Shown here: positions 1 to 64,000 of the stretch, one piece after another
How the letters are laid out: every line of letters starts with the position of its first letter
Position numbering within the stretch: the first letter of the stretch is position 1
Sequence record: OL615011
DNA from: Shigella phage vB_SboS_Gloob
DNA: 64,000 nt
Reading direction: 5' to 3' (one strand)
Made by a program: the position numbers and the translations under genes
The notes under the pieces: model-generated
Databases searched by the model: none
What the model was told of the DNA's origin: nothing
The model's input: only the letters and a program-made list of their open reading frames with translations

Positions 1-443
1 GGTCAGGTCCATGACGTTGAGTTTCTGCTTCAGACCGGACTGGCGGATGATCTTAGGAATCAGGGTCATCCCGCGTTCCAGCGCTTTCTTAGAGAAGTTG
101 ACAGCATAGCCATCGATAGTCTTGCCAAGAGGGGTCGCCAGGAACTGCTTGGTAGCTTCGATCATGGAAGCAATAACGCGCATTGGGTTCTTGAAGCGAG
201 CGATGGCATCAGGATAGACAGAGCCGCGCTTCTGGCCGATGAAGACCTGACGAACGTTCTTGCCCAGCCCCTGAGGGGTATAGAACTGAATGCGGTATTC
301 CTTTTCATCTTCGTCGATGAAGGTGAAGAACACATCGCCTGCGTTCTTCTTGCCCATGGTCAGCTCATACGGAGCAGAGTTGAACGCTTCGTCCAACTGA
401 TCCTTTTCCTGCATGAACTGAAGGAAATTTGGCTTTGACATTT
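1..443 (-). CDS. hypothetical protein, N-terminal part (gene runs off the left window edge)
   Basis: Manual reverse translation from ATG at about 441-443 gives MSKPNFLQFMQEKDQLDEAF..., open through position 1; absent from ORF track because truncated. Confidence 0.5.
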
Positions 444-518
444 TGTATCTCCTGATGGAATTATGGCGGTTTCTTCTAATTAGCGAAACCAAAAGAGAGC
501 CGAAGCTCTCTTGTCAGA

Positions 519-890
519 TCATGCCCAGGTGGATTTACTTACGGAAAGGTAGTGATCTTTAGACTCGATCAGTTCTTTACCGGATTTGACGATGGCGTCC
601 ATGGAGTAGAATCCAATCTGGAACCCATCTTTCAGGAAGATCGTGTGGTGCATGTGGTCAACTGGCAAACCATTCACTGGGGAATTTTTGAAATTCCAAC
701 CTTCAGCCAGGAATTTTGCGTGGACCGCTTTCATCGTAGCGTCGCGATCACCGTTTGTCATGATACCCATTTCAACGTTGTCTACCAAACCACGGTCAAC
801 AATCTGACCTTCGAGGGTTACAACGCCGAAGCCAAGGGATTCAAGGATAGACATTTCTGGTTTGGTGAAATCTGTTTTGATCGCGTTCAT
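519..890 (-). CDS. hypothetical protein (start moved to the ATG preceded by AAGGA and CTATATC)
   Basis: ORF track 519..911; the track start is the TTG of the upstream TTGAAA element; sigma70-like promoter just upstream. Confidence 0.5.
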   Translation of the reverse strand: MNAIKTDFTKPEMSILESLGFGVVTLEGQIVDRGLVDNVEMGIMTNGDRDATMKAVHAKFLAEGWNFKNSPVNGLPVDHMHHTIFLKDGFQIGFYSMDAIVKSGKELIESKDHYLSVSKSTWA

Positions 891-938
891 GATATAGTTC
901 CTTCGTTTCAAGTTGGTGTCGTACTGCTTATGGAATGA

Positions 939-967
939 AGTATAGGGAAGGATATTGAAGAAGTAAA
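939..967 (-). promoter_or_regulatory. sigma70-like promoter (TTTACT, 17 nt spacer, TATACT), copy 1 of a duplicated cassette
   Basis: Hexamers read on the minus strand upstream of the gene at 519..890; overlaps an upstream hairpin at about 967..982. Confidence 0.45.
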
Positions 968-997
968 GGGGCGAAAGCCCCTTTTATTGAATTATTT

Positions 998-1636
998 TTA
1001 CGGCGTTGGGTTCACCACAGGAATATGGAATCTGATCCCGGCGATGATATCCTTCAGCTGAGGCTTCCATCCATCCACCAAACGGGGGAGAGCGATAGCA
1101 CCAGGCTGAACTAAAATGATGTCGCTGCCTGTGATATTGTGCTGAGGGAACTGGGCAAGGTACTGCTCCATGGTGACACCCTCATCAATCAGAACCGCAC
1201 CGACGTCAGACGATGCGTAGGTTGCACCCAGACCGTCAACGCCCCACGCCAAGATGCCCCAGTCAGGGATGTTGGCTTCAGATGTGATGGTGAATCCAAA
1301 CACGGTGTTCAGCGAGGTGAAGGAATAGACATCGTGAGTTATGTCATACACCAGATACCCCTTGGCCAGCATATCGGCAAAGATCGCGTCCGTATCTCCC
1401 GCCGCCAGAGTCGGTACAGTAAACAACAGCTCGCCCTCAGGAGGGGCAGGATACGTGCCGAGGGCATAGAGGCACCATGCATCAATGCACTTCTTAATGA
1501 ACGCCTCGGGTGCGACGTAATCGGCAAGGCGCACAGTCCCCGAGTACTCGGATACGATGATTCCTTCCTTCGCGCCCTGTAGAGCGATGAAGACCAAGAT
1601 ATGTTCATATCCGGTCTGAGATGGAGTGATGTTCAT
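998..1636 (-). CDS. hypothetical protein
   Basis: ORF track 998..1732; start moved to internal Met (MNITPSQ), which overlaps the stop of the upstream gene (ATGA coupling). Confidence 0.5.
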   Translation of the reverse strand: MNITPSQTGYEHILVFIALQGAKEGIIVSEYSGTVRLADYVAPEAFIKKCIDAWCLYALGTYPAPPEGELLFTVPTLAAGDTDAIFADMLAKGYLVYDITHDVYSFTSLNTVFGFTITSEANIPDWGILAWGVDGLGATYASSDVGAVLIDEGVTMEQYLAQFPQHNITGSDIILVQPGAIALPRLVDGWKPQLKDIIAGIRFHIPVVNPTP

Positions 1637-2250
1637 TATCTTGTCCTCTTCAGTTTCTCTATCGTGCGCTTGTTCATGGCGATCACCCGAGGATCTACCT
1701 CGGAGATGGTCCGGCCTTTGAAGGACACACATTTCTGAAGATATTTAGCTTTCTTCACGACGTCAGCGGCATAAGCGTTCGATGCGGGATTACGGGCGAA
1801 GCCAGCATTGTAAGAGGAGAGGGATTTGCGTACATTCTGCTTGTGATAGGTCAGCCAGAACTGCATCTCATCGAGGGCGGCTTGCGCGGCATATTCTTGG
1901 TCGGTCAGCAACTTTATGGCGACATTGGCATAGCACTTGCGATTCTTACAACCTTCGCGATCACCAACTGTCTTCACCTTGTTCTGAAAGGCTCCCATGT
2001 TGGCCGCCTTGAGACCGTAGCGCATTGACACTACATCTTCACCAGCACGGCTCTCTCGCCAAGATATGGCAGCCAGGGTGTAACCAAGATCTTGTGTCTT
2101 GCCTATGTGATAGGCAGTTGCCAGCGTATTAAGTTGTTGCTCAGAGAAATCATAAACACATTGACTTGTATTTTGGGAAGCGTGCACATTCCCGCTGGCA
2201 ATGGTAAAGGTCACGGACAAGGCCATGGCCTTCAACGTTGTCATCGTCAT
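1636..2250 (-). CDS. secreted protein with lytic-transglycosylase-like (SLT-like) ES...GL motif
   Basis: N-terminal signal-peptide-like segment (MALSVTFTIASGNVHA); ISWRESR...YGL motif; late-promoter-like motif upstream. Confidence 0.35.
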   Translation of the reverse strand: MTMTTLKAMALSVTFTIASGNVHASQNTSQCVYDFSEQQLNTLATAYHIGKTQDLGYTLAAISWRESRAGEDVVSMRYGLKAANMGAFQNKVKTVGDREGCKNRKCYANVAIKLLTDQEYAAQAALDEMQFWLTYHKQNVRKSLSSYNAGFARNPASNAYAADVVKKAKYLQKCVSFKGRTISEVDPRVIAMNKRTIEKLKRTR

Positions 2251-2328
2251 GATGGCGTTCCTTATGTGGATTGTCGACTTGCAGCTCGCTTGAGCCTCCT
2301 GACAGGGGTTAAAAGATAAAGGGCACGT

Positions 2329-2339
2329 GGTATTTAGTG
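2329..2339 (-). promoter_or_regulatory. late-promoter-like motif CACTAAATACC upstream of the SLT-like gene
   Basis: Lies within a short palindrome in the 2251..2349 intergenic region. Confidence 0.4.
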
Positions 2340-2349
2340 CCCTTTGGCC

Positions 2350-2628
2350 TCATTCATAGATGAGGTGGTAGGATTCTTCGATGCACTCCAGCCAGCCGTA
2401 GACGAACTGTAGAGGGTCATCCCAGTCACACGCCTTGCCGATCGTGAACTGACCGTCTAGACAATCCCCGCGCTCGTAGAAGTTCACGGTGCCATCAATC
2501 GTGATAACGTTTCCAGTCTGCATCACTGCTTTGACACCAACCGCAACCTTGTGGTGTTTATGTTTCGCATTCCAGGTATCAGCAGCAATCTGGCCTGCCG
2601 AAAACAGTTCAACGTTGTCTTCTTTCAT
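2350..2628 (-). CDS. hypothetical protein
   Basis: 92-aa ORF in the same-strand gene train. Confidence 0.4.
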   Translation of the reverse strand: MKEDNVELFSAGQIAADTWNAKHKHHKVAVGVKAVMQTGNVITIDGTVNFYERGDCLDGQFTIGKACDWDDPLQFVYGWLECIEESYHLIYE

Positions 2629-2938
2629 ACGTTTGTCTCAGGTGTTCAGTAAAGGATTTACCCAGCTTGCGGAATAGTTTAATACGACCAATGACTTTGA
2701 CGTAAACATCTCCGTGGCAGGGGCGTGGCTTACACCAGCACCCCAAGATCTTCCCGTCAAGCTCAAGGAGTTCATCCTCGGTGATATCCCCTTCAATCAG
2801 GCGCACATACAGGTCTTCTTCAAACAGTTCGATGCAGACGCCTCGTCCATGGTCTTTGACCTCGAACGGGTTCCCCCATTTACCAGGCCGACCAATGTAG
2901 ACATCGTATGGATCCTTCTTGAAGTGTACGACTTTCAC
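2609..2938 (-). CDS. small protein with RPGKWGNPF motif (DUF4326-like)
   Basis: VYIGRPGKWGNPF motif; proposed GTG start overlapping the upstream stop (GTGA). Confidence 0.35.
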   Translation of the reverse strand: MKVVHFKKDPYDVYIGRPGKWGNPFEVKDHGRGVCIELFEEDLYVRLIEGDITEDELLELDGKILGCWCKPRPCHGDVYVKVIGRIKLFRKLGKSFTEHLRQTYERRQR

Positions 2939-3249
2939 ATATCCTCCAGGTCGTCCCCTACCACAACCATGAATTCTAAGCCCCTGTCCATGATCAAGTC
3001 TATCGCTCTGGTGCTGCCGCTCCCCTGAACACACCAGTATTTGAATGGTCCAAAACGGTGTAGAATCTTGATGATCATCAACTGCATGCTTTTGTGGGCG
3101 TCATTGTAGCGCGACTTGTACTTCTTGGAGAACCATCCGTGGTTCAGGCTTTTGTAACGGTAAAGGAACCACAGGCGAACAGCCTTGTACAAACGCTTTT
3201 TCGCGCCTGTGGAATCCTTTGAAACCCTGATTACTTTGTTCATGATCAA
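2935..3249 (-). CDS. hypothetical basic protein
   Basis: 104-aa ORF; ATGA overlap with the gp46-like gene. Confidence 0.4.
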   Translation of the reverse strand: MIMNKVIRVSKDSTGAKKRLYKAVRLWFLYRYKSLNHGWFSKKYKSRYNDAHKSMQLMIIKILHRFGPFKYWCVQGSGSTRAIDLIMDRGLEFMVVVGDDLEDM

Positions 3250-5582
3250 TCCTTCTTGATAACTTCGGTCAGGCCGTTGCGCAGGCCATAGCGGATGTTG
3301 TGAGGGAAGTACTCTTGGAACTCCTGCTCACGCTGACTGATGACAAACAGGTTGTTCCCGCCGAACTTATGCTTCAGCATCTCAACCGATTCCTGCACCC
3401 CGCGCTCGCTCATGTTCTCAAGGATTTCGTCCAGGACAAACAGGTTACATTGCACCGATGCCTTGAGGTTAGCCACGTCGCGCAGAGCCAGTGTCACAGC
3501 CAGGTTCAGGCGGCTCCGCTGGCCAGTAGACAGGGAGAAGATGCTCTGCCCCTTGCGACCTGCTGCACTCATGGTGATCTCAAAGGTATCGTCAACAACG
3601 ATGTCCAGGAACATGTTGAGGGCTTCAAGATACTCGTTGATCTTGCTATTGAGGAATGGCAAGTACAGGGCGATGATGCGCGCCTTGGTCTGGTCATCCT
3701 TCAAGAAGAACAGCAGGTGCTGTAAGTCCTGGAGTTCCTCATCTGCATCTTCACGGAGTTCATACAGAGCCTCCAGTTCACCTTCCAATGCAGCGATAGA
3801 GTTCTCCAGGTCGGCGGTAGGCGTCGGCTGTACAGCCAGTTTACGCTCCAGATCGGCAATGGACGCCACGAGAGGAGCACGACGGGCTTTCAGCTCGGCG
3901 ATCTTATCATCGACGGCTTTAATCCCGCTGACGGCATTCTCTCGCGTCTGTTGCAGCGACGCAGTGATGTCTTCAAAACGAACGTTCAGCGCCTTGCGGA
4001 TGTCAAGGATCTTCTGTTGGCATTCACGGTTCAGCGAATTACACTCAATCGTGGCCGCTTCATGGAACCCCTGAATGTCACGGTGCAGCTGCTTGATGTT
4101 GTCAACGATTTCGTCGGCCTGCTTGCGCATTGCATCCAGTTCGGCATCTAACACAGCAATGTCAGCAACCAGCTTGTCGTCCTGAGCCTTGTGACCATCA
4201 ATCAGGGCGGTGACATCGGCAGTGACCTTATCCAGCTGATCCAACTTCGCCTGCAGTTCCTGTATCTGAGGGTTGTACTTGCTCTCAATGCGCGCCTTGG
4301 TATCATCAGACACCAGCTGGGTGCATGTTGGGCAAGTCCCCATATCGTGGAAGCGCTTGATGGCCGCTTGATGACCATCCATTTCTGTTTGGAAACGGAT
4401 ACGGAAGTTCTCACCCTGTTGGCGGCGCTGGATAGCAGCGTTCAGAGTGTCCAGGTTGGCGTTGCGTTCGGTGAGCAGGGTGTTCTTGCTCTCGGCTACT
4501 GTAAAGGCGCGGTCGCGCAATACCTGGAGATCATGCTCCGCAGTAGACACTTCGATGCGCTCATAATCGTCAGCCTTGTCCTGAGCGGCATCCTTCACCG
4601 CCTGGATCTTGGTATCAAAGTCTTTCTTGACAGCCTCGATCTCCACCATGGATTCGTCATGAAGGCGGCTTTCCACCGTCTTCATTTCCTGAGTGGCTTC
4701 GAATTCCACGGCAGTGAGACGGGTGCGCTCCTCATTCTGCGCGGCAATGTCAGCGTCCAGCGATACCAGGGCTTCCTGTTGCTGTACAAGGATATCGGCC
4801 GACTGCTGTTGGATAAGGGCATTGGATTGCTCTATCTGCTGCAGCTGCGTCTTCTTGTTGGTGTGGTCAACAACCTTCAACGCACATTCATTCGCGATCG
4901 TGTCCAGCTTTTCGTTCGCTTTCTTGATGGATGCCTTGACATCTTCGTTCATCAGGCTGAAGAAGCCCAAGTCCCAGATAGTCTCCACCATCGCGCGACG
5001 GTCGGCGGTGTACATCTCCGTGAACGGAATGAACTTCTCTTTGCCCAGCACCAGAGAGTTCTCAAACATCTTCTGGTCCACGCCGATGAGGTTCACGATG
5101 TACTTGTTCATGTCGGCTTTGGCTGCTTCATTATCGATCTGCAACCACTTGCCGTCCACCATCTGGTAGACTTCAACAAAGTCAGGTTTAATGCCACGGC
5201 GAACCTTCCATTCGCTACCACGGCAGGCAAACTCCACCTCACCCACACATTCCTTGCGGCTCTGTGAGTTTACCAGGCCTGCCTTCTTCTCCTTCTTACT
5301 GTACGTGTCGTTGTACAGTACGAAGAACAGCAGCCACACCAGCATCGTGGATTTACCCGCGCCGTTATCGTCAGACGTGACGAGGGTAGCCGGGTTGCGC
5401 TGGTAATCAATCTCCATGAACTGATTACCGATGGAGCGGAAGTTCTTGGCGCGGCCTTTGCGGAAGGTCAGTTTGTGCGTAATGTTGTCACGCACTTCAA
5501 ATGGGACTTCGACCTCAACCGGAGTGTCGGCTTCCTTCAAAAGATTGCCAAATTTGGCCAGGATATCTGTGCTCTGAGTCAT
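3246..5582 (-). CDS. 46: recombination endonuclease subunit, Rad50/SbcC-like ATPase (T4 gp46-like)
   Basis: N-terminal Walker A (NGAGKST), long coiled coil with CPTC zinc hook, C-terminal signature LSTGQRSR and Walker B (FVLDE). Confidence 0.85.
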   Translation of the reverse strand: MTQSTDILAKFGNLLKEADTPVEVEVPFEVRDNITHKLTFRKGRAKNFRSIGNQFMEIDYQRNPATLVTSDDNGAGKSTMLVWLLFFVLYNDTYSKKEKKAGLVNSQSRKECVGEVEFACRGSEWKVRRGIKPDFVEVYQMVDGKWLQIDNEAAKADMNKYIVNLIGVDQKMFENSLVLGKEKFIPFTEMYTADRRAMVETIWDLGFFSLMNEDVKASIKKANEKLDTIANECALKVVDHTNKKTQLQQIEQSNALIQQQSADILVQQQEALVSLDADIAAQNEERTRLTAVEFEATQEMKTVESRLHDESMVEIEAVKKDFDTKIQAVKDAAQDKADDYERIEVSTAEHDLQVLRDRAFTVAESKNTLLTERNANLDTLNAAIQRRQQGENFRIRFQTEMDGHQAAIKRFHDMGTCPTCTQLVSDDTKARIESKYNPQIQELQAKLDQLDKVTADVTALIDGHKAQDDKLVADIAVLDAELDAMRKQADEIVDNIKQLHRDIQGFHEAATIECNSLNRECQQKILDIRKALNVRFEDITASLQQTRENAVSGIKAVDDKIAELKARRAPLVASIADLERKLAVQPTPTADLENSIAALEGELEALYELREDADEELQDLQHLLFFLKDDQTKARIIALYLPFLNSKINEYLEALNMFLDIVVDDTFEITMSAAGRKGQSIFSLSTGQRSRLNLAVTLALRDVANLKASVQCNLFVLDEILENMSERGVQESVEMLKHKFGGNNLFVISQREQEFQEYFPHNIRYGLRNGLTEVIKKD

Positions 5583-5583
5583 G

Positions 5584-6699
5584 TTATGCGTCCAGTTTGT
5601 TCAGGCGTTGTTGGGCAGCATTGTAGAAGTGCTCTGCAAGTTTACAGACGTTTTCAGGGCGCTGGATGTTGTTCCCGGCGCGGATATCCTTCTTCAGGAC
5701 TTCCACTGCATCGGTTGCCACCATCTCTTCGGTGACCTCAACCTTCTCAGCCGCCACGGTGATAGTCCGGTCGATGAAGTTGTAGTCAATGCACTTGCAG
5801 CGCTTCATGGCATCACAGAACTTTTCATAATGCTTAGCATTGTCGCGGTTCTGTACGATAACCTTAACGATTTGCCCTTCAATACCCAAGCCTGTGTTCA
5901 GCCATTCTGGGTCGATCCAGTTACCCTCATCGTCTGAGGACAACTTGGTGTAGTCATACTCCACATAGCGGAACAACGTCTGGTGCTCGCTGTTGGGGAT
6001 GAATACCTCTCCGCCGCGCATGTCGTCCACATAGAAGCCACGGTTGGTGCCGTCTTTGTAGTCTTCCCAATTCAGGTGATACGGAGTCCCAAGATACTGA
6101 ATGTTACCTTCCATCGAACGGGTATGGAAATGCCCCGTGTCGACCCTGTCAAACTTGGAAAGGAGCGCAACGTCGATCTGACCGTGATCACAAGTAGAGG
6201 ACTGGTACATTTTGAACCCCGCCAACTCCAGATGCGCAAAACAGTACTTGGCGTCCGTAGCGTGTATCGCCGCAATAGATGCATCGTAGTTTTCCTTATT
6301 GATCCACGGTAGGAGCAGAGTCTTGACACCCTCGATCATCACTTCGGTCGGTTCGCTGTAGTAGCAGTACACATCTGGGTCGAGTTCGTTCAGGTAGGAT
6401 GGCCAGTTGATGCGGTTGGACTCTTCCAGGGTGATGTCGTGGTTGCCAACAATGCCATTCCACTTGATACCAGCCTCTTTCAGCGCCGGAGTCAGCTCAT
6501 CTTTCAACCAGTCCTTGTCACGACCGTACATGAATTTGCGGACATCAAATGTGTCACCAAACTGCCACACCTCATGGATGTCGGAGGCGACAAGTTCAGG
6601 GATGAAATAATTGATGAGGTAGTTCTTGATGAAGTCGCGAACGTAACGGGAACCATTACGGCTCCCGATATGCAGATCGCCGATTTTAGCAATCGCCAT
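5584..6699 (-). CDS. 47: recombination nuclease subunit, Mre11/SbcD-like (T4 gp47-like)
   Basis: GDLHIG, GDTFD and GNHD phosphoesterase motifs, collinear with T4 gp47. Confidence 0.85.
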   Translation of the reverse strand: MAIAKIGDLHIGSRNGSRYVRDFIKNYLINYFIPELVASDIHEVWQFGDTFDVRKFMYGRDKDWLKDELTPALKEAGIKWNGIVGNHDITLEESNRINWPSYLNELDPDVYCYYSEPTEVMIEGVKTLLLPWINKENYDASIAAIHATDAKYCFAHLELAGFKMYQSSTCDHGQIDVALLSKFDRVDTGHFHTRSMEGNIQYLGTPYHLNWEDYKDGTNRGFYVDDMRGGEVFIPNSEHQTLFRYVEYDYTKLSSDDEGNWIDPEWLNTGLGIEGQIVKVIVQNRDNAKHYEKFCDAMKRCKCIDYNFIDRTITVAAEKVEVTEEMVATDAVEVLKKDIRAGNNIQRPENVCKLAEHFYNAAQQRLNKLDA

Positions 6700-7427
6700 T
6701 ATTCTGTTTCTCCTTCGGTTTCGTCCAAATCGAATTGGGTTTTGCCGAAGTCCTGATCTGAATTGTCTTCGGCCTGCGCTGTTACCGTATTCTTAGCCTG
6801 CGCCATGTATTGAAGTATGCCTTTCGCAATCTTTTTATTCGATTCTGCGAGACGAGCTGCCTCCACCTTCTCTCGCTCCTTCTGCCTTTGAGCGTCCTTT
6901 TTGTTCTCAAAGTTGCCGATACGTTCACGGAAGTCCATGCCAATCCCTGTCGCATCAACAAAGATCTCTTGTTGGAAATCGGGATCGTCTGCCAGCCCTG
7001 CGAACCCACCCGCCTCTTCAAATGAGCGCAATTTGATGTACGTATGTTCTTCTTCGATATTCAGTTTACGAGCAAATGAGCGATCCGCACACATGGTCAC
7101 CCAAGAGAAGAAGTTGATCTTCCCTTTCTTTCCAATGTGGTCGACGTCAAAGGTGTGGAGGTAACGCAGGATGTTGACGATTGCTTCAGAGACCATGTCT
7201 TCACGGAAGGGATAGTCGCGATAGTTGTAGCGGGTGCTCATCTTGGTGATGATGCGCTGGACCTGTAGAGCAACATAGTTGGGGATCTTTGGAAGCCTGG
7301 TGCCTTCAGCCAGAGCCTTCTTACGAGCAGGGATCCAATCACGAAGGATACTGATGACACGCTCGTTATCTTCGTCCGTGAAATATTTGACGACATTCTC
7401 GCCACGATCAACATAATTCATACCCAT
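6699..7427 (-). CDS. 55: late-transcription sigma factor (T4 gp55-like)
   Basis: Segment-by-segment resemblance to T4 gp55 (ILRDW, RYNYRDY, HTFD, NFFSWVTMCADRSFARK) with an acidic C-terminal extension. Confidence 0.6.
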   Translation of the reverse strand: MGMNYVDRGENVVKYFTDEDNERVISILRDWIPARKKALAEGTRLPKIPNYVALQVQRIITKMSTRYNYRDYPFREDMVSEAIVNILRYLHTFDVDHIGKKGKINFFSWVTMCADRSFARKLNIEEEHTYIKLRSFEEAGGFAGLADDPDFQQEIFVDATGIGMDFRERIGNFENKKDAQRQKEREKVEAARLAESNKKIAKGILQYMAQAKNTVTAQAEDNSDQDFGKTQFDLDETEGETE

Positions 7428-7438
7428 TGTGGGAACCC

Positions 7439-7966
7439 TCAGATACCGATAAATTCATCAAAAGATCCAACAACCTTCTTCACTGAGATCTTGTCATTCT
7501 CAATCAGGAAGTTGCTGTCGTTTTTGGCTGCTGTGGCCCAGTCATCGGCAAGTTCGTTACCTTCGTGCCCCGCATGACCCTTAACCCATTTTAGTTCAAC
7601 TTCACAAATTGAACAAACGAGATCATAGATTCTGAACAGATCTTTGATGAGTTCAACGTTCTTGTCTGGGAAGCCCTGATACTCCCACTTCGCTCGCCAT
7701 TCGGTGACGCTCTTGATGGTGTATTGGCTGTCAGACCAAATTGTTGCCTTTGGTATTCTGCGCTCACCCTTTCCTGAGAATGCCCACAGCAGCTTCAATG
7801 CGTTGGTCACACCCAACAACTCGGCGATGTTGTTGGTGGACGGGGGAGGCAGGTGACCGAAGAACACCTTCCATTGCATACCCGATATTGGCCTGATGAC
7901 AAATGCCCATCCTGCGGCCTGGTTGGTCTTCGGGTTAGAACCCCCGTCAGAATAAATTTCTATCAT
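7439..7966 (-). CDS. rnhA: ribonuclease HI
   Basis: Strong match to the RNase HI fold: IYSDGG, TNNIAEL, WSDSQY, KWVKGHAGHEGNELADDWA; ORF track 7439..8062, start moved to MIEIY. Confidence 0.85.
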   Translation of the reverse strand: MIEIYSDGGSNPKTNQAAGWAFVIRPISGMQWKVFFGHLPPPSTNNIAELLGVTNALKLLWAFSGKGERRIPKATIWSDSQYTIKSVTEWRAKWEYQGFPDKNVELIKDLFRIYDLVCSICEVELKWVKGHAGHEGNELADDWATAAKNDSNFLIENDKISVKKVVGSFDEFIGI

Positions 7967-7968
7967 GA

Positions 7969-7976
7969 TATAAATA
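7969..7976 (+). promoter_or_regulatory. T4-type late promoter core TATAAATA
   Basis: TATAAATA about 36 nt upstream of the plus-strand ATG at 8012, in a divergent intergenic region. Confidence 0.45.
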
Positions 7977-8011
7977 TCCCAAACTGGTTTTATAGAAAGA
8001 GGAATGAAACT

Positions 8012-8779
8012 ATGGCACCCCGCGCATATCGTTTCAGTCTCACCGCCCCGCAGATTGAGCAATTGCTCCTTTCTATCAATGATGCTATCAAGTCAGAAGA
8101 TATCATCTATGATTATGCTGCAGGTGGGACTGTTGGGCAAGTCGCAGCAGCGTCTGCCGTCAAGAACATGTGGTTGAAGCTCAACGAGATGGTAACAGGC
8201 CAAGGCCTCAAAGATGCCATCAACGCTGCAGAAGACAGCAACGTGTTCACCGACTATTATAAGTCTTTACTGGATCGCGAAGGCTGGAAATTTATTGGGT
8301 CTCCGGCAGATGAACTTGAGCGAGGCGACATCGACACCGCGAACTTCACGGGTGGTGAGGTCATTCTACTTCAGAAGAACGCTTCAGGCAACCCCGAATT
8401 CCAATACTGGAAGCGTACCCCGGTTGCTGGGGGTGATCCTACCTTTGCATGGGCTTCGGTCTATGAAGGGAACTCCAATGACTCTTCCATTGAGATCCCT
8501 GTGGTTGGCACCAGCGTACTCAAGGACATCCCCAAGGCGCTCTTCCATATGATCGAGTTCAGAGTGCATGTCTACGATGAGACACTGGGTCATTGGCAGG
8601 ACACCGACGGAAAAGTAGGGTATCGTGGCGAGGATCTGTTCTACAGCGTCTACAACCATGTTCAGACCAAACCTCTCGCCACCATTGACTTCAGTCAAGA
8701 CACAGATAGCATGACAGTCTCTGTTACTTCCCTGGAGCCGAATGTCAAATGCCATCTGTCGTTTATCGCTGGTTACTAA
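8012..8779 (+). CDS. hypothetical protein, probable late gene (one of few plus-strand genes)
   Basis: ORF track 7853..8779; start moved to MAPRAY preceded by AGAGGA. Confidence 0.5.
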   Translation: MAPRAYRFSLTAPQIEQLLLSINDAIKSEDIIYDYAAGGTVGQVAAASAVKNMWLKLNEMVTGQGLKDAINAAEDSNVFTDYYKSLLDREGWKFIGSPADELERGDIDTANFTGGEVILLQKNASGNPEFQYWKRTPVAGGDPTFAWASVYEGNSNDSSIEIPVVGTSVLKDIPKALFHMIEFRVHVYDETLGHWQDTDGKVGYRGEDLFYSVYNHVQTKPLATIDFSQDTDSMTVSVTSLEPNVKCHLSFIAGY

Positions 8780-10494
8780 ACCTCGAACACGGCATCAGTA
8801 AACCAAGCGGGGAAGAACTCTGGGTTGCGCATCATCAGTGATTCAAAAGAAGAATCAAGGATGTATGTCGCAGCCCAGTCATTCACGCCCCTGACCGAAC
8901 GCCCGCACATCTGAACGATACGCAGTACCGCCATCCTGAAGTACGCCGATGGGTCTACACTGTTGACGTGAGCCACCAGAGGATCACCAAGGTAATCGTA
9001 TGGAACCTTGATCAAGATCTGAAATCGGCTGTAATCGCCTTTGAAGTCATACCCCTCTTCCATAGCCGGACTGGCGATGACACAAGGCGTCTTGGTCCGG
9101 AACGCGTGTTCCATGATGTCCATCAGAGCCTTACGAGTACGAGGAACGTGAATCATATTCCGGTACTTACTGAACTTCTGTAGAGCCAGGGCGCGGTCAT
9201 AACTTACTGTGTGAATGATGCCAGACTGCCCAGGGTGGAATGCGATGATTTCATCCACGTATTCGGCCAGCTTCTTCATCTCATAGTCACCCATGTTCGC
9301 CGTCATCTTCATGATGGGCATGTAGTTGACTTTCCGGTTCTCAATCGGGATAGGGTTTCCGATCTGAATCTTGTGGTACTCGCCCTCACGGATACCCAGT
9401 GACCGAGCGTACGAGTCAATCCCACAAATGGTCGCCGACATGTGAACGTGGTAGTCACCCTTGCGGAACAGGCCGAACTGGGATACATCAGATGCGATGA
9501 CAGGCTTGAACTGAATCATGCCCTTGTCCTTCTCCTGTACGATGAAGGTGCTGGCGTTGGTCTGCCCCATGATCCCACAGTAGTCGCTGAGGTTGTGAAG
9601 GGTGTCAATGATGTCCGACAACTTCATCACCTGGGCTTCAGTCAGGCGCTCGTCCTCTACCAGTTCCTCAAGGGTTTCCAGCAGGGCTTCAACCTTGTCA
9701 TGCAGGTCGTCAAATATCGAATGCATCTCACCAGACAGGGAATACAGCTTGCCCAATTCATAGTTCTCTGTGCGGATGATGATATCCTTGATGAGTTCCA
9801 CGATAGGCACTCCCTCGGGGATCGTAAGCAACCCTTCCACAGCCTTTATGCTGTATTCCATGATCGTGTGCTCTAGGAGCGTAGAGGGCATTTTATGGCA
9901 CTCGTCAAGGATCAGCATATCGGCGCGGTTTTCGGGCTTCATGCAGATCGTCGTGCACATCTCCACCATCATGGCGGCGTTGGTGCAGCGCAGGGAGGAG
10001 ACGTCTGTCCACTGACGACGCGCCTGAACATATGGACAACGATTCTTGTTACAGTGGCCATCTCGGCATGCCATACGGCACTGGATAGCGTTGTAATACA
10101 GGTCAGGGCTGATATGACAACGATAGTTCTTCTTGCCCTTCAGGATGTCTATCGCCACTGCCCTTTCAGCCGCATACTGATCTTGTAACCCTTTGGTCGG
10201 TGTTGTGATAGACGTGCGGAACTGACCATATGGGTTGCGCTCAAGAACCAGATGGCGAAGCACGTTATGGATGGTAGTGCCGATGAGGGATTTACCCACG
10301 CCCGTCGGCGCCTCGATGATCACGTGTTTGAATTTCTTATTCACAAGGGCATCAACGGCTTCAACGATGCACTCCATCTGGCCGGGGTTGGCGGTGTCGT
10401 ATGGGAAGGACTCAGTGGCAAGAGACTTGATGCGGTCTATGCTAACTGGTCCGACGCCATCAAGCGCCTTGGTATATTGGTTGAATGCTGTCAC
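8776..10494 (-). CDS. DinG/XPD-like Fe-S superfamily-2 DNA helicase
   Basis: Walker A (APTGVGKS), DECH box, cysteine cluster CHISPD...CRMACRDGHCNKNRC; GTG start preceded by AGGAGG. Confidence 0.75.
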   Translation of the reverse strand: MTAFNQYTKALDGVGPVSIDRIKSLATESFPYDTANPGQMECIVEAVDALVNKKFKHVIIEAPTGVGKSLIGTTIHNVLRHLVLERNPYGQFRTSITTPTKGLQDQYAAERAVAIDILKGKKNYRCHISPDLYYNAIQCRMACRDGHCNKNRCPYVQARRQWTDVSSLRCTNAAMMVEMCTTICMKPENRADMLILDECHKMPSTLLEHTIMEYSIKAVEGLLTIPEGVPIVELIKDIIIRTENYELGKLYSLSGEMHSIFDDLHDKVEALLETLEELVEDERLTEAQVMKLSDIIDTLHNLSDYCGIMGQTNASTFIVQEKDKGMIQFKPVIASDVSQFGLFRKGDYHVHMSATICGIDSYARSLGIREGEYHKIQIGNPIPIENRKVNYMPIMKMTANMGDYEMKKLAEYVDEIIAFHPGQSGIIHTVSYDRALALQKFSKYRNMIHVPRTRKALMDIMEHAFRTKTPCVIASPAMEEGYDFKGDYSRFQILIKVPYDYLGDPLVAHVNSVDPSAYFRMAVLRIVQMCGRSVRGVNDWAATYILDSSFESLMMRNPEFFPAWFTDAVFEV

Positions 10495-10549
10495 TTTCTT
10501 CCTCCTATGGGATTCACCTTTAGTTTAACCGATTCCCAGGAACGAAAAA

Positions 10550-10570
10550 GCCGGAGTACAATGCTCCGGC
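10550..10570 (-). terminator. rho-independent terminator hairpin downstream of the HU gene
   Basis: gccggagtacaatgctccggc stem-loop followed by a T-run on the minus strand. Confidence 0.55.
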
Positions 10571-10623
10571 TTTCTCTTTTGTCACGCCCCCGAGTTGCAG
10601 AGGCCGGACCGAACCAGGTTGAA

Positions 10624-10902
10624 TTACTTGCCGTTGGCAGCGTTCTTCAGACCTTCGCCCACTTTAAATTTCACAACGTTTTTCGCTTCGATCTGAATGG
10701 TCTGGCCGTTCAGAGGGTTACGACCTTCACGAGCTTCCTGGTGCTTCACTTCGAACGCGCCGAAGCCGACCAGCTGTACAGATGCGCCTGCAGCAACTGC
10801 AGTTTTAACGCCGTCGATAAAGGATGCCACTACTTTCTCCGCTTCGCCTTTGGTGATGTTCTGGGTCGAAGCAATGTGGGCAACAAATTCAGTACGATTC
10901 AT
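10624..10902 (-). CDS. HU-like histone-like DNA-binding protein
   Basis: Near-collinear with E. coli HU (VQLVGFGAFEV...REGRNPLNGQ). Confidence 0.85.
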   Translation of the reverse strand: MNRTEFVAHIASTQNITKGEAEKVVASFIDGVKTAVAAGASVQLVGFGAFEVKHQEAREGRNPLNGQTIQIEAKNVVKFKVGEGLKNAANGK

Positions 10903-10992
10903 CTGGATTTCTCCGTTGGGTTAATGTTTACTTTCATGTTCACTACAAGAGGACTACAGTTTAACTAACAAATTTTATTGAATAAAGCGGAA

Positions 10993-11277
10993 TTATTGGG
11001 TGTTTCCTTTGGAGATGAATGATTCCATGTCTTCCCGAGAAATAATCGTTTCTACACGATCTTCATCGATCAACATTTCGTTCAGAAGGTCATAGCCCAG
11101 GACTTTCACACCACGCACACCCCAAGACTTTTCCCTCAGCTCTGACTCAATACTGAGAACTCTCTGAACCGTCAGGCCACCAGAAGAGAATGGGACCGGA
11201 AAGAAAGCAGAACACACTTGGGCACACCCATTCACGCTGTATCGAACCAGCAGGACATCACACCATACGCCAGCCAT
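10993..11277 (-). CDS. hypothetical protein
   Basis: 94-aa ORF, same strand. Confidence 0.35.
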   Translation of the reverse strand: MAGVWCDVLLVRYSVNGCAQVCSAFFPVPFSSGGLTVQRVLSIESELREKSWGVRGVKVLGYDLLNEMLIDEDRVETIISREDMESFISKGNTQ

Positions 11278-11278
11278 G

Positions 11279-11962
11279 TTACACCTCCACCGCGTGAGAC
11301 TTCAGGAGTTCATCAATCGCTTTCTGTCCCATATAAGAGAATGGGGTGCGCTGGTAGAACGCCCACAGAACCAACTGAACGACAGCGCGGGAACGGGTTT
11401 CGGCCGTCATCACCAGGTCGCTGAAATGAGGAGACTGTGCCGTCCACTGAATCACTTCGCCCAGGTCTTGATTACAGGTCACGGAGATGCGGAACTTGTT
11501 GCACAGATTGTCGACTTCTTTGTACGCATCGGTAGACACCCGAAGTTGGTCTGCATGCGCCCATGGTGTCGTGACGATTCTTTCACCCATCACTTTATCA
11601 GAGATAAACCAATCAATGGATTCAACAAACTTGCCGAAATGGTCGATGCGATAAATGCAGTCTCCCCCTTCCATAGAACGCATGGCATGATAGCGAGCGT
11701 CGATTTCGTTGTTGTGCATCGCGTTGAAGTCGATGAACACGCGACGCGCCAACACAACATCTTCCGGCTCCAGAGGGATGTATTCCCCTTCGTTGCTAGA
11801 CCTCCGGATGTTCGGATAATGTAGAATGCCGCTTAAATGCCCAGTGCAATATACATAACGAGGTCCAACACCCCCGACACGAGCATGAGCGACATAGGAT
11901 GGTTCTGTGAATCGCAAGTGGCCTTGATCGGCACCGACGATAATAGAATAAAGTTTTTCCAT
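11279..11962 (-). CDS. hypothetical protein
   Basis: ORF track 11279..11977; start moved to the ATG preceded by GAGA CTATATC. Confidence 0.5.
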   Translation of the reverse strand: MEKLYSIIVGADQGHLRFTEPSYVAHARVGGVGPRYVYCTGHLSGILHYPNIRRSSNEGEYIPLEPEDVVLARRVFIDFNAMHNNEIDARYHAMRSMEGGDCIYRIDHFGKFVESIDWFISDKVMGERIVTTPWAHADQLRVSTDAYKEVDNLCNKFRISVTCNQDLGEVIQWTAQSPHFSDLVMTAETRSRAVVQLVLWAFYQRTPFSYMGQKAIDELLKSHAVEV

Positions 11963-12019
11963 GATATAGTCTCTCAAATGAAAAGGGCGACCTTATGATA
12001 AGTCGCCCGAGGTTATTGA

Positions 12020-12928
12020 TTATTGGAAATCACCAACATACATGTTCAGCTTGTCGTCCCAGTTCAGAACAACACGGATCGTTGCGGTATCTTCTGGGAA
12101 GGTCAGTTTGTCACACATGGCGCGATTAACATAAGTCCCACTCTGGTTCACGTTGTAGTCCTTGCCTTGCATGATACCAAAACGCTTGAAGTCGCGTGTC
12201 ACCATCATGTTCAGGGTCGCCCATGGGAGTGATTCACGCAATGCTTTACACAGGATAATCTTTCCATTCGGCCTGAATGATACAAACAACTCATTAGCAA
12301 CCCGGCGGCGGGTGGGTGCCTCGAGTTCACGCAGGGAGATAAATTCAGAGGGATCGTCCAATGCACCCAGGGTGATCATGTCTTCGCGAACTTTATTGAC
12401 AATTTCAGTTACTGCTGACACGACTTCAACTGCCGGATTCGTCTTAAATGGCTCAACAGTCGTGGACATCTTGGATACAGACATCCCGCTGCCGTTGCGC
12501 TTCTCCGCATATTGCTCGACGGACTTGTCACTCACTGGAGGCAGTTTGGTGGCAGGAGTTATGACCGGGCTTGCATCTGGTTTCGCCTTTGGGGTACTCC
12601 GAGCCGCACGCAGCTTTTCCTGGGCTTCCAGAATGCGCTCTTGACGAGAAAGTGGAGCCTTTGGGGTGATCTTCGTACTGAAGTCAGAAACGCCGACCCA
12701 GTCACCCTGGTCATTACGCTTGGCGACCAGAGTCAGTTTGTGGATGATGCCCTGAAGTTTGCTCTCACGCAAGTTGTCGGCATACCAGAACTTCGCACCC
12801 ATCTCGAACTTCTCGGCGAAGATCACGCGAGCGTCTTCGTGTACCAACATAACTTTGGCTGTGTTGGGGGCAAAAGCCTTATTCTTTTCGATAATCGCCG
12901 CAGCGATTGATTTGGTCAGGAGCATCAC
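12020..12928 (-). CDS. hypothetical protein
   Basis: 302-aa ORF. Confidence 0.5.
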   Translation of the reverse strand: MMLLTKSIAAAIIEKNKAFAPNTAKVMLVHEDARVIFAEKFEMGAKFWYADNLRESKLQGIIHKLTLVAKRNDQGDWVGVSDFSTKITPKAPLSRQERILEAQEKLRAARSTPKAKPDASPVITPATKLPPVSDKSVEQYAEKRNGSGMSVSKMSTTVEPFKTNPAVEVVSAVTEIVNKVREDMITLGALDDPSEFISLRELEAPTRRRVANELFVSFRPNGKIILCKALRESLPWATLNMMVTRDFKRFGIMQGKDYNVNQSGTYVNRAMCDKLTFPEDTATIRVVLNWDDKLNMYVGDFQ

Positions 12929-12976
12929 AGTGTATTCCTTCAGTTCACAATGTAGGGCTAAATTTTAACCCGAAAC

Positions 12977-13294
12977 TTATTTTTGAAATCCGACAAAGTC
13001 CTGGGCAATCCCCCGACAATACATCAGGTCTTTCTTCGTTTGTGGGCTGTTTTCGGCCGCAGACATCATCATTGGTAGGTCCAGCGCATTCTCTATCTGA
13101 TCAACACTGAACAGATCAAGGCGCTTCAGCTCTCCCTCGAAGTCAGACAGGAGGATAGATGTATCTTTGTCGTCCGGATGGAATTGCTGATACGTCTCCA
13201 TCCAGGCGGCGCAGGTATTCAGTTTAGACGGTGGTGTGGCGTTTACACACCCGGCCATCAGTAACAGCAGGAGTAGGATTTTACCTTTCATCAC
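12977..13294 (-). CDS. putative lipoprotein
   Basis: Signal peptide with lipobox (LLLLLLMAGC); ATGA overlap with the upstream gene. Confidence 0.5.
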   Translation of the reverse strand: MMKGKILLLLLLMAGCVNATPPSKLNTCAAWMETYQQFHPDDKDTSILLSDFEGELKRLDLFSVDQIENALDLPMMMSAAENSPQTKKDLMYCRGIAQDFVGFQK

Positions 13295-13977
13295 TCGTTC
13301 TCCTTCATCATATTGTCGCAGTCAACACGAGTCTGCTGGAGTTCGCGCGACATGCGAGGATCATCAAGGTTCACGCTCAGATTCGTGGCCAGGTCTTTCA
13401 GGCCGTTCTGAACCCTGTCTTCAAAGTAATAATCGTTCTCCACCAACCATGCCCTGAGGCCAAGAGCGCGAGTGCGCCATTCCTTCTTCAGGGCGCGATC
13501 AGAGGTCTGCGTAGCGCTGTATTCGAATACTTTGATGCACTGATTGCCATCGTTGATGAGGTTCAGGTGACGGCGGCCTATCTGCACACCCTTCTGTAAT
13601 GCCGGAGAAGGGAGAGAACGGCACTGTCTGACTGTCATTCGGCCTTGGGTGCCCATACGCCCAGTCATGATAAGATCGCCAGCCTCCATGCCGCCTCGAT
13701 TAAATTCGTCGTCATTGAGGTAGCCCTTGAGGTTATAGGCTCCCTGTTTGTATCGGTTGAACTCAATCCCAGCATTGACCACAGCAGTGGAGACGTTGCC
13801 CGTGTTCCAGAGTTCAGCAAAGTTCTCTATGGAACCAGACTTGTCGATGGCGACTGCCTGGGAGAACCCAGCACAGTAGGAAAGATCAGACCACAGTTTG
13901 TCACCTGTGGAGTTCAGCTTGGCGGCGGCGGGTAATGCCAGACCAGCCAGCACAACCCCGAGGATTAAACGTTTCAT
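13291..13977 (-). CDS. putative secreted (periplasmic) protein
   Basis: ORF track 13291..14043; start moved to MKRLILGVVLAGLALPAAA (cleavable signal peptide) preceded by AAGGAGA. Confidence 0.5.
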   Translation of the reverse strand: MKRLILGVVLAGLALPAAAKLNSTGDKLWSDLSYCAGFSQAVAIDKSGSIENFAELWNTGNVSTAVVNAGIEFNRYKQGAYNLKGYLNDDEFNRGGMEAGDLIMTGRMGTQGRMTVRQCRSLPSPALQKGVQIGRRHLNLINDGNQCIKVFEYSATQTSDRALKKEWRTRALGLRAWLVENDYYFEDRVQNGLKDLATNLSVNLDDPRMSRELQQTRVDCDNMMKENE

Positions 13978-14056
13978 GGTGATTCTCCTTATTTCATTGG
14001 ATGAAATGATAGGCGGCTCACCATGTTGAGTAAAGGGTTTCAATAAACTATCGTAT

Positions 14057-14515
14057 TCAGAAGCGAGCGTCAGACACGGTTCTGAACTTCACACCCTTGA
14101 ACTGCTTGGCGACCTTGACGAACTCCATCGCTGGCATGTCCACTTTGTAGACCTTGATGCGCTGTCGGTCATCCATGTTCAGGGCGGCGACATAGCGGTG
14201 TGAGCCGTCGACCACGTAGTTATCAGAAGACACCCAAACCCGACCCATGGGCTTCTTGTTTCTGATGTTCTTCATGATCTTCCAGACCTTCATCTTGTTG
14301 ATTTCGTTCTGGGTGAGACGGAGCGATTTGATAGGAACCTGGCCAGCGTCGATGGTGATGCCGAGTTCCTCCAGGTAGTCATGGAACGCCTGCTGCTTGT
14401 CATCGTCGATCTGTGGCATAGAAGAACGAGAAAGCCCGAGGTTTCCAACAGGAATCCTCAGGCCGTTGATAATGTTCAACCAGTCTATGAAGGAAGACAT
14501 GAACATGAGATTCAC
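14057..14515 (-). CDS. ParB-like nuclease domain protein
   Basis: VPIKSLRLTQNEIN ... VVDGSHRYVAA resembles the ParB/sulfiredoxin fold. Confidence 0.4.
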   Translation of the reverse strand: MNLMFMSSFIDWLNIINGLRIPVGNLGLSRSSMPQIDDDKQQAFHDYLEELGITIDAGQVPIKSLRLTQNEINKMKVWKIMKNIRNKKPMGRVWVSSDNYVVDGSHRYVAALNMDDRQRIKVYKVDMPAMEFVKVAKQFKGVKFRTVSDARF

Positions 14516-14539
14516 CTCGGGATATGGATTATCCCTTAG

Positions 14540-14650
14540 TTAGGCGTGAAATGTCTTACACAGTACGGCTCCGAGATATTCACACAACAAAACGAGCAAG
14601 ACACCCAATGAACATCCAATAAGCCAACCCCAAAATTCAATGTCCACCAT
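14540..14650 (-). CDS. small hydrophobic membrane peptide (36 aa), not in ORF track
   Basis: Manual translation MVDIEFWGWLIGCSLGVLLVLLCEYLGAVLCKTFHA; ATG overlaps the stop of the upstream gene (TGATG). Confidence 0.4.
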   Translation of the reverse strand: MVDIEFWGWLIGCSLGVLLVLLCEYLGAVLCKTFHA

Positions 14651-14937
14651 CACACCTCGTCTTCTTCAGGTCCACCGTCAATCAGGATGCGAGCGGTGTC
14701 GAAAGTTTCCCCGCCCGTGTTCAGCAGCTTGGTTAGATCGTCAAGATATCGGACCGTGCCAAGATCAGATGACCGCGATATAAACTCCAGCATACCATAC
14801 AACGCTGATTGGAATCGGCCATTGTCGATATGATTCTTGACCTCCATCAGGCGCAAGATGTTCTCTGACTGAGTATGGCCAACACACGCCTTGTCTCTGA
14901 TCATCTCCTTGATAGAACTTCTCTCTGATGGTGTCAT
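14650..14937 (-). CDS. hypothetical protein
   Basis: 95-aa ORF; ATGA-type overlap with neighbours. Confidence 0.4.
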   Translation of the reverse strand: MTPSERSSIKEMIRDKACVGHTQSENILRLMEVKNHIDNGRFQSALYGMLEFISRSSDLGTVRYLDDLTKLLNTGGETFDTARILIDGGPEEDEV

Positions 14938-15308
14938 AACGTACCCCCGACAGAGATCAAGAACTCTTCTTCAATGGTCGTGACCGGGCGGCGGTTGCGG
15001 GTTTCGATCATGAAGCCCCAGCCGCCGTCGGCGACGTTGCCAAAGGTCTTGACGCCAAAGGTCTTCTTCCCGTTGGAGCAGGCATAGAAGTCCAGGATGA
15101 ACGGGCTACCCTGATTGTCGATCCCACGGTTTACGCCGTCCGCTACACAGCGCTCAATCATCTTCCCGTTCTTATACAGAACGAGGTCTTGGCCATACGC
15201 CTTGAAAGCATAAACGCCGCTGGTAGACACTCCGGTGATGACAGGAGGAGCGGAAACAGCAGAGAAGGAAGCGCCCAGCAGGGCAACAGCGAGGATTAAC
15301 TTTTTCAT
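14934..15308 (-). CDS. putative secreted protein
   Basis: ORF track 14934..15329; start moved to MKKLILAVALLGASFSAVSA (signal peptide) preceded by AGAG CTATATC. Confidence 0.5.
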   Translation of the reverse strand: MKKLILAVALLGASFSAVSAPPVITGVSTSGVYAFKAYGQDLVLYKNGKMIERCVADGVNRGIDNQGSPFILDFYACSNGKKTFGVKTFGNVADGGWGFMIETRNRRPVTTIEEEFLISVGGTL

Positions 15309-15332
15309 GATATAGTCTCTTGGTTTCAAATG

Positions 15333-15354
15333 GGCGGGGTAATCATACCCCGCC
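15333..15354 (-). terminator. intercistronic hairpin followed by ATTTGAAA and CTATATCATG
   Basis: ggcggggtaatcataccccgcc stem-loop between two same-strand genes. Confidence 0.4.
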
Positions 15355-15367
15355 GGAGTTTATAGAA

Positions 15368-15613
15368 TTAGCTGATGTGCTTCAGAAGAGCGAAGAGGAT
15401 CGCGGCCTTGGCTTTCACCTTGCCGACGACGCCTGTCTCAACATCGACTTCTTCAGCAACCCACTCTTTGCCCTTCTTGCTGATGATAACGTCACGGCGC
15501 TGGGCATATACCTCTTTGGTCGCGTACACGCGGCGGAACCCTTTGGCGCGGAGTAGTCCCCAATTGCGGTCAATTTCTACGGAGGTTTCGACCATTTTGT
15601 TCTTATTTGACAT
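15368..15613 (-). CDS. hypothetical protein
   Basis: 81-aa ORF. Confidence 0.4.
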   Translation of the reverse strand: MSNKNKMVETSVEIDRNWGLLRAKGFRRVYATKEVYAQRRDVIISKKGKEWVAEEVDVETGVVGKVKAKAAILFALLKHIS

Positions 15614-15776
15614 CTGTGACCTCGATCACGTTAGCAACGTTGCGCCAGAATTCACGTCCTTCGGAATCAACGACCAAAATTTGTTTGTTGCTGCGAGCCT
15701 TAACTGTCAGGACAGGAGCAGTTCCGAACTCACCTACCCATTTGGTTTCTTTTACTTTCGATCCAGACATGATCAT
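15603..15776 (-). CDS. hypothetical small protein
   Basis: ORF track 15603..15791; start moved to the ATG with AAGGA spacing. Confidence 0.35.
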   Translation of the reverse strand: MIMSGSKVKETKWVGEFGTAPVLTVKARSNKQILVVDSEGREFWRNVANVIEVTDVK

Positions 15777-15899
15777 AATGTAATCCTTCATCTCAATCTG
15801 GTGAACCCCATCGTTCGCCAGTTATTGAATAATAGGATATTCCTTAGAGGAAGTAAACCCCTAAAAGTAAAAATCCCCAACAAACGTTGGGGACTTCTG

Positions 15900-16226
15900 T
15901 TATTTGCGCAGGGCAACCACGAGTTCAGCGAGTTCACCCATGGTCGGGTCATCGCCTTTACTACCCAGCCAACCGTCGTCGATTTCGACCTGAAACTCTT
16001 CTTCGAGGTCCATTACAATTTCGATAGCGTCCAGTTCATCACCGCCGAGATCCTTCTTGGCGCGGAGGCCTGCAAACTTGTCCAACGCATCGTCTGTGGC
16101 AACTTCACCGTCAATCATTTTCTTGACGTTTGGGTATTTCACCTCGTCTGCATCTAAGTTCAGATTGTCAGTGGCGTACTGAGCCAGATGACGCATGACT
16201 TCAACATATGTTGGTTTACTGCTCAT
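15900..16226 (-). CDS. acyl-carrier-protein-like protein lacking the phosphopantetheine-attachment serine (DSL replaced by DEL)
   Basis: DLGGDELDAIEIVMDLEEEFQVEIDD aligns with E. coli AcpP [26 protein letters not shown]; Glu codon GAA at the serine position. Confidence 0.6.
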   Translation of the reverse strand: MSSKPTYVEVMRHLAQYATDNLNLDADEVKYPNVKKMIDGEVATDDALDKFAGLRAKKDLGGDELDAIEIVMDLEEEFQVEIDDGWLGSKGDDPTMGELAELVVALRK

Positions 16227-16268
16227 GCTACTTCTCCCAAAGAAAGGCGGGTTGCCCCGCCCGTTGGA

Positions 16269-18512
16269 TTAGATTTTGATCTCTTTCTCTGCCAGTTCGG
16301 CAGTGACCTTGTACTTCACACCATCCACTTCAACTTCCATGGTGGACTCTTCCAGGTCGAGGTCGGTGAACCAGCCGTGGCCAGCAACGATACCATAAAC
16401 CACTTTAGACAGCGTCTTGTTCAGGGCGCGGACTTCGGTGATGGCCGCCTTGGCAGCAGCGTCGATCCAGTTTTCGATCAGCTGTTTCTGTACGGCTTCA
16501 GGCACGGCAGTGATCGCAGGAGACTTCACGAATGCTTCGTATTCCTTCAGAGCATTGGCGATGAACAAGTCACCCGCATTGAGTTTCTTGTTCTCGGCAA
16601 TCTTCTTCTGTACTGCCGCGATGCTCGGCAGAGAAGACGCTCCAGCGATCTTAACGTTCAGCTCACGGCTCATGTAGACATCCGTGGAGTCCTTCAGTTC
16701 GGTCTTCGGTGAGAAGCCGTAATCACGGATGCCGTAGGAGGACAGGAACTCAGCCGCCTCAGCGCCGTACTGTACTGCCAGGCCTTTGGCGTTGCCTTTG
16801 CCAACCAGTTCATCACGGAAGAACTTCAGCACCTTCTGCTTGCCTTTCAGGGCTTCCAGACGGACATTATCCGCAAAGAACTGAGCAGCACTGATGTTCT
16901 TGACCATGGCGCGGTTGACCAGCGGTACGCTTTCCAGGTTCAGGACAAACACTTCCGGACCACCGAACACATGGACGCCCATCTGGCACAGATTGGTTAC
17001 AACTTCAACATCAGCCCTGAACGGCAGAGTCTTCACGTTGATGATGCCGTCTTTGACGATGGTGTAGTTGCGCCATTGGAAAGTATCCAGTTCTTCAGGC
17101 AGACCGAACTTCTTCTGCACGAACTCCGGAATCGCCACAGTGCCGTGCTGGACAGTGCGTACACTGATATTAGGGCGTTCGGAGTTATAGACCAAATCGC
17201 TGATTGGCACAACACCCAGATCGTTGGTAGGTTCGAACGTCGGGTTCCACTCTTCGTGCTCGGCCAGCTTGAGAGCCAGGGCTTTGCGCTCTTCTTTGGA
17301 CTCGGCGTTCGCGATCTGTTCTGCCAGCTTGTCTTCGGTATCGTCCAGTTTCTGAGCCGTACCGCGACCGATGCTCTTGTAGGAGAACATAGGATGTTTG
17401 GTGGCAACACACACGCCAGCTTCAGCCAGATACGTCAGCACGTCAACGACGGTCGTCGCATCTTCAGCCGGGACCAGGTCATAGTCAATACCGTCAACGC
17501 CGCGCAGCTGGTCATCAACGATGGCCTGGGTCAGATCAACTTTGATGTTGGAGTAGTCCTGCTTGGTGAAGCAGTTGCTGTACTGTTTGATGAAGCGGAC
17601 GTCGCCCGTTTTCTTCAGTGCAGCCCACACCAGGTCTGCGTCCATGATGTGTACGCCGTAGAACGCCAGCACGTATGCCGCCTGGATGTCCGCCAGCGCA
17701 TCAAGTTGGTCGATCATGTTAGGATTGACGACCCACAGCTTCGTGACGCTCTCAGGGATGCTCACGTGGCCAACGGGATGCTCTGCGTCTGCCTGTACCG
17801 CCAGAACAGTTGCTACGCCGTTTTCAACGTAGATGGCATGATCATACAGCAACGGAACATCAACAACCACCTTCGGAACTGAGGACTTCAGCACGGTTTC
17901 CAGCTCGGCCTGATACTCAACCTGACCTTCGGCAAACACGTGAGTCGCACCGGAGCGCTCAGACATCAGAGCCAGCAGTTCGCGGTTACAGTACCAGCCG
18001 TATTCGATGAAAGTGACGTTGTCGAACGCGGAAGGAAGTTTTTCGGCGGTGTCCAGGATCTCATTGGAGCGCCAGCAGTTGTCATAACCATCGGTCATGA
18101 ACGCCAGGTTGTTGACGTAGCCGGGTTTCTTCAGGTCACGCGCAGTATCCATCGCCAGTTTCAATGGCTCAACAAAACCAGTACAGCCGGACGGTTGTAG
18201 GAAGCGGTCGATCAGTTTGTTCAGCTCGCTCAGGTCAGATGCTGCACTAACCTGACGGCCAGCGAACACAGTACCAAAGTCGCCACGGGATGAGAAATAC
18301 AGAACACTCACAGTGTCTTCCGGTTTCACCAGAGAAGGCAGGTTCTCCTTCAGATGCTTACGGACTTCAGGGAGCGCCCGGTACATTGAACCGGAAATGT
18401 CTACAACGATTACATGGTTGGACGGAGCAGCAGTCGCAACCACATTCTTAAATTCTAATGATTCAATCATTGTTCTCTTCGCCTTTTGCGTAAGGGTTAA
18501 GTTCAGACTCAT
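16269..18512 (-). CDS. large protein with N-terminal von Willebrand factor A (vWA) domain
   Basis: MIDAS motif VVVDISGSM near the N-terminus; 747 aa. Confidence 0.5.
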   Translation of the reverse strand: MSLNLTLTQKAKRTMIESLEFKNVVATAAPSNHVIVVDISGSMYRALPEVRKHLKENLPSLVKPEDTVSVLYFSSRGDFGTVFAGRQVSAASDLSELNKLIDRFLQPSGCTGFVEPLKLAMDTARDLKKPGYVNNLAFMTDGYDNCWRSNEILDTAEKLPSAFDNVTFIEYGWYCNRELLALMSERSGATHVFAEGQVEYQAELETVLKSSVPKVVVDVPLLYDHAIYVENGVATVLAVQADAEHPVGHVSIPESVTKLWVVNPNMIDQLDALADIQAAYVLAFYGVHIMDADLVWAALKKTGDVRFIKQYSNCFTKQDYSNIKVDLTQAIVDDQLRGVDGIDYDLVPAEDATTVVDVLTYLAEAGVCVATKHPMFSYKSIGRGTAQKLDDTEDKLAEQIANAESKEERKALALKLAEHEEWNPTFEPTNDLGVVPISDLVYNSERPNISVRTVQHGTVAIPEFVQKKFGLPEELDTFQWRNYTIVKDGIINVKTLPFRADVEVVTNLCQMGVHVFGGPEVFVLNLESVPLVNRAMVKNISAAQFFADNVRLEALKGKQKVLKFFRDELVGKGNAKGLAVQYGAEAAEFLSSYGIRDYGFSPKTELKDSTDVYMSRELNVKIAGASSLPSIAAVQKKIAENKKLNAGDLFIANALKEYEAFVKSPAITAVPEAVQKQLIENWIDAAAKAAITEVRALNKTLSKVVYGIVAGHGWFTDLDLEESTMEVEVDGVKYKVTAELAEKEIKI

Positions 18513-18678
18513 CAGCGGCTTCGATGCGCGCCTTTACAGAGTCCAGCATATTGTTGATAAACTCACGAGACTGCTCCAGCTGAGCCAAGAGCACATCCTT
18601 TGGAGCATAGTTCTGAATGCAAGCCGGAATACTTTCAGACGTCGCCTTCAGGTCGGTAAAACATTCTTTCAGTACCAT
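18463..18678 (-). CDS. hypothetical small acidic protein
   Basis: 71-aa ORF between the vWA gene and the NAMPT-like gene. Confidence 0.3.
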   Translation of the reverse strand: MVLKECFTDLKATSESIPACIQNYAPKDVLLAQLEQSREFINNMLDSVKARIEAADESELNPYAKGEENND

Positions 18679-18755
18679 TTGATCTCACTTAACAGAGACG
18701 ACGCCCTGTTGGATTTAATAGCGGTCTTCACAGACATCAGGTTTACCTCAAAACA

Positions 18756-18771
18756 GGGGAGTCTCCTCCCC
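18756..18771 (-). terminator. hairpin terminator downstream of the NAMPT-like gene
   Basis: ggggagtctcctcccc stem-loop followed by a T-run on the minus strand. Confidence 0.45.
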
Positions 18772-18779
18772 TTCGGTTA

Positions 18780-20444
18780 TCAGATTTGTGATGCCAATTC
18801 TGCCACCAGAGGAGCAGCACGAACACGCGCATCTTCCAGAGTCTGGGTGTTGAAGAACTTGCCGTCACGATACACCAGCTGGTGCTGGTTGTCGGCGTCT
18901 TGCACCTGATCAAAGGTGATACCGTCAACCAACACTAGTTTACCCTGAGAGTCTTTAATGACTTTAAGGAAACCACGCGCAGACTTTTTAGTCCCGCCTT
19001 TGTCGGTCTTCGGCTCTTTGAAGATCTCACGGAATTCGCCGTTCACTTTACCAGCCGTTGCTTTCACTGCCGTGCCAGTACTGTCACGGGTGTTCATCTG
19101 GTAGGTGTAGGAACCGATACCGAACACCACGTTGATGGAAGCAAAGTTCCGGCCAGCCAGACGACCAAAGATCTGGTCTTCACGTGCCAGGGTGATGGAG
19201 TCGCCGTAAATCAGACCGATGTGTTCGTCCAACAGGAAGTGACCAGTTTCGGTCTGGGTCCCGCCAAAGATCTCCCACAGGCGCTGGATAGAGCCGACCG
19301 CTTCTGAACGACTGATGATATTGCGGTCATCTGCCATCAGAGAGTTGATCGTGCCTTCGCCTGTAATCAGGTGATAGGTGTTCGTCTCTTCGATGTGAAT
19401 GACTTCGGTGCTGCTAGACACGCCGCTGATGTTCAGCATAGCGCGGTCTTTGAACCCCTCAATGCGGTAGCCGCCGACGATATGAACTGGGTCGCCCGAG
19501 TCAGGGCGGATCACGACTTTGCCGTTGCGTGCCATGATAATATCTTTCAGGCGCGGCAGATAGTCGTCGATGACCTGCCAGTAATCCCACGCATCAGACA
19601 CGATGCTGACGATGCCATCAGGATACACGTCCTGCACCAGGCGGCGGAAGGTTTCGAATTCACCATCCTTCGTACCCATACACATCACGGCGTGTTCGGT
19701 AGCCGCAACAGAACCAGCAACGACATAGTCTTCGTCGATGTCTGCGCCATAATACTCTTCTACGAAGTCCAGGGCAGGGTTGGTATCGGTGCCTTTGAAG
19801 AACACCAGATGACCGGAACCGGAAGACGCCGCGTCATGCCACCCACTCATACCACGGAAGGAGAAGTCGTGGCCTTGGTAGTCGATGAACCAATGGTCCG
19901 GCGACACGCCTGTAGCGAGGGCAGCTTTCACCATCAGTGCCTTGTAATGCAGAGCGATGGTGGCGTTCGTCATCGGCTTCCAGATCTCAGAGCTGAACAC
20001 AGTCTCCAGATAGTTGGTCAGCCAGTAGAACTCCGGCAGGGTGTTGAACATCACATACACCGGAACGCCATATGGGCACATGGTGCCTTCAGGCAGAGCA
20101 CGGACTTCGATAGGCAGGTAGCCGAGGTCATGCAGGGCTTCAATATGCTCTGTGCCGACGCGGCCTGGACCCAGGACTTTGTTCATGCGACGGGCATACT
20201 TCTTCAACACCTTGGCCTTTGGGCGCTGGAAGAATGCTTCGTCAAACAGTTCGTGGAACCAGGTCATGAAGCCCTGGATGCCCCAGACCACCACGCCGTT
20301 CTTCGGCAGGTGAGAGTTGAACAGTTTGTTGGAGCGCGGAGTTCCGTTGGAGAACACCAGCTCGCTGCCTTCAGGGAACTGATAGATGTGCCCTGATTTG
20401 TAGAAGTCGATTGCATGGATTGGATCTAAGTGGCGCATGCTCAT
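18780..20444 (-). CDS. nicotinamide phosphoribosyltransferase (NAMPT/NadV) family enzyme; candidate nicotinamide ADP-ribose transferase
   Basis: Collinear with human NAMPT: LPIEVRALPEG...EFYWLTNYLETV, HDFSFRG, GHLVFFKGTDT, VIRPDSGDP. Confidence 0.85.
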   Translation of the reverse strand: MSMRHLDPIHAIDFYKSGHIYQFPEGSELVFSNGTPRSNKLFNSHLPKNGVVVWGIQGFMTWFHELFDEAFFQRPKAKVLKKYARRMNKVLGPGRVGTEHIEALHDLGYLPIEVRALPEGTMCPYGVPVYVMFNTLPEFYWLTNYLETVFSSEIWKPMTNATIALHYKALMVKAALATGVSPDHWFIDYQGHDFSFRGMSGWHDAASSGSGHLVFFKGTDTNPALDFVEEYYGADIDEDYVVAGSVAATEHAVMCMGTKDGEFETFRRLVQDVYPDGIVSIVSDAWDYWQVIDDYLPRLKDIIMARNGKVVIRPDSGDPVHIVGGYRIEGFKDRAMLNISGVSSSTEVIHIEETNTYHLITGEGTINSLMADDRNIISRSEAVGSIQRLWEIFGGTQTETGHFLLDEHIGLIYGDSITLAREDQIFGRLAGRNFASINVVFGIGSYTYQMNTRDSTGTAVKATAGKVNGEFREIFKEPKTDKGGTKKSARGFLKVIKDSQGKLVLVDGITFDQVQDADNQHQLVYRDGKFFNTQTLEDARVRAAPLVAELASQI

Positions 20445-21295
20445 TTTACACGTCCTGTATTTTCAGTTTTGAAAGGAAGGCCGTCGGTGGTGATATTCTC
20501 CCACCAGACAGTGTCGGCATACACAGCATCATAGATCCCGTCGAAAACAGAGAGACCTTTGCTGAAGATGCCATGGGTGACGAAGAGCGTCATGTGCTTA
20601 GGCTCGTGCTTCTGAAGCTCTTTACCCAGCTCAACAAACGTGCGCCCGCCATCGCAGATATCATCAACCACCACCAGATAGCGGTCTTTGATCAGTTCAG
20701 GGTTTGTAATGCTCACCCCAATGATCTCACCAGTCTTGGTGTCACGGTTCTTGTGGCCGTAGACAACAGGAACACCATCCAACGACAGGCTGAGGGCTTC
20801 GGTCTTCTTCGCCGCGCCGCCGTCAGGGGCTACTAGCACAGCGTTGTTCCCACGGATGAACCAGCCCAGATACTGCCGCACGATGTAATCTTGCGGGACA
20901 ACATGGACGTTGTTGATCAGAGAAGACACGACATGGCTGTGAGGGTCTTTGATCGCCACGCGGTCAAAGTTCATGCTATTGATGAACTCAGCCGCCCACT
21001 TCACGGACAGAGGCTCGCCGAAGTCGCAATGGCGGTCCTGGCGAGCATACGGGAAGTAAGGGATATACGCATGGAAGGTCGTCAGACGGTCCACGTTACC
21101 CAGGCCGCGCACGGCGTTTACCAGAAGCGCCAGCTCAATGAAGTCGGCTGATGATTTGATGTGGGCATCAATCACAACCGTCTGAATCTTACCGACAGGA
21201 ATACCAGCCTTTTGGATCTTGATATGTTCCTCACCACCTGGGAAGGTGAAGTGTTTGTAGAACACATCTTGGTCGTTCAATTTCAAACGAAACAT
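20441..21295 (-). CDS. ribose-phosphate pyrophosphokinase (PRPP synthetase) family enzyme; candidate ADP-ribose pyrophosphate synthetase
   Basis: IPYFPYARQDRH and VVVDDICDGGRT match Prs motifs; ATGA overlap with the NAMPT-like gene. Confidence 0.8.
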   Translation of the reverse strand: MFRLKLNDQDVFYKHFTFPGGEEHIKIQKAGIPVGKIQTVVIDAHIKSSADFIELALLVNAVRGLGNVDRLTTFHAYIPYFPYARQDRHCDFGEPLSVKWAAEFINSMNFDRVAIKDPHSHVVSSLINNVHVVPQDYIVRQYLGWFIRGNNAVLVAPDGGAAKKTEALSLSLDGVPVVYGHKNRDTKTGEIIGVSITNPELIKDRYLVVVDDICDGGRTFVELGKELQKHEPKHMTLFVTHGIFSKGLSVFDGIYDAVYADTVWWENITTDGLPFKTENTGRVK

Positions 21296-21326
21296 AATGT
21301 AGCCTCATGGTGTATTGTACAGCCGT

Positions 21327-21332
21327 ATTATA
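21327..21332 (-). promoter_or_regulatory. sigma70-type -10 hexamer (TATAAT) upstream of the NAMPT/PRPS operon
   Basis: Perfect TATAAT about 30 nt upstream of the PRPS-like start; -35 is weak. Confidence 0.35.
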
Positions 21333-21401
21333 CTGTGATGCACAAATTGAAACACCCAGCAAATATACTGGGCGTCATTGATATTGAAGGAGTTTACTGA
21401 T

Positions 21402-21768
21402 TCAGGTTTTGGATTGTTCACATACCTCGGCCACCTTGCGACACATGTCGATATCGAACAAGCCAATATGACACTCACGCTTCTTTATCCCCAGCTTATG
21501 CGCCAGCCAACTGTAAGCGTCGCTCCTGCTCCTCTCTCCGCTTTTCCACAATGGGTCAAACGATCTGCTTCTCGGCACGGAGAGCGGCATTCGCCATCCT
21601 TCCCAGAGGTTGTCTGCCGTCGCCATGGGCATGGCAACCGACACGAGCGTCACATGGAGTGCATACCCAGAACTTCAGATTGCGGAGGTCAGGGCGATGA
21701 GGGTGGAGGACGTCACCACCGATGAATTCGGCTGGGAGGCCGCAGTAATCACAGATGACAGGTTTCAT
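21402..21768 (-). pseudogene. zinc-ribbon (CxxC...CxxC) phage protein interrupted by a frameshift
   Basis: N-terminal half (MKPVICDYCG...CTPCDARVG...GRMANAALRAEKQ) and C-terminal half (SFDPLWKSGERSRSDAYSWL...CHIGLFDIDMC) lie in two overlapping frames, one-nucleotide shift near 21560. Confidence 0.45.
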
Positions 21769-21787
21769 ATTCTTTGTCCAAAAGAAA

Positions 21788-21804
21788 CCCCGCACATGGC
21801 GGGG
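21788..21804 (-). terminator. hairpin terminator upstream of the zinc-ribbon gene
   Basis: ccccgcacatggcgggg stem-loop followed by a T-run on the minus strand. Confidence 0.4.
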
Positions 21805-21828
21805 TTGCTCAGGCCGAGGCCAACAGGG

Positions 21829-22200
21829 TTATTTCAGCAGCGCTTCCAGTTCTTCAACAGATTTGCCTTCCAGCTCCTGCTGTTTCTTACGCTGGATCAG
21901 CTCCAGGATAACCTGGTTGTTCGCCTTACGCTCTGCCGCGTCTTTGCTGTCGTCACGCTCTTTCAGCTTAACGCCGATGATGTGCTTGACAACGTCGAAG
22001 CGCAGCTGCAGTTCGGAGTCAACGTTGCTTTTGGTGCCGATGAAATCTTCTTCATCGGTTTCCGCTGCCTTCACCTGACGGCTCAGACCTTTCGCCATTT
22101 CGTTCAGGGCAGTCAGGCTCAGGTCCCAGACCTGCTCAACAGACAGCAGACCTTTGTTAGACTCGAAGCGCAGTTTCAGACGGGTTGCTTTATCAAACAT
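21829..22200 (-). CDS. hypothetical protein
   Basis: 123-aa ORF. Confidence 0.45.
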   Translation of the reverse strand: MFDKATRLKLRFESNKGLLSVEQVWDLSLTALNEMAKGLSRQVKAAETDEEDFIGTKSNVDSELQLRFDVVKHIIGVKLKERDDSKDAAERKANNQVILELIQRKKQQELEGKSVEELEALLK

Positions 22201-22244
22201 TTTACTATCCTCAATGATGAATGGGTTACAGTTTCAAATCAGGT

Positions 22245-24263
22245 TTAGAAAACAACTTTCACAGTGCGGTTGAAAGAGCCGCTCACCTTCACGAACACGT
22301 GGTTGCGTTGGGTGGTAGAGAAGCCCAGACCGGACAGCTGCTCAGTGCTTGGCTGTACTTTAATCTTACCGCCCAACATTTCAAAAACCTTGCGGTGTTT
22401 ATCAAGTTCCGGCTTCAGATACTCGTTATAGAAGCCACGAGTGCCGACAGGGTTAGCACAACCTTCCAGAATGAAGAACACGTGCTTGTTGCCTGTCTGT
22501 TCGCCATCCCAATGGTTTGGTGAGTTCAGAACCAGCTGTACCTTCTGGAAGACAGCGGTCTTGATACCCCAGATTTCCTGGGAGCGAGCATCGTCCTTCA
22601 GGGTAGAACGGATGTCTACCACTTGTCCAGCGCGGACATCAATCACAACAGCCAGAGTGCGATCTTTGTGCTTCAGGCCAGGATGCGAAAAACGCTTGGT
22701 CTGGCCTTTGTATTCAACTTCGATTTCGAAGCCCATATCACAGGTTTCACGCTGGCTGAAGTTAGTGACATAGAACTCGTACAGACCATCACGCAGCTTG
22801 CGTTCATCGCTGAAGAAGATGTTCTCCACCGGGCGGCGGTTGGGGTCAATACCGTCCATACCGTTCATGTCGATATCCAGGGTTGCGCCAGTTGCCGAAC
22901 GACGGTTGTGATAATACACGTGGTTGTGAAGAGGATCGTTCAGGCTCAGATCCAGGTCATCGTTGTTATGCCACGCCAGGGACACACGGAGGAAACCGTC
23001 AACGTTGCCGCCTGCCGTCTTCACGCGCTCTTTGATGGAGTCGGCCACTTCACCGTTGTATGACCAGCTGAAGCCGTTGTTCCACTTGAACAGGTTAGGA
23101 GCACCTGCCGTAGCCGGAGCGATCAGGGACATCAGGTTGCCAGTGTGAGAGTTTTCAACCAGCACTTCCAGGGAATGCGCCTTTGGCAACACGTTGGTCA
23201 GGAAGTCGTCGATGGTGATCTCTTCAACCTTGTCCAGGGACTTGGTCGGAGTCTTCACTTCAGACGCCAGCTGAGCAAACGGGTCCATCTTCTTCTGTGC
23301 TGCCAGGTCGGCAAACAGAACGTTGTTGATGGTCAGATCGTCATACACGGCATAACGGCGACCCAGTGAATCAGTCAGACCCAGCGCTTCGACTTCTTTC
23401 TGCGCGTTTTCAATCATGGACTTCGTGACCAGCGCGGTTGGGCGCTTGTAGTTCGTCGGAGCGACTTTGGCTTCAAAGGACTTCACGGCGGTTTCCAGAT
23501 CCCGACCTTCATTGAGGTCTACCAACAGAGAGCCAATCACGGTATTGCGGATGCCGTGAGGGGTGTGTCCGTTTGCACGGTAGCCAGTACGCCAAGCCCA
23601 CAGAGCGCGTTTCTCTTCTGCAGTTTGTTCGTACAGGGTCTTGCTCGTCACGAACGCCTGCACAGCAGCTTTGTGCTCTTCACCACGATACAGAGAATTC
23701 TGATCAATCAGTTCCAGAACGATTTCGGCCGATTCCAGAGACAGTTCACGCAGGCCGCGCTCAAACACTTCAATCGCCTGGCGGATTTCACCCTTCTTAG
23801 AAGCGATGGCATCAGCCCGCAGAACATAGCTGGGCAGCAGGTCGGTGTGGAAGTGGTTGTAGGTGCGGACATTACCGTCTTTCATTTCGTGATTCGACTC
23901 AACGCCGACTTTCTTGGTATCGTTGAAGTACACGTCGACGATTGCGTGTTGCTTGACATACGCAGACAGCGCCGCAGCGACAACGTCGTATTCGTTACCC
24001 AGCTGAATGTTATCCCAGATAGAGATCACGTTCAGGTCGGCGTCGATGGTCACCACACCGCCGATGTTACGGATGAATTGTTTACAGCAGGTGCAGTCGT
24101 GCTCGGTGCGCTCACGGTAGAGCGGGTTGGTGCCAGCAGGGAAAGAGTTCAGATACAGATCCCACAGAGCATCTTTATCGATGTTGGTCATGAACAGACC
24201 AGTTGCTGACATGGCCAGCACATTATTGTTTACGGCTACTGCGAAGGGCTTAAATTCTGACAT
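22245..24263 (-). CDS. large hypothetical protein (672 aa)
   Basis: No polymerase, ligase or P-loop motif recognised by eye; contains a CTCC cysteine cluster. Confidence 0.5.
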   Translation of the reverse strand: MSEFKPFAVAVNNNVLAMSATGLFMTNIDKDALWDLYLNSFPAGTNPLYRERTEHDCTCCKQFIRNIGGVVTIDADLNVISIWDNIQLGNEYDVVAAALSAYVKQHAIVDVYFNDTKKVGVESNHEMKDGNVRTYNHFHTDLLPSYVLRADAIASKKGEIRQAIEVFERGLRELSLESAEIVLELIDQNSLYRGEEHKAAVQAFVTSKTLYEQTAEEKRALWAWRTGYRANGHTPHGIRNTVIGSLLVDLNEGRDLETAVKSFEAKVAPTNYKRPTALVTKSMIENAQKEVEALGLTDSLGRRYAVYDDLTINNVLFADLAAQKKMDPFAQLASEVKTPTKSLDKVEEITIDDFLTNVLPKAHSLEVLVENSHTGNLMSLIAPATAGAPNLFKWNNGFSWSYNGEVADSIKERVKTAGGNVDGFLRVSLAWHNNDDLDLSLNDPLHNHVYYHNRRSATGATLDIDMNGMDGIDPNRRPVENIFFSDERKLRDGLYEFYVTNFSQRETCDMGFEIEVEYKGQTKRFSHPGLKHKDRTLAVVIDVRAGQVVDIRSTLKDDARSQEIWGIKTAVFQKVQLVLNSPNHWDGEQTGNKHVFFILEGCANPVGTRGFYNEYLKPELDKHRKVFEMLGGKIKVQPSTEQLSGLGFSTTQRNHVFVKVSGSFNRTVKVVF

Positions 24264-24378
24264 GATGTAGTCTTCCTGTTTCAGTTCAAATGTGCGCCCC
24301 GTTTGCCAGAGCGCTTCGTTTAAGTGAGGTCAATAATACGTTGAAAAAGGTTATTGAAGAATGAAGTAAAGGGAATCT

Positions 24379-25599
24379 TTATTCAGGTTTCTTCAAACGG
24401 TCCAGCAAATTGACGGAACCACGTTTGAGCACGACTTCATCACAGCGCTTTTTGTATTCCCCGCCGCCGTCATAGCTGACCTTGCCCCGAGGTTTTTCAC
24501 CGCGCCCAACCGCCTCAACACAGCGAGTGTACTTGCTCAGTTCACAGAACATGTTCTCCAGCTGCATGACGTTCATGCACTGATCTACAGGCTCTTCGGC
24601 TGACCAGAATTGCTCGCGAACATACCCATATTGGGAGTATACTGCGTCCTGATTATCCCGTAGCCAGAATATGCATTCTTCGTGAGTCATGCCGTCTTTG
24701 TTCAGGAACAGCAGATCAATACCTGCGCGACAGCCCGGTCCGGCTATCGTGAAGTGGTTCTCACTGAACGGATAACCAGGCATGTACGTGAAGTCAACCC
24801 AGATCTGGTATGCCAGGAATGGACCAAGACCTTCGATGTCGTCGTACATGCGCTGGTATACTTCCAGAGGAGTACCAAGGCGCAGCAGGTCATGGAAGTA
24901 ATTTGGATACTTGTTGACGAATGCCTTCAGGGAACGGATGACACGCATTGGCATGTACGGCTCCCAGCCTTCGATGGTGTAGAAGTCCGGCTCCGCTTCA
25001 GCGATGGCCTTGGCTTCCTTATAATCCATGTTCTGGGTCGAACCATCTTTGCAGATCAGGTTCACCATCATCCCACCGAAGCGCTGCTCTTTGTGGTTGA
25101 CAACCAGCTCAGGGAAAGCCAGGCATTGCTTCAGACCGCCCGTGTTGAAGGCATTGGTGAATACTTTACCGCCGTCGGCCTCGAACTTCTGAAGTCGTTC
25201 GCGGGTTGCGTCAAGGTTGATCTTGGCGAATTCTTTGATCGTCATCGCGCCGCCGATAGCCTGGATCGGATCCCAGAGGTTGAACATGCGGAACAGCACG
25301 CAGTTAAACATCTTGTCTGCCATACCCAGAGCATCGTTGTTGACGATGTTGTTGATCAGGTTAAGAGACTGCCTGTCGTGCTCTCTCCGGACGTTACAGA
25401 ACTTGACCTGCCGTAGTATAGGATTATTCGTCCAAGGGGCAGGAAGACGCTGGACGTCCTTCTTGACGTGGATCTTATAGCGCTCGCTCATCCATTCGTA
25501 AGACAGGCGGGTATGGGTCGGACTGAGAACCGGTTTGGCCGACTTTATCTTTTCTTCACGGACACCGCAGTACGGGACGTCCAGGGCTTTATCTTTCAT
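24379..25599 (-). CDS. hypothetical protein (406 aa)
   Basis: Long ORF, function not recognised. Confidence 0.5.
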   Translation of the reverse strand: MKDKALDVPYCGVREEKIKSAKPVLSPTHTRLSYEWMSERYKIHVKKDVQRLPAPWTNNPILRQVKFCNVRREHDRQSLNLINNIVNNDALGMADKMFNCVLFRMFNLWDPIQAIGGAMTIKEFAKINLDATRERLQKFEADGGKVFTNAFNTGGLKQCLAFPELVVNHKEQRFGGMMVNLICKDGSTQNMDYKEAKAIAEAEPDFYTIEGWEPYMPMRVIRSLKAFVNKYPNYFHDLLRLGTPLEVYQRMYDDIEGLGPFLAYQIWVDFTYMPGYPFSENHFTIAGPGCRAGIDLLFLNKDGMTHEECIFWLRDNQDAVYSQYGYVREQFWSAEEPVDQCMNVMQLENMFCELSKYTRCVEAVGRGEKPRGKVSYDGGGEYKKRCDEVVLKRGSVNLLDRLKKPE

Positions 25600-25668
25600 G
25601 GTATCCTCTTAGAATACGAAAAACAGAGGCCATTATAGCCTCTGTTGTTTAGTGAATAACTGTATATC

Positions 25669-26538
25669 TTAATCGATACGGGACAGCTGAGTGATAGATG
25701 ATTGCACTGGGCTGGCCACATAGATACGGACGTTGGCTTTCCACGTACCCCACAGGAGAGGCAGAGTCGGGAAGTTTACTTCGTTCAGCTCAAATACAGG
25801 GATGTAACTCTCCAGCGCTTCCCCAGAATACGCCTGGAAGCCCATCTCGGCGTACTGAAGGATCTCTTCTGGGAAATCGAAAGGTGCGTATGCAACGCCC
25901 ATGGATTCGTTCATGCCCATTCGACCCGCAGTGGCAGTGCCCGTCAGAATGATTTCGGTGATCTGGCGCTTAGGCTCGGTGGTCAACATATCAGAGAAGT
26001 CCGGCTCTTTGAATGCTGCCATGTTCTTCAGGAACTTGCCAGCCGGGTACTCTTTGCCGTCGACGGTGATGGTGTCTACCACTTTGATGCACGCCTGAGG
26101 GAATTCCCCTTCGATGCGTAGACTTTCGCGTGGGAAGCCTTTGTTGTAGTAGTAATCCAGTGCAGGCACAACTTCACCTTCATTACGGATGAACTTGCTC
26201 ATGTTGGAAGCATAAACGCGCTGTAGGCACTCATCGCCGTCGAAACCAGCAATGTGAGCCACGCCGTCATTGACGGTGGTGATATCACCCTGAGCGTCCA
26301 TGATGTCCTTCAGGATTTCCTGAATGGTTCTGGTCTGGTAAGGTTCTTGTTTAGGTGTGAGCACCAGATCCAGTTTCACATCGCAATCGTAGTACGCCGC
26401 CTCCAACAGTTCGCGGGTCTCTTCCAGCACCAGTTTCGCCTGATTGCGAATCTTACCAAAGTCGGGCGATGTGACATCGCCCTTTGCATTACCGAAAGCC
26501 AGATTCAGATTCACGTTCTTAGAAAATGTAGTTGTCAT
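25669..26538 (-). CDS. hypothetical protein (289 aa), possible MazG-like N-terminal helix
   Basis: LVLEETRELLEAA acidic helix; weak. Confidence 0.4.
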   Translation of the reverse strand: MTTTFSKNVNLNLAFGNAKGDVTSPDFGKIRNQAKLVLEETRELLEAAYYDCDVKLDLVLTPKQEPYQTRTIQEILKDIMDAQGDITTVNDGVAHIAGFDGDECLQRVYASNMSKFIRNEGEVVPALDYYYNKGFPRESLRIEGEFPQACIKVVDTITVDGKEYPAGKFLKNMAAFKEPDFSDMLTTEPKRQITEIILTGTATAGRMGMNESMGVAYAPFDFPEEILQYAEMGFQAYSGEALESYIPVFELNEVNFPTLPLLWGTWKANVRIYVASPVQSSITQLSRID

Positions 26539-26554
26539 GATTTAGCGACTCCAG

Positions 26555-27019
26555 TTATTCGCTTTTGGCCTTTGTAGGCCGGATAATGTATTTTGGGACC
26601 AGCTTCCATTCAGGAACCTGATCGTGTTTAACCACTTTAATGCGTGACATATCGGCGGCTTCGGTGACCTGCTCGGGGTGAATGACCTTCACCATGTTCC
26701 ACTGCTCAAGCAGCTTGATGATGCGGTTCATCCTCAGGACATCTTCGCGGTTAAACCCGTTGTAATGCCCGTCCAGCATAAACAGATGCTTGAAGTGGAC
26801 GATATAATACTTGCCATACTTATGAAGAATATGACAAGTCTGATACAGAGTATTCGGCTCTTGGCGCGTGTTTACCCCAATTCGGCTCAGTGTTTCCTTG
26901 ATCCCCAGGAATATTCCTGGCCGATCTTGGTTCAATTGAACTTCAACCATACAATCAACGATGCTGGCCTCATCGTTGACGGCTGAAATGTTCAATATGT
27001 CTAGCGTATTGCGCGCCAT
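26555..27019 (-). CDS. regA: translational repressor RegA
   Basis: Collinear with T4 RegA (LYQTCHILHKYGKYYIVHFKHLFMLDG ... EWKLVPKYIIRP); the true start may be the internal Met at 26950. Confidence 0.85.
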   Translation of the reverse strand: MARNTLDILNISAVNDEASIVDCMVEVQLNQDRPGIFLGIKETLSRIGVNTRQEPNTLYQTCHILHKYGKYYIVHFKHLFMLDGHYNGFNREDVLRMNRIIKLLEQWNMVKVIHPEQVTEAADMSRIKVVKHDQVPEWKLVPKYIIRPTKAKSE

Positions 27020-27048
27020 GACTCATTCCCCTTTTACAATAGTTTGAA

Positions 27049-27471
27049 CTACTTAGCCTTGCGCGGTTTCGCTTTGGCGTTCAGCTCAGTACGTCCCATC
27101 TTCTCGCGTATCTCGGCCAGGACTTCCTTCGGCAAGAAACGGACGTACTCGGATGCCTTCTCCATGCTGATGTAGAAGTACTCGGAGAGTAACTTCACGT
27201 CAGGATCAATCGGACCTTTCTTAGACCATTTGTCGTAGCGTTTCCGCGCCGGAATGGTGTGAAAGGCATATGACCATTGCATCCATGGAGTGACAGCATG
27301 CAGCTTGTTCATCTGCTGTGCAGTCACCAGAGTGTCTTTGCTCTGAGCTAAACCACGCCGCGTCATAAACGGGTCGAATCCTTTCAACACTTCTGGGTCA
27401 TCAGACTGCAGAAGGTTTTCTTTGCTGCTGTTCAGAGCAGCCAGGTAATCGAACAATCCAGGGGCGGCCAT
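27049..27471 (-). CDS. 62: clamp loader small subunit (T4 gp62-like)
   Basis: TIPARKRYDKWSK matches T4 gp62 AVPRGKRYGKWAK; positioned between gp44 and regA as in T4. Confidence 0.7.
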   Translation of the reverse strand: MAAPGLFDYLAALNSSKENLLQSDDPEVLKGFDPFMTRRGLAQSKDTLVTAQQMNKLHAVTPWMQWSYAFHTIPARKRYDKWSKKGPIDPDVKLLSEYFYISMEKASEYVRFLPKEVLAEIREKMGRTELNAKAKPRKAK

Positions 27472-27475
27472 AGTA

Positions 27476-28465
27476 TCACTTCCACTTGATGTTGAGCATG
27501 ACGTTTGTCAGGAAAAACACAGCATGCAGCCAGACATCGCCGACCTGACGGTGTTCAATCTGAGACTGACCACATACGCATACCAGATCAGGGATAGACT
27601 CATTCTGAACCAGCATCGGCTTCTCTTTATCCTGTGGTACACAGAACTGGAAGAAGCGGGAATAGAAGTCTTCGGTGATGTAGTTCTGGTTGTCAGTCAC
27701 CCACTGCTTCATGCCAGCCCAGTCATTGCCTTTCAGCATATCAACCAACACACCCATGTCGGCAGATTTCAATACGGCGAGGGCGCGTTCATCGATCTTG
27801 CCGTAGGTGGTGACGTTATCCTGTAGGGCACCCATGATGCGGCGGTTATCGGGGAAATGACGTTTGACAATAGCAGCCAACACAGGAGGGTCATACTCAA
27901 CACCTTCGCTGCGAAGGATTTCAGCACAGCGGCGCATGAACTGAAGTTTTACCTCATCAGCCTCGGTCTCATTCCAGATAAAGTCGATTTCACGACAACG
28001 AGAACGCAAAGGTTCGTTCACGCGCTGCTTGGCGTTGGTGGTCAGGATGAACGAGCAGTTCTTGGAGACCTTCTCCACAATACCCTTCAGCGACTCCTGT
28101 GCCGCCATAGACAGACGCTCTACTTCGTCGAGGATAACGACTTTGCGACCACCGAATACACTCACACCAGTAGAGTACTGAATCACGCGGTCACGGATAA
28201 CGTCGATGCTGTTGTCCAGGGATGCGTTGATCATCAGTGGTTGCTTACAGCCGATTTCATTACACACGGCCAGGGCAGAGGTAGTCTTGCCAGTACCAGG
28301 CTGAGGGGAGTAGAACAGCATAGACGGGATGTTGCCGTTGCCGCTGGTAATGTAGCCATGGATTTTAGCGCGGACGTCTTGAGGGATGATGATCTCGTCC
28401 AGGTTGTCAGGGCGGTACTTGTTTTCCCATGCGTACTGGTCGGAAACGATAGTGATATTAGACAT
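27476..28465 (-). CDS. 44: clamp loader AAA+ ATPase subunit (T4 gp44-like)
   Basis: ENKYRP, SPQPGTGKTT Walker A, SRC motif; ORF track 27476..28519, start moved to MSNITIV. Confidence 0.85.
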   Translation of the reverse strand: MSNITIVSDQYAWENKYRPDNLDEIIIPQDVRAKIHGYITSGNGNIPSMLFYSPQPGTGKTTSALAVCNEIGCKQPLMINASLDNSIDVIRDRVIQYSTGVSVFGGRKVVILDEVERLSMAAQESLKGIVEKVSKNCSFILTTNAKQRVNEPLRSRCREIDFIWNETEADEVKLQFMRRCAEILRSEGVEYDPPVLAAIVKRHFPDNRRIMGALQDNVTTYGKIDERALAVLKSADMGVLVDMLKGNDWAGMKQWVTDNQNYITEDFYSRFFQFCVPQDKEKPMLVQNESIPDLVCVCGQSQIEHRQVGDVWLHAVFFLTNVMLNIKWK

Positions 28466-28496
28466 TTCAGCCTCGTGTAGAAGAATCATTTCAAAT

Positions 28497-28515
28497 GGGC
28501 GGGAAACCCCCGCCC
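28497..28515 (-). terminator. intercistronic hairpin between the gp45 and gp44 genes
   Basis: gggcgggaaacccccgccc stem-loop followed by ATTTGAAATG. Confidence 0.4.
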
Positions 28516-28544
28516 ACACATTATAACATCAGGCTGGAGATTGA

Positions 28545-29213
28545 TTACTCAATCTGTGCGCCGACGAAGTAATTGATCGTCGCGTCGGATGATTGGAAGT
28601 TCACCATCTGCAGCTCAGCGCAGGCACGCAGAGTGTAGTTGCCTTCGATCATCTTCAGGTTAGCAACGTCCAGTGGCATGACGAAGTCCGGCAGCGCGGT
28701 TTCACCCAGCTCAACGGTGTAGTTGTTGGAGTTGTCCAGGGTAGTGGTGGTTGCAACCAGGCGAGTTTTGCCACCCTGAGCAACCAGGCGCACAGTCTTG
28801 TGACCGAGGGTAGAACAGGCGCGGGTCAGTTCTTTCATCTTCTCTGGAGTGATGATCGCTTCAAAGTCGACAGACGGCAGTTCAATGGTGTCAGCCGGAA
28901 CAACAGTGAGTTCTTTAGCAGAACGCCAGAATTGCAGCTGAGAGCTTTCGCCTTTCAACAGGATGTAGTCCTGATGGAATTCGGCTTTACCGCCTTTGAA
29001 GGAAGGCAGGCGCTGGATGGCCAGAAGTTTGGTCAGGTCCAGGATAGGGAACTCAAACGGGAAGTCTTCTTCGATCTGAGCCACGGCGATAACAGTAGAC
29101 GAATCGTTAATGCTGCGCAGCATCTTACCCGGTGTCAGAACGATAGATGGGTTGATGGTCTCAAAGTTGGCCAGCAACTGGAGTGTACGTTCGGAGAGAG
29201 TGATCTCTTGCAT
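28545..29213 (-). CDS. 45: sliding clamp (T4 gp45-like)
   Basis: Size (222 aa) and position immediately upstream of gp44/gp62/regA as in T4; N-terminus resembles T4 gp45. Confidence 0.7.
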   Translation of the reverse strand: MQEITLSERTLQLLANFETINPSIVLTPGKMLRSINDSSTVIAVAQIEEDFPFEFPILDLTKLLAIQRLPSFKGGKAEFHQDYILLKGESSQLQFWRSAKELTVVPADTIELPSVDFEAIITPEKMKELTRACSTLGHKTVRLVAQGGKTRLVATTTTLDNSNNYTVELGETALPDFVMPLDVANLKMIEGNYTLRACAELQMVNFQSSDATINYFVGAQIE

Positions 29214-29403
29214 TTATGTATCCTCAAAATATAGTGGGGTTCAAGTCATGTTTGACGCAATCTAGTATCGCTGTGTTGTGCTTATAGAACAAGTGGCAAA
29301 TTGCGCTACGCGTTATTAATAAATGCCTTCGGCATTTATGGACTTTATTAAAGATAATAACCTTTATTAATCCTATTCGCTTCGCTCATAAAACAAATAC
29401 TCG

Positions 29404-29433
29404 TTGTTCGTTAACACTCACAACTCGTATAAT
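29404..29433 (+). promoter_or_regulatory. sigma70-like promoter (TTGTTC, 18 nt spacer, TATAAT) for the plus-strand gene at 29554
   Basis: Hexamers read directly in the 340-bp AT-rich divergent intergenic region. Confidence 0.4.
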
Positions 29434-29553
29434 ACCACGCCATTTGTTCAACAGGAAAGCAATTTTTATTCAACAGCAAAATTAATTTATTTGGTCTAAA
29501 CATGCACGCGAAATAATATGTATGTCATGTTAACCAACACACGAGAGTAATAT

Positions 29554-29931
29554 ATGAAACAGTTCGTAGGATTATATGCGGTCGGATGCAGTAAGCCAGA
29601 CGCCATCCTCACCGCAGGGCAATTTGTCACAGGCACCCCAGTTTATCTGGCGCAGCTGGCGTCAGACAAGAACTTACCATCGGAGCCGCGATTTGTCCCT
29701 CTGGGTTTGATGGCAGGCCTGAAAGTTGGTCTGTATGTCGGTGTGGTGACGTTTGAAAACGGCGTCGAAGCGAAGGTTCTGCCATTTAAATTGGGCAGCG
29801 AACAAATGCTGAAGGACACTATCAGTGAACACCTGAACGCACAATGTCTGGTTTCTCTGGACAAATTGTTCGGCACAGTATCTGATGAAGGCGAGGCCAC
29901 CCCCGCCTATGTGAATCAAGATCAGTCGTGA
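29554..29931 (+). CDS. hypothetical protein
   Basis: 125-aa plus-strand ORF starting MKQFVGLYAV. Confidence 0.5.
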   Translation: MKQFVGLYAVGCSKPDAILTAGQFVTGTPVYLAQLASDKNLPSEPRFVPLGLMAGLKVGLYVGVVTFENGVEAKVLPFKLGSEQMLKDTISEHLNAQCLVSLDKLFGTVSDEGEATPAYVNQDQS

Positions 29932-31430
29932 TTACCCAGCGCCACCTTCATGAACTCCACAGGGTGGCGCTCTGTCAGGTAGAACTTGTAACGCTCATGA
30001 GAGTGCCTGATAGCGTGGTTCGTGCTGGCGTTGTACGACACATCATCCACTAAGTCCCATATCCACGCGACGTCCTTGGAGGAGTGCTGACGCATCAGAC
30101 GACCCAATGTCTGTATGACGCGGATATATGACTTGCTCGGGTGCGCCAGTACAAGGTGGTGTAGCTTCTTGATTGACACACCCTGTTGCATTGTCCCGTA
30201 TGAAGCCAACAACGTGATATCCTCTCCATCCTCCATCGCTTTCTGTATGCGGCGGCGGTCTTCGATCTTCACTTCCCCGTTGATGACAAACACGTTGGGC
30301 TTGACTGCGCTCAGCATATCGTACACAACCATCATGTGGGCGTCAATACGCTCGAACATGATGGCCACGTTCCCTTTCAGATTCAGTGCCATCTTGGCGA
30401 TCAGTTCGTTGCGGGACTGGTGTGTAATAAGGTATTCTATTTCCTTGGCATAATCCCCGTCCAGACCAACAGCATCCGCCGGAGTGTGCTTCAGCTGAAT
30501 CATCTTCACTTTGATGTCAGTGGCGTACCCGAGATTGATAAGGTCGCGAGCTGTGATGATCTTATGGTACGCCCCGAAGTGAGCCACCACCTGAAGCCCG
30601 GCAACTTTGGTGTTCGACAGCGTACCTGTAACCCCCAGGCGCTGGTCGGCGTAGATGCAGTTGTTGAGGATGTAGGACAGTTTCTCAGACTTGGAGGTAT
30701 GCACTTCATCCACCACGATGTCACCGAACTGGTGGAACCATTCTTTCGGCTGGTCTTGAATGCCCTGCCATGTACTGATGACGATTGGTTTGCTGATTTC
30801 CTTTGTCGCGCCCTCAAAGATCAACTGAGTGTTGACAACGGGCTTCCAATCACTGCCGTGTGCGTACTCTTCAAAGTTGTCGTACAGCTGAGTGACCAGG
30901 TGAATCGACGGCACCACGATAAGCGTCTTCAGAGGACTTTCGAGAGCTTCTCTGCGCTGCCTGTAGTACCGCGCCATGACATACAGAATAAAGGACTTAC
31001 CAGCACTTGTAGCCAGTTCACAGACGCATCTGGTTTGACGCATAGCCTTGGCGATGGTGTCGTACTGATAGTCACGGGTCTCAGCATCGATGTATTCGTG
31101 ATTTTCGGTGCGGATCTTTGGATGGAGACTGTCGATGAAGTCATGGATTTCTTGATCTGGGATGTCCTGAATGTACTTCAGAGCCGGATCCAGTTCAATG
31201 GTGTATTTGTTGTTCTTGCAGAACTTGAACACCTCAAACAGTAGGCCGATATCAATCAGGCCGGATGACTTGGTGAATAAGCGAACAACCCCGTCCCATT
31301 TAGAGAAGGGGTTGGGAACGAAGTTCGGGTCTTCGAATTTGAAGTAGTCATTCAGCTCTTCCCTGATAGAAAGATCTGCGATGCAACGCATGCGGACTTC
31401 GTTAACCTTAACAATCTGAATGTCTGCCAT
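29922..31430 (-). CDS. uvsW: UvsW-like SF2 DNA helicase
   Basis: Collinear with T4 UvsW (ATSAGKS, DEVH, WQGIQDQPKEWFHQFG, KKLHHLVLAHPSKSYIRVIQTLGRLMR); ORF track 29922..31523, start moved to MADIQIV. Confidence 0.9.
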   Translation of the reverse strand: MADIQIVKVNEVRMRCIADLSIREELNDYFKFEDPNFVPNPFSKWDGVVRLFTKSSGLIDIGLLFEVFKFCKNNKYTIELDPALKYIQDIPDQEIHDFIDSLHPKIRTENHEYIDAETRDYQYDTIAKAMRQTRCVCELATSAGKSFILYVMARYYRQRREALESPLKTLIVVPSIHLVTQLYDNFEEYAHGSDWKPVVNTQLIFEGATKEISKPIVISTWQGIQDQPKEWFHQFGDIVVDEVHTSKSEKLSYILNNCIYADQRLGVTGTLSNTKVAGLQVVAHFGAYHKIITARDLINLGYATDIKVKMIQLKHTPADAVGLDGDYAKEIEYLITHQSRNELIAKMALNLKGNVAIMFERIDAHMMVVYDMLSAVKPNVFVINGEVKIEDRRRIQKAMEDGEDITLLASYGTMQQGVSIKKLHHLVLAHPSKSYIRVIQTLGRLMRQHSSKDVAWIWDLVDDVSYNASTNHAIRHSHERYKFYLTERHPVEFMKVALGNHD

Positions 31431-31451
31431 ACAAAATCTCCCAAGATATAT

Positions 31452-31462
31452 GGGGTATTTAG
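31452..31462 (-). promoter_or_regulatory. late-promoter-like motif CTAAATACCCC upstream of uvsW
   Basis: Minus-strand CTAAATACCCC about 22 nt upstream of the uvsW ATG, followed by GGGAGA. Confidence 0.5.
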
Positions 31463-32232
31463 CGATCCGGCCAGACTCCGTTCTGTTCTTTATCCATGCG
31501 ATGGTACAGACGAACACGCTCAAACATCTTTGTCAGGATGTCATCGCGGTTGAACTCTATGATGGTTGGCGTCAACGATGACTCGTTGGCAATCACATTG
31601 ATGAGGCGGGTGATCTTGACACCGAACATCTGCTGGAACATAACAGAGTACAAGCACAGCTGGATACTGTAGTCCTCGATCATTCCCCGCGTCTTCATGG
31701 TGTTCGATGTCTTGAAGTCGATGATAGCAGGCTTACCCTCATAAACCCCGATAAGGTCCACTCGACCTGCGAGACCAAGCACCTCGCTATATAACGGGAT
31801 CTCCTGAGCATAGATCTTTGTCATCTTGTTCAGATAGGGGAACAGCTGCTTGAACATGAACATGTATTCGCCAGCCGCTTCCAACACTTCTTTCATTGGG
31901 CGGTTCTTCAAATACAGTTCACATGCAAGGTGCAGCTTCTCCCCTCGGTCAGCGCAACGCATGGTCTCAAGGTCGGCGGCCTCTGCACCCAGCTTCTCCC
32001 TCCAAGCCTCAAGCCATTCATGATCACCAGTACGCCCCAGCATCGTCGTTACAGACGTCAGCTTGACACCAGTTGGTGACACATAATGACGACCGTTCTC
32101 CGTCGTCACACACTCCAGTTCCTTATGAGGAAGTTCGTACTGCTGGAATGTGTAATGACGATTTTCGAAGTCGTTCAGCTTGCGCAGGGCTTGGAGAGAT
32201 GCCATCAGGAACCATCCATATATTTTCGCCAA
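31459..32232 (-). CDS. putative PD-(D/E)xK-type nuclease
   Basis: GRVDLIG ... EGKPAIIDFKTS resembles the D...E-x-K nuclease core. Confidence 0.4.
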   Translation of the reverse strand: MAKIYGWFLMASLQALRKLNDFENRHYTFQQYELPHKELECVTTENGRHYVSPTGVKLTSVTTMLGRTGDHEWLEAWREKLGAEAADLETMRCADRGEKLHLACELYLKNRPMKEVLEAAGEYMFMFKQLFPYLNKMTKIYAQEIPLYSEVLGLAGRVDLIGVYEGKPAIIDFKTSNTMKTRGMIEDYSIQLCLYSVMFQQMFGVKITRLINVIANESSLTPTIIEFNRDDILTKMFERVRLYHRMDKEQNGVWPDR

Positions 32233-32657
32233 TCAATGGCATTCTTCACTTCGTATCCCAGCTTGTTCAGGCGATCCAAACAAGTCTCGATGAACTTGAC
32301 TTTTGCTTTCTGCTCTTGCAACAGAACAGACAGCTCTACATAGTCATCGTCGGCTTTGACCCATGTATCCAGGTCAGACTTCAGGGGGCGAACCTTCAGG
32401 GGGCGCTCTGCGTAGATGTTCGGGGGTAACTCCCCTGCATAGTAGCGGCGCAGATAGAGATCGATCTGGCGGAAGCGCCCGTTGAGGAATTCAAGATAAC
32501 GCCCCTCACGCAGATAATGTCGTTGTACGGCCATCCAAGAGCGCCCGATTTTCAGTGAGATCTGGTCAAGGTTCATGTCTTCTGGGTCCACTGTAATCAG
32601 CGGCTCCAGTTCGTTCATGATGTCCTCGGTTGCCATTGTCTGTAGTTGTTCTTTCAT
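32205..32657 (-). CDS. uvsY: UvsY-like recombination mediator
   Basis: Similar size and motif pattern to T4 UvsY (RRYYAGE ... KNAIDWRKYMDG). Confidence 0.5.
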   Translation of the reverse strand: MKEQLQTMATEDIMNELEPLITVDPEDMNLDQISLKIGRSWMAVQRHYLREGRYLEFLNGRFRQIDLYLRRYYAGELPPNIYAERPLKVRPLKSDLDTWVKADDDYVELSVLLQEQKAKVKFIETCLDRLNKLGYEVKNAIDWRKYMDGS

Positions 32658-32699
32658 AAAATATCCCAGCTTGTCAATGTCATAGAATTATACCGTATT

Positions 32700-33200
32700 T
32701 CATGGATTAGAATCAATCACCTTCCCACCAGATAGTGGGACCAGCTGCTGGAACTTGAACGTCACTGTCGTCACCAGCTGAGGTACAGCCGCATCCACAT
32801 CCACCAGTACGTTGTCCAGAGCAGTCGGACGGGCTTCCTCCAGCACGAGAGTGAGGCCAATCGGTCGGTTGAGGTTATCCAGTAATTCAATGGTAATGTC
32901 CTTGGAGACAGCCAAATCCTTGCCGACGTTGCTGGTGATCCATTGGTGGATCTGTAACCACGATTTCCAGTCCTCGTCTATAACGAAAGTAAATACGACG
33001 GGATCATAGGTTAAACGTTCTGAAGGGATAGAAACCAGTACGTCGCCAGGAGACGGACCATCGATGCCTTCGGAGTACACTCCTGGTATACTGAAGTCGT
33101 GGATGTTACGGGTTAGGAGTACAAGGTCTCCGATAGTCAGACGCCACTTATCGGACGCCGCGAAATTAGGGTTTTCGTTCTTGAATTGTACGTCGGACAT
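32700..33200 (-). CDS. hypothetical protein
   Basis: 166-aa ORF. Confidence 0.45.
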   Translation of the reverse strand: MSDVQFKNENPNFAASDKWRLTIGDLVLLTRNIHDFSIPGVYSEGIDGPSPGDVLVSIPSERLTYDPVVFTFVIDEDWKSWLQIHQWITSNVGKDLAVSKDITIELLDNLNRPIGLTLVLEEARPTALDNVLVDVDAAVPQLVTTVTFKFQQLVPLSGGKVIDSNP

Positions 33201-33238
33201 AATAGCACCTTTTGCTGTGGAGATATTTTGTGACCCTG

Positions 33239-33883
33239 ATGCGCGGGATCAGTAGATTGTTGTTGTTGGCATGCGCGATGCTCTTGCTTACGAGCTGTCG
33301 CATCTTTGTCACGCCAATAATTTCTGTTTCCGAACTCTGGAACCCAGAAGTACGCACCGTACCTGTGACGTTGTCGGCCAGTGTTCCTACTTGTAACAAG
33401 GGTATGCTGGACATCATCGTGCAAGAGTTCCAGACCTTCCAGAAGCTCGTGCCTTTGGGTTGCTTCGAGGAGAACACGAGCACCCTCAAGCCATACTGGA
33501 AGACCACGATTCCCCTCCTGCGTCGTGGCGATGAAGGGAAGATTCCATACCTATCAGCAAGTATTTATTACTCTCAGAACAACAGCATCATCATCACTTT
33601 TAATCCATCATTCTACGCCAAGCTGAAGCAACACATGGTTGGGCGACTGAGTGAAACGTCGGATATAATCGTGACGTTCAAAATCATGAATGACTCAGAC
33701 AAGCCAGTACGAATCGCAACTCAGGGTGTGTTCGTCAACAACGACGCAGTTGGGAATGAGATGAATATCTTTGAAGTTAACCCAGGGGGAACCATCTGGA
33801 TTAGACTGAGTAATGTGGGTGTGAACTCCCTACTGTTGGATGGCATCGAACCAGTGGGAGTTCTTCCGGCGCGGGAGCGCTGA
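33239..33883 (+). CDS. putative outer-membrane lipoprotein (plus-strand)
   Basis: MRGISRLLLLACAMLLLTSC signal peptide with lipobox; ORF track 33212..33883 begins at an upstream TTG. Confidence 0.5.
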   Translation: MRGISRLLLLACAMLLLTSCRIFVTPIISVSELWNPEVRTVPVTLSASVPTCNKGMLDIIVQEFQTFQKLVPLGCFEENTSTLKPYWKTTIPLLRRGDEGKIPYLSASIYYSQNNSIIITFNPSFYAKLKQHMVGRLSETSDIIVTFKIMNDSDKPVRIATQGVFVNNDAVGNEMNIFEVNPGGTIWIRLSNVGVNSLLLDGIEPVGVLPARER

Positions 33884-33885
33884 GA

Positions 33886-34614
33886 TTACTTCAGGGCGCT
33901 CTTCAGATTATCAGAACCTATGTTGTTGATAACGCCACCAGCGCACAGGTCTTTAGCCCACTCAGACAGTACATTGGCGAACGAGAAGTTCAGACACTTG
34001 CTGACCATGTCTTGGATGTGGGCTAACTCTGAGGCAATACCATTGGCGATATCCTGACCGATTTGCGCCACCTGAGCAATAGCATCGTTGATATATCCGG
34101 TAACTTCGGCGGCCAGCGCCTGGATCTTTGCTAGGCCAGCGCTTACGCCCTGCGCAACTAACTCAGCCAGTTCGGCCATCTTGGCAGTAACAGTGCTGAG
34201 AGCACCCTCCATAGCCCCGATCCACTGGCGCCCAAGAGTCTGTATGACGCCGAAGGCATTGTTGATCAGATCACAGTTGGTCGGCTCGCGCTCGATTGAC
34301 TTCAGGCCAGATTTGTACGACACGGAAGTCCCGATGCGGGAATACGCTTCGTTCACAGTCTGATCACCATAGTTGTTCAGCGTGGTGAGGCTGGTGTCGG
34401 CAGAGGTGAACATCGTGTTCGTTTCATTGAGTTTGGCTGTGGTTAGACCGCCTGCCGTCAGAGCGCCCTGGATTTGCGTATTTCCGGTGTTTGCCAGTGC
34501 AGCTGTAGTCGCCTTGCCGCTGGTGATTAAACCCTGAGACGTGCTGCTGAGGGACGGGAGAGGATTGTTAAATGCGTTACCCTGCTCAAGGGCGTCATAG
34601 ATCTGTGCGTTCAT
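33886..34614 (-). CDS. hypothetical protein, probable late gene
   Basis: Late-promoter-like motif upstream; alternative ATG at 34629. Confidence 0.5.
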   Translation of the reverse strand: MNAQIYDALEQGNAFNNPLPSLSSTSQGLITSGKATTAALANTGNTQIQGALTAGGLTTAKLNETNTMFTSADTSLTTLNNYGDQTVNEAYSRIGTSVSYKSGLKSIEREPTNCDLINNAFGVIQTLGRQWIGAMEGALSTVTAKMAELAELVAQGVSAGLAKIQALAAEVTGYINDAIAQVAQIGQDIANGIASELAHIQDMVSKCLNFSFANVLSEWAKDLCAGGVINNIGSDNLKSALK

Positions 34615-34636
34615 AGAAAATACCCCCATGGATGAT

Positions 34637-34648
34637 GGGGGTATTTAG
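34637..34648 (-). promoter_or_regulatory. late-promoter-like motif CCTAAATACCCCC within a 12-bp inverted repeat
   Basis: Promoter motif is one arm of the palindrome AAATACCCCCAT / ATGGGGGTATTT that also contains the first ATG. Confidence 0.45.
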
Positions 34649-34861
34649 GGGATCATGGCAGTTTGTAAACGAAGTTGGACCAGAACTTGCGAGCGAACTT
34701 CTTGGCATAGACCTTCCAGTCGGCGTATTCGCCCTCCTTCAGGTCATTGTAGGTCTCGAACCCTACTGCTCCCAAGAAGTACGCCGTGAAGATATAGCAG
34801 AACAGATTGACGACAAACATGATGTATCTCCGCTGTGTGAACTCAAATTATTTATGGTATG

Positions 34862-35284
34862 TTATAAAAGGCGCTTGGTCTTCGGCTTGCCCATTAGAGT
34901 GATGTCCACAGGGAGGCCAGTTTTCTTGCAACGGTTGATCATATCCAGAGTGCCAGTAGACGAGCCGTCCCACATCGCAATCGGATACACTTCCAGCCTG
35001 GTCTGCCTGACGAGTTCCAATGCCTTGTCTAACATGTCCTGATTGCGTTTGTTACCCATCCCTTTCCCATACCTTTCATAATAGCTCGGAGGGATTGGCA
35101 TAGGAGTGATATGAACATAATTGATTTCAGCCCAATCACGGCAAATCGTGTCGACACCCGTGGCCTCACCCTCGATCAACGTATAGACTTCATGAGGATC
35201 GAGAAGTTCGTCCAGCTTGGCGAATACCTTATCCCGCTCGGTGATTGAGCGGGAACCTGTAACGAGTACGATATACTTCTTCAT
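34862..35284 (-). CDS. SLOG-type Rossmann-like protein (YpsA/DprA-like, DUF2493-like)
   Basis: VLVTGSRS ... GEATGVDTICRDWA motif pattern; ORF track 34862..35329, start moved to MKKYIV. Confidence 0.4.
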   Translation of the reverse strand: MKKYIVLVTGSRSITERDKVFAKLDELLDPHEVYTLIEGEATGVDTICRDWAEINYVHITPMPIPPSYYERYGKGMGNKRNQDMLDKALELVRQTRLEVYPIAMWDGSSTGTLDMINRCKKTGLPVDITLMGKPKTKRLL

Positions 35285-35289
35285 AGAAC

Positions 35290-35634
35290 TCACAGCGCCC
35301 CAAGATTGCCGATGACATACAGGGAGCACAGAGGAGTGCCTGACGAACGGGGTTCGATTGTCATCCCGCTCAGGCGGATCAGTTCCAGTAAGCCGTCAGT
35401 GGTTTGATACGCGCGTGTCGAACCGTTCGGACGGTATAGCTCCAGCTCGGTTCGCCCTTCCTTTAATGCGTTACGAATGCGAGTGAACACACTGTGGCCG
35501 CCGAACTTCTGCTTCAGAAGGTCCAGCTTGGTGACCAGACGGCGCGATTTGCGCGGCTTACGCTTGTTTGGCTTTTCTAATTTGACGATGTGGGGGATCT
35601 CCACACGGTTGGTCATTTTGGTATCGCATGCCAT
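35290..35634 (-). CDS. hypothetical basic protein
   Basis: 114-aa ORF. Confidence 0.4.
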   Translation of the reverse strand: MACDTKMTNRVEIPHIVKLEKPNKRKPRKSRRLVTKLDLLKQKFGGHSVFTRIRNALKEGRTELELYRPNGSTRAYQTTDGLLELIRLSGMTIEPRSSGTPLCSLYVIGNLGAL

Positions 35635-35703
35635 GGTAAAGTCCTCTATTTGTAGGGGATAGGGTATGCGCTTAACATACCCCGTTCAAAGGTTTAGAAC
35701 AAA

Positions 35704-36012
35704 TCAAGAAAAATTGAACTTGTTGTCAACGAAGGTCAGGCGGGAGCATACTTCTTCAACTGCATCAACCATCATAAAATCTTTGAATGCTTCATGCAAG
35801 GCATTCAGGAAGGAAGCTGGGACTAAACCACAAGCCGGGTTGTCAAACAGAGCTGAAGCAACTACTGCGTTGTAAGTTGAATCAGGAGTAGCAGACTGGC
35901 ACAACATCATGGCTTCAGCGTTCTTTACCGCATGGTATTTAAAGGTGTTAACCACAGTGGTTTTGTTGGATTTTGCCAGTTGAGCTTCGAATTGTTCTTT
36001 GGTGATTGTCAT
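35704..36012 (-). CDS. hypothetical protein
   Basis: ORF track 35704..36033; same upstream cassette as the gene at 519..890. Confidence 0.5.
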   Translation of the reverse strand: MTITKEQFEAQLAKSNKTTVVNTFKYHAVKNAEAMMLCQSATPDSTYNAVVASALFDNPACGLVPASFLNALHEAFKDFMMVDAVEEVCSRLTFVDNKFNFS

Positions 36013-36059
36013 GATATAGTTCCTTCGCTTCAAGTTGGTATTGTGTTGCTTGTCCTTGA

Positions 36060-36087
36060 AGTATACGGGGTTTATTGAAGAAGTAAA
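36060..36087 (-). promoter_or_regulatory. sigma70-like promoter (TTTACT, 16 nt spacer, TATACT), copy 2 of a duplicated cassette
   Basis: Hexamers read on the minus strand; about 70 bp of similarity with the cassette at 893..982. Confidence 0.45.
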
Positions 36088-36112
36088 CCCCGTTTATTGA
36101 ATAAATTTAAAA

Positions 36113-36349
36113 TTATTTGAAGCGATCCGGAAGGGTGTCGTGAACCTCGGCGCTCAGCACCAGGTACTTGCCGTCTTTAGTGGGGAAGCAATAGTCTTTC
36201 TTGATGTGTCGCATGTGTTCAGCCGTGGCCGCCACGCAGTCTTCGGTCACATCAGTCTTCTCACCGACCCACATGCTGGTCTTGGTGTTCAGGGTGCCCT
36301 GGAAGATTGTCCCAGTGAGTGGGCTTGCGCCGATCTTTTTAATTCTCAT
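36113..36349 (-). CDS. hypothetical protein
   Basis: Start at the ATG preceded by GGGAGA; ATGA overlap with the upstream gene. Confidence 0.4.
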   Translation of the reverse strand: MRIKKIGASPLTGTIFQGTLNTKTSMWVGEKTDVTEDCVAATAEHMRHIKKDYCFPTKDGKYLVLSAEVHDTLPDRFK

Positions 36350-36723
36350 AATTTCTCCCAAGTCCAGGTTTGAGCTTTAGCCTTTCCGATGACAGGAATA
36401 TCCCGGTGCATATTCCGGAATGACCCAGTCTGATAGAAACTGATCTTCACCCGTTCATGGTTGACGCTCTGAGCCCACACATGATGGCCGTCTGGGTAAA
36501 ATTCACGTTCGTTACCGCCGTCTTTGGCCACCCGAGTTACGACATAAGTGTCGATCAGATAATCGAATACCGTGTTAGAATCCGGGGTGGCTTCGCCCTG
36601 GCTTGTGGTCCAATCACCAACGCAATTTGAGTAAAGAAGATGATTCGGAACCTCAGTCAGGACAGTCATTCCTTCTTTGATTTCGAACACATCACCAACT
36701 TGAAGCAGGGGTAAATTGCTCAT
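36346..36723 (-). CDS. hypothetical protein
   Basis: 125-aa ORF. Confidence 0.45.
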   Translation of the reverse strand: MSNLPLLQVGDVFEIKEGMTVLTEVPNHLLYSNCVGDWTTSQGEATPDSNTVFDYLIDTYVVTRVAKDGGNEREFYPDGHHVWAQSVNHERVKISFYQTGSFRNMHRDIPVIGKAKAQTWTWEKL

Positions 36724-36731
36724 AACAGACC

Positions 36732-37172
36732 TCAGCTAATGCGGAACAGATGTGGATAACCACCAGGATGGCCCTGACCCGTAACGAACACATCGAACTT
36801 AGATCCTTTGATCAGGCCGGGGAGATTACCAGAGTCCAGCAGTTCGCGGATCTGATCCATCGCCAGCATCCAGTTCTTAGCAGGTTCAGCTTCAGCCTCT
36901 CCACGATTGAGGACGAGTTCACCTTCAGAATAATACTTCCCGCTGTCTTTCATATAGTACAGCTTGATATGGATGTACTGAGGGGACGGGACCAAACGCC
37001 AGCCATCGTCAATCAGATCCTGGCGATCATTATCCAGGGACTGGTAATCGATCTCACCAGACGCCAGACCATAGCTGCGCATGTAGCGGAACTTCTCAAC
37101 ACGGTCTTTTACGTCAGAGATGAAGAACTCCTTCGTGGCAGGACTGATGAAAATGTATTTCTCTTTTGACAT
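36732..37172 (-). CDS. hypothetical protein
   Basis: ORF track 36732..37193; start moved to the ATG preceded by AGGAAGG and CTATATC. Confidence 0.5.
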   Translation of the reverse strand: MSKEKYIFISPATKEFFISDVKDRVEKFRYMRSYGLASGEIDYQSLDNDRQDLIDDGWRLVPSPQYIHIKLYYMKDSGKYYSEGELVLNRGEAEAEPAKNWMLAMDQIRELLDSGNLPGLIKGSKFDVFVTGQGHPGGYPHLFRIS

Positions 37173-37189
37173 GATATAGATCCTTCCTT

Positions 37190-37414
37190 TCAAAGAATGA
37201 TGTGTTCGTCGATATCGGACTGCGTTGCAATCTCCCAGCGGACGACATTTTCGGTTGTGATGAAATCACGGTTCAGGTGAGAGGCTGGCACATACACCAT
37301 CGTGTCGACCATGAAGTAACGCTGCTCGTTGTTCCAGGAGTCAACATAAGCCTCAATAAGGCATACTTCGATCACTTCGCCTTTCGGCTTCTTCACAGTC
37401 TTTTTCAGGTACAT
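37190..37414 (-). CDS. hypothetical small protein
   Basis: Start at the ATG preceded by GAGGG. Confidence 0.4.
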   Translation of the reverse strand: MYLKKTVKKPKGEVIEVCLIEAYVDSWNNEQRYFMVDTMVYVPASHLNRDFITTENVVRWEIATQSDIDEHIIL

Positions 37415-37474
37415 GGCACAGCCCTCGGATAGTAGACGGGGCAATAATACCTCTCGCCCCGTTATTGAAAACTG

Positions 37475-37675
37475 TTATCCTTCTTGTTCTTCCCAACCCC
37501 ATTCATCTTCCCAAGACTGGCGAGGGGTCTTGCCCGCTTCGTAATCATCACGCCAGGCGTCGGCGTCGGCGGCCGAACCACCCTGACTTTTCGCGACTTT
37601 GCACAATACGTCGTGCCACTCACGGAAAGTGGAGTTGGCGACTGTGGTGTTTACAGAATCTTCTTTCAGGCTCAT
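37475..37675 (-). CDS. hypothetical small acidic protein
   Basis: Start at the ATG preceded by GAGGAA. Confidence 0.4.
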   Translation of the reverse strand: MSLKEDSVNTTVANSTFREWHDVLCKVAKSQGGSAADADAWRDDYEAGKTPRQSWEDEWGWEEQEG

Positions 37676-37734
37676 TGTGATTTCCTCGATTAATAGAGAG
37701 GGTATTATTACCCTCATGCAATCTTTGAAACTCT

Positions 37735-38067
37735 TTATCCAGCCAAAGTCATATTCTGGGAACCAACCCCATCTTCACATTCTGGATGACATGAAGTGCC
37801 CAGTTTTTCATGGATTACATCCAGATGGGTAAAGATAGCGTCGATGATATCGTCTTGGTCAGACTGGACGTCAATCACCAAGCCGACCAGACCAGGCGCG
37901 GCCATTTCTTTATCTTCACCTTTCTGAGCGGTTGGGTAATCACCGTCGAGTTGGATACGGATGTTTCTGATATTGGTGAGGAGGTTGCACAAACGCTCTT
38001 TATGAGAACGAGCATTGACCAAGATTTGGGACACGGATTGTGTTGGTGATACGAGGTTACTTGACAT
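37735..38067 (-). CDS. hypothetical protein
   Basis: Start at the ATG preceded by AGGAG. Confidence 0.4.
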   Translation of the reverse strand: MSSNLVSPTQSVSQILVNARSHKERLCNLLTNIRNIRIQLDGDYPTAQKGEDKEMAAPGLVGLVIDVQSDQDDIIDAIFTHLDVIHEKLGTSCHPECEDGVGSQNMTLAG

Positions 38068-38159
38068 GATTTGTACTCCTGTTGTATGGTTGACTGTACA
38101 AGCATACAACAGGCAGGTGTATTGAACAACGCGGGTATTAAATCGACACGATAAAGGAA

Positions 38160-38387
38160 TTAACTCGGAATGTGCCTAGCGATCTTCTTGTTGATGTCGT
38201 CTAGCAGAATATTCATCGTATCTTTGTAGACCTCTACAGCCAATATCGATTTGGAATTCATGAATGAGCTGAAGATACCAGATTTCAAACGCCTCAACTC
38301 CTTTTCCGCTTCTTCAATCTGTCTCATGATGTATTTCTTCGCGCCCTGTAGCTCTATAGCACGGATGTCTATTTCTTTATCGTTCAT
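38160..38387 (-). CDS. hypothetical small coiled-coil protein
   Basis: Start at the ATG preceded by GGAGG. Confidence 0.4.
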   Translation of the reverse strand: MNDKEIDIRAIELQGAKKYIMRQIEEAEKELRRLKSGIFSSFMNSKSILAVEVYKDTMNILLDDINKKIARHIPS

Positions 38388-38440
38388 GATGGCCTCCAAT
38401 TAGTTTGGCACATCATATAGCGAATCCCCATAATGAAAAA

Positions 38441-38456
38441 CCCCGCCGAAGCGGGG
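38441..38456 (-). terminator. rho-independent terminator downstream of the major capsid gene
   Basis: ccccgccgaagcgggg stem flanked by an A-run and a T-run. Confidence 0.6.
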
Positions 38457-38479
38457 TTTTGTAGGACCAGCCTGTTAGA

Positions 38480-39811
38480 TTAGAACAGACCTTTGATCAG
38501 ACCTTTACGGAAGTAAGGGTTGCTGTCCTGAGCGATACCATCGGCAGTCACGTAAACCTGTGGGTCCTGGTTCGCTGGGATCTGTACGAATGGGTTCGCG
38601 CAGATGCCGTAACGAGTTTTGAACGCCATACGTGGGCTGAAGGTGGTTTCACCCTGGGTGCGGTACATTTCCAGCGGCACATACGGCGCGAAGAAGATAC
38701 CAGCATCCAGCGCGGTTGCGCCTTTGTACGCCAGGGTGATGTATTCAGCAACCGCATACGGGTCGATGTATACACGCATACCGTTGGACAGTACACCAGC
38801 GAAGGTCTGGCCAGTTGGGTCGATCGCCAGCTTGGTGTTTTCCTGCAGCGCCGGAGCGTAATCCAGCATGCCGGACATTGCCAGAGCGGATGCTACGTTC
38901 GGAGAACACAGAACACGGTTGCCTTTACCACGACGGGTGTCAACACCGATGCCGTTCGCTTCAACTTCCAGCATGAAAGTCATGTACTTCCATTTTTCCA
39001 GCGCCCAACGACCGGAGATGTCGGTGGAGATGTCTACAACGCCGTTTGCGCCGAATTTTTTGAAGCGTACTGCACTGAAGTTCATGGTACGGATGAACTC
39101 ACGGTTCATTTCCGCCTGAATTTCAGTTACCATCACGTCGGACAGGATGCTGTCAACGTCTTCGCCGTGGATCGCCATCATGTCCTGGCGCAGTTCATGG
39201 CTGTAGTCAGCGTACAGGCCACGAGACTTCGCAGTCACGGTTGCTTTCTGAACGGTGATACCAACACGCGCCCATGGGTTGGTGGTGGTGCCCAGCAGTT
39301 CAGCGTCGGTGGTTGGCATGCCTTTACCGATGGTGGTCACGCCAGCGCCGGAACCTTCGATCTCGGCCTGAGTAAAGCCAGATGGATCGCCAGCCTGTAC
39401 AGTACCGTCACCAGAGTAGCCGGAATCAGCTTCCTGCATGAACAGTTCTTTACGGGACTGTTGGGTGTTGGATGAGTCGCCGACGCCCTGGCGAGCACGC
39501 AGAGCAAAGATCTGACCGTCAGGACCAGACAGCGGCTGTACGCCGAAGAAGTCCATCGCGATGTTGATCGGAGCCAGACGTTTTGCCATGTCGATCAGGA
39601 CTGGCTGCCATTTGCCCACAGAGTTGTTCACAGAACCAGGAGCGTCAGATTCGCCCAGGTTTTTGGCGTTCCACTCAGCCTGGTTTTGCAGCAGGCGGAC
39701 AGCAACGTTTTCGGCAGAAAGCGGCTGGATACTTTCAGATTCTTTCTGAAGAACTGGCAGCCACTGCTCGCGCATTTGTTCGGTAACAAGTTTCTTAGCC
39801 ATGATGGTCAT
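38480..39811 (-). CDS. 23: major capsid protein (T4 gp23-like)
   Basis: Strong C-terminal collinearity with T4 gp23 (FAGVL...RVYIDPYA, YKG...DAGIFFAPYV, KTRYGI.ANPF). Confidence 0.92.
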   Translation of the reverse strand: MTIMAKKLVTEQMREQWLPVLQKESESIQPLSAENVAVRLLQNQAEWNAKNLGESDAPGSVNNSVGKWQPVLIDMAKRLAPINIAMDFFGVQPLSGPDGQIFALRARQGVGDSSNTQQSRKELFMQEADSGYSGDGTVQAGDPSGFTQAEIEGSGAGVTTIGKGMPTTDAELLGTTTNPWARVGITVQKATVTAKSRGLYADYSHELRQDMMAIHGEDVDSILSDVMVTEIQAEMNREFIRTMNFSAVRFKKFGANGVVDISTDISGRWALEKWKYMTFMLEVEANGIGVDTRRGKGNRVLCSPNVASALAMSGMLDYAPALQENTKLAIDPTGQTFAGVLSNGMRVYIDPYAVAEYITLAYKGATALDAGIFFAPYVPLEMYRTQGETTFSPRMAFKTRYGICANPFVQIPANQDPQVYVTADGIAQDSNPYFRKGLIKGLF

Positions 39812-39893
39812 TCCTTACATTGATATTCAGTTAAGTTGAAATTACTTAGTAGTTCAAAATCAAGCCCCCTTTCGAGGGCTGTGGCTGCTAAAA

Positions 39894-40766
39894 TTAGCCG
39901 TTGATGCCGAAGCGACGATTATAGTCGGCCAACTGACGCTTGATAGATTCTTTCAGCTCTTTGTCTGTTTCATCTTCATCGTCTTTGCCATCATCGTCGC
40001 CATCATCGCCTTCTTTCTTAGACTTTTTGCCTTCGTCGACTTTGTCTTTGTCGCCTTTGTTGTCGTCGTCACCGTCTTTGCCGCCGACTTTGTCCTGGAA
40101 GTCGTCATCGTCATCGCCTTCTTTCTTAGCAGACTTACCTTCTACCAGGTTGCGGAAGGTGTGTACGCGGGAAGCGAATTCGCTTTCGGTGGTGAACTGC
40201 ACCGCTTCCAGCAGATTGACAACCGTTGCTTTCTTGGTGTCGACCATGCCTTCACAGATACGGGCGATCACAGAGTCGCGCAGAGTCGCATTCGCGGCTT
40301 CTTTGATTTGACGGTTTTCGCTTTCAGCAGCCGCAGCGCGTTGTTCTGCTTCGGTCAGGCGGGCAGTCAGCGCAGCGATCTGGCCGTTTTCGTCAGTCGC
40401 AAAGTTGATACCAGCTTCTTTCAGAACGCCAGTCAGGCCAGTCAGCAGGTTTTCAGCTGCTTCACGCTTGATCTGAGCATCGATTGCAGGAGCGTTGGTG
40501 TTAGCCCACTCTTCTACAACAGCGTTCAGGAAGCTGTCAACTTTGGTTGCGATCTCCATCAAGTGAGACTCTTTCAGCTGAGCAATCTCAGACTGATGAG
40601 CTTCAACCAGACGCAGGCGCTCGACGTTGGCAGCGTTTTCGGTTTCTTGAATAGCGGTCAGGCGAGCGGCTTCTACTTTAGATTCCAGCAGGCCAGACAC
40701 TTTATCCAGGAAGTCGGGGCTGAGGCCGTTAACGCCCTCAAACAGTTTTTGCAATTCAGGTTTCAT
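39894..40766 (-). CDS. 22: prohead scaffold protein (T4 gp22-like)
   Basis: Coiled-coil protein with acidic C-terminal tail, located between the protease and major capsid genes. Confidence 0.7.
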   Translation of the reverse strand: MKPELQKLFEGVNGLSPDFLDKVSGLLESKVEAARLTAIQETENAANVERLRLVEAHQSEIAQLKESHLMEIATKVDSFLNAVVEEWANTNAPAIDAQIKREAAENLLTGLTGVLKEAGINFATDENGQIAALTARLTEAEQRAAAAESENRQIKEAANATLRDSVIARICEGMVDTKKATVVNLLEAVQFTTESEFASRVHTFRNLVEGKSAKKEGDDDDDFQDKVGGKDGDDDNKGDKDKVDEGKKSKKEGDDGDDDGKDDEDETDKELKESIKRQLADYNRRFGING

Positions 40767-40790
40767 GATTGTTTCCTTCTGAACGATTTT

Positions 40791-40802
40791 CAGTATTTAG
40801 TG
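40791..40802 (-). promoter_or_regulatory. late-promoter-like motif CACTAAATACTG upstream of the scaffold gene
   Basis: Read on the minus strand in the protease-scaffold intergenic region. Confidence 0.45.
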
Positions 40803-40811
40803 AGGCTGAAT

Positions 40812-41480
40812 TCAGCCCAGATGTCTCAATGCGATATCGAGGCGGCGCAGGAAGTCGTCTTCGAACTGAATATTGGTTTTCACCAATGAATCGACCACTT
40901 GCCCTTTGATGTCTTTAGGAACCCAAATCCCCGAAGATTCATCAAGCTGCCATTCAACAGATTCGCTCACAGCCTTTACATAACAAACTTGTCCAGAAGG
41001 ACGGTCGACTGCATCAACAGCAGTGAGCATAAAGCCAGGTTGAACGTCGTCATAACCGTTCACCGACTTGGTCTCACCAAGGCCACGTGTAGACACGGCC
41101 AAGTTGAAGTCTGCTTCAGCCAGAGCACGAATGATCTGGCCTTTTGGTGTATTTAGCACACGCGCTCGACCGATTGCGTTTGTACCCTCCCAACGGAGGC
41201 TCTCGGTCTTCAGCGCAGCTTCAGCAATATCTGGGAAAGGGTAGTCGGGATGTTTGAGTTCACCGATTGCGCGACGATCCTGAACATACTCTTTGTCATA
41301 TGCTTCGACAGCTGGTATGCCCACTTTCTGGAGATCGTAGTTGCGTCCATTACGGTTCACCTGATTACACATCACGAATGGACCTTCGATGAACATAGCC
41401 TTACCCCCGGTGGAGGTCGTGCTTTCACCAATTTGGAGGTCTTTCCCTATCGCCGTGATCTCACGCAACAGTTTCATCAT
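40812..41480 (-). CDS. 21: prohead protease (T4 gp21-like)
   Basis: Collinear with T4 gp21 (NRNGRNY, GELKHPDY, AVSTRGLGE, AVDRPSG). Confidence 0.9.
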   Translation of the reverse strand: MMKLLREITAIGKDLQIGESTTSTGGKAMFIEGPFVMCNQVNRNGRNYDLQKVGIPAVEAYDKEYVQDRRAIGELKHPDYPFPDIAEAALKTESLRWEGTNAIGRARVLNTPKGQIIRALAEADFNLAVSTRGLGETKSVNGYDDVQPGFMLTAVDAVDRPSGQVCYVKAVSESVEWQLDESSGIWVPKDIKGQVVDSLVKTNIQFEDDFLRRLDIALRHLG

Positions 41481-41487
41481 TCGCTCC

Positions 41488-41793
41488 TTAACTCAGTCCC
41501 ATCATTTTGCGGAACTTCATCGCTTTCTTCTTACGACGCTCAATCTTGCGACTGTAGCCCATACCCATGCGTTTCTTGGCTCGGATTGCCTTGCGGTTGC
41601 CCAGCTTGCGGGTACGGCGCTCACTGGCGACCATAACCTCACAACGAGAACCATCCGCAGACAGTTTGAAACCAGGAGCGCACTGCAGGCGACGGCGGCG
41701 TTTACCTTTTGCATTCACCTTGTCAATGACTTTCTGCTCGTCCATGCGGGAAGCCAGGAAATCAGCGAATGTTGCAACTTCTTCGATTTCCAT
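41488..41793 (-). CDS. small highly basic protein, possible prohead core/internal protein
   Basis: Arg/Lys-rich 101 aa; sits between the portal and protease genes where T4 has gp67/gp68. Confidence 0.3.
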   Translation of the reverse strand: MEIEEVATFADFLASRMDEQKVIDKVNAKGKRRRRLQCAPGFKLSADGSRCEVMVASERRTRKLGNRKAIRAKKRMGMGYSRKIERRKKKAMKFRKMMGLS

Positions 41794-41803
41794 GATGCTC
41801 TCC

Positions 41804-41974
41804 TTATTCGTCTTGCGCAGGAGACATGTCTTGACTCAGAGAGTTCATGACATATGCGGTGCCCTGTTGAACGAGTTCCTGGGCGCGAGCGGACAGTTCA
41901 GTTTGACATTCAGCAACAGCAGCATCGGTGTCACCAGCGATGATTGCTTTTACCAGATCGATAGCGGCCATGTT
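41804..41974 (-). CDS. small acidic protein, possible prohead core component
   Basis: Short ORF; start moved to an internal ATG preceded by GAGGA; coordinates approximate. Confidence 0.3.
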   Translation of the reverse strand, partial: NMAAIDLVKAIIAGDTDAAVAECQTELSARAQELVQQGTAYVMNSLSQDMSPAQDE

Positions 41975-42008
41975 CATATCCTCTAAATGTTTTCTATACT
42001 TAGTCGAA

Positions 42009-43700
42009 TTATTCTTCACCACCAGGAGGGTTAGTCGCTGGGATGACGTTAGGTCTGAATTTCAGTGGGCTGACTTCACCGCCGCCGAAGCCGCCTGATT
42101 CATCTGCCTGCACTTCAGGATATTTGCCTTCTTTCTTCTCTTGCGCGATCTTCTCTTGCTGATCTTTGATGTCTTCGTCAGACATACGCAGCAGATTGCG
42201 CTGAGCAAAATCGATAGAGAACAGGGTGCCAATGTACGGTTCGATCTGACCAAGAGCAGACATGCGTTGTGCCAGGATTTCGTTTTCCTGCTGCTCACGA
42301 ATGAAGCTGTCAGATGTAAATTCGAACTTGACAAACGGCTTGATCTTTTCGTTCCAATCAGTCTGGTCAGTGATGTTCTTCAGGATCAGCTGGCGACGAA
42401 GAAGTTCAAGGAAGAATCCTGAATAACGACGGCGCAGGCCTGCGCAGAATTTGTTGAAGCGCAGTTCTTCCTGGGTGATTTCGGCAAGATTGGAACCACC
42501 GATGTTGATGGAACCTTCCTCTTGGAGGCGGCTCTTAGGGATCATCAGAGCCTCGTAGAGCTTCTCGCGGAAGTATACCACATGATCCATTTGACCCAGT
42601 TGATCGCCGCCACCTACGTTGGATATCTCCGTTGCGTTCTGCCCTTCGCGGCGCGGCAACCAGTAGTCTTCAGCGATACCCATCAGATGGGTGTTGCCTG
42701 CTACTTTACCAGTGGTGCGATCATACGCCAGACGGTTCTTGAATTTACCCATCATCGCCTGCATATACTCTTCCGCAGACTTCTTACCCAGAGTACCCAC
42801 GTCGAGATAGAACGCTCGCTTCTCTGGGGCACGCGTGATGGCGTAGATGACCGTCGCATCCTCAGTTGTAACGAGGTTGTTCAGGGGACGGATAGCAGGG
42901 TTCAACAAGCCTGGGATAACCCCATTGGCCAACGGATCTTCACCACTGTCGATGTAGACAACGCTTTCTTCATCAAACACCAGTTCCTGCTGTGACGGCT
43001 GGAAGTTCTGAGACGTGCCCGATTGCCCAGTAAACTGATTGCGGTTGTAGTTCGGGTTGTAGTAGTATTGAAGTTTGACTTCTCCAATTACCTCGATACC
43101 GTCGCGAACTTCTTTCTTCACGATGTATACAGGGCGGATGCAGCGCGAATCCAGCATCACCAGTTTGGCAATACCACCTTTCTTGTTCTTTGGATCTACG
43201 ACAACATGGTATGCTTGACGACCTTCTACATACCAACGACGGATCTTTTGATATGCGGTGTTATTGAAGTCCATGAGTTCAAGAACTTCCTTGAAGGCAT
43301 CATTGATCTTTTCTTTGATGGAGTCGTCGATGCCTTCAACCTTTTCCAGATTGATTGTGACAGGAGTCTCATCCTCTTCACAGGTGACGACGTCGTTCAC
43401 GATAATATCGACAGCCTTACGGATCTCAGGTTGCTGAGCCATAGACTGATATTCTTCGACGACTTGTTTGACGCTGAGTAGTTCACTCTCAACGCCTACG
43501 AAATTGAATGTGTTGGCACCGCCCTGCAAGATGATAGAACCATCCTGAGCATCGTCCAGCGCAACAACAGCCGCTTTTGAAAGCAACTTCTCTTCTTGGT
43601 TCGTTACCAGTTTGTCGGTGTCTACCGGGGCTTCAATCTTCCCGCCAGTACCGAACAGACCGAAGAACCCGTTACCGAATGCACCATTACCGAATGCCAT
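42009..43700 (-). CDS. 20: portal protein (T4 gp20-like)
   Basis: Size and position between the tail tube and prohead genes as in T4. Confidence 0.8.
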   Translation of the reverse strand: MAFGNGAFGNGFFGLFGTGGKIEAPVDTDKLVTNQEEKLLSKAAVVALDDAQDGSIILQGGANTFNFVGVESELLSVKQVVEEYQSMAQQPEIRKAVDIIVNDVVTCEEDETPVTINLEKVEGIDDSIKEKINDAFKEVLELMDFNNTAYQKIRRWYVEGRQAYHVVVDPKNKKGGIAKLVMLDSRCIRPVYIVKKEVRDGIEVIGEVKLQYYYNPNYNRNQFTGQSGTSQNFQPSQQELVFDEESVVYIDSGEDPLANGVIPGLLNPAIRPLNNLVTTEDATVIYAITRAPEKRAFYLDVGTLGKKSAEEYMQAMMGKFKNRLAYDRTTGKVAGNTHLMGIAEDYWLPRREGQNATEISNVGGGDQLGQMDHVVYFREKLYEALMIPKSRLQEEGSINIGGSNLAEITQEELRFNKFCAGLRRRYSGFFLELLRRQLILKNITDQTDWNEKIKPFVKFEFTSDSFIREQQENEILAQRMSALGQIEPYIGTLFSIDFAQRNLLRMSDEDIKDQQEKIAQEKKEGKYPEVQADESGGFGGGEVSPLKFRPNVIPATNPPGGEE

Positions 43701-43730
43701 GATTAAGTCCTCAACATTTTCTTGTAATTA

Positions 43731-43759
43731 GTGCTGGGGGAATAAGATTCCCCCAGCAC
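43731..43759 (-). terminator. hairpin between the tail tube and portal genes
   Basis: gtgctgggggaataagattcccccagcac stem-loop; no clear T-run. Confidence 0.35.
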
Positions 43760-43767
43760 TGAGGACA

Positions 43768-44301
43768 TTACAGAGACTTATCAGAAATGGCCTGGAAGTA
43801 ACGCAGATCGACAGTGAACTGAGTATATGAGTCCATTGCAGACATATCCAGTTCCAGCTGGCCGAGGTTCTGAGGCCAACCCCCCTGCAGAGTCCAGGTC
43901 TTAGTGACGTTGTCGTTCGCATCCAGTAACTCCATGATCACGTCACGGAAATAATCATCTGGATTCGCCGCCGCACGGTTGCTGTTGCTTCCGTTAATGT
44001 ACTGCTGCCAAACTTCAAAGGCGTTGTAAGCAGAGTTGTTCACGACGTTGATGAACGTAATAGGAAGCGCTTCGAAGCGACGATCACCAGGGAATGGAAG
44101 TTCACGACCACCCCAAGGCACAAGGATCTCACCCAGCTGGCCAGTAGGAGTGTTGGTTGTTACTGCCAACAGAGACACGTCGCGAATGGTATCCGCGCCA
44201 GCTACGAATGCTGGGAAGTTGACGGTCACACGCCAGCGGTGCTGACGTTGTACGCCGCCCCCACGTGACATGGCCGCGCGAAATTCATTAACTGTAGCCA
44301 T
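43768..44301 (-). CDS. 19: tail tube protein (T4 gp19-like)
   Basis: C-terminal GGWPQNLGQLELD ... FTVDLRY matches T4 gp19 GLWPTNVGELQLD ... FEVTLALDY. Confidence 0.85.
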   Translation of the reverse strand: MATVNEFRAAMSRGGGVQRQHRWRVTVNFPAFVAGADTIRDVSLLAVTTNTPTGQLGEILVPWGGRELPFPGDRRFEALPITFINVVNNSAYNAFEVWQQYINGSNSNRAAANPDDYFRDVIMELLDANDNVTKTWTLQGGWPQNLGQLELDMSAMDSYTQFTVDLRYFQAISDKSL

Positions 44302-44355
44302 TATAGATTCTCCAAAAAGAGTTACACAATTCTAATTAGTGCCTTCAATGAAATT

Positions 44356-44371
44356 GCCCTCCGAAGAGGGC
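44356..44371 (-). terminator. hairpin terminator downstream of the sheath gene
   Basis: gccctccgaagagggc stem-loop; the same sequence recurs at 57146..57163. Confidence 0.5.
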
Positions 44372-44379
44372 ATGTTCCA

Positions 44380-46275
44380 TCAGGAAGCGGCTACGATGCC
44401 ACCGCCAGTTTCGATCTCGCTGAACTCCATGTCCGGACGTACTGCAGCAAAGTCCAGATACACCCAGTTGATGGAGTATTCTGGTTTCAGCCAGATACCC
44501 GCAACCATCTGGTTCGCAGCGATGATGTCGGCGGTGTTGTTGTCGGCGTCGCACTTCACCTGACCATCGTAGATCGCACCCATGTTGGCCAGCTGGCGGA
44601 TATACGGGCGTACAGCGTTGCTGAACAGGCTACGAGTGAATTCATCGTTGTTCTCACCAAGGTAGTATTTGGCGATTGCAGCGATGTTCTGCTCGGCCAT
44701 GATGAACAGGCCGCGAACGTTGATGCGGTCAAACGCAGACGGGCGAGTCAGACCAGTCTTGTCGCCGTACAACACGATGCCTTCGTTGGAGAAGGTGACG
44801 ATGCTGTTGATCTGGTTGCGATACAGCACAGCACGCTCATCAGAAGACGCAGACCACGCCATGCGGTTATAGTTGTTGTATTTGCCACGGTTGTGGAACG
44901 CAGGGGATTTGTAGATGCCCGCGATCTCAATGCTGCGTGCCCAAACACCCGCCGTACCACCACAAGCAGGGATCCAGCGCATCTTGTCGTTGTACTTGTC
45001 GTACACATACGCCCAGTTGTCGTCCATGAAGAAGTAGGAAGAGTCACGTACCAGGCTTTCACGCCAGGCCACAACATCTTCCATCTCACGACCACGGTTG
45101 CCGACCACAACGTCACGCAGAGGAGACACGAAGGACACAGTGTCTTTGCGCTCGGTGGAGAGATCAATCAGCGTCTGTTGCTCAATGAGTTCTTCGCAGA
45201 ATGCAAACACAGGCTTGGCGTCATACGCTTCGGCATTGTTCAGGGCTTCAATGGCCGCCACACGGTTGCCAGTGTAATCGTCTACACCACCTTCGAGTTC
45301 AGTGACGCCAGCAGCCAGGGTAGTGGCGAAGGTGTACACCCAATTTGAGGTGTCGTTGATCACGTCTTTGAAGTACGCATTGGAGCCATCGGATTTCTTA
45401 GAACCCTGAGTGGCCTGCATCAGTTCATATTTTTCGATAATAGAACCGGAAGCACCAACAGTGGTGGTCACTGCAGTCGCAGTCAGACCGTTCGCATCAG
45501 GAACGATAGCAGTCACAGCCTGAGGACCGATTGCTTTGTGAGTGACGGTGACGGTGTTGGACTTCACGACAACAGAAGAATACACGTCAGTCAGAGCCGT
45601 CAACGCAGTGCCGATTTTGGTCGCCAGGGTGGCCGGGGTGTCAGTATCAGTGTACGCCACGTCTTCGCCAGCAACAGAGATTGAGCCTGCACCAGTAGCC
45701 GTACCGGATACAGAGATACGATCAACCTGACCAACAGCGCCAGAAGAATCTGTGATGCGACCGACTTTGTCAACGATGACGATGTGGTATTCGCCAGCCT
45801 GTGGAGCATAGGCGAAGTTGTTACGGAATTCCCAAGTCGGGAATCCAGCAGCATCACACACGTTGATCGCAACGTCGTTACCCAGGGAGCCAGCATAGCG
45901 GCCTGTCCAGGTAATAGACGCAGATGGGGACGCGGTTTCGAAGTCCAGTTTGTTACGGATAAGGATTGCAGTCTGACCTTTGGTTACAGCGTTACGTGCC
46001 GCCGGACCGACCACACGGGTCACCCATGCAACAGAGCTGTAAGACAGGAAGTCAGCAATCACCAGGAAGTCGGTGGCAGTTGCATCGTTTGGCTTGAAGA
46101 ATTTCTTCACCAGACCAGTTTCACCACCAGTGACCAACACAGGGAGTTCTGCTTCACCCCATTGGAATTTACCGACGGTCGCACCCTGAACAACAACGGA
46201 TGGAGACGTCTGAAGCGTGGCATCACGCTCAGTCCACTGTACGGACGGCGCAACGCTGAAGCTTTGAGTTGCCAT
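44380..46275 (-). CDS. 18: tail sheath protein (T4 gp18-like)
   Basis: GKFQWGEA near the N-terminus and LYGDKTGLTRPSAFDRINVRGLF near the C-terminus match T4 gp18; ORF track 44380..46308, start moved to MATQSF. Confidence 0.92.
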   Translation of the reverse strand: MATQSFSVAPSVQWTERDATLQTSPSVVVQGATVGKFQWGEAELPVLVTGGETGLVKKFFKPNDATATDFLVIADFLSYSSVAWVTRVVGPAARNAVTKGQTAILIRNKLDFETASPSASITWTGRYAGSLGNDVAINVCDAAGFPTWEFRNNFAYAPQAGEYHIVIVDKVGRITDSSGAVGQVDRISVSGTATGAGSISVAGEDVAYTDTDTPATLATKIGTALTALTDVYSSVVVKSNTVTVTHKAIGPQAVTAIVPDANGLTATAVTTTVGASGSIIEKYELMQATQGSKKSDGSNAYFKDVINDTSNWVYTFATTLAAGVTELEGGVDDYTGNRVAAIEALNNAEAYDAKPVFAFCEELIEQQTLIDLSTERKDTVSFVSPLRDVVVGNRGREMEDVVAWRESLVRDSSYFFMDDNWAYVYDKYNDKMRWIPACGGTAGVWARSIEIAGIYKSPAFHNRGKYNNYNRMAWSASSDERAVLYRNQINSIVTFSNEGIVLYGDKTGLTRPSAFDRINVRGLFIMAEQNIAAIAKYYLGENNDEFTRSLFSNAVRPYIRQLANMGAIYDGQVKCDADNNTADIIAANQMVAGIWLKPEYSINWVYLDFAAVRPDMEFSEIETGGGIVAAS

Positions 46276-46315
46276 AATCTTATTCCTTCTCGGTAGAGTT
46301 TCGCTCAATTTGAAA

Positions 46316-46326
46316 GTTATTTAGTG
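46316..46326 (-). promoter_or_regulatory. late-promoter-like motif CACTAAATAAC upstream of the sheath gene
   Basis: Read on the minus strand between the terminase stop and the sheath start. Confidence 0.45.
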
Positions 46327-46327
46327 A

Positions 46328-48547
46328 TCACCGTCTCAGCCATTCTTCCATGGACATGCCAGAGCGTTCGTCATACACCTGAACTCCACCAAACCCTGGG
46401 ATACTCTCTATAGAGTGAGGATCTGGTGTTGAAAGCACACCCCCGAAAGGTAACATCTGAGATTCTTCCATCGCAGATAATCTTCCTCTCATGTCCACAG
46501 AGATACTTGAGTTTGTGAGATCACTAAACCATTCTTGTTTCACCGCCCATGCATAGAGCACGAGAGGCATCACACAGTCATCATGACAACCATCATCGGC
46601 TTCATACCTTGTCCCAGTCCATACGAATGTACTGAGTTCATCTATCGTGTCCTGGTCATCAACCACCAGCATCTCACGTTCGATAAGCGCCTTGAGGTTA
46701 GCACAACCATTCGAACGCACTTTCTTGTTCGTGTTGATGCCAGGCTCAGGGCGGCGACCACCAATTCGTTTGCCAGTACCCTTCGCATCTGTGGTAGTGA
46801 AGATGATCTCTGGGTATTCAATTTCCTGGTATAGAATTGTGATTACCTGGCCGCCCACGTCGTTGTTGGTTTCAACCAGCATCGGACACGTGCCATATTT
46901 CTCGCCCATGTCGGCGATAGTGTATGCATACATCATTGGAGGTATCGTGTTGTTCCGATACTTGGCCGCAATCTTGTGAGGATAGTCTGTGATGTCCAAG
47001 ATGGTAAGGACAGAGTAATCCCCCTCCACGCCTTTGCCTGTATCGGCGATACCCATGTAGATGCGCTTCGGATCGTAATCGTGATAGATCTTGGTGAACT
47101 CGTTCGGCTCCTGATAGAGTTTCGAGGTCATCTTGTCTAAGCACTTGGCCGGAATCAATGAACCGACGGAACCACGGAACTTGATACCGAATTCCTGATC
47201 GAAACGTGCATCGCCCAGCTTCGCCCTCTGTTTGGATTCCCAGTTCGGATCCTTGGTGTATGTTGGAACACGATACCAAGGCACCTCTGTGAGTTTGAAG
47301 TCGTTGTACTGAGGGTGTTCTGGGTTCGCCTTGGTGACGATGTCGTAGAACAACCCGCGCTGGCCTTTCGGCGTACTGGTCAAGATACAACGTGAAGTCT
47401 CTGCAGATGCAATCGCAGGGAATGTTGACTCCCAGAATTCAAAGTCATTTTCGATGAACGCCACTTCGTCCACATACAGGAGCGATACAGATCGACCACG
47501 GATAGAGTCAGAAGATGTCGCATAAGCATAGATCTTCGATCCGTTTTCGAACTCGATGAGCGTGGAGCCGAACTTCTCACAACCCTGCTGGAGGAAGAAT
47601 GGCAAATCCTGGTATGCCTTGCGGATACGGTCTAGGATTTCAATCGCCTGCTTCTCTTTGTTCGCCAGTACCGCGATCTCTTTGTCAGAGTGGAACATCG
47701 CATACCAGAGCAGGAACGCTGCTACGACTGTCGTGTTGTGGCTGAGGAAGCCGTTGGTGTAGTAGCGCTGATCACTAGATTTCACCTGTAGGTCATACAT
47801 GTGATGCATCTCACCAGTCTGCCATACCTCAACGACTTCTTCTAGACCTTCTTCGGTCATCAGCCGTGAACCAGCAACCAGATCTTTAGCAAACACTTCC
47901 TTCATGTTCTGATTGAAGAACATGTGATCATCGGCCACGTTGATACGACGACCACTGGAAGTGATGACAACGTACTCTTGGTACAGCTTGGTCTTGTGCG
48001 CGGCGATGACAGGCACCCAGCCTTTGTCACAGCGAACAAAATAACGCTTGCCGAAGCGGCTGTCTACGAACTTATCGTGTTTGCCAAAGGCATTCAGTGG
48101 CTCGGCGTGATTTGGTCCCTCGAAGCGGCTGTGAAGCTCCTCGATGGTGACTTTAAACTCTTCTTGGCTGAACGTATCGTAAACCTCGACGATGCTGTCA
48201 CCCTTCACACACTTGCCAGACTGACGCGCCTGGACTACGGCGTTGAAGCGGTGATCCTGGAAGTCATGGAACAGCTGCTTCTGATAATCATGCATATCGA
48301 AGAGGATGAAGCCCTTATCGATGGTCGTGATCTTGTAGTAGTTGGCGGCGAAGTAATGAGCGTCCATCGCGCACTCAACGAACTCCGATTCTTGATCGTC
48401 GGTCAACATCAACTCTACACGAGGAGCACGCACAGACGGCTTGCGCATGAACGTCTGGTCCATACGCAATCTGACATCATCAATCTTGAATCCCGTCTTT
48501 ATCGGGGCATATTCAATATCACGCTTCTGATACGCCATCGTCTTCAC
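46328..48547 (-). CDS. 17: terminase large subunit (T4 gp17-like), interrupted by a mini-intein in the Walker A P-loop
   Basis: Extein reads ARQSGK | TTVVAAF, matching T4 gp17 SRQLGKTTVVA; 739 aa including a 159-aa insert. Confidence 0.9.
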   Translation of the reverse strand: MKTMAYQKRDIEYAPIKTGFKIDDVRLRMDQTFMRKPSVRAPRVELMLTDDQESEFVECAMDAHYFAANYYKITTIDKGFILFDMHDYQKQLFHDFQDHRFNAVVQARQSGKCVKGDSIVEVYDTFSQEEFKVTIEELHSRFEGPNHAEPLNAFGKHDKFVDSRFGKRYFVRCDKGWVPVIAAHKTKLYQEYVVITSSGRRINVADDHMFFNQNMKEVFAKDLVAGSRLMTEEGLEEVVEVWQTGEMHHMYDLQVKSSDQRYYTNGFLSHNTTVVAAFLLWYAMFHSDKEIAVLANKEKQAIEILDRIRKAYQDLPFFLQQGCEKFGSTLIEFENGSKIYAYATSSDSIRGRSVSLLYVDEVAFIENDFEFWESTFPAIASAETSRCILTSTPKGQRGLFYDIVTKANPEHPQYNDFKLTEVPWYRVPTYTKDPNWESKQRAKLGDARFDQEFGIKFRGSVGSLIPAKCLDKMTSKLYQEPNEFTKIYHDYDPKRIYMGIADTGKGVEGDYSVLTILDITDYPHKIAAKYRNNTIPPMMYAYTIADMGEKYGTCPMLVETNNDVGGQVITILYQEIEYPEIIFTTTDAKGTGKRIGGRRPEPGINTNKKVRSNGCANLKALIEREMLVVDDQDTIDELSTFVWTGTRYEADDGCHDDCVMPLVLYAWAVKQEWFSDLTNSSISVDMRGRLSAMEESQMLPFGGVLSTPDPHSIESIPGFGGVQVYDERSGMSMEEWLRR
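47735..48211 (-). mobile_element. mini-intein (Hint domain, no homing-endonuclease domain) inside the terminase large subunit gene
   Basis: Begins with Cys (CVKGDSIVEV), ends ...MYDLQV...NGFLSHN, followed by Thr +1; 159 aa placed by codon arithmetic from the ORF start. Confidence 0.8.
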
Positions 48548-49226
48548 CTTCTTCCTTCGGCTCTGCCTGAACTTCGATTACATCTTCTTCGGGATCAGGT
48601 CCTTTGGACGCAGCTTTCGCTGCAGTACGTTCTTCAGCACGTTTACGGGCGTCTTCGATGGTCTTCAGTAGATCACGGGAAGACCTGGCCTGTTTGCCGA
48701 CGTTGACCGTGGTTGTACCATCAGGGGACGTGGTGACCTCGACAGTTGTTTCGTCCCCAGGAGGTGGCTCTTTGTCGCCTGTAACGGCCTTGATGGTCTT
48801 CTGGTTCTCCATCAGGTCTTTGTTCAGACCGCGCATGAGTTCGCCCAACTCTTTGAAGACTGTGAACGCGCGGGGTGCTTCAGTCGTCGTCGCGAGTTTG
48901 GCCGCCTGTCCCATCATGAACATCGTGGCTTCCTGCATGGCATAAGTCGTGTCACGGATGCGTTTGTAGTCGGTGGTGGCGTCCGTGTCTTCGAAGTCTG
49001 GAACCTTAGACTCCTTGGACTTCAGCTCTTCTGGGTCCAGAGAAGGAGGGAACACCACAGGCTCATACCCTGCAGGCTTTTCACCCAACCATTCGCCTGT
49101 ATCCGGATCATAATCTTTTCCAGCCACAGGCGAGGTCTTCTCCATGACTTCTTGAGCGACCTCATCCCGCGCTTGGATAGCACCGAGGGTGGACAATAGG
49201 CGTTCTGACATAGCACTCATAATCAA
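48519..49226 (-). CDS. 16: terminase small subunit (T4 gp16-like)
   Basis: DYKRIRDTTYAMQEATMFMMGQAAKL resembles T4 gp16 [22 protein letters not shown]; immediately upstream of the terminase large subunit. Confidence 0.7.
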   Translation of the reverse strand: MIMSAMSERLLSTLGAIQARDEVAQEVMEKTSPVAGKDYDPDTGEWLGEKPAGYEPVVFPPSLDPEELKSKESKVPDFEDTDATTDYKRIRDTTYAMQEATMFMMGQAAKLATTTEAPRAFTVFKELGELMRGLNKDLMENQKTIKAVTGDKEPPPGDETTVEVTTSPDGTTTVNVGKQARSSRDLLKTIEDARKRAEERTAAKAASKGPDPEEDVIEVQAEPKEEGEDDGVSEA

Positions 49227-49918
49227 TCTCCAGGATGATGTACACCGTCTTTGTCAACACGGAACCATTCTGGTAGTTCCGTCCACGGCGTTTTCAAATC
49301 ATTAGACATTTCGATAATTATCTCTTTGATCCCGTTAGGATCCCCGCCACCACCATTGTCCACCCAATAGTCGTACCCATAGATGAAGCCGCTCAGCTGG
49401 AACATGAAGGAGCAGTCGACGTGTGGTGAATCAGAAGCATCCCCTTCCCAGTTATCGGACATCTGGTGGTTAATCAGTTGGATCTTGATCTTCTGGTCTT
49501 GCTGTAGTGTATCGTTGTCCTTGATGCCACAGTCTAGAGAGGGGGTGAATACCGAATAAACCTGCTCTAGCACCTGTAACATCTCAACCAATTTCTTGGT
49601 TCGGATATTGTACTCAAAATCGATAATCAGGGGAATTCGCTGCTTCGCCCCGGCTGTTGGCGTCGATTGTCGATTGTGGTACGTCTTCGTCACCTGTTTG
49701 TTGATCTCAAACTGACCAAAAGAGAAGGTCGCAAATGGGAGCATGTTGGATGGCACGTTCCTGTTGAGGTCATTGCGTCTCCCGATGGCCATGTGTAATG
49801 GGACTTCCATAAGGCCACGCTCTGTGTTCACCTTCAGATCAGACATAATGGTGGCAAACAGATTGATGTATTTCATCAATGAATCATGGTAGAAGTAATT
49901 TTCAAATGGTCTGGCCAT
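49223..49918 (-). CDS. 15: tail sheath stabiliser / tail completion protein (T4 gp15-like)
   Basis: N-terminal YFYHDSLMKYINLFATIMSDL resembles T4 gp15; synteny. Confidence 0.75.
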   Translation of the reverse strand: MARPFENYFYHDSLMKYINLFATIMSDLKVNTERGLMEVPLHMAIGRRNDLNRNVPSNMLPFATFSFGQFEINKQVTKTYHNRQSTPTAGAKQRIPLIIDFEYNIRTKKLVEMLQVLEQVYSVFTPSLDCGIKDNDTLQQDQKIKIQLINHQMSDNWEGDASDSPHVDCSFMFQLSGFIYGYDYWVDNGGGGDPNGIKEIIIEMSNDLKTPWTELPEWFRVDKDGVHHPGD

Positions 49919-49920
49919 GA

Positions 49921-50571
49921 TTATTCTCCAAAGTCGATCTTCATCTTGTCTACTGCAAGCCCCTTCTCAAGCACATCCGCCAAAGCATTGTCGGTCTGCA
50001 GAGAAGAATCCTTGTACACGTCCGGTTCGTTCTCTTCGTCCAAGATGGACAGACGTTTGTCGATATCGTCGATCTCCGGAACGCCTGTATCGAAGTTTTC
50101 GTTGCCGTACTGGAACAACGTGCACGGCAGAGAGAACGTATACCATTTGCCAAATTGCATGAAGTCTTCATCGTTGTTTGGGTTGTTGACCTTGAAGATC
50201 TTGTTCGCCAGGGGCAGGTAGATCAGGTCACCTTCCTGAGGTTGTTGTTCAATCCCAACACCGTTGCCTATCACCTCAGCAAAGCGACGGCGCGAGATAG
50301 AGAACGTCACCTCATCCTGTAGATTAATACCCCCGAACTTCTCCCACATCTGGGTGTTGAAGCCCTGGTAATCCTGCATGTAAACTTCGATGTCGAACGC
50401 TTGGTCGAATCGATGGTTTGCATCGTTGGTAACTGGGAATTTTTCAACGATGGAACGTGGTATATACTTGACGTCTATCCCACGCAACTGAATCATTTCT
50501 TGCACCAAATCTTCAATCAGCTTCTGTGTGCCTTGGTGATTGGTGGCGTTGAAATATTTTGAAGTGGCCAT
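49921..50571 (-). CDS. 14: neck protein (T4 gp14-like)
   Basis: EMIQLRGIDVKYIPRS and EGDLIYLPLANKIFKVN match T4 gp14. Confidence 0.85.
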   Translation of the reverse strand: MATSKYFNATNHQGTQKLIEDLVQEMIQLRGIDVKYIPRSIVEKFPVTNDANHRFDQAFDIEVYMQDYQGFNTQMWEKFGGINLQDEVTFSISRRRFAEVIGNGVGIEQQPQEGDLIYLPLANKIFKVNNPNNDEDFMQFGKWYTFSLPCTLFQYGNENFDTGVPEIDDIDKRLSILDEENEPDVYKDSSLQTDNALADVLEKGLAVDKMKIDFGE

Positions 50572-50591
50572 ATCGATACCCTCAATTTTGA

Positions 50592-50603
50592 AGGTATTTA
50601 GTC
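50592..50603 (-). promoter_or_regulatory. late-promoter-like motif GACTAAATACCTT upstream of the gp14-like gene
   Basis: Read on the minus strand about 20 nt upstream of the ATG, followed by GAGGG. Confidence 0.45.
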
Positions 50604-50630
50604 GAAGTTTATTCTTTTGAGGAATAACTC

Positions 50631-50843
50631 ATGCAAGTGGAAGACATCAAAGAAGTTCGCAGCGGTCGTCGCGTCCGAATCATCTGTGTGGACGCCAAGA
50701 TTGGAGGCGGTGATTACGACATCGTCGGTCTGGTGAAGGAAGTGGATGGCACAGACTTCATTGAGTGGTGGAACTCCAACGACAAGACCGAAGACGGCCT
50801 GCTGCGTGGTAGTGGTAACGGAAACCTGGATTTGAAAATCTAA
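50631..50843 (+). CDS. hypothetical small protein (plus-strand)
   Basis: 70-aa ORF preceded by GAGGAA, in the gap between the gp13-like and gp14-like genes. Confidence 0.4.
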   Translation: MQVEDIKEVRSGRRVRIICVDAKIGGGDYDIVGLVKEVDGTDFIEWWNSNDKTEDGLLRGSGNGNLDLKI

Positions 50844-50870
50844 AAGAAGGGCGGGGGAACCCGCCTTTCC

Positions 50871-51623
50871 TTATCCCATAAAGAAGTCAATCGGGTACTG
50901 CTGACCAGTACGCAGTTCTTCCTCTAAACGCTCGATCTCGCTTTCGGCTTCACTGAACATAGTATCGCCATCCAGCTCGATACCACCTGGGAGACGGATG
51001 CCTCTTGCCTTCTTGAGTACTTCAGCCCAGCGGCGCTTGACCAACGCAGTTGCATACGCCTTCAGCCACATGTCATTCCATGCTTCTTCATTACCCTCTA
51101 CCTCTGGGTCGATGTTCTGGAAACATTTGAACGCCAAAGCCTCGTCCTTTGTCAGGGCGAATTGTGGGTAGAGTTTACGCTGGAATTTCTTGTACACGAA
51201 GGTGCGCTTCACGTTCAACACACTGGTGATGTCGGATAAACGCTGTTGCATTGAAACATAGTCGATCAAGCGGATGGAAACGAGGGCGGCCTTTGGCACC
51301 AACATGGCTTGGGCCATCTGCCATTGAGGAGTTGCCCAGTTACCGATCGATTCAATCGGAGGACCGACGATGACTTCAACCACGTCGTCGATGTCTTTGG
51401 GGAATTCGATGTAACCGTTGGCGATAGTTTCTTCAGTCACCTGGTGAACAAAGAATGCGTCCTGACTGCCATCACGATGATACTCCCAAAACTTCTGTAG
51501 AGCGTCATCGACAGCGTCGGATACCTGTGATGGGTCGAGGTTGATCTGAATTACGGGTGCCCCCAATTTCTTGAGGATGTAATTCATAAACCCCTTGCGG
51601 TCTCTGATAGAATTAACGGCCAT
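50871..51623 (-). CDS. 13: neck protein (T4 gp13-like, assigned mainly by synteny)
   Basis: Position upstream of gp14; ORF track 50871..51641, start moved to the ATG preceded by AAGGGGA. Confidence 0.5.
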   Translation of the reverse strand: MAVNSIRDRKGFMNYILKKLGAPVIQINLDPSQVSDAVDDALQKFWEYHRDGSQDAFFVHQVTEETIANGYIEFPKDIDDVVEVIVGPPIESIGNWATPQWQMAQAMLVPKAALVSIRLIDYVSMQQRLSDITSVLNVKRTFVYKKFQRKLYPQFALTKDEALAFKCFQNIDPEVEGNEEAWNDMWLKAYATALVKRRWAEVLKKARGIRLPGGIELDGDTMFSEAESEIERLEEELRTGQQYPIDFFMG

Positions 51624-51951
51624 TGACGTTCCCCTTACCACTCTGGAGGTCAGATACCGTAATCCGCAGAGTTCGCACGTCGTCGGACAGACTGCTGCTA
51701 TTGAGTTTTAATTCAGCAACGTTCTGCTTGACGTAGTTGACGTCTGTGTTTAATACAGCGATCTTCTCACTCATATCGTTGACTTTGACAAGGATCTGGT
51801 CAACCTTGTTGGAATCCCGCTCAACCACATCAAGACGGTTTTCGAACTTACCCATCATCCAAACAACCGAGCCAACAGAGACTATCGCCGCCGTCAGCAC
51901 CCCGGTGAGGATCGCTTTCACATCGATCACAGTGTTAGTTTGAGTTGTCAT
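51613..51951 (-). CDS. membrane-anchored coiled-coil protein
   Basis: N-terminal hydrophobic helix (ILTGVLTAAIVSVGSVVWMMG) then coiled coil; start at the ATG preceded by AGGAGG. Confidence 0.45.
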   Translation of the reverse strand: MTTQTNTVIDVKAILTGVLTAAIVSVGSVVWMMGKFENRLDVVERDSNKVDQILVKVNDMSEKIAVLNTDVNYVKQNVAELKLNSSSLSDDVRTLRITVSDLQSGKGNVNGR

Positions 51952-52183
51952 CTTGGCCTCCTGACGGGAGTTCAATCCCGAGGTGTTCCGCCATGAGTTG
52001 TACCGTCGCTGTCAGTTGATCGATTTGCGCTGCCTGCGCTGCAATAGTTCTGTCCTTTTCTTCCTGATTTCGACGGGCGTTCAGAGCCGCTAAACCAGCA
52101 GCACTGTCTGTGCAGATGATAGCCCCAGGGCAAGAGCTACTTCTCATCATCGATGCATGCCCCTGTACTTTTACACCACGCAT
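51935..52183 (-). CDS. hypothetical small protein
   Basis: 82-aa ORF. Confidence 0.35.
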   Translation of the reverse strand: MRGVKVQGHASMMRSSSCPGAIICTDSAAGLAALNARRNQEEKDRTIAAQAAQIDQLTATVQLMAEHLGIELPSGGQDDNSN

Positions 52184-52234
52184 GATAATATCCTCTGTTG
52201 ATGGGCGGGGTTTCCCCCGCCTTGGTATTACTAC

Positions 52235-55200
52235 TTATGCCAGAGCAATCAAACGGAAATCTTTGAATGATGGCGGCGCTGTACGGTTGCCTCTCACCAG
52301 CAGGCGGATCTTCAGGCCAACAAACGGATTGGTGCTGTCCACAGTCTTGTCATATTCGTATTCAAAGAATGTGGAACCATCGTTGACCAGAGGGGATGTT
52401 GGAGTCACGGTTTCCCATGCCACGTCATCCATCTCCTGACCAGCGCGGAGCAGTTTCACCTGTACAGTCATTGAAGACTGAGAAGGCAGCATCGCACCGA
52501 AGTATTGCTTCAGGGTGGTGCAAGGGTTATCGAAGCCGATATCCTTGGTCACATAACTGAACACGTCTTCAAACGGATCCACCCCGTAGGTGTTGAAGAT
52601 GATAGTGAAATCATCTCCATCGATCATCGGAGCCGTGTACACGTTGCTTTCGTTACGCGTCATTGTCGCCCGCACCTGGAAGTCACCCACTTGACGATAG
52701 ATCCCTTCCGTCGGCAGCGGTACGTCCGTATCGGATTCGAACTCAGCCCAATCAGAGAATGAGTTGGAGGTCGCATCGCGGTAACGGTATTCCAGTTTCA
52801 ACACAGATCCTTCCAGCGCAGAGTTGGTGACACTTGCATAGAACATGTCCACCAAGTAGTTACCCAGGAACGACGCCTCTTCCCCGCCGATCTGGCCGTC
52901 AGAGTCCGCGTTGGAACTCAGCACGACTTTGAAGCTGGTGAATGAAGCATCAGTTACAGTGTGCTGGGTGTTCAGCTGCTCCGGTGTGAATCCACAGCCG
53001 CCAGTCAGACCAGACAGCGTCACACTCTCACCAGCAGTCAGGCCATGGCCTGGTGCGTACACGGTAACAGTGGAAGAACCGCTCACGCAGTTGACCATGT
53101 TCAAGCCCAGCGGACGGATCTTCGGACCGACCTTGGCATCGAAGGTCACGATGTTATCACCAGCACTGAAGTTGCAGCGATATACACGGAACTTCATATC
53201 GGCAGTCTGGTTTGGAGTCCAGGTCGTACCGTTTGAAGATGTGAAGAACACGCCAGTGTACGGCTGTTTGGCAATGAACTCGTTGGTCAGCAGGTTTTTC
53301 TTGCCCATCTCGGCGATGTACGCGTTGTAATCCTGGGTGTTGGCCAGTAGTACAATCGCGAATTCAGTCTGAGCCTGCAGATACACAGGGTAATCGAACT
53401 TGAACATCGTCGGCACAGAAGAGTCCGTGGAGATGGAGACTTCTGATGGGTTCAACGTCTTACGAGTGACCACAGTTGTCGCTGGAAGCCCGTTGCTCAT
53501 TTCACGTATTTCCAGAGTGATCGGGATATCTCGTGACTTGGTGGAGAAGAACACTTCGATCCCTTCGATGTACTCACCACCAATATTGGTAGCAACCATG
53601 AAGGATTGAGCAATCGGGTCTTTCCACTTCGCAACTTCAACCGTCTCCGTCTTGTTCTCTGTGGACTTGGTCGCAGTGTAACCCAGGACGCGAGTGTTGA
53701 CATAGGTCTTTTGAATGCCCTGTTTCTTACCGAAGGATTTGTGAACCGCTTCAGCATTGGTCAGGGTATCATCAGCAGACTTGCTGTCAACAGGGCTGTC
53801 GGTCAGACGGAAGACGTTGTCGCCCGTGTTGAACTTAACAGTCTCGTTCTGAGGAACTGCGAACACGCCTTTGATGTTGCCGTTGGCGTCAGTATTCAAC
53901 GCACCACCCAGGGAGCCGCCGTTGGGTGTACAGTACGCGCTAACATCACGTCCAGAGAAGAACGGATACACGCGAGTAAACGGACGCAGACCTGTGGCTT
54001 CGAAGTTGATGTTCGTTTTGCGCATGTATGGGATTACCTGCGTTTCAACGATCTGCTCGCCAGTCAGGGTAGTGGTCGTCTTGTCGGTGTACGTGTACGT
54101 GGTGACGTCACGGGTAGACACAGTCGTGCGGTAGCGGTAGCCCCACCATACGCCGCCTGCGCCATGCGGTTCCCACACACGCTCAGACACAGACACAGTA
54201 CGCCATGTGCCATACACGGAACCTTCTTTGATCGCGCCGCGTGTGTTGATCGTTTCGTTGATTACACGTGGAGCAACATAGTAGTTCTCGAACCAGTAGT
54301 CGGTGGTTGGGTTCAGTTTCAGGAAACCTTCCCAGTTGAACACCGCATATGGGTTCACGTTGATGGTCGTGGTCGCATAATCCTGGCGCACAGAGATCTC
54401 ACGGGTGTAGTTGCATACAACCATGCCATCCTGAACGTTGTTCCAGCCCACTGGCGTCAGGTCAACCGCATTCTGCTGAACGAACGGGCGTAGGCGACCA
54501 TTGTCAGTGTCGATTGAACCTACCCAGTCAGCGGACAAATCGTCGATCAGACGGAAGTCTTTGAACGGGTCGGCAGCGATACCGTTTTTGAAGCGCGGGT
54601 TGCCAGTGATCGGGTCGAACACCTGCTGAGTCATAGCTGAAGATTCCAGCTGTGACAGTGAGGTGTAGTATTCAACATTGGAGATACGGGTCTCCAGTTT
54701 ACCGATATCACGCATCGTGTAACGACGGTTGTCGATGGTACGAATCTGAATATCGTCGATGTTGGCCGTGTAAGGCGGGATCATCAATTCGTACAGACGC
54801 ATGCCGTTGTCTGGGATCGCAGGCGAAGCCAGGTTGTTGGAACTCACACCACGCGCAACGTTAAACACGCCGTTGTCGGCCAGATACACGGCATCAATAC
54901 GAGGCAGATAGTACTCCGCATCGAGGACGATGGCAGTGTTCGGGCGAACCATGTCCGTGTCGGACGCTCCGCTGGTGATCTTAGGACGGAAGTCCAGGCT
55001 GTCTGCCAGACCATACACAGTACCAGAACTGGATGAAACATAGTTCGGGATGTCTTGGTAGTCGATAGACGAATAGGAGTCCGCCGTAAAGAAGTCACCG
55101 GAGCTGTGGGCGAAATACTGATACACCACCGTGAACACGCCTGAGATGGCTCCAGTAGACGATACGAGGTTAGAACGGTAGTACGCCGCATCGCGCTGGC

Positions 55201-57073
55201 CGCCGTCCAGAGTGAAGTTCGAGGTGACGTCAGCGCCATTTGCGTTCTTCACGCTGACCAGTTTGTAGCCGTCGTGATTGTTCAGCTGTACGCTGGCCGC
55301 CGAAGTGAACGTTGCGGTCTCGGTGACTTCGGTCACAGTCTTTGTCTTGATCGTTGCTGTGGTACGCACCATCAGAGCCAACAGGTTGATGGATTGGTTG
55401 GCATAGCCAGCACCCAAAGAGATCTGGAGAGCAGAACCCACTGGTGTACCTGTCAGAGACAGTCCTGAAGAAATATCGAACTGAGCTGCAGTGCCATCTG
55501 CCTTCGCCGCCGAATACAAAGAGAATTCAGGACTGAAGCTGTAGCCCAGAGGAGCAGAGATAGAGCCTGTGCCTGCCGCACTCAACGTGATCTTGTTTGA
55601 CCGCAGGACGGTGTAGTTGATATCAATGGTTCCAGTAGGAGCCAAGGTCTTCACGCCGAATACAGGCAGAGGGAAGATCAGGTCAATCGCCGAACTCTGG
55701 CTGAACTGATTAGACTCCAGTTCGCAAGAGAACATTGTTGTACCGCTTTCTTCATAAGCGACTTTGGTCACCGTGCCCATGTCCCCAGTCACGACCAGAT
55801 CACGCATGTACAGACGGAATTCAGTACCGGAGCGCTCTGCTGAAATCAGCAGCGCCGTTGCCTGGGTCACGCTCGAAGCGTTCAGGAACTTGTAACGGAT
55901 TGTGCGAGAGACAACCGGAACCCCTTTGGAGTTCTTGGACACCAGATAGTTGCCAGTCGCAACAGCCACAGGGTTGTTGTTCAGGGTATCAGTGTCACGG
56001 GCTTTATCAATGGTGACCAGCTCTTCGCCGAGGTTTTCGATACGACGGCCACGAACGTAGGAGATCCCTGGCTTCATGACCGCCACGAATTTGCTTGCGT
56101 CACCACCTTCAGCCGGAGTGTACACGCCGCCGTTGTTGTTCTCTTTCAGATGTTCACGCAGGTCGATCTGATGCGTAGACACGTTGTAGTCACCATTGGT
56201 CTCATAGGTACGCTGAGCCATGGTGTCTTCGAGGATGTTGTACGTTGACTGGGTGACCATGGACTGAATGCGACCGTCTTTCACCTTCGCCAGTTCAACG
56301 AAGTCGGCCACTTCTTCATCATAACCGTAGCGAGACAACACGAGGTCGACGCGCAGGCGATGCGCGCCAGGCGCTTTAGAGTTCGGAGTACCCTGCGCAT
56401 TGGAATACAGGCTTTCGTCTTCTGCTTCTGTAACAATGGTTTCTGTTACTTTGAATCCAACGCGGTGTGAAGTAGAGTTGGACGCGTTATCTACGATCAG
56501 AGTAGCTGGTTCAACATCTAGGAACATACCACGAACAAAATAAACACCCTTTGTCATGCGAGCAACAATCGAACCGCCAACAGTAGCAGCCACACCATAG
56601 CCGACGCGGATGAAGTTATCGTTCACGTCGTAGGTGTTGAAGTACAGGTTATCCCCAGCTTCGAAACCGTCTGAACTACCACTCTCAGTCATCTCTAAGA
56701 TGGCATACATTGTATCCGGCTCAGCCAGGTAACGTTCCAGAGACAGGACGCGTGCTTTCGCATTGTTGTCCTTGCCCAGAACATAGAGTTCGGAGATACC
56801 TTCCAGATCAGTGAACTCGCTACCACCAGCCAGAGTGAACTTCATGGACACTGCGGTGTTGGTGATTGTCAGACCGCCGGGAATAACCATAGATCCTTCT
56901 TTGAAAAGATGGTTGCCGATCTTTTCAAGCTGGTCTTGGAAGATAGTCTGAAGCTGGTTCAGTTCACGCGTCTGTACTTTGATAGGAGCCGGACGGAACA
57001 GGATGCGTGAAAAACGCTTCTCTGGATTCCAGTCATCCCAGTACGGGCGGCGGTTGAGGTTCATTTCTTGCAT
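52235..57073 (-). CDS. giant virion structural protein (1613 aa), probable tail or baseplate-associated fibre component
   Basis: ORF track 52235..57337 runs upstream into the neighbouring gene; start moved to MQEMNLN preceded by GGAG; Thr/Ser/Gly-rich low-complexity stretches. Confidence 0.6.
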   Translation of the reverse strand: MQEMNLNRRPYWDDWNPEKRFSRILFRPAPIKVQTRELNQLQTIFQDQLEKIGNHLFKEGSMVIPGGLTITNTAVSMKFTLAGGSEFTDLEGISELYVLGKDNNAKARVLSLERYLAEPDTMYAILEMTESGSSDGFEAGDNLYFNTYDVNDNFIRVGYGVAATVGGSIVARMTKGVYFVRGMFLDVEPATLIVDNASNSTSHRVGFKVTETIVTEAEDESLYSNAQGTPNSKAPGAHRLRVDLVLSRYGYDEEVADFVELAKVKDGRIQSMVTQSTYNILEDTMAQRTYETNGDYNVSTHQIDLREHLKENNNGGVYTPAEGGDASKFVAVMKPGISYVRGRRIENLGEELVTIDKARDTDTLNNNPVAVATGNYLVSKNSKGVPVVSRTIRYKFLNASSVTQATALLISAERSGTEFRLYMRDLVVTGDMGTVTKVAYEESGTTMFSCELESNQFSQSSAIDLIFPLPVFGVKTLAPTGTIDINYTVLRSNKITLSAAGTGSISAPLGYSFSPEFSLYSAAKADGTAAQFDISSGLSLTGTPVGSALQISLGAGYANQSINLLALMVRTTATIKTKTVTEVTETATFTSAASVQLNNHDGYKLVSVKNANGADVTSNFTLDGGQRDAAYYRSNLVSSTGAISGVFTVVYQYFAHSSGDFFTADSYSSIDYQDIPNYVSSSSGTVYGLADSLDFRPKITSGASDTDMVRPNTAIVLDAEYYLPRIDAVYLADNGVFNVARGVSSNNLASPAIPDNGMRLYELMIPPYTANIDDIQIRTIDNRRYTMRDIGKLETRISNVEYYTSLSQLESSAMTQQVFDPITGNPRFKNGIAADPFKDFRLIDDLSADWVGSIDTDNGRLRPFVQQNAVDLTPVGWNNVQDGMVVCNYTREISVRQDYATTTINVNPYAVFNWEGFLKLNPTTDYWFENYYVAPRVINETINTRGAIKEGSVYGTWRTVSVSERVWEPHGAGGVWWGYRYRTTVSTRDVTTYTYTDKTTTTLTGEQIVETQVIPYMRKTNINFEATGLRPFTRVYPFFSGRDVSAYCTPNGGSLGGALNTDANGNIKGVFAVPQNETVKFNTGDNVFRLTDSPVDSKSADDTLTNAEAVHKSFGKKQGIQKTYVNTRVLGYTATKSTENKTETVEVAKWKDPIAQSFMVATNIGGEYIEGIEVFFSTKSRDIPITLEIREMSNGLPATTVVTRKTLNPSEVSISTDSSVPTMFKFDYPVYLQAQTEFAIVLLANTQDYNAYIAEMGKKNLLTNEFIAKQPYTGVFFTSSNGTTWTPNQTADMKFRVYRCNFSAGDNIVTFDAKVGPKIRPLGLNMVNCVSGSSTVTVYAPGHGLTAGESVTLSGLTGGCGFTPEQLNTQHTVTDASFTSFKVVLSSNADSDGQIGGEEASFLGNYLVDMFYASVTNSALEGSVLKLEYRYRDATSNSFSDWAEFESDTDVPLPTEGIYRQVGDFQVRATMTRNESNVYTAPMIDGDDFTIIFNTYGVDPFEDVFSYVTKDIGFDNPCTTLKQYFGAMLPSQSSMTVQVKLLRAGQEMDDVAWETVTPTSPLVNDGSTFFEYEYDKTVDSTNPFVGLKIRLLVRGNRTAPPSFKDFRLIALA

Positions 57074-57106
57074 TTTGATGCTCCATCGATAGGTGCCATT
57101 ATAGAC

Positions 57107-57116
57107 ATATTTAGTA
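57107..57116 (-). promoter_or_regulatory. late-promoter-like motif (weaker variant TACTAAATAT) upstream of the giant structural gene
   Basis: Lies between a terminator hairpin and the GGAG-ATG start. Confidence 0.35.
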
Positions 57117-57145
57117 TACAGCCAACCGAGGAATAGAAAGAAATA

Positions 57146-57163
57146 AGCCCTCCGAAGAGGGCT
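57146..57163 (-). terminator. rho-independent terminator downstream of tailspike gene A
   Basis: agccctccgaagagggct stem-loop followed by TATTTCTTTC on the minus strand. Confidence 0.55.
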
Positions 57164-57168
57164 CTGAT

Positions 57169-59631
57169 TTAGTTGACAGAATCCAGCATCGACAAACATT
57201 TCAGCTGAACTTGCACAACACTTTCGTTGGTCACGGCTGGAACAGTCAACCCAGATGCAGATATGCCGAAATTCGCTATGAAGCCTGTGGTCTGACTCCG
57301 CACGACATCTGTACCCGTGCCGCTCCCACCGTTGCAAGCAAACTGGGTCTGTTTCGAACCGAAAGCATCACCATTACCACTTACACATAACTGCCAAACT
57401 CCGCGAGGAAGAGTTCCCGGTATTGTTATGGAAGCCGCCCCCGCAGGCCTGGTGAATTTAATATTTTCAAAGAAAATAGTATCTTCAATTGTAGCCGTGT
57501 TTCGTGTTCCGAAACTCAGTGCCTGGTTTCCAACAAAACTGATGGATGTGCGACTGTCAAGAACAAAGCTAGACAAAAGCCCAGTCTGTGCTGTGACGTT
57601 ACAGTCGACGATGTTGCCGTGTGCAGTGACCGCTTTCGGAATACCCTGAATTTTGTAACCAACAGTCCGGTAATTCAGAGAAAGGTTATTCAATTGTTTA
57701 ACAGTATTCCCGATCATCTTGACTTTCTGGCCGCGATAAACCTGACCAGAAGTTGCCCCCGCATTAACGCAAATCCCCTCCGTTTTGTTATTAGAGGTAT
57801 TGCATTTCATGACCACGGTATTATGGCTGATGTCTATATCGTTGTAAACAAAGTACGAGCTGTCCCCCGCACCAGTTGCTATGGAAACACCGTCGACAGA
57901 ACGGAGTTCGCAATAGTTGTTTAGCACTTTCACGAAAGGTTCAGGATAAGTTGTGCTCGTGGGTTCACCCCCGCCCCCGACGTCGATAGACCTGGTATAC
58001 TTCGCCCCAATCAATGGACCCGTGGTCTCACTGTCTGGAATGTCGCGAGAACGGACGTAGTTGTTTGCAATTATCAGGTTATACGGCTCATAATTTGGAC
58101 TCCAGCCGACGCCACATTTGGCATAAATACCCACAACGCCGTGTTCTAAACATTGGTTTCCCGTGATGATCGCTTGTCCACCACCATGGAAATCAATACA
58201 TTTTCTACGACAATTTTGGATCTGATTGTTGGTGACTGTAACGTTTCTGACTCGGCGGTTTCGGCCGTGTGTAATGCCATACCCAGGGTCATAACTGGCG
58301 TTGACCAAGTCATCACCGGATGGATGCCCGATATCATTAATGACGTTGGCGTCGTAGTTCAGGCGATAACCAGATAGCACATAAATGCCGCCACTGTAGC
58401 ATTTACTGATAGTAGAATTGACCACCAAAATACCGTTCGGTACGTCTGAATCCACGGTGTAGTCGGCTGTCCCATAAGCAACAGCGGCGTTCCTGATACC
58501 GATACCAACCCCAGCAAAGTTGAATCCGGTTATATGACAGTTATTAATCAAAATGCCACGACATGCTCTCTGCACTTTAATCCCACACGCCCAGCTTCCG
58601 ATGTAACCACCAAGGAAAGTGCCCCAAGTGCTCCTCCAACCCGCAATTTGGGTGCCTGCGGAGTCGTAGGAAGGGAACTGCCCAGATACACCAGAATAAG
58701 CACCACTAGTGTAAGCAGAACTGTCAACTGAATTGTTGGGTCCTGTGATTTGAGCTGAATCATACCCAAAGCCAGTTTCACCTTTCTCTGCATACCCGGT
58801 GGTTGGGTCTATCGCTGGGAAAATGCTGGGTCCGGTTATCGTCAGTTGCACAGTAACGTTTTCACAATTAACTAATGATAAAGCGTCAAGTCCGTGTGTA
58901 TTGACTTTAATCGAACCATTGAATACCTTTATCCCTTTCTTGTTCACGAGCGCTAAACAAGGGCTGAAGTTTCTTGTTCCATCAGAAAAGTCAGATTCAC
59001 CGGGATATTTGTTAGCCAACGCAGGATTTTTGGACACGAGGTAATTTCCTCCACCCAAATTCAAATCCCCAGAAACTGATTCAAAGAAAGCTTGGAGGGC
59101 TAACGTGTCGTCCGTGCTACCATCACCGATAGCACCGAAGTCTTTTGGAGTCAAAATTCTTTTGGCTGGGTTAGATTGTAAAACCCAGGTAGAAGAAGAA
59201 ATGCCTCCTGTGTTAGAGACTGTGTCGTTCGCCGATACCGTCTTCGGCAGAGAACCCGCCCAACGATACAATTCCTTCCCGTCACTCACCAATTCGTTCT
59301 TGACGCGGATAGTGAATCCAGACGTAAAGTTTTCGACCAGAGTAACGAACTCCCCACGTATTACAGCCAAAGCACCCAGGTCGACAGTGCCCGTATTGTG
59401 TACAAGAATGCCGTCTGTCAGGCTGGTGATGGTAGCGCCAGCAGGCAGGTTAGAAGGTAGTGCATAGGAGCGCTGAGTGACCTTATCGTAGATTACCTTG
59501 TAACCAGTCAGGGTGGAACCTGGTTTAGCATACAGAACTTCGGACTTCTTGCATCCAAACTTGCGAGCAATGGAGTCCTTGTTTGTCTCTTTGGAGACAG
59601 AGCCTTTCGGCTGTGAAAATTGCGGATTCAT
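57169..59631 (-). CDS. tailspike protein A with pectate-lyase-like right-handed beta-helix
   Basis: DFGAIGDGSTDDTLALQ motif after the shared YRWAGSLPKTV...TGGI...W segment; ORF track 57169..59670, start moved to the ATG preceded by AGGAGA. Confidence 0.7.
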   Translation of the reverse strand: MNPQFSQPKGSVSKETNKDSIARKFGCKKSEVLYAKPGSTLTGYKVIYDKVTQRSYALPSNLPAGATITSLTDGILVHNTGTVDLGALAVIRGEFVTLVENFTSGFTIRVKNELVSDGKELYRWAGSLPKTVSANDTVSNTGGISSSTWVLQSNPAKRILTPKDFGAIGDGSTDDTLALQAFFESVSGDLNLGGGNYLVSKNPALANKYPGESDFSDGTRNFSPCLALVNKKGIKVFNGSIKVNTHGLDALSLVNCENVTVQLTITGPSIFPAIDPTTGYAEKGETGFGYDSAQITGPNNSVDSSAYTSGAYSGVSGQFPSYDSAGTQIAGWRSTWGTFLGGYIGSWACGIKVQRACRGILINNCHITGFNFAGVGIGIRNAAVAYGTADYTVDSDVPNGILVVNSTISKCYSGGIYVLSGYRLNYDANVINDIGHPSGDDLVNASYDPGYGITHGRNRRVRNVTVTNNQIQNCRRKCIDFHGGGQAIITGNQCLEHGVVGIYAKCGVGWSPNYEPYNLIIANNYVRSRDIPDSETTGPLIGAKYTRSIDVGGGGEPTSTTYPEPFVKVLNNYCELRSVDGVSIATGAGDSSYFVYNDIDISHNTVVMKCNTSNNKTEGICVNAGATSGQVYRGQKVKMIGNTVKQLNNLSLNYRTVGYKIQGIPKAVTAHGNIVDCNVTAQTGLLSSFVLDSRTSISFVGNQALSFGTRNTATIEDTIFFENIKFTRPAGAASITIPGTLPRGVWQLCVSGNGDAFGSKQTQFACNGGSGTGTDVVRSQTTGFIANFGISASGLTVPAVTNESVVQVQLKCLSMLDSVN

Positions 59632-59664
59632 AACGAATCTCCTGTTGTTATTCTCAATGGAAAG

Positions 59665-59687
59665 CCCCACTTAGTTAATAAGTGGGG
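59665..59687 (-). terminator. hairpin between tailspike genes B and A
   Basis: ccccacttagttaataagtgggg stem-loop in the intergenic region. Confidence 0.4.
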
Positions 59688-59709
59688 AAAGGAAAGGTGT
59701 AAAATTAAT

Positions 59710-61932
59710 TTAAGAAGATGCAGACCATTGTGGCATGCTGAGTGTCCACTTACCAATTGACGTCCAATAAGTAGCAGTAAATGTAGCAGTCTTAGTTGTG
59801 GCAGTATTCGCACCCGTAACATCAACAGGAACACCTGCAAAACTCAAAGATGCAATGTTACTACCACGAACCAACATATTAATTTTTTGCCCGTTATACG
59901 GTGTTCCAGACACTGTGATATTCAAACCGGAAGTCACATTTAGATAATATAATGCGTATCCCTGTCGGACATCTATAGGAAGTGTTCCAGCTGTATATTG
60001 TGCAAAGGATTGTGTACCACGGTCTACAGCCAAGCCGTCTGTGTTACCTATTGGGATAACGGTTCCGCCAGGGAATGCCCTAGCCCTTGGAATATAGGCG
60101 TAACATTGGCTTGCCCCAGAGAAATCAAACCAACGGGTTCTCAGTCCATTATTAGGAGCATGGATCACAGCCCCAACACAACCACGACCTCGATACATAC
60201 AGTCACCGATGGAATGACTATGATTTATACCGGCACAATAAAAGTCCCGGCTTCCTCCGCTTAGGTTGATATCAGCAATATCATTACGCTCAAAGTACAT
60301 TCCGTAGACGTTTGTTCCGTCTGCGCTGTCGTAAAGTCCAAACTGACTGGTGTTCTGGCTAAATCCACCTGTAATGCACACGGCAGATGTGGAAAAGGTA
60401 TTCACGTAATCGACATCAGTGCTTCCGTCAGTGCTGTTAAAAACTACGATGCCATAATCGCACTTGTTAGCAGGGTCGCCAGAGTATCCTCGATGGTCTT
60501 TAATCGTAATAGCATTCGGGCCATTAAGGACAAACAGACGTTTACCACCTATTCCACCGTTCAAAACCTCAGAGTTAGATATAATAACCCCATAACTCAT
60601 AAACTCGATTCTAATTCCGGTGTTTCCTGTTCCTAGCCCCATATCAATCCAAGGGTCGAAAACACCAGTGTTGTTTCTGGCGCTGTATAAATGCAAGCCG
60701 ATACAGTTGTTAAACCCAGAAAGGTCAATACGTATATCGTGAGTCTTACAGTTTCGAATAAAGGCGCTATTAACGTCTAATGAAGAAGCTCGTGCTACAG
60801 TGACTCCATCCGCCCCAGCTTTAATTTTTGCATTGGGATGGAAAAATACTTGGGTGTTCTGACCGAATTTAATGGTTTCTGCTGCCGTTGATACGGTGTA
60901 GTCTCCTGCATTGAAATAAATCCCACCACCAGCGGCCAAAATTGTGTTGATTTCCGCGTTGGTCATCGTCGGATAGATGTTTTTCAACGGGAAAACGCCG
61001 GTTTTAACGGCATAATCATCGAAAATAGTACCACCATACCCGCTGCCAATTAATTTAGTTCCTATATCAGAAGCCAATTGGTCACGTAAAGAATTTTGGT
61101 CTACTCGTACCCAAGCATCAACATCAATACCACCAGTGGTAACTGGAGTAGATCCGGCTACCACAGTTTTAGGCAGCGTGCCTGCCCAACGATACAATTT
61201 ACCTTCTGCCTTATATCCGACAGACTGAGAAGCCGTAATAACAGTAGCACCAGCTTCAAACGTGCCTACCATAGGCAAACCAGATTCGGCAGCTAATCGA
61301 CTCAGGATAGGATCGAGAGCACCACTGAAATTACCAGAGGCTTGTTTAAGTGTATTAATCTCCTCTTGCACCGTCTGCCCAGAAGACGTACCAATCAGAC
61401 TTGCTCCTCCATCGGAAGAGAGCGCCAGGTAATTTTGTTTGATGGACATCTCGGCCACGACCCAAACCCCAGCCGCTGGTGAACCTGTAAGGAAACTCAC
61501 AACTCCTGTTGTGCTATTGTAGGTGTAGTCAACCCCAGGAACCTGGAACTTACCATCGATATACAGGGTCTGCACACCATATGTGGTGAAGTCGGGTGTG
61601 AACGTTGTTTCGTTGCCAACGGCCTGGAACTTGTAGATTCGGATCCCGTTTTCATAATCTTCTGGGGACAGGATCTTGTCAAACAGACAGTACACAACGT
61701 CTTCTGGTTCAAGAGATCGACCGAGGTTGACAGTGTTACCATCGATTTCATAATTGTCGACAGGAACCTGGACGCCGCCGTTGATGGTGATGAAGCCCGT
61801 AACAGGATAGAACGGGAGGGAGATAAACGTCTCTCCGCCCGTTGCGGTATAAGTGTATGGAATCTGGTGCGGGGCTGTTACAACCGCTCCAAAGATACTC
61901 TCGACGTTTCTGGTCATTTGAAGATACCCCAT
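59710..61932 (-). CDS. tailspike protein B
   Basis: Contains the shared KLYRWAGTLPKTV...TTGGIDVDAW segment; alternative ATG 15 nt downstream. Confidence 0.65.
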   Translation of the reverse strand: MGYLQMTRNVESIFGAVVTAPHQIPYTYTATGGETFISLPFYPVTGFITINGGVQVPVDNYEIDGNTVNLGRSLEPEDVVYCLFDKILSPEDYENGIRIYKFQAVGNETTFTPDFTTYGVQTLYIDGKFQVPGVDYTYNSTTGVVSFLTGSPAAGVWVVAEMSIKQNYLALSSDGGASLIGTSSGQTVQEEINTLKQASGNFSGALDPILSRLAAESGLPMVGTFEAGATVITASQSVGYKAEGKLYRWAGTLPKTVVAGSTPVTTGGIDVDAWVRVDQNSLRDQLASDIGTKLIGSGYGGTIFDDYAVKTGVFPLKNIYPTMTNAEINTILAAGGGIYFNAGDYTVSTAAETIKFGQNTQVFFHPNAKIKAGADGVTVARASSLDVNSAFIRNCKTHDIRIDLSGFNNCIGLHLYSARNNTGVFDPWIDMGLGTGNTGIRIEFMSYGVIISNSEVLNGGIGGKRLFVLNGPNAITIKDHRGYSGDPANKCDYGIVVFNSTDGSTDVDYVNTFSTSAVCITGGFSQNTSQFGLYDSADGTNVYGMYFERNDIADINLSGGSRDFYCAGINHSHSIGDCMYRGRGCVGAVIHAPNNGLRTRWFDFSGASQCYAYIPRARAFPGGTVIPIGNTDGLAVDRGTQSFAQYTAGTLPIDVRQGYALYYLNVTSGLNITVSGTPYNGQKINMLVRGSNIASLSFAGVPVDVTGANTATTKTATFTATYWTSIGKWTLSMPQWSASS

Positions 61933-61949
61933 AGAGGATTTGCCAATAT

Positions 61950-61962
61950 GGGGTATTTAGTG
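61950..61962 (-). promoter_or_regulatory. late-promoter-like motif CACTAAATACCCC upstream of tailspike B
   Basis: Motif forms one arm of an inverted repeat (ATACCCCAT / ATGGGGTAT) that includes the first ATG. Confidence 0.5.
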
Positions 61963-61971
61963 AATGGATAA

Positions 61972-61987
61972 GGAGTCGCAGGACTCC
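61972..61987 (-). terminator. hairpin downstream of tailspike gene C
   Basis: ggagtcgcaggactcc stem-loop just upstream of the late-promoter motif. Confidence 0.4.
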
Positions 61988-62116
61988 CACTTGTTTTATA
62001 TGATTACGAATTTACCCAGGCTGATATCGTTAATCAGCGTAGCCACTATGTTTGCCAGTTGGGTGGTTGTTAACGTGTTCACATGACCACGCAATTGCTG
62101 GCTACAACAATGATTG

Positions 62117-64000
62117 TTAGCTTAGATTTAGACTAAACCCACCATTTGACTTGCTTATCATACCACGAACAGTTTTGTTGCCTCCACCGCTGTATTCGTC
62201 ATATTGCATTTTGACATTTACAGCGATGTTGGCGTCAATTGAATCCCATCCAGCAAAGTTCAGGAACACATTTCCGCTAGTGTCTACTGATATTGTTGGC
62301 GTGGCGGCTGTTCCTTTTGTGAACGTACTTTGCACTGAACCTTCCATTGTGCTTGCTGCTGGAGTTGTGCCCATCACCAATGTTCCCTGCAATCGCCCAT
62401 GCCATGCGCTAGAAACACCTGAAACCGGGGAGTTGGCTACAACATCAACCGTCCACAAACTTACGTTTCGGTACGTACTCACAGTGCCAATTTTAAAATT
62501 CCTGGAATCTCCAGCGGCTTTAATGAACAGCATTGAACCCGTAGCGCATTTACTTGAATCAGGCGCTGCACCTACAGATGCAAAATCAGAGAATGTGCAA
62601 TTATCAAATTTTACTTTGCTATAATCGGTAGCTGTTAACTTAGCTTCTGGCGCATTAACATTTTCGAATTTAACTCCGCCATAGTTCGCCACTGCGCCTG
62701 TAAGCTGATTGGTATTGACATATACATCACCACCATTCAGCTTTCGGACCACCAGGTCACGACAGATAAATCCGTTAATAGAATCTCCCGACGTCCAGTT
62801 GTCGTTGGTGTTGAAGTTAAAGAACCATGCATGGTTACCAGAGTCTCCGCCGCCAAGTTCTATGCGTCCGGTGATCACAATATTTGAATAACCATATCCA
62901 CGCGGGTTATTATCTGCTACAGACTCGTCAATCAGCTTTGTTGCGCCAATAACACTTCCCCAATTCCCCCCGACGACATCATAATTGATGGTTATGTTAC
63001 GCATCAGTCCGGCAATCATCGTCTCTGTTATGGTGCTGTCCCAACCCCAATCCAGCCATATTGGTGCTACGCGGTACGGAAGCGTGTAACGCCCTGTGCT
63101 ACGATATTTGTAATTGACTGTAAGATTAGATATTTGATTATCCATGTTACCGTTATAGAAATACATTTTGATTGGCGTACCCTGTTGAGTATCAATGGCA
63201 TCAACAGTTATCTGGCCACCACCACAATTGTTCGTCAGAAAGAAATCACGACGGCAACCATTATTAACTGTATGGATGTCAACTACACCAACATTACCAA
63301 GGAGATGTGGATAGCGAGTGTCATTGTTCACACTGCGAGCAAAAAGATTTTTTACATTAGTACATTCGTAGCCCTGATAGCACTTGTTAGTCTTGCCAAT
63401 AAATGTGAAATTATTGCATCCATTCAGGCGCAGCGGGGTTAGTCCGCGTTTGTCATCACCGACATACTCAAGGGTGGAAGAAGCATCCACTTCAAACACC
63501 AGATTGGTGATATTCGTCAGGTCGAACACGCGCGTCAGGTCAAATGCACCGGAGTAAAGCAGGGTGTCCCTGATAACCAGTCCGCGAATTTCAAGGCAGT
63601 CCATATTACTTAAAGTAAAGATGGTACTAAGACCGCCACTACCAGGACCAAAGTTCACAACCTGGTCAAAAATAATTTCAACACTTTTTAGGTTGTTAGA
63701 CGTGATGTAAGACTGTAAAGATTGCAGTGTACCGAATCGGGAGAAGTAAAGGACACGTTTGTTTACAACCGAATCAAGAGCATCTTTTACTGTAGATGAT
63801 TCGTATCCGACAAGACTTGCCTTTTCACCCGTCAGCAGTTCAGAACCCAGCGTTTTGCTTTCAACGCTAACCCATGCTGAAGATGATACACCACCAGTTG
63901 ATTGTGGTGTTGAGTTTTTGTCTACAGTCTTGGGCAAAGACCCACCCCAGGTATAACACTGGGCACCATTGATGTGCCACACGGCGTCGGTTGCGGTCGT
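62117..64000 (-). CDS. tailspike protein C, 5' end beyond the right window edge
   Basis: ORF track 62117..63982 begins at a GTG inside the shared motif (VWHINGAQCYTWGGSLPKTV); the frame stays open to position 64000. Confidence 0.6.
   Translation of the reverse strand, partial: TTATDAVWHINGAQCYTWGGSLPKTVDKNSTPQSTGGVSSSAWVSVESKTLGSELLTGEKASLVGYESSTVKDALDSVVNKRVLYFSRFGTLQSLQSYITSNNLKSVEIIFDQVVNFGPGSGGLSTIFTLSNMDCLEIRGLVIRDTLLYSGAFDLTRVFDLTNITNLVFEVDASSTLEYVGDDKRGLTPLRLNGCNNFTFIGKTNKCYQGYECTNVKNLFARSVNNDTRYPHLLGNVGVVDIHTVNNGCRRDFFLTNNCGGGQITVDAIDTQQGTPIKMYFYNGNMDNQISNLTVNYKYRSTGRYTLPYRVAPIWLDWGWDSTITETMIAGLMRNITINYDVVGGNWGSVIGATKLIDESVADNNPRGYGYSNIVITGRIELGGGDSGNHAWFFNFNTNDNWTSGDSINGFICRDLVVRKLNGGDVYVNTNQLTGAVANYGGVKFENVNAPEAKLTATDYSKVKFDNCTFSDFASVGAAPDSSKCATGSMLFIKAAGDSRNFKIGTVSTYRNVSLWTVDVVANSPVSGVSSAWHGRLQGTLVMGTTPAASTMEGSVQSTFTKGTAATPTISVDTSGNVFLNFAGWDSIDANIAVNVKMQYDEYSGGGNKTVRGMISKSNGGFSLNLS

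What the first reader, a model, noticed from the sequence alone, without database searches (positions are those of the whole stretch)
18756..21332. Compact NAMPT-family + PRPP-synthetase-family operon: candidate phage NAD+ reconstitution (anti-defence) module
Two translationally coupled genes (ATGA overlap) sit between a sigma70-type TATAAT and a terminator hairpin. One is a clear NAMPT/NadV homologue and the other a clear ribose-phosphate pyrophosphokinase homologue. This is the enzyme pairing reported for the phage NAD+ reconstitution pathway NARP1, where a Prs-like enzyme pyrophosphorylates ADP-ribose and a NAMPT-like enzyme condenses the product with nicotinamide to rebuild NAD+, countering NAD+-depleting defences such as Thoeris, DSR and other SIR2 or TIR effectors. 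The apparent early-type promoter fits a counter-defence role, whereas plain NAD salvage would usually be annotated here. The sequence alone cannot distinguish Adps/Namat from canonical Prs/NadV.
Basis: partly seen in the sequence, partly recalled or inferred. Interest (0 to 1): 0.85.

Follow-up and report, generated by a model that had tools for sequence, protein, structure and literature searches.

The report
Phage NAD+ rebuilding operon (NARP1)
This is a two-gene phage operon that most likely rebuilds NAD+ from the fragments left by bacterial NAD+-destroying defences; it is real and intact, but the same operon in near-identical phages is already catalogued in the literature.

Summary
On the minus strand, a 284-aa Prs-like gene (20441-21295) and a 554-aa NAMPT-like gene (18780-20444) overlap by ATGA. 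A conserved TATAAT hexamer lies upstream and a conserved hairpin with a short U-run lies downstream.

The window is an Agtrevirus (Ackermannviridae) genome. Both proteins are identical to those of Shigella phage vB_SboS_Gloob. They are 97.9% and 99.6% identical to the Salmonella phage P46FS4 pair, which Osterman et al. already list as a NARP1 pair (Adps clade with a Namat neighbour; Namat "Adps-associated").

My own tests agree:
- The Prs-like protein falls below every NCBIfam Prs cut-off and groups with validated Adps enzymes, away from four canonical Prs (97/100 bootstraps).
- It keeps the catalytic lysine (K182).
- The NAMPT-like protein groups with Namat, not with KVP40-type NadV (200/200 bootstraps).
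- Its best sequence and fold match is the Namat crystal structure 9W5X.
- It carries the Namat clamp motif (GSYTYQMNTRD). One position is Met instead of an aromatic residue, as in 13 of its 120 nearest homologues.

No Macro-domain or RyR-domain accessory gene is adjacent, so this is the core two-gene pathway. "Early promoter" is not shown. Enzyme activity in this lineage is inferred, not measured.

Verdict: already known, low interest.

The parts
20441..21295 (-). adps: 284-aa Prs-family enzyme, predicted ADP-ribose diphosphokinase (ADPR + ATP -> ADPR-PP)
   Evidence: ORF. It matches phrog_619 at E=5e-91 and is below every NCBIfam Prs cut-off, for example TIGR01251 at 106.5 against 113. It is 97.9% identical to the P46FS4 Adps and 37% identical to the Bas63 Adps. 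It groups in the Adps clade in 97/100 bootstraps.
18780..20444 (-). namat: 554-aa NAMPT-family enzyme, predicted nicotinamide ADPR-transferase (ADPR-PP + nicotinamide -> NAD+)
   Evidence: ORF. Its best PDB sequence match is 9W5X, the SPbetaL1 Namat, at E=3e-135, against about 1e-49 for mammalian NAMPT. It is 99.6% identical to the P46FS4 Namat. It groups in the Namat clade in 200/200 bootstraps. The AF2 model has pLDDT 93.5, and its best fold match is 9W5X at TM 0.95.
20441..20444 (-). ATGA stop/start overlap that couples adps and namat
   Evidence: Read directly from the sequence. An AGGA ribosome-binding site lies 8 nt upstream of the namat ATG.
21327..21332 (-). TATAAT -10 hexamer, 31 nt upstream of the adps ATG; there is no matching -35
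   Evidence: Located. It is invariant in five related phages. The scan found no two-hexamer sigma-70 promoter here.
21303..21306 (-). GAGG ribosome-binding site of adps, 7 nt before the ATG
   Evidence: Read from the sequence.
21296..21405 (-). Conserved 110-nt leader/promoter region of the operon. It includes a small hairpin (CCCAG-TATATTTG-CTGGG, 21372->21355) followed by a T-rich run.
   Evidence: About 97% identical to P46FS4 and ChubbyThor, and homology to all relatives ends at about 21405.
18750..18772 (-). Intrinsic-terminator-like hairpin (7-bp stem with 6 G-C pairs, GAGA loop) plus GUUUUG, 7 nt after the namat stop codon
   Evidence: Folds at -17.2 kcal/mol, z = -2.7. It is conserved in five phages, with loop-only variation in ChubbyThor, and is annotated as a terminator in phage May.
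19083..19115 (-). Namat selectivity-clamp helix motif (SCH), aa 444-454: GSYTYQMNTRD
   Evidence: The motif is defined in PMC12774641. It was aligned to SPbetaL1 G390-D400. It is present in 120 of the 120 nearest homologues, with Met at position 7 in 13 of them.
20295..20342 (-). Namat selectivity-clamp loop (SCL), aa 35-50: TPRSNKLFNSHLPKNG. K40 aligns with SPbetaL1 R40.
19296..19469 (-). 58-aa insertion in Namat (aa 326-383) relative to the SPbetaL1 Namat; predicted to be a folded small alpha/beta subdomain
   Evidence: Seen in the alignments and shared with AV123 and Bas63. pLDDT is about 85-96, with three strands and three helices.
20750..20752 (-). Adps catalytic lysine K182, equivalent to SPbetaL1 K162 and E. 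coli Prs K194
   Evidence: Alignment. The K162A mutant of the SPbetaL1 enzyme is inactive (paper).

Best explanation
This is a core two-gene NARP1 operon (NAD+ reconstitution pathway 1) of an Agtrevirus phage.

Proposed mechanism. When a host defence such as SIR2-HerA/Nezha, DSR1/2, type I Thoeris or SEFIR cleaves NAD+ into ADP-ribose and nicotinamide, the first enzyme (Adps) uses ATP to pyrophosphorylate the free ribose of ADP-ribose, giving ADPR-PP. The second enzyme (Namat) replaces that pyrophosphate with nicotinamide and regenerates NAD+ directly, without needing host NMN adenylyltransferases. The two genes are made from one transcript. That transcript starts in the conserved 110-nt leader, the genes are translationally coupled by ATGA, and it ends at the hairpin 7 nt after namat.

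What is shown here: gene structure, family and clade membership, active-site and clamp residues, purifying selection, and near-identity to a catalogued pair.

What is inferred from validated homologues (Bas63, SPbetaL1, FADO, ICP1, DyoEdafos): the two reactions and the anti-defence phenotype.
For: - Gene order adps->namat with an ATGA overlap, as in Bas63 genes 79-80, ICP1, the Kayvirus SAM2 and AV123.
- The pair is 97.9% and 99.6% identical to the P46FS4 pair, which is listed as NARP1 in Osterman et al.'s tables.
- The Adps candidate is below all NCBIfam Prs cut-offs.
- All Adps-like sequences, including the window's, are monophyletic against E. coli, M. smegmatis, S. solfataricus and human Prs in 97/100 bootstraps. 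The validated Bas63, ICP1, SPbetaL1 and FADO enzymes branch outside the window's subclade, so they bracket it.
- The catalytic lysine is conserved, and the DPHS and DDICDGGRTF signatures are shared with Bas63 Adps but not with Prs.
- Namat matches phage proteins in two bands: 37-46% identity to NARP1-type proteins and 24-29% to NARP2-type NadV. The clade has 200/200 bootstrap support.
- All nicotinamide- and ribose-phosphate-binding residues are conserved.
- The clamp motif GS-Y-T-Y-Q-M-N-TRD is present.
- The best sequence and fold match is Namat 9W5X.
- dN/dS is 0.02-0.09 against Agtrevirus relatives.
- The biochemistry and phenotypes of homologues are documented.
- A review already links the Agtrevirus genes to NARP1.
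Against: - No enzyme from this lineage has been assayed. The nearest validated Adps (Bas63) is only 37% identical and the nearest validated Namat about 43%.
- One of the two clamp positions described as aromatic is Met (M450), and the loop residue after K40 is Leu rather than the Trp of Bas63.
- HdNadV (PDB 9KE8), which by its deposited name is a NadV crystallised with NMN, sits inside the same clade in my small tree. Clade membership alone therefore does not fix substrate choice.
- Namat enzymes can also make NMN from PRPP in vitro.
- My Prs outgroup had only four sequences, three of them partial.
- Expression timing is unknown.
Confidence: 0.85

Rival explanations
1. Ordinary NAD+ salvage. 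The first enzyme is a true PRPP synthetase and the second a true NadV/NAMPT that makes NMN. Host NadR or PncC then finish NAD+ synthesis, as the database annotations imply.
For: - Public records name the genes ribose-phosphate pyrophosphokinase and nicotinamide phosphoribosyltransferase.
- The second protein passes the NCBIfam equivalog NF006629 (470 bits against a cut-off of 405).
- Namat enzymes can make NMN from PRPP in vitro.
- HdNadV (PDB 9KE8) lies in the same clade.
Against: - The first protein is below every Prs model cut-off and lies in the Adps clade.
- The purified SPbetaL1 Adps made ADPR-PP from ADPR plus ATP but gave no measurable product in the test of Prs activity.
- Bas63 still overcame the defence in a pncC nadR double mutant.
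- The window protein has the aromatic clamp residue Y446, where HdNadV has Gln and NAMPT has Ala or Gly.
- 97% of Adps-clade genes sit next to a Namat, whereas bacterial prs genes rarely do.
Confidence: 0.06
2. The chemistry is the same (ADPR + nicotinamide -> NAD+), but the main role is housekeeping for the phage rather than counter-defence. It would recycle ADPR and nicotinamide released by the phage's own or the host's NAD+-consuming enzymes to sustain replication in any host.
For: - Related Ackermannviridae encode an RNA polymerase ADP-ribosylase close to this locus (Det7 gene 48).
- The operon is under strong purifying selection.
- NARP2 raises NAD+ even without a defence system.
Against: - In Bas63 infections, ADPR-PP appeared only when the NAD+-depleting system was present.
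- The operon is dispensable: it is absent from Det7 and destroyed by internal deletions in Ag3 and the Limestoneviruses. It is present in only 8 of 14 Agtrevirus genomes. This pattern fits an accessory arms-race gene better than a housekeeping one.
Confidence: 0.07

Closest known systems
NARP1 pairs of Salmonella phages P46FS4 and SKML-39 and Shigella phages MK-13 and ChubbyThor (Agtrevirus), as listed in Osterman et al. 2024, Tables S1/S2
   Same: Same genes, same order, same ATGA overlap, same leader and terminator. Protein identity is 97.9-99.6%. The window's proteins are identical to those of Shigella phage vB_SboS_Gloob.
   Different: Only the surroundings differ. The gp49/66-family gene that lies directly upstream of adps in those phages is missing here, and the next gene (DUF3268) carries an 11-bp frameshifting deletion.
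Bas63 (JohannRWettstein) NARP1, genes 79-80: validated in vivo
   Same: Two-gene adps->namat operon. The Adps signatures DPHS and DDICDGGRTF are shared. Both Namats have an insertion after the PDSGDP strand, a K-x-F type clamp loop, and the GSYTYQ.xTRD motif.
   Different: Identity is 37% for Adps and 43% for Namat. Bas63 has Tyr at clamp position 7 and Trp after the loop Lys, whereas the window has Met and Leu. The Bas63 genes are separated by 45 nt rather than overlapping.
SPbetaL1 Adps and Namat (biochemically characterised; Namat crystal structures 9W5X and 9W5W)
   Same: All nicotinamide-, ribose-phosphate- and phosphate-contacting residues are conserved. The fold matches at TM 0.95 and rmsd 2.0 A. 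The catalytic Lys of Adps is conserved.
   Different: Identity is 33% for Adps and about 42% for Namat. SPbetaL1 lacks the 58-aa insertion. Its clamp residue R40 is K40 in the window, and its Y396 is M450.
NARP2 (KVP40-type Nampt plus Nmnat)
   Same: Nampt belongs to the same NAMPT superfamily, and the outcome is the same: NAD+ is restored during infection.
   Different: Identity is only 24-29%. The protein belongs to a separate clade. The motif is GGGLLQ..(D/N/T)RD without clamp aromatics. No Prs-like neighbour is present, and the enzyme prefers PRPP.
Extended NARP1 (NARP1-AP with the Macro-domain phosphatase Adpp; NARP1 with the RyR-domain glycosidase RyDEP)
   Same: The Adps and Namat core is the same.
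   Different: No Macro-domain or RyR-domain protein lies among the flanking ORFs. This phage should therefore be unable to use ADPR-1''-phosphate or cyclic ADPR as input (inference).
Class I ribose-phosphate diphosphokinase (E. coli Prs) and mammalian NAMPT
   Same: Same folds and same catalytic chemistry (pyrophosphoryl transfer and phosphoribosyl-type transfer). The RQDR loop and the catalytic Lys are conserved in Adps, and the catalytic His and Asp/Arg core are conserved in Namat.
   Different: Identity to Prs is 27% and to NAMPT about 25%. Adps has DPHS where Prs has DLH(A/T), and it lacks the Thr of the DTGGT 5-phosphate loop. Namat has aromatic clamp residues where NAMPT has Ala, Leu and Lys.

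Membership tests
NARP1 - Adps | Belongs to the Adps clade, separate from cellular Prs | tested here: met
   In a neighbour-joining tree of 45 sequences, all Adps-like proteins including the window's are monophyletic against four Prs in 97/100 bootstraps. The 97.9%-identical P46FS4 protein is listed in the published Adps table.
NARP1 - Adps | A Namat homologue lies in the immediate vicinity (within ten genes) | tested here: met
   The next gene is namat, and the two overlap by ATGA.
NARP1 - Adps | Catalytic lysine (SPbetaL1 K162; the K162A mutant is inactive) | tested here: met
   Window K182 aligns with SPbetaL1 K162 and E. coli Prs K194.
NARP1 - Adps | Pyrophosphorylates ADPR to ADPR-PP and does not make PRPP | not testable with these tools
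   This needs purified protein and LC-MS. It has been shown only for SPbetaL1 and, by in vivo metabolomics, for Bas63.
NARP1 - Namat | Belongs to the Adps-associated Namat clade, not the Nmnat-associated Nampt clade | tested here: met
   Identity is 37-46% to NARP1-type proteins and 24-29% to NARP2-type. The clade has 200/200 bootstrap support. The P46FS4 orthologue is labelled 'Adps-associated'.
NARP1 - Namat | Nampt-like catalytic core (SPbetaL1 D13, Y15, F189, R192, D215, the catalytic His in ATEH, R306, D308) | tested here: met
   All are conserved: window D13, Y15, F194, R197, D220, H251, R313 and D315.
NARP1 - Namat | Clamp helix motif GS-X-phi-X-phi-X-phi-TRD with an aromatic residue at position 3 | tested here: met
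   The window has GSYTYQMNTRD, with Y446 at position 3. NARP2-type and mammalian enzymes have Gly or Ala there.
NARP1 - Namat | Aromatic residue at clamp helix position 7 (SPbetaL1 Y396) | tested here: not met
   The window has M450. Met occurs at this position in 13 of the 120 nearest homologues. The paper calls the X positions 'most often' aromatic, and single clamp mutations reduced activity only about 1.3-1.7-fold.
NARP1 - Namat | The third residue of the clamp loop is Arg, Lys or Tyr and provides or precedes a residue that stacks on adenine | tested here: inconclusive
   K40 satisfies the third-residue rule. The next residue is Leu (Trp in Bas63), followed by Phe. S-x-[KR]-L-[AF] is the commonest loop among homologues. 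Stacking cannot be judged without a ligand-bound dimer.
NARP1 - Namat | Prefers ADPR-PP over PRPP and forms NAD+ directly | not testable with these tools
   A competition assay is required.
NARP1-AP / RyDEP-extended NARP1 | A Macro-domain (PF01661, PF14519 or PF20016) or RyR-domain (PF02026) gene within two genes of the operon | tested here: not met
   A Pfam scan of the flanking ORFs found only DUF3268, VWA or nothing.
NARP2 | KVP40-type Nampt clade with an Nmnat elsewhere in the genome | tested here: not met
   The window protein lies outside that clade. I did not search for Nmnat outside the immediate neighbours. Osterman et al. found no phage that encodes both pathways.
Canonical ribose-phosphate diphosphokinase (Prs) | Reaches the curated NCBIfam score for a Prs model | tested here: not met
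   TIGR01251 scores 106.5 against a cut-off of 113. The equivalog models score 46-94 bits against cut-offs of 296-536.
Canonical NadV/NAMPT | Reaches the curated NCBIfam score (NF006629) | tested here: met
   The score is 470.5 against a cut-off of 405. I judge this uninformative, because a protein that groups with Namat in the other tests also passes it.

The most novel reading that the evidence does not exclude
The 58-aa folded insertion (aa 326-383) is shared by this Namat with those of AV123 and Bas63, and this lineage also has non-aromatic clamp residues (L41, M450). Together these could give the enzyme a property that the insertion-free SPbetaL1 Namat lacks. Examples would be docking of Adps to channel the labile ADPR-PP, or a broader range of donor substrates. 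In that case this would be a functional variant of NARP1 rather than a plain copy.
Probability: 0.07. Interest if true: 0.45.

Novelty: already known. Interest (0 to 1): 0.2.

Why it matters
NARP1 lets phages survive NAD+-depleting immunity (SIR2-HerA/Nezha, DSR, Thoeris, SEFIR and others). Knowing that a given therapeutic or biocontrol phage carries an intact copy helps to predict its host range.

For this window the practical value is correct annotation. The public records still name the genes PRPP synthetase and NAMPT. A testable prediction also follows: without the Macro-domain phosphatase, the phage should remain sensitive to aRES-type defence.

It does not open a new question. The pathway, its distribution in Agtrevirus and the sequence signatures are all published.

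Tried and rejected
- The sigma-70 promoter scan found no two-hexamer promoter for the operon. I looked by eye for a -35 hexamer, an extended -10, a T4 MotA box and a T4 late TATAAATA, and none fits. The 'early promoter' claim is therefore left open.
- The terminator scan missed the hairpin because of its T-run rule, so I checked it by folding and by conservation instead.
- PADLOC gave nothing relevant.
- A literature search for an Ackermannviridae transcriptome returned nothing usable, and so did a search for a paper on PDB 9KE8.
- Pairwise scores alone did not separate Adps from Prs. The window protein scores 64 bits against FADO Adps and 73 bits against E. coli Prs, so I built a tree.
- My first motif regex was wrong and was corrected.
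- The dN/dS for namat against phage May was inconsistent with the 93% protein identity (dN 0.20). This is probably a local register problem, so I did not use it.
- I considered that the Ag3-type 547-aa fusion (phrog_12872) might mean the window genes are a split of a single gene. I rejected this. The fusion lacks Adps residues 223-284 and Namat residues 1-226, including the nicotinamide pocket, so it is a deletion product.
- I did not use the search of protein representatives, the metagenome scans or the third homology search, because the published analysis and my trees already answered the question.
Full report
**What is there.** The window is part of an Ackermannviridae phage genome of the genus Agtrevirus. 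The region 18700-21400 is 95-97% identical to Salmonella phage P46FS4, Shigella phages ChubbyThor and MK-13, and Salmonella phage SKML-39. The two encoded proteins are identical to UHS64967.1 and UHS64966.1 of Shigella phage vB_SboS_Gloob.

On the minus strand, a 284-aa gene (20441-21295) is followed by a 554-aa gene (18780-20444). The stop of the first and the start of the second share ATGA. Pfam, PHROGs and PDB searches place the first protein in the ribose-phosphate diphosphokinase family and the second in the NAMPT family, with E-values down to 1e-193.

**Regulatory signals.** A perfect TATAAT lies 31 nt upstream of the first ATG (21332->21327), followed by a GAGG ribosome-binding site. 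The whole 110-nt leader (21296-21405) is conserved in P46FS4, ChubbyThor, AV101 and the more distant Klebsiella phage May, and TATAAT is invariant in all of them.
- There is no usable -35 hexamer, and the consensus scan found no two-hexamer promoter.
- TATAAT is rare in the window: 16 copies against about 30 expected.
- At least five of the copies are intergenic and point at a gene start 30-130 nt away. This suggests that such hexamers are real -10 elements in this phage.
- Nothing in the sequence says 'early', and I found no transcriptome for this family.

Downstream, the hairpin AGGGGAG-GAGA-CUCCCCU followed by GUUUUG (18772->18750) begins 7 nt after the stop codon. It folds at -17.2 kcal/mol with z = -2.7. 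It is conserved in all five phages and is annotated as a terminator in phage May.

**Which kind of enzyme pair.** NARP1 was defined by Osterman et al. Adps pyrophosphorylates ADP-ribose to ADPR-PP, and Namat joins ADPR-PP to nicotinamide to give NAD+. Phages with the pair overcome SIR2-HerA, DSR1/2, Thoeris and SEFIR. Their supplementary tables list the P46FS4 and SKML-39 proteins as Adps-clade with a Namat neighbour and as 'Adps-associated' Namat. The window proteins are 97.9% and 99.6% identical to the P46FS4 pair.

**Independent tests of the first protein.**
- It scores below every curated NCBIfam Prs model. TIGR01251 gives 106.5 bits against a cut-off of 113, and the equivalog models give 46-94 bits against cut-offs of 296-536.
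- In a neighbour-joining tree, all Adps-like sequences including the window's separate from E. coli, M. smegmatis, S. solfataricus and human Prs in 97 of 100 bootstraps.
- In that tree the validated Bas63, ICP1, SPbetaL1 and FADO enzymes branch outside the window's subclade, so validated members bracket it.
- The catalytic lysine is kept (K182, equivalent to SPbetaL1 K162). The protein shares DPHS and DDICDGGRTF with Bas63 Adps, where Prs has DLH(A/T) and DD..DTGGT.

**Independent tests of the second protein.**
- tblastn against 50,697 phage records gives three identity bands. There are 86 records at 80% or more. Proteins of the NARP1 type from ICP1, Kayvirus, Felixounavirus and others match at 37-46%, and KVP40-type or T4-type Nampt at 24-29%.
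- The sampled loci of the 37-46% band have a Prs-like gene immediately upstream. Those of the 24-29% band do not.
- The Namat clade is recovered in 200 of 200 bootstraps.
- All residues that contact nicotinamide and the ribose phosphate in the SPbetaL1 Namat structure are conserved.
- The best PDB sequence hit is that structure, 9W5X, at E=3e-135, against about 1e-49 for mammalian NAMPT.
- An AlphaFold2 model (pLDDT 93.5) superposes on 9W5X at TM 0.95 and rmsd 2.0 A, ahead of HdNadV and mammalian NAMPT.

**The selectivity clamp.** Lan et al. (PMC12774641) showed that ADPR-PP specificity depends on a clamp. [quoted passage not shown]

The window protein reads GSYTYQMNTRD. Position 3 is Tyr and position 5 is Tyr, but position 7 is Met. 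The loop reads S-N-K-L-F, so the third residue is Lys as the rule requires, and it is followed by Leu where Bas63 has Trp.

Among the 120 closest homologues in a 5.8-billion-protein collection:
- all carry the motif;
- position 3 is always Tyr or Phe, and position 5 is always Tyr;
- position 7 is Met in 13, spread over several sequence groups;
- S-x-[KR]-L-[AF] is the commonest loop.

The window's clamp therefore lies within normal family variation. Single clamp mutations had only 1.3-1.7-fold effects in vitro.

One caution applies. HdNadV (9KE8), deposited as a NadV in complex with NMN, falls inside the same clade in my small tree. It has Gln and Arg at positions 3 and 7. Clade membership alone therefore does not prove substrate choice; the clamp residues and the Adps partner carry the argument.

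**Extended versions.** Some NARP1 operons include a Macro-domain phosphatase (Adpp, which counters aRES defence) or a RyR-domain glycosidase (RyDEP, which degrades Thoeris signals). The ORFs flanking the window operon match only DUF3268, VWA or no Pfam family. This is the core two-gene form, and I predict by inference that it cannot rescue the phage from aRES.

**Selection and evolution.** Both genes are under strong purifying selection relative to Agtrevirus relatives: dN/dS is 0.05-0.09 for adps and 0.02-0.03 for namat.

The operon is nevertheless dispensable and patchy.
- It is present in 8 of 14 Agtrevirus genomes.
- It is absent from Kuttervirus Det7, where homology breaks at 18474 and 21414.
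- It is present in Kuttervirus allotria at 93.5% identity over 18745-21395, while the left flank is 76% and the right flank 87% identical.
- It is destroyed by internal deletions in Shigella phage Ag3, where Adps 1-222 is fused in frame to Namat 227-554. This fusion is phrog_12872.
- It is also destroyed in the Limestoneviruses, where a 110-aa remnant joins the first codons of adps to Namat 450-554.

This pattern fits an accessory arms-race module.

**Mechanism and confidence.** I assign 0.85 to the NARP1 mechanism. Gene structure, clade membership, residues and selection are shown here. The two reactions and the counter-defence phenotype are inferred from homologues that are 33-45% identical.

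There are two rivals. The first is literal PRPP/NMN salvage (0.06). It is contradicted by the Adps clade placement, by the Bas63 result in a pncC nadR double mutant and by the clamp. The second is a housekeeping recycling role with the same chemistry (0.07). It is contradicted by the operon's dispensability and by ADPR-PP appearing only when a defence system is active.

**Novelty.** The pathway, its presence in these very phages and the explicit link between Agtrevirus NAMPT/RPPK genes and NARP1 are all published. The finding is a correct re-identification, useful for fixing annotation, but it is not new.

Noticed in passing
window 21402-21795 (-): A DUF3268 zinc-finger gene (PF11672) is split into two overlapping ORFs. 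One matches profile positions 2-66 and the other 70-120. The cause is an 11-bp deletion (GAAAAGCCCAT, junction at 21566/21567) relative to ChubbyThor and P46FS4. This could be a pseudogene, a sequencing error or a tolerated frameshift.
   Followed up: partly
window 21405-21433: In P46FS4, ChubbyThor, May and allotria, a gene of roughly 730-800 bp lies directly upstream of adps. Pfam assigns the P46FS4 copy to the N4 Gp49/Sf6 gene 66 family (PF13876), and phage May's record carries the same family note. That gene is absent here, and only 27 bp remain between the homology blocks. AV101 carries a different 550-bp filler. The position just upstream of the operon is a variable hot spot.
   Followed up: partly
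P0129 (Shigella phage Ag3); L015:3189-3521 and L014:3689-4021 (Dickeya Limestoneviruses): NARP1 has been destroyed independently by internal in-frame deletions. In Ag3, Adps 1-222 is fused to Namat 227-554, giving a 547-aa protein that is the basis of phrog_12872. In PP35 and phiDP23.1, a 110-aa remnant (MFRLKLN|TRDSTG...) retains the promoter and the terminator. Escherichia phage RPN242 keeps only a fragment covering aa 375-418.
   Followed up: partly
window 18745-21395 vs L016 (Kuttervirus allotria) and L010 (Kuttervirus Det7): The cassette, bounded by the terminator and the leader, is 93.5% identical to a phage of another subfamily, while the flanks are 76% and 87% identical. Det7 lacks it altogether. 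This is compatible either with exchange of the cassette as a unit or with much stronger constraint on it than on the neighbouring vWA gene.
   Followed up: partly
window 19296-19469 (-), Namat aa 326-383: A 58-aa insertion relative to the SPbetaL1 Namat is confidently predicted as a small folded alpha/beta subdomain. A homologous insertion is present in AV123 and a longer one in Bas63. Its function is unknown.
   Followed up: partly
PDB 9KE8/9KEO (HdNadV) compared with window Namat: A protein deposited as NadV and crystallised with NMN groups inside the Namat clade. It has GAQTYQRNTRD, with Gln and Arg at the two adenine-stacking positions. It may be a natural example of a Namat-like scaffold without the clamp.
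   Followed up: no
window 21327, 25632, 28520, 32687 (-) and 29428 (+): TATAAT is under-represented overall (16 copies against about 30 expected), yet at least five copies are intergenic and face a gene start 30-130 nt downstream. None has a good -35 hexamer. These are possibly the phage's host-RNA-polymerase promoters.
   Followed up: partly
window 21355-21372 (-): A small conserved hairpin (CCCAG-TATATTTG-CTGGG) followed by TGTTTCAATTT lies just upstream of the TATAAT of the operon. It could be a weak terminator for the upstream gene or a regulatory element.
   Followed up: no
window 16269-18512 (-) and 22245-24263 (-): The large neighbouring genes are a 747-aa protein with an N-terminal vWA domain (MIDAS motif DISGS) and a 672-aa protein with no Pfam match, which ChubbyThor annotates as a putative RNA polymerase. 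The vWA gene is the fastest-diverging gene in the neighbourhood, at 76% identity to allotria.
   Followed up: no
window 18475-18724: The short stretch between the operon terminator and the vWA gene contains a 71-aa ORF at 18463-18678. It does not align with ChubbyThor or Det7 and is a second variable spot flanking the cassette.
   Followed up: no

Follow-up and report, generated by a model that had tools for sequence, protein, structure and literature searches.

A probable recent pseudogene of the DUF3268 zinc-finger family in Shigella phage vB_SboS_Gloob

Two pieces of what appeared to be one small zinc-binding protein lie in adjacent frames on the minus strand of the Shigella phage vB_SboS_Gloob genome (record OL615011). 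The question was whether they are the remains of a broken gene, the parts of a gene that still works or the product of a sequencing error. The whole stretch analysed, hereafter the window, comprised 64,000 nucleotides. An earlier note on this DNA had placed a single-nucleotide frameshift near 21560 in a phage zinc-ribbon gene and had offered a pseudogene or a sequencing indel as the explanation. Gloob belongs to Agtrevirus (Ackermannviridae) and was about 96% identical to P46FS4, ChubbyThor, SKML-39 and Ag3; the gene was of phage type, as the note had supposed, and belonged to Ackermannviridae. With good confidence, we regard the locus as a recent and genuine pseudogene, formed by an 11-bp deletion in a conserved DUF3268 gene at a deletion-prone accessory locus.

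Two halves of one DUF3268 gene

The features of the locus are given in Table 1. In the ORF list, the N-terminal half was opened either by the ATG or further upstream by a GTG (21556..21795, minus strand). The mechanical ORF of the C-terminal half was opened upstream by a GTG at 21653 (21402..21653, minus strand), and the two frames overlapped and were both open from 21653 to 21556. The N-half read MKPVICDYCG...CTPCDARVGCH...GRMANAALRAEKQIV before its stop; it comprised the homologous codons 1-67 followed by an out-of-frame Q-I-V and the TGA, and translation from the normal ATG stopped after 70 residues. The C-half ran from R72-S-F-D-P-L-W through C-H-I-G-L-F-D-I-D-M-C to its TGA and contained ...RSFDPLWKSGERSRSDAYSWLAHKLGIKKRECHIGLFDIDMCRKVAEVCEQSKT before the stop. 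With an intact orthologue as the tblastn query, frame -2 (21768-21565) matched residues 1-68 and frame -3 (21566-21414) matched residues 72-122, and the pieces abutted at 21565/21566.

The PF11672 (DUF3268) profile, whose gathering score is 28.4 bits, was exceeded by each half and by their fusion. The N-half covered profile positions 2-66 (E 8.6e-11, 42.7 bits), the C-half covered positions 70-120 (E 1.5e-16, 61.2 bits), and the conceptual fusion, a plain concatenation, covered positions 2-120 of 121 (108.2 bits, E 4e-31). This pattern of two halves of one gene was far beyond chance. The ORFs, the profile and the tblastn placement thus agreed with the earlier claim of two zinc-protein halves in adjacent frames. 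The N-terminal CxxC...CxxC ribbon of the family was present in the N-half as C6, C9, C36 and C39 (CDYCG...CTPCD). The central motif A-H-x-x-F-D-x-x-W was broken: Ala70 and His71 were gone, F-D-P-L-W was found only in the +1 frame, and the family domain was spread over two frames instead of one contiguous ORF. Judged from the sequence, the window would contain a disrupted gene of the PF11672 family, not a functional member. No second, compensating DUF3268 copy was found by tblastn in the 64-kb window.

The proteins of the window at this locus were exact matches to Gloob UHS64967-UHS64970. UHS64968.1 (79 aa, 'putative zinc-finger-containing domain protein') was identical to the N-half read from the GTG at 21795; the 70-aa product read from the ATG had no entry in the gene-position index. 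The consecutive accession numbers UHS64967.1-UHS64970.1 show that the C-half is unannotated in GenBank. An antisense shadow ORF of the zinc-finger gene (115 aa) was open at window positions 21378-21725 (plus strand). In the P46FS4 GenBank record, the antisense ORF48 (122 aa; fetched locus 1460-1828, plus strand) is annotated and the real, intact DUF3268 gene is omitted. Farther along, the records of Gloob and ChubbyThor give the name 'putative DNA-directed RNA polymerase' to a 672-aa protein (window 22245-24263, minus strand). This protein matched only PF26675/DUF8224 (precomputed) and nothing in the Pfam or NCBIfam scans, and its RNA polymerase name looks unsupported.

Table 1. Features of the DUF3268 locus of Gloob in window coordinates.
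Feature	Position	Strand	Remarks
N-terminal half of DUF3268 gene	21556..21768	-	ATG at 21768, TGA at 21558-21556
C-terminal half of DUF3268 gene, +1 frame	21402..21566	-	TGA at 21404-21402
11-bp deletion junction	21566..21567	-	DNA alignment with relatives
Second lesion	21405..21432	-	27 bp in place of about 830 bp of P46FS4 (record 45041-45870)
SD-like AAGGA (21601-21597), 6-nt spacer and ATG (21590-21588)	21588..21601	-	C-half frame; putative, from sequence only
Terminator-like hairpin (AACCCCGCCATGTGCGGGGTT and T-run)	21786..21806	-	between 123-aa gene and zinc-finger start
Ribose-phosphate pyrophosphokinase (prs) gene, intact	20441..21295	-	exact match UHS64967.1; now directly downstream
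123-aa gene, intact, directly upstream	21829..22200	-	phrog_2018, function unknown; exact match UHS64969.1

The 11-bp deletion and the intact gene in relatives

The gene was aligned between the window and P46FS4, ChubbyThor, Marshall and AV101. A single 11-base gap occurred in the window only, and the alignment was otherwise gap-free at 92-97% identity. The whole-window alignment to P46FS4 also put the gap at 21566/21567, close to the frame switch of the earlier note. On the gene strand, the bases absent from the window were GAAAAGCCCAT, and some relatives had AGGAAGCCCAT. Since 11 bases equal four codons minus one base, the deletion took out codons 68-71 (R/Q-K/E-A-H) and moved the frame by +1. 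Both alignments therefore ruled out a single-base indel or a homopolymer miscall; the lesion lay outside any homopolymer, and the single-nucleotide frameshift proposed earlier was in fact the loss of four codons with a shift.

One ORF of 124-136 aa with the CDYCG and FDP[LI]W motifs was present in all 19 fetched loci, which represented 17 distinct phages from Agtrevirus, Kuttervirus, the Klebsiella phages KpS110 and May and unclassified Aglimvirinae. The gene of phage SJ2 was likewise intact (136 aa). In the wider family, tblastn recovered 678 phage records, the 60 rows sampled were all single-piece, and PF11672 was contiguous in each of eight further diverse homologues. The comparison with orthologues, which the earlier note had recommended, thus gave one ORF and no split in every relative examined. 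SJ2 ORF196 (W8JE75) and phrog_25081 were considered as a conserved split and rejected, because the SJ2 gene is intact and its start was mis-called at Met58. W8JE75 (fetched locus 870-1109) was a 79-aa 'C-half only' annotation artefact, and so was phrog_25081, a family built from such proteins.

Pairwise dN/dS values among the intact orthologues were 0.09-0.26 and mostly about 0.1, indicating that the gene is functional and under selection in the relatives. The halves in the window were 94-97% identical to the P46FS4 orthologue and differed from it by 3.5 nonsynonymous and 7.5 synonymous changes. No decay after the lesion was visible, which argues for a recent inactivation.

Surroundings of the locus and losses in other phages

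In Agtrevirus and Kuttervirus relatives, the zinc-finger gene is followed by a Phage_gp49_66-domain gene that overlaps or abuts it. The stretch lost in Gloob held this gene, which has 264 aa in P46FS4 (ORF49, fetched locus 662-1456); the Marshall orthologue has 290 aa with Phage_gp49_66 and RyR domains. Through this second deletion, the end of the zinc-finger gene became fused to what is left of the lost gene, its final bases, and the reading frame now ended in ...AEVCEQSKT and a stop (..RKVAEVCEQSKT). Hence, with about 830 bp replaced in addition to the 11-bp lesion, the locus was hit by two deletions in Gloob. AV101-type phages carried two unrelated small genes at the position of the lost gene, indicating that this position is an indel hot spot. 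An obligatory linkage of the zinc-finger gene to the deleted gp49_66-domain gene was not supported, because in AV101-type phages the zinc-finger gene is retained and other genes follow it. The terminator-like hairpin upstream was kept in relatives and is annotated as a terminator in phage Marshall. Similar to intact DUF3268 loci, the Gloob gene lay between the 123-aa gene and prs/nampt and had the four-Cys ribbon. In contrast to the intact genes, its frame was broken, His71 was missing and its C-terminal tail was altered by the second deletion.

Two other phages have lost the gene. Escherichia phage vB_EcoM-ZQ1 retained only codons 1-53 (fetched locus 1501-1850) beside a larger deletion, which also took the C-half, prs and nampt; the next annotated genes were those beyond nampt in relatives. 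Dickeya phage Ds3CZ (Limestonevirus) had two short remnants, residues ~35-64 and ~104-end, in different frames (fetched locus 1239-1700). These independent losses indicated that the DUF3268 gene is dispensable for propagation. In ZQ1 and Ds3CZ, as in Gloob, the gene was lost from this locus independently and through deletion; the deletions of ZQ1 and Ds3CZ were large, whereas the Gloob lesion was a minimal 11 bp with both halves otherwise pristine. Immediately upstream of the Ds3CZ remnants lay a 93-aa fragment from the N-terminal end of the 672-aa DUF8224 gene; the bulk of that gene was missing at the zinc-finger position, as was the 123-aa gene.

Other differences from P46FS4 were observed in the window. 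The late sigma factor (T4 gp55-like; window 6699-7427, minus strand) had 242 aa, compared with 263 aa in P46FS4, because the two alleles differ by 50 bp in the region of the acidic C-terminal tail, with the indel at ~6714-6721. The 242-aa form occurred in SKML-39, MK-13, ChubbyThor and Gloob and the 263-aa form in AV101, YX22 and P46FS4; since both alleles are widespread, the difference was a polymorphism and not a defect. Several small P46FS4 genes had no counterpart in the window (at ~15305-15321, ~35706-36739, ~10995-11060 and ~2937-3176), among them ORF57 (annotated pyrimidine-dimer DNA glycosylase) and ORF28, 29, 60, 67 and 76. The missing small genes represent accessory-gene turnover between otherwise 95-99% identical genomes. 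Proteins of the tail-spike region (window 59650-64000) had 30-79% identity to P46FS4 or no match, as expected for the Agtrevirus host-range module.

Protein, alternative readings and meaning of the lesion

In the alignment of 35 homologues, C6, C9, C36, C39, V43, G44, G56, A59 and H71 were invariant, as were F74, D75, W78, R85, Y89, L92, H104 and C113. The deletion therefore removed the invariant His71 together with the near-invariant Ala70. In the AlphaFold2 model of a close intact orthologue (pLDDT 93, pTM 0.81), three helices (61-79, 85-96 and 110-133) come after a beta zinc ribbon. According to the model, the break would fall inside helix 61-79, which joins both parts, and not in a linker. 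A second metal site bridging the two halves may be formed by His71, His104 and Cys113 together with either Cys45 or His46. In the intact protein, the four-cysteine zinc ribbon at the N-terminus would pack against a helical C-terminal part. The 11-bp deletion cuts four codons from the middle of the predicted helix, the invariant histidine among them, and shifts the frame by +1; a ribosome starting at the normal ATG therefore stops early, and the C-half is left without a conserved start of its own. The downstream neighbour has also been lost at this deletion-prone accessory locus. The missing invariant residue and the interrupted predicted helix point to a loss of function, although no degeneration beyond the deletion was found and the 70-aa zinc ribbon alone may retain some activity.

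The function of the family was explored by structure, profile and context. The PDB fold search gave nothing significant, its best results (E 0.3) being generic zinc ribbons, among them Rpb9 and GRF fingers; the PDB sequence-profile search gave only a marginal zinc-ribbon match, and BFVD returned uncharacterised DUF3268 relatives only. No match for the zinc-finger protein was obtained in NCBIfam, no relevant Rfam match lay in positions 20000-23000, not even to the DUF3268 RNA motif described in the literature, and no domain fusion of DUF3268 was informative. Known DUF3268 phage proteins include ChubbyThor gp164 (UGO47102.1), the 139-aa protein of Vi01 and PhiSH19 and phrog_1934; the literature on DUF3268, Gloob and ChubbyThor consisted of table listings without functional data. 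In the various phages, the gene is found among genes of replication, recombination or nucleotide metabolism. Its neighbour in AXL1 is DNA polymerase A, and in Septimatrevirus it has a RecA-like ATPase on one side and a Cas4-type exonuclease with a helicase on the other. Thymidylate synthase and a subunit of anaerobic ribonucleotide reductase are close to it in EFDG1, as are prs/nampt and clamp genes in the window. Our best guess is that the intact protein is a small zinc-dependent factor that binds nucleic acid or protein in the early or middle phase of infection.

Whether the lesion exists in the phage DNA was evaluated with Logan, an automated and independent assembly of the SRA run SRR17231375, which was taken to be Gloob's own run. 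Contig SRR17231375_3 was 100% identical to window 16441-25295 (8,855 bp, 0 gaps), the deletion included, and it also encoded the exact prs protein. About 65 of the approximately 80 syntenic P46FS4 CDS were full-length, stop-free and matched in a single HSP in the window, and the remaining ones were missing or diverged. Among the shared genes of the 64-kb window, the zinc-finger gene was the sole conserved gene with a frameshift; the other uncompensated non-3n indels relative to P46FS4 were all intergenic, as expected of an accurate sequence. A low overall sequence quality was thereby ruled out. If the phage gene were really intact and the 11 bases had been lost in silico, the lesion would be confined to one deposited genome, as it was; neither IMG/VR nor the JGI metagenome contigs contained the junction, and the flanking coding sequence had not decayed. 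Nevertheless, the identical sequence from an independent pipeline over 8.9 kb, a lesion of 11 bp that was not homopolymeric and the unbroken frames of every other full-length-aligning shared gene made a sequencing or assembly artefact very unlikely. The Logan assembly was probably derived from the same DNA preparation as the record, and therefore a laboratory-stock variant would be indistinguishable from the wild phage. Of the two explanations in the earlier note, the sequencing indel thus found no support, and the pseudogene was supported by the intact orthologues, the lost invariant histidine and the missing recoding signal.

A gene that is split but still expressed is quite improbable, either through a +1 shift near GUU-UGA-C or through separately working halves. 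Both frames are open across the overlap, both halves are nearly identical to functional orthologues, and the stop context of the N-half (GAGAAGCAGATC GTT TGA C) superficially resembles the CTT TGA C of prfB, in which a +1 change is likewise needed at or before a UGA followed by C. The prfB shift requires CUU-UGA-C and a Shine-Dalgarno sequence about 3 nt upstream, and the CUU tRNA can re-pair on UUU. In Gloob, however, the codon is GUU, no upstream Shine-Dalgarno stimulator is present, and the arrangement is not conserved, every relative having one ORF and PF11672 being contiguous in every homologue scanned; there is also no slippery heptamer, in line with the note, which had seen no obvious one. 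An SD-like AAGGA precedes an ATG in the C-half frame, and this ATG at 21590 could possibly act as an accidental internal start for a 62-aa product (MPLSVPRSR+SFDPLW...), but the AAGGA merely coincides with conserved Gly-Arg-Met codons of the N frame. Moreover, any such product would lack the invariant His71 and have helix 61-79 interrupted. It is also unlikely, though conceivable, that selection maintains the 70-aa zinc ribbon on its own, which would be domain loss rather than gene death. The N-half has a complete four-Cys ribbon that scored well above the Pfam cut-off, and GenBank lists it as a protein. However, no homologue consisting naturally of the N-half only was found in the searches, and the short annotated forms (SJ2 ORF196, phrog_25081) were mis-called starts of intact genes. 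The model is one compact unit with invariant residues across both halves, which also argues against a free-standing ribbon. It is a long shot that the 70-aa ribbon and a 62-aa C-half are both made, the latter from the ATG at 21590 or through an infrequent +1 shift at GUU-UGA-C, and come together again as a working DUF3268 protein; if true, it would be a natural case of protein-fragment complementation that tolerates the loss of His71.

The preferred reading therefore remains a recent pseudogene: the frame-breaking deletion is unique to Gloob among intact orthologues under selection, and the lesion is present in the independent assembly of a window with no other frameshifted shared gene. The case is an ordinary one, and its main value is the correction of annotation, as the 79-aa 'zinc-finger-containing domain protein' of the Gloob GenBank record would be the front half of a pseudogene and needs to be flagged. 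DUF3268 is an uncharacterised phage family that is widespread, as its number of phage records indicates. Although most Ackermannviridae conserve this gene and its neighbours under purifying selection, the Gloob locus adds to the evidence that they can be dispensed with in propagation and lie where deletions are frequent. Gloob would also be a natural knock-out, whose phenotype could be compared with that of ChubbyThor, a close relative that infects Shigella boydii and carries an unbroken copy.

Follow-up and report, generated by a model that had tools for sequence, protein, structure and literature searches.

The stretch of Shigella phage vB_SboS_Gloob DNA analysed here (the window, 64,000 nucleotides) raises the question of what has become of the DNA polymerase gene, which in T4 comes directly after regA as gene 43, and of what is encoded by the three open reading frames, of 289, 406 and 672 aa, that stand in its place. 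All three lie directly downstream of regA on the minus strand (Table 1) and are real genes, each with hundreds of conserved homologues. The order gp45-gp44-gp62-regA had been read from the sequence as that of T4; Pfam and PHROG confirmed the four T4-like assignments, and the T4 record agrees, the first four genes of its cluster 45-44-62-regA-43 matching those of Gloob in order and orientation. The suspicion that the phage is ViI-like was also borne out. Gloob belongs to the Ackermannviridae, genus Agtrevirus, and shares 96.7% nucleotide identity with Shigella phage Ag3 over positions 22000-27100. Gene order at the locus is identical in Ag3 and ViI, so the arrangement is not peculiar to Gloob; it is the standard ViI-like (Ackermannviridae) gene set after regA, and it is already known.

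Table 1. Genes and terminator-like hairpins at the regA locus of Gloob (positions in the window).
Feature	Position	Strand	Basis
gp45 sliding clamp, 222 aa	28545..29213	-	phrog_223, 1.8e-64; weak Pfam gp45-slide_C match
gp44 clamp-loader large subunit, 347 aa	27476..28519	-	Pfam AAA and Gp44_lid; phrog_168, 1e-105
gp62 clamp-loader small subunit, 140 aa	27049..27471	-	Pfam Phage_clamp_A, 2.7e-11; phrog_225
RegA translational repressor, 154 aa	26555..27019	-	Pfam Translat_reg, 1.9e-34
289-aa MazG/PRA-PH-type protein	25669..26538	-	phrog_2144
Terminator-like hairpin (11-bp stem and T run) between 289- and 406-aa genes	25622..25646	-	Consensus match only
406-aa ViI gp160 orthologue	24379..25599	-	Pfam PF18723 HMUDK_hel
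672-aa DUF8224 protein	22245..24263	-	Pfam PF26675
123-aa helical, charged DUF8224 partner	21829..22200	-	phrog_2018
Terminator-like hairpin after 123-aa gene	21786..21806	-	Consensus match only

The polymerase is neither missing nor replaced; its gene has another place in the genome. The family-B polymerase of Ag3 maps to 145130-148129, where it adjoins orf00243 (5-hmdU DNA kinase 2) and orf00247 (ADDT, the serine:DNA transferase). Whereas T4 places gene 43 next after regA, the Ackermannviridae-type arrangement has its polymerase about 57 kb from the regA locus, beside base-modification genes. A tblastn search with the Ag3 DNA polymerase gave no match anywhere in the 64-kb window, and none of the 5-hmdU kinase, ADDT and DNA polymerase genes of Ag3/ViI lies within it. 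The three ORFs lack polymerase motifs, as originally observed: DxxSLYPS, YGDTDS, DTD and Walker A were absent from all of them in a motif scan, and Pfam returned no polymerase match for any of the three proteins. One could still argue for a hidden DNA polymerase in the region, split or highly divergent, or for the 672-aa protein being a DNA-directed RNA polymerase, from the position, which equals that of T4 gene 43, from the record of phage ChubbyThor, which names the 672-aa homologue 'putative DNA-directed RNA polymerase', and from the frequent occurrence of DUF8224, the domain of this protein, in replication modules. We regard this reading as extremely improbable. A polymerase split as in Aeh1 (43A/43B) was considered and rejected, and so was the ChubbyThor annotation, for which there was no support whatever.

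The account that we consider probable for the locus as a whole is an ordinary Agtrevirus replication block, with its polymerase elsewhere and with three unrelated genes after regA, encoding a MazG-type protein, a gp160 orthologue and a DUF8224 protein. What we report below on sequence identity, orthology, fold, conserved motifs and gene neighbourhood was directly observed, and we infer every catalytic activity.

The 406-aa protein is 84% identical over its full length to ViI gp160 (Vi01_130c, YP_004327501; 'aG/PT-PPlase1'), which has the same single-domain architecture and the same place after regA and the MazG-like gene, with no material difference between the two. Its residues 30-363 match positions 4-278 of the 281 of Pfam PF18723 HMUDK_hel (7.7e-82; 275 bits, cut-off 25), the 'aGPT-Pplase1' of the literature. 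PF18723 is its sole Pfam domain. The protein has no GxxxxGK[ST] P-loop and is therefore not a kinase; the true 5-hmdU kinases (ViI orf00067 and Ag3 orf00243) match PF18748 and PF18747. Assignment as a P-loop 5-hmdU DNA kinase (PF18748 HMUDK_HMUD1 or PF18747 HMUD2) was rejected on the missing Walker A and the HMUDK_hel-only match, and assignment as the PLP enzyme of the pathway was rejected as well; the protein is none of the enzyme types that the original prediction had listed.

The predicted structure of the 406-aa protein shows a helix-hairpin-helix DNA-glycosylase-like fold. The best structural match of the model is PUGT, the 5-PmdU glycinyltransferase PaMx11 gp46 (PDB 8z2m), to which it aligns structurally at about 13% identity, with an extra inserted region at ~165-215. 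In direct comparison with the PUGT/M6 gp51/ViI gp247 proteins (ADDT, 'aGPT-Pplase2'), BLASTP gave an E of about 1 and hhalign a probability below 2%. The Pfam ADDT profile (PF18724), which Ag3 orf00247 and PaMx11 gp46 do match, yielded nothing for the 406-aa protein with E relaxed to as much as 10, and no PDB sequence was matched in a profile search. The only segment that hhalign aligns with PUGT is a Glu-x3-Cys stretch, in which E348 and C352 fall on E243 and C247 of PUGT (V-E243-T-I-L-C247) at a probability below 1%, not significant alone. Both residues of E348-x3-C352 are invariant across 49 homologues. The Cys is further retained in PaMx11 gp50, RP13 ORF120 and KatChan gp52, the last having Gln in the position of the Glu, and neither M6 gp51 nor ViI gp247 can do without the Cys/Glu pair (PMC8989533). 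We identify the 406-aa protein as the gp160 orthologue and as a second ('clade 1') paralogue of the amino-acid:DNA transferases, not a kinase.

ViI gp160 was among the five proteins whose lysates, combined, produced 5-NeOmdU (PMC5889632). The ViI steps assigned in vitro are those of gp67/gp243, gp247 and gp226, with gp160 not among them, and M6 gp55, a homologue of the 406-aa protein, was dispensable for the N-alpha-GlyT/transferase step in vitro (PMC8989533); no member of the HMUDK_hel or gp160 type has a defined activity in this literature (PMC5889632, PMC8989533). Because M6 gp55 is dispensable and gp160 stands outside the assigned ViI steps, the 406-aa protein could be a non-catalytic DNA-binding accessory; as a DNA-binding or targeting subunit it would set which sites the 5-hmdU DNA kinases phosphorylate. 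Pfam describes HMUDK_hel as a kinase helical domain, and the domain is fused to a kinase in SP10 gp186 (PMC5889632 Table 3), whose kinase domain is active alone (PMC8989533). Adjacency to a kinase in two relatives points the same way: the gp160 homologue directly precedes an HMUDK1-type kinase in L119 and lies between the kinase gp49 and the ThyA-like dUMP hydroxymethylase gp51, as gp50, in PaMx11. In L115-L118 an HMUD2 kinase, ADDT and the gp160 homologue are directly consecutive in this order. The association with kinase and dUMP hydroxymethylase genes is seen in relatives, not inside the Gloob window, and Ag3 and ViI have separate genes at other genomic sites for the kinases (PF18748, PF18747), the ADDT transferase and the PLP enzyme. 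Against a targeting subunit, however, the Cys of the E/Q-x3-C-E-x2-K motif is invariant in very divergent members, a degree of conservation not usual in purely structural residues; it is located near the C-terminal end of the domain, the same place as the catalytic Cys of PUGT; and the nearest solved structure belongs to an enzyme of this very pathway. We think this role rather unlikely.

The reading that we prefer, drawn from motif conservation, fold and gene neighbourhoods, is that gp160-type proteins, which are present in the thymidine-hypermodifying phages examined and conserved without an assigned function, are probably catalytic ADDT paralogues. With its helix-hairpin-helix glycosylase-like fold the 406-aa protein would bind duplex DNA, from which it would flip out a 5-substituted deoxyuridine, namely the 5-PmdU that the phage kinases make; C6 would then be attacked by Cys352, with Glu348 acting as the acid, as in the paralogues M6 gp51, ViI gp247 and PaMx11 gp46. 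A more speculative proposal, to which we give a low probability, is that a gp160-type protein turns leftover unhypermodified 5-hmdU sites back into thymidine in DNA. A transferase-like Cys-C6 adduct and exocyclic methylene would in this case be quenched by a hydride donor instead of serine. Borohydride turns the gp51 intermediate into thymidine (PMC8989533). The route from 5-hmdU to thymidine is still unknown according to PMC5889632, and the gp160-type protein offers a direct candidate for this unexplained conversion in phage DNA.

The PHROG family of the 289-aa protein is annotated as 'MazG-like pyrophosphatase' (7.8e-132). The protein has no direct sequence match in Pfam, NCBIfam or PDB, including the MazG/PRA-PH profiles PF03819, PF01503 and PF12643, and phmmer and profile searches against PDB returned a spurious esterase match only. 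A profile search collected 313 relatives, all aligned to residues ~1-190 only. Pfam PRA-PH was found in half of the ten relatives sampled (four above the cut-off), one also had MazG, and one sampled relative is a fusion with thymidylate kinase. E39, E40, E43, E46, D81 and D85 are invariant across 22 homologues; their correspondence to the metal-binding residues of the MazG ExxE ... ExxD motif was judged by eye. By this sequence evidence, residues ~1-190 are a putative all-alpha MazG/PRA-PH-type NTP pyrophosphohydrolase domain. The remainder (residues ~190-289) is a C-terminal tail of ~100 aa confined to most Ackermannviridae. The protein would hydrolyse some (d)NTP to monophosphate and PPi, and may be one of the enzymes that adjust the pyrimidine dNTP pool from which 5-hmdU DNA is made. 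By description it can be likened to gp18 of Acinetobacter phage SH-Ab 15599, a bifunctional dTTPase/dUTPase (PMC13458397), both being nucleotide pyrophosphohydrolases of thymine-hypermodifying phages, the 289-aa protein by prediction; it differs from gp18 and from MazG/PRA-PH enzymes in the added tail and in having no direct Pfam match. The domain also occurs in N4-like and other phages without known thymidine modification. ViI encodes a separate dUTPase_2-type enzyme in a gene adjoining its ThyA homologue, and this enzyme is a more obvious dTTPase/dUTPase candidate than the 289-aa protein.

The 672-aa protein belongs to Pfam PF26675 (DUF8224), a match listed for the identical protein and for all listed homologues. 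DUF8224 is present in 558 phage records from many families, including Herelleviridae, Schitoviridae, Naomviridae, phiCbK-like phages and cyanophages; many of these phages have no link to thymidine modification, and in L115-L125 DUF8224 was never found next to the gp160 homologue. We do not count it among the hypermodification enzymes. The C-terminal beta-sandwich structurally resembles the TerD fold, and no known fold was recognised in the N-terminal ~410 aa. Foldseek of the model against PDB gave nothing with an E of 0.001 or better. PDB sequences, searched with the protein by itself and with a profile of 53 sequences, gave noise only, as did Pfam on the whole protein, 53 family members and the isolated beta-sandwich (weak DUF2135 and P-domain matches); NCBIfam and PADLOC had no match, and we found no literature on PF26675 or DUF8224. 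Compared with TerD (Klebsiella TerD, PDB 2kxt; SCO6318, PDB 2qz7), there is no sequence-level match and no Ter operon context, and the beta-sandwich is embedded in a 672-aa protein. The TerD profile (PF02342) did not match even the isolated beta-sandwich, and the Ca2+-binding motif was not found. Six residues of the beta-sandwich, D436, D438, D463, D465, E480 and N481, are invariant, and this acidic cluster is probably the site at which DUF8224 holds a metal ion or ligand.

A small ORF of ~130-150 aa occurs within about two ORFs downstream of DUF8224 at about 62 of 63 diverse viral loci, a count that pools three ORF clusters whose homology to one another is not established. The Gloob 123-aa protein is 37% identical to the ORF right after DUF8224 in a distant large-phage contig, and a small downstream partner is likewise present in RiverRider, Bc431v3 and DSS3_VP1. 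Other recurrent neighbours of DUF8224 are DNA ligase, PolA and DnaB-like and UvrD-like helicases. A Ter-like system composed of DUF8224, a nearby vWA protein and phosphoribosyltransferase-type genes was not adopted because these neighbours are not conserved with DUF8224 elsewhere. In the account that we prefer, DUF8224 and its 123-aa partner form a widespread two-gene module of phage replication-gene regions that is independent of the type of polymerase and of DNA modification and is conserved in hundreds of phages without an assigned function. A separate reading is that this very widespread, uncharacterised module has an accessory role in those regions.

The original prediction had named enzymes of thymidine hypermodification as plausible occupants of the locus. 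This holds for the 406-aa protein, by its identity to ViI gp160 and its membership of the hypermodification gene set (PMC5889632), but not for the 672-aa protein, whose domain is shared by unrelated phages, and the 289-aa domain too is found outside hypermodifying phages. A fuller version would make all three genes dedicated hypermodification enzymes (kinase, pyrophosphorylase, PLP enzyme) in one modification operon, and besides gp160 it could draw on a MazG-type enzyme being able to deplete dTTP and on the hairpin pattern described below. The kinases, ADDT and PLP enzyme of Ag3/ViI are nevertheless encoded elsewhere, none of them in the window, and the wide distribution of both the MazG-like domain and DUF8224, together with the absence of the latter beside the gp160 homologue in L115-L125, speaks against it; we consider such an operon very unlikely. 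For annotation, the name kinase is to be avoided for the 406-aa gene, as is RNA polymerase for the 672-aa gene.

Transcription units were delimited from the two hairpins in Table 1; consensus hairpin matches were not more numerous than expected from shuffled sequence, and matches in a promoter scan were fewer than so expected. Judged by hairpin position, the 289-aa gene is probably the last of the gp45-gp44-gp62-regA transcription unit, and the pattern suggests co-transcription of the 406-, 672- and 123-aa genes.

Nucleotides 22000-27100 of the window are 96.7% identical to Shigella phage Ag3 (Ackermannviridae, Agtrevirus) and also match 282 phage records, mostly of Salmonella, Klebsiella, Escherichia and Dickeya phages. 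The gene order is shared with Ag3 (orf00165 to orf00155) and Salmonella phage ViI (Vi01_135c to Vi01_127c). The phage is ViI-like, as had been entertained earlier. In some relatives an HNH homing endonuclease or a different insertion interrupts this block, and the match then falls into two pieces, as with Salmonella phages Marshall and Maynard and Escherichia phage AV101. Pfam and PHROGs assignments gave gp45, gp44, gp62 and regA, followed by ORFs of 289, 406 and 672 aa. The T4 record reads 45-44-62-regA-43 in the same orientation, and the comparison with T4 drawn earlier was therefore correct. Likewise, no polymerase motifs were found in the three ORFs, as had been claimed: a motif scan detected no DxxSLYPS, YGDTDS, DTD or Walker A sequence in them, and tblastn with the Ag3 DNA polymerase gave no match across the 64-kb window. 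In Ag3, the family-B polymerase (orf00236, 999 aa; 145130-148129) lies ∼57 kb from the clamp loader and a few genes away from orf00243 and orf00247, which belong by Pfam to the 5-hmdU DNA kinase 2 and amino-acid:DNA transferase families, respectively. The window aligns with Ag3 at ∼64-128 kb and therefore stops short of this region. The polymerase is replaced by nothing; the phage family keeps its gene elsewhere. This arrangement is the family norm and could be read from public records from the time the Ag3 and ViI sequences appeared.

Features of the region from gp45 to the 123-aa partner gene (window coordinates)
Feature	Position	Strand	Basis or remark
gp45	28545-29213	minus	Pfam + PHROGs
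gp44	27476-28519	minus	Pfam + PHROGs
gp62	27049-27471	minus	Pfam + PHROGs
regA	26555-27019	minus	Pfam + PHROGs
289-aa ORF	25669-26538	minus	ORF
Terminator-like hairpin	25646-25622	minus	After 289-aa gene; consensus match
406-aa ORF	24379-25599	minus	ORF
672-aa ORF	22245-24263	minus	ORF
123-aa partner gene	21829-22200		Next after 672-aa gene
Terminator-like hairpin	21806-21786	minus	After 123-aa gene; consensus match

The two terminator-like hairpins suggest two transcription units, gp45-gp44-gp62-regA-289 and 406-672-123, the number of such matches showing no excess over shuffled-sequence expectation.

Residues 30-363 of the 406-aa protein match PF18723 (HMUDK_hel, '5-hmdU DNA kinase, helical domain'; 7.7e-82), the sole Pfam hit, and the motif scan found no P-loop. 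The protein is 84% identical to ViI Vi01_130c (orf00160), that is, ViI gp160, which was listed as 'aG/PT-PPlase1' (Lee et al. 2018, PMC5889632) and was one component of a five-lysate mixture yielding 5-NeOmdU (PMC5889632); a later genome paper uses the name aGPT-Pplase1 for the Agtrevirus protein (PMC10458263). The ViI steps assigned in vitro involve the kinases gp67/gp243, the serine:DNA transferase gp247 and the PLP decarboxylase gp226, and the gp160 homologue M6 gp55 is dispensable for the transferase step (PMC8989533). The 406-aa gene is therefore known and pathway-associated. The earlier suggestion of thymidine-hypermodification enzymes at this position is partly right: one of the three genes, this gp160 orthologue, belongs to the hypermodification gene set, although it is not any of the enzyme types proposed.

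Gene neighbourhoods were informative as well. PaMx11 gp50 (PF18723, 5.6e-41) sits between kinase gp49 and ThyA-like gp51. Three more distant, Ackermannviridae-like IMG/VR contigs (L116-L118, 554-7113) carry, in this order, the DNA polymerase, an HMUD2 kinase, an amino-acid:DNA transferase (ADDT, PF18724) and a gp160 homologue; contig L115 (3353-12332) has HMUD2, ADDT and the gp160 homologue followed by gp45-gp44-gp62-regA, and in L119 the homologue is followed by an HMUDK1-type kinase. The gp160 family is therefore tied to the hypermodification pathway. The contiguous modification block of L115-L118 may be the ancestral arrangement, later scattered in Ag3 and ViI. An HMUDK_hel-like gene was also seen in the 40-kb actinophage KatChan (gene 52; L090, 3042-3911), near genes for thymidylate synthase and thymidylate kinase, a hint of thymidine modification among phages for which the literature searched describes none.

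The AlphaFold model of the 406-aa protein, computed with 49 homologues as input, was confident (pLDDT 86, pTM 0.82), and the closest solved structure was PUGT, the 5-PmdU glycinyltransferase PaMx11 gp46 (PDB 8z2m). Sequence similarity to ADDT proteins was not significant; the only segment aligned by hhalign pairs LE348NMFC352ELS with VE243TILC247KW of PUGT, in which C247 is the catalytic cysteine (PMC11472151). E348, N349, C352 and E353 are invariant across the 49 homologues. The Glu-x3-Cys motif recurs in PaMx11 gp50 (VEHTLCEFDKY) and Ralstonia phage RP13 ORF120 (IENSFCELNKL), and Microbacterium phage KatChan gp52 has it with Gln replacing Glu (IQNVFCEYSKY). What is new is that, judging from sequence and predicted fold, the gp160 family appears to retain a Cys/Glu motif resembling the catalytic pair of the transferases, with PUGT the nearest solved structure. 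We infer that the 406-aa protein would be an enzyme that flips 5-substituted dU out of DNA and acts on it via a Cys-C6 adduct, in a reaction that would also take a second substrate. It may instead be a non-catalytic accessory of the kinase, for which a fusion in SP10 and the dispensability in vitro argue. How phage DNA comes to have 5-hmdU turned into thymidine is unexplained (PMC5889632), and assigning that step to gp160-type proteins is speculative and rather improbable.

The 289-aa protein belongs to phrog_2144 ('MazG-like pyrophosphatase', 7.8e-132) and had no direct match in Pfam, NCBIfam or PDB sequence searches. Its close homologues are few (275) and nearly all from Ackermannviridae. 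Searching 1.8 billion representative proteins with a profile returned 313 relatives, nearly all of 150-260 aa and matching residues ∼1-190 only; Serratia phages Kevin and KNP4, as well as N4-like phages, similarly match only the first ∼185 residues. Pfam PRA-PH was matched by five of ten sampled relatives, in four cases with a score exceeding the curated cut-off, and one of the ten also matches MazG. Residues E39, E40, E43, E46, D81 and D85 are invariant among homologues. We conclude from these sequence comparisons that the protein probably consists of an all-alpha NTP pyrophosphohydrolase domain and a lineage-specific tail of ∼100 aa shared by most Ackermannviridae. In one sampled relative (P0431, 400 aa), thymidylate kinase is fused with a PRA-PH-type pyrophosphohydrolase domain, hinting that the clade may act on thymidine nucleotides. 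The thymine-hypermodification pathway of phage 15599 includes a dTTPase/dUTPase of related fold (PMC13458397), and by analogy the protein could plausibly act on the dNTP pool. Against such a role, ViI has a dUTPase_2-type enzyme adjoining a ThyA homologue and kinase gp67, and MazG-like domains also occur in phages without known thymidine modification.

The 672-aa protein matches phrog_1735 (function unknown) over its full length and carries a precomputed Pfam assignment, PF26675 (DUF8224), in a large protein collection. Scored homologues exceed 5,400, and tblastn located DUF8224 in 558 phage records, spanning Ackermannviridae, Klebsiella KB57-like and Cronobacter CR3-like myoviruses, Caulobacter phage Karma, Pseudomonas pf16, Schitoviridae RiverRider, Herelleviridae Bc431v3, the dU-containing roseophage DSS3_VP1 and Microcystis MaMV-DC. 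This distribution is out of step with thymidine hypermodification. The residues invariant across 68 homologues (40-56% identity) include D436, D438, D463, D465, E480 and N481 and, farther upstream, H137, R169, Y192, R274, R302 and R303. Individual domains are predicted with confidence in the AlphaFold model (pLDDT 83, pTM 0.48); Foldseek against the PDB gave no match, and no TerD match was found at the sequence level. The 123-aa product of the next gene, a conserved partner, is 37% identical to an ORF directly 3′ of DUF8224 in a distant large-phage contig. An ORF of ∼130-150 aa lies at most ∼2 ORFs downstream of DUF8224 in ∼62 of 63 diverse viral loci, a count that pools three separate ORF clusters whose mutual homology is not established; RiverRider, Bc431v3 and DSS3_VP1 have such an ORF too. 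The next most frequent neighbours are DNA ligase, PolA, DnaB-like helicase, metallophosphoesterase and UvrD-like helicase. No DUF8224 gene lies near the gp160 homologue in the distant contigs L115-L125. We conclude that DUF8224 and its partner form a widespread two-gene module residing in replication regions, and that its place beside gp160 in Ag3 and ViI is incidental. The predicted TerD-like sandwich in DUF8224 and the almost obligatory small partner are new.

In the ViI reference genome (L003, 15301-17320), DUF8224 is annotated as Vi01_128c and Vi01_129c (491 and 183 aa), both mapping in a single frame onto the intact 672-aa ORF; either a frameshift/stop in ViI or a sequencing error accounts for the split. 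In DSS3_VP1 (L009, 6502-8028), a nicotinamide phosphoribosyltransferase gene comes immediately after DUF8224 and its partner, echoing the NAMPT-like gene ∼1.4 kb downstream of the partner in the window, and RNA ligase 2 and metallophosphoesterase genes lie upstream.

Farther downstream, a 747-aa ORF (16269-18512, minus), the counterpart of Ag3 orf00144 (RB43 ORF119c-like), shows weak N-terminal vWA-domain matches. Its presence near TerD-like DUF8224 and phosphoribosyltransferase-type genes recalls Ter clusters, but the neighbours in question are not conserved at other DUF8224 loci. A homologue of Ag3 orf00153 (21402-21795, minus) is split across two frames near 21565, with its last ∼11 codons lost, which may reflect either a pseudogene or a frameshift introduced in sequencing; the window lacks Ag3 orf00152 (N4 gp48-like, ∼0.8 kb). 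A 284-aa ribose-phosphate-pyrophosphokinase-like gene (20441-21295, minus) overlaps the 554-aa NAMPT-like gene (18780-20444, minus) by 4 nt, and this intact pair presumably resembles the NARP1 (Adps + Namat) NAD+-reconstitution counter-defence pathway. Ag3 lacks ∼865 bp here, and in its single 547-aa ORF the N-terminal end of the kinase-like product is fused to the C-terminal end of the NAMPT-like one.

Follow-up and report, generated by a model that had tools for sequence, protein, structure and literature searches.

A CTAAATA motif as the predicted late promoter of the structural genes in an Agtrevirus phage

Introduction

What is the function of the 11-nucleotide sequence CTAAATACCCC that lies just upstream of uvsW, on the minus strand at 31452-31462, and of the similar sequences that recur upstream of other genes in the same phage? 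We analyzed 64,000 nucleotides of Shigella phage vB_SboS_Gloob (OL615011), and we call this whole stretch the window. An initial annotation had read the recurring sequences as late promoters of the variant described for ViI-like phages, and had linked them to a gp55-like sigma factor encoded in the same DNA. In T4, uvsW is a late gene.

As judged from the sequence, our finding is a re-identification of a putative late-promoter motif that was already known for the family. The family motif, CTAAATAcCcc, was reportedly first described by Adriaenssens et al. in 2012 (Arch Virol). It is quoted as one of the "two unique regulatory motifs" of the group in the EspM4VN paper (PMC7283392), and the paper on Dickeya phage LIMEstone1 reported 33 late promoters. 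The LIMEstone1 GenBank record marks a "putative late promoter" at the sites orthologous to those of uvsW, ORF129, ORF130, gp22, gp18, gp14, the giant structural gene, and the tail spikes. The initial reading of a ViI-like variant was accurate. The window has three exact 11-mers and two 9-mers of the family motif, and these are conserved at the orthologous sites of other members. This is the same motif as in LIMEstone1 (or "Viunalikevirus"), in the same family, and nothing essential differs. In 2011, Kutter et al. considered that the late promoter of the ViI-like phages was still to be identified (PMC3184105). The motif escaped the authors of the paper on Shigella phage Ag3 (PMC3121705), since they looked for TATAAATA and allowed one mismatch.

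Results

Relatives and gene map

Bases 29000-47000 of the window are 98% identical to Ag3 over 96% of their length, and the Agtrevirus isolates MK-13, P46FS4, and SKML-39 match this region as well as Ag3 does. By sequence similarity, then, the window is from the Ackermannviridae, Aglimvirinae, genus Agtrevirus, and the initial assignment to the ViI-like phages was right. To build a gene map, we transferred the Ag3 start codons by tblastn and added ORFs where they were absent from Ag3. The gene order agrees with the Ag3 annotation, and the minus strand carries almost all of the genes. The layout runs from an SLT-like gene to gp46, gp47, and gp55, then an early-type block, then gp45/44/62/regA and uvsW/uvsY, and finally the head, tail, packaging, and tail-spike genes. 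The SLT-like gene is an intact 204-amino-acid ORF (1636-2250) with a weak match to Pfam's SLT family; its counterpart in phage Menlow is annotated as a lytic transglycosylase. A search of the window against Rfam matched no family.

We also noticed that 18780-21295 holds two intact genes, as in Menlow: a NAPRTase/NAMPT (554 amino acids) and a PRPP-synthetase-like gene (284 amino acids). Ag3's gp130, annotated as "nicotinamide phosphoribosyl transferase," combines the N-terminus of the PRPP-synthetase-like protein with the C-terminus of NAPRTase/NAMPT. Since gp130 matches parts of both genes, it appears to be a fusion that arose in Ag3 by a deletion of about 0.86 kb. We considered that the window might instead have a NAMPT gene split by an insertion, and rejected this, because both genes are intact here and the deletion is in Ag3.

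Enrichment and placement of the motif

All of the sites in the initial annotation are present on the minus strand, displaced by 0-3 nt at most. CTAAATACC has five matches in the window, all on the minus strand (2329, 31454, 34640, 50593, and 61952); only 0.10 are expected, and 0 of 100 shuffles reached five. The full 11-mer CTAAATACCCC occurs three times (31452-31462, 34638-34648, and 61950-61960, all minus). CTAAATA has 10 copies, again all on the minus strand, with 3.25 expected. The T4-type sequence TATAAATA was described as having a single site on the plus strand, and this is so: it occurs once in the window, at 7969-7976, 35 nt before the ATG at 8012. A single copy is expected by chance, but the site is conserved in other genera.

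The signal is stronger in the regions upstream of genes, which we defined as -90 to -5 relative to the start codons (73 genes for the shuffle test and 74 for the k-mer scan). These regions contain eight copies of CTAAATA, as compared to 0.49 in dinucleotide shuffles of the same regions, and none of 1000 shuffles reached eight. This is the enrichment over shuffled sequence that the initial annotation had proposed to look for. The looser pattern CTAANTA has 14 copies upstream of the 73 genes, versus 1.42 in dinucleotide shuffles. In the same regions, the reverse complement of the motif is found only at the chance level, so the signal is strand-specific and is neither compositional nor symmetric. 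An unbiased k-mer scan, with both strands of the whole window as the background, returned TAAATA, CTAAATA, and ACTAAATA as the top 6-mer, 7-mer, and 8-mer; 8 of the 10 copies of CTAAATA are upstream of genes (p = 8.6e-10).

Across the window, CTAANTA has 17 copies on the minus strand, and 14 of these are just upstream of start codons. Start codons follow the 3' end of the motif by 21-46 nt, except for the SLT-like gene, with a gap of 80 nt. For the tail spike, the gap is 36 nt if the second ATG is taken, as annotated in Ag3; this ATG, at 61917, is the likely start. Most copies of the motif do not overlap stop codons. In the Ag3 genome, the motif's count of 19 is only about twice the expectation from shuffling, so the signal lies in the placement of the motif and not in its abundance.

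Conservation across genera

We compared the window to Limestonevirus LIMEstone1, Kuttervirus S118, Taipeivirus Menlow, and an Ackermannviridae-like Vibrio phage. The motif is kept at orthologous sites. Across 12 orthologous upstream regions from four enterobacterial genera, aligned with MAFFT, the seven columns of the motif are 95% identical between pairs of sequences, versus 63% for the other upstream columns (Mann-Whitney p = 7e-15 for motif versus flanks). Upstream of gp14, gp19, and the giant structural gene, the motif survives across genera between flanks that are essentially unrelated. At gp19, the motif is 100% identical versus 47% for the flanks, and at the giant gene, the motif persists in LIMEstone1 despite completely diverged flanks. 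Copies of the motif are also present in the Vibrio relative.

The first base of the motif does vary. At the gp147 site it is C, T, or A depending on the genus, and some Kuttervirus genomes have the canonical TATAAATA there, so C is a preference and not a requirement. At the site orthologous to 7969, Menlow has ATAAATA, S118 has ATAAGTA, and Vibrio K368 has CTAAATA. At the site upstream of the SLT-like gene, S118 has CTAAATA and Menlow has CTAATTA.

Consensus, variants, and the genes served

Our working consensus is (c)(a)[C>T,A]TAA[A>G,T]TA. Five of the seven positions of the core, xTAAxTA, are invariant, and the first base is mostly C and elsewhere T or A, even between orthologous sites. In the aligned sites, the interval expected to hold a -35 element, 17-25 nt upstream, carries no information. 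Downstream, A is enriched at 6 and 7 nt from the motif (10/16 and 11/16 sites). The sites listed initially are all present (Table 1), but the list did not include CTAAGTA and CTAATTA, the variants that precede the most abundant structural genes. The variants that we added are upstream of the capsid, portal, and tail tube genes and of gp162, regA, gp120, and gp148.

Table 1. Predicted late promoters, other copies of the motif, and late transcription proteins in the window. Distances are to the start codon; z is for the folding of the leader.
Feature	Position	Strand	Motif	Remarks
gp55-type late sigma factor, 242 aa	6699..7427	-		PHROG 234 at E = 3.6e-52
gp45-type sliding clamp, presumed late co-activator	28545..29213	-		100% identical to Ag3 "Gp45 sliding clamp"
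uvsW, predicted late promoter	31452..31462	-	CTAAATACCCC	25 nt before ATG 31430; conserved in LIMEstone1, S118, and Menlow; putative late promoter in LIMEstone1 record
DUF7217 structural gene (Ag3 gp147), predicted late promoter	34638..34648	-	CTAAATACCCC	3' half is the 5' arm of 12-bp hairpin 34618-34646 (z = -3.2)
gp22 scaffold, predicted late promoter	40794..40800	-	caCTAAATAct	27 nt before ATG; annotated in LIMEstone1
gp18 tail sheath, predicted late promoter	46318..46324	-	caCTAAATAac	42 nt before ATG; also in Vibrio phage K368
gp14, predicted late promoter	50593..50601	-	CTAAATACC	hairpin 50576-50597 (z = -3.1)
giant structural gene (~1600 aa), predicted late promoter	57108..57114	-	taCTAAATAtg	34 nt before ATG 57073; terminator-like hairpin upstream
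tail spike, predicted late promoter	61950..61960	-	CTAAATACCCC	hairpin 61924-61956 (z = -5.3)
SLT-like gene, candidate site	2329..2337	-	CTAAATACC	80 nt upstream; in loop of terminator-like hairpin 2318-2345 (-20 kcal/mol, z = -2.1)
plus-strand gene 8012-8776, predicted late promoter	7969..7976	+	TATAAATA	
gp23 major capsid, variant	39843..39849	-	CTAAGTA	40 nt upstream; directly after terminator-like hairpin 39863-39880; identical in 4 genera
gp162, variant	41997..42003	-	CTAAGTA	CTAAATA in S118 and Menlow
gp20 portal, variant	43725..43731	-	CTAATTA	24 nt upstream; directly after hairpin
gp19 tail tube, variant	44333..44339	-	CTAATTA	31 nt upstream; after terminator-like hairpin 44355-44372
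regA, variant	27050..27056	-	CTAAGTA	30 nt upstream; overlaps gp62 end; identical in 4 genera
Ag3 gp120 homologue, variant	14537..14543	-	CTAACTA	30 nt upstream; conserved in S118 and Menlow; CTAAGTA in Vibrio K368
small gene 34656-34820, variant	34849..34855	-	ATAAATA	28 nt upstream; late promoter in LIMEstone1 annotation
within SLT-like gene	1742..1748	-	CTAAATA	106 nt upstream of next gene
within gp21	41150..41156	-	CTAAATA	TTAAACA in Menlow

The genes served are mostly virion genes: gp23, gp22, gp20, gp19, gp18, gp14, the giant structural gene, the tail spike, and the DUF7217 gene, plus uvsW. Some sites precede non-structural genes (regA and the gp120 homologue). The tightly packed blocks gp14-15-16-17 and gp162-68-21 each have one motif at the head; the site at 50593 probably serves all of gp14-gp15-gp16-gp17, and the one at 41997 probably serves gp162-gp68-gp21. 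The site of the SLT-like gene is the least certain of those listed. The 80-nt leader before this gene (window 2251-2345) hardly varies across Agtrevirus, Kuttervirus, and Taipeivirus, and its conservation exceeds that of the adjacent coding sequence; part of it is annotated in Ag3 as a 44-amino-acid ORF with a CTG start.

Two copies of CTAAATA are within genes. At 1742, in the SLT-like gene, three genera have the identical copy, with even the synonymous positions unchanged, although the adjacent codons vary. Going by the sequence, this copy may be an internal late promoter, which is uncertain. We rejected the copy at 41150, in gp21, as functional, because Menlow breaks the motif at a synonymous site; the match there probably reflects chance or the coding sequence.

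In the reassembled Ag3 genome, we found more copies of CTAAATA before gp48, gp6, further tail-spike genes, and others, and TTAAATA or ATAAATA before gp4, gp2, gp54, gp5, and the endolysin gene. The motif is absent from the early genes that we inspected in Ag3 (topoisomerase, gp41, ligase, NrdA, primase, and gp32). The exception among the early-type genes is DNA polymerase, which has TTAAATA upstream. Ag3 also has two divergent pairs of late genes with short intergenic regions and one motif per strand, gp4/gp48 (19013-19062) and gp2/gp54 (41534-41586). The motifs are TTAAATA with CTAAATA in one case and TTAAATA with TATAAATA in the other, so these are predicted to be back-to-back late promoters.

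Five sites have a hairpin immediately upstream of the motif: gp23, gp19, gp20, the giant gene, and the tail spike. Of these five, a scan for terminators called the hairpins of gp23 and gp19 terminator-like. Overall, our scan of the window for consensus sigma-70 promoters and terminators gave results at the chance level. Genes that follow a hairpin would need their own transcription start wherever the hairpin does act as a terminator.

gp55, gp45, and gp33

The claim that the window encodes a gp55-like sigma factor is well supported. The protein matches PHROG 234 (E = 3.6e-52), and a gp55 profile that we built without sequences from T4 or other Straboviridae matches T4 gp55 (7D7C_F, E = 1.4e-18); the similarity takes in the segment resembling sigma region 2 as well as the promoter pocket. 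Pfam, phmmer against PDB, and BLASTP found no direct similarity to T4 gp55; it is detected only by PHROGs and the family profile. The protein aligns with gp55 from T4, a cyanophage, Cr30, Moby, and a Vibrio phage. The sliding clamp's match to Pfam's gp45-slide_C is weak (E = 0.0017, below the cut-off). gp33 is encoded outside the window and is annotated in the 98%-identical genome of Ag3.

In the cryo-EM structure of the T4 late complex, gp55 reads TATAAATA on the non-template strand, and A-12, A-9, and A-8 are flipped into pockets (PMC7892883). The motif in the window aligns to TATAAATA base for base, from -13 to -6, with C replacing A at -12 and with -8 relaxed. The variable positions, -12 (C, T, or A) and -8 (A, G, or T), are two of the three bases that sit in the pockets of T4 gp55, so recognition by gp55 must differ in detail from T4. 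Tolerance of these bases by the window's gp55 would imply a relaxed or different read-out.

Of T4's pocket residues, N13, R57, F86, and T99 are conserved in the window's gp55, while L54 is replaced by M, H95 by F, and Y97 by W. These three changes are common to the enterobacterial Ackermannviridae; Vibrio K368 has Y at Y97. We considered that the pocket residues might explain the C at -12, and rejected this, because K368 has Y and yet uses CTAAATA, and phage PX29 keeps the T4 residues. PX29 is a relative of Aeromonas phage Aeh1, whose late promoters have the sequence CTAAATA and so also carry C at -12 (Nolan et al. 2006, PMC1524935). As in the window, these were found before orthologues of T4 late genes. 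In contrast to the window's phage, Aeh1 belongs to the Straboviridae, and PX29's gp55 keeps the T4-like segment NPHAYIT where the window has NFFSWVT. So the C at -12 probably arose, or persists, independently of those residues.

The 3' end of the window's gp55 gene (6699-6760) has a 50-bp deletion relative to Ag3 and S118. The protein ends in ...FDLDETEGETE and lacks the conserved tail of about 27 amino acids, ending in NNGDC, of the 257-264-amino-acid forms. Because the short allele is 100% identical in SKML-39 and MK-13, and is also found in several other isolates, it reflects natural variation, not an error. The deletion spares the T4-like clamp-binding segment (GILQYMAQ), which lies further upstream.

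Hairpins and the "cc(cc)" tail

The initial annotation had described a preference for CTAAATAcc. The core of this stands, but the "cc" is only partly a property of the promoter, as it is the arm of a hairpin at three of the five CTAAATACC sites. When we folded the leaders, we found hairpins for gp147, gp14, and the tail spike (Table 1) and a weak one for uvsW. The leaders of gp22, gp18, and gp23, which have no C-run, gave no hairpin. In these hairpins, the 5' arm is AAAUACC(CC), from the motif, and the 3' arm is a G-rich Shine-Dalgarno sequence followed by UAU(UU). For gp147, the 3' arm is the Shine-Dalgarno GGGGG. For gp14, ATACCTTC pairs with the Shine-Dalgarno GAGGGTAT, and for the tail spike, ATACCCCAT pairs with ATGGGGTAT. 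The pattern TAAATACC-N3-30-GGTAT has three matches versus 0.04 expected, and the same architecture is found before Ag3's orf213 and its endolysin gene. The folding models suggest that the "cc(cc)" tail serves largely as a hairpin 5' arm whose partner is the Shine-Dalgarno sequence further downstream.

In T4, hairpins mask the ribosome binding sites of e, soc, 49, and I-TevI in early read-through RNA, and the late promoters start transcription inside the stem. By analogy, we tentatively suggest that the "cCcc" tail might be an anti-Shine-Dalgarno arm instead of being recognized by the sigma factor; we consider this the less probable reading of the tail. The hairpin AAATACC(CC)...(GG)GGTATTT would form only in read-through RNA, where it would mask the ribosome binding site or terminate transcription; transcripts from the late promoter would be unable to form it, and translation would be late-only. 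This reading covers the DUF7217 gene, gp14, the tail spikes, Ag3's orf213 and endolysin gene, and, weakly, uvsW. As in the T4 genes, the 3' half of the motif and the C-run are predicted to pair with the Shine-Dalgarno sequence at gp147, gp14, the tail spike, and Ag3's orf213. Unlike in T4, the modeled opening of the Shine-Dalgarno is partial, and the hairpin at gp147 may be a terminator. In our models, a start 6 nt after the motif removes the 5' arm and raises the unpaired probability of the Shine-Dalgarno from 0.00 to 0.2-0.5, while the modeled accessibility of the whole initiation region (-14 to +3) changes little between the read-through and late transcripts. For the SLT-like gene, transcription starting 6 nt past the motif would likewise begin within the 3' arm of the hairpin. 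In Menlow and LIMEstone1, the gp147 hairpin is annotated as an intrinsic terminator, which it also resembles, so it could act in that way instead of as a mask. Its stems are identical in all 18 related loci, with only the loops differing, and covariation therefore cannot decide between masking and termination.

The tail-spike genes of several genera, including at 61917-61960 in the window and in S118, share the cassette CTAAATAccccatattgg...atggggtat at their 5' junction. Besides containing the predicted promoter and hairpin, this cassette could be a recombination joint for the exchange of tail-spike modules.

Early-type motifs

The second motif quoted for the family, TTCAAT-N14-TATAAT, is early-promoter-like. 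With up to two mismatches, it has 20 sites in the window versus 3.8 expected; examples on the minus strand are 11995-12020, 24333-24358, 28520-28545, 37444-37469, and 37704-37729. Intergenic regions on the minus strand of the early-type block hold most of the copies, and several of the -10 boxes are in the loop of a GC-rich hairpin. Many small early-type genes are also preceded by a repeated leader cassette: a hairpin, then "atttgaaa", then "gagactatatcATG". Examples on the minus strand are upstream of the starts at 890, 11962, 15308, 24263, 36012, and 37172. In several ORF calls, an in-frame upstream extension through the cassette encodes MKRRNYIM. It looks like a shared cassette for translation initiation or for early transcripts.

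Discussion

We propose that the motif is very probably the gp55-type late promoter of this phage, as the initial annotation had suggested. Promoters are consistent with the motif's enrichment, strand, position, and conservation, with the absence of any -35 element, and with the hairpins upstream. The motif would be a -10-like element. The host's core RNA polymerase with the phage's gp55 would melt it and read the non-template strand, without needing a -35 element. gp33 and the gp45 clamp, loaded on replicating DNA, would help, by homology with T4. Transcripts would start about 6-7 nt downstream, preferably at A, and these late transcripts would drive the head, tail, packaging, and tail-spike genes as well as uvsW. 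We infer the pairing of the sigma factor with the promoter, the start site, and the late timing from homology to T4. In the literature that we searched, we found no transcription-start mapping, RNA-seq, or in vitro transcription for any of the Ackermannviridae.

Could the sites be promoters that are read by something other than gp55, such as the host's sigma-70 or an unknown middle-mode factor? According to PMC3184105, the family has neither MotA/AsiA nor a described mechanism for controlling early and middle genes; also, the site of the giant gene overlaps a weak TTCTAT-N14-TATACT match. But TAAATA is a poor -10 hexamer for sigma-70, there is no -35 signal, mostly virion genes are served, and the early-type intergenic regions are marked by a separate motif (TTCAAT-N14-TATAAT). 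We consider it improbable that another factor reads these sites. It also seems unlikely that the motif acts in RNA, as a site for processing by an endonuclease or as an element for the stability or translation of polycistronic mRNA. A strand-specific motif in 5' leaders, at variable distances from the start codon, is what would be expected for a cleavage site, and several copies are embedded in RNA hairpins. However, half of the motif lies in the stem at those hairpins, an unusual location for the site of a single-strand-specific RNase. Furthermore, five copies are directly after hairpins, two of them terminator-like, and if these do terminate transcription, there would be little read-through RNA to process. 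Processing in RNA also leaves unexplained the base-for-base match to the late promoters of the T4 family and the presence of the cognate sigma factor.

We give almost no credence to the idea that the motif recurs without any function, as a by-product of AT-rich intergenic sequence, TAA stop codons, or duplicated cassettes. It is true that the upstream exonuclease gene uses the TAA within the uvsW copy as its stop codon, and that the tail-spike copies share a longer identical cassette, CTAAATAccccatattgg. But most copies are not at stop codons, the motif is kept across genera while its flanks diverge, and shuffled sequences had far fewer copies (0.49 versus 8), with no enrichment of the reverse complement.

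The predicted late promoters resemble those of T4 in several respects. Both consist of one -10-like element (7-8 bp) with a TAAATA core, lack a -35 element, and precede virion genes and uvsW; homologues of gp55 and gp45 are present; and promoters lie after terminators or inside hairpins. The A enrichment 6-7 nt after the motif is at the position where T4 late transcripts start. The differences are that T4 has A at -12, where the window has C (or sometimes T or A), and that the window tolerates G or T at -8, including for the major capsid gene. Also, the window's gp55 is distant from T4's, being detected only by profiles, with a C-terminal extension and with H95 and Y97 replaced by F and W.

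Our results leave what is known about T4-like late transcription unchanged. They do provide a coherent predicted map of late transcription for the structural module of Agtrevirus, in which each packed block opens with the motif, often after a hairpin. They also correct the original annotation of Ag3, which was limited to TATAAATA, and should be useful for annotating and engineering these phages, which are candidates for biocontrol or therapy. Finally, the natural variation at -12 and -8 and the layout of promoters within hairpins offer testable ideas about the specificity of gp55 and about the timing of translation.
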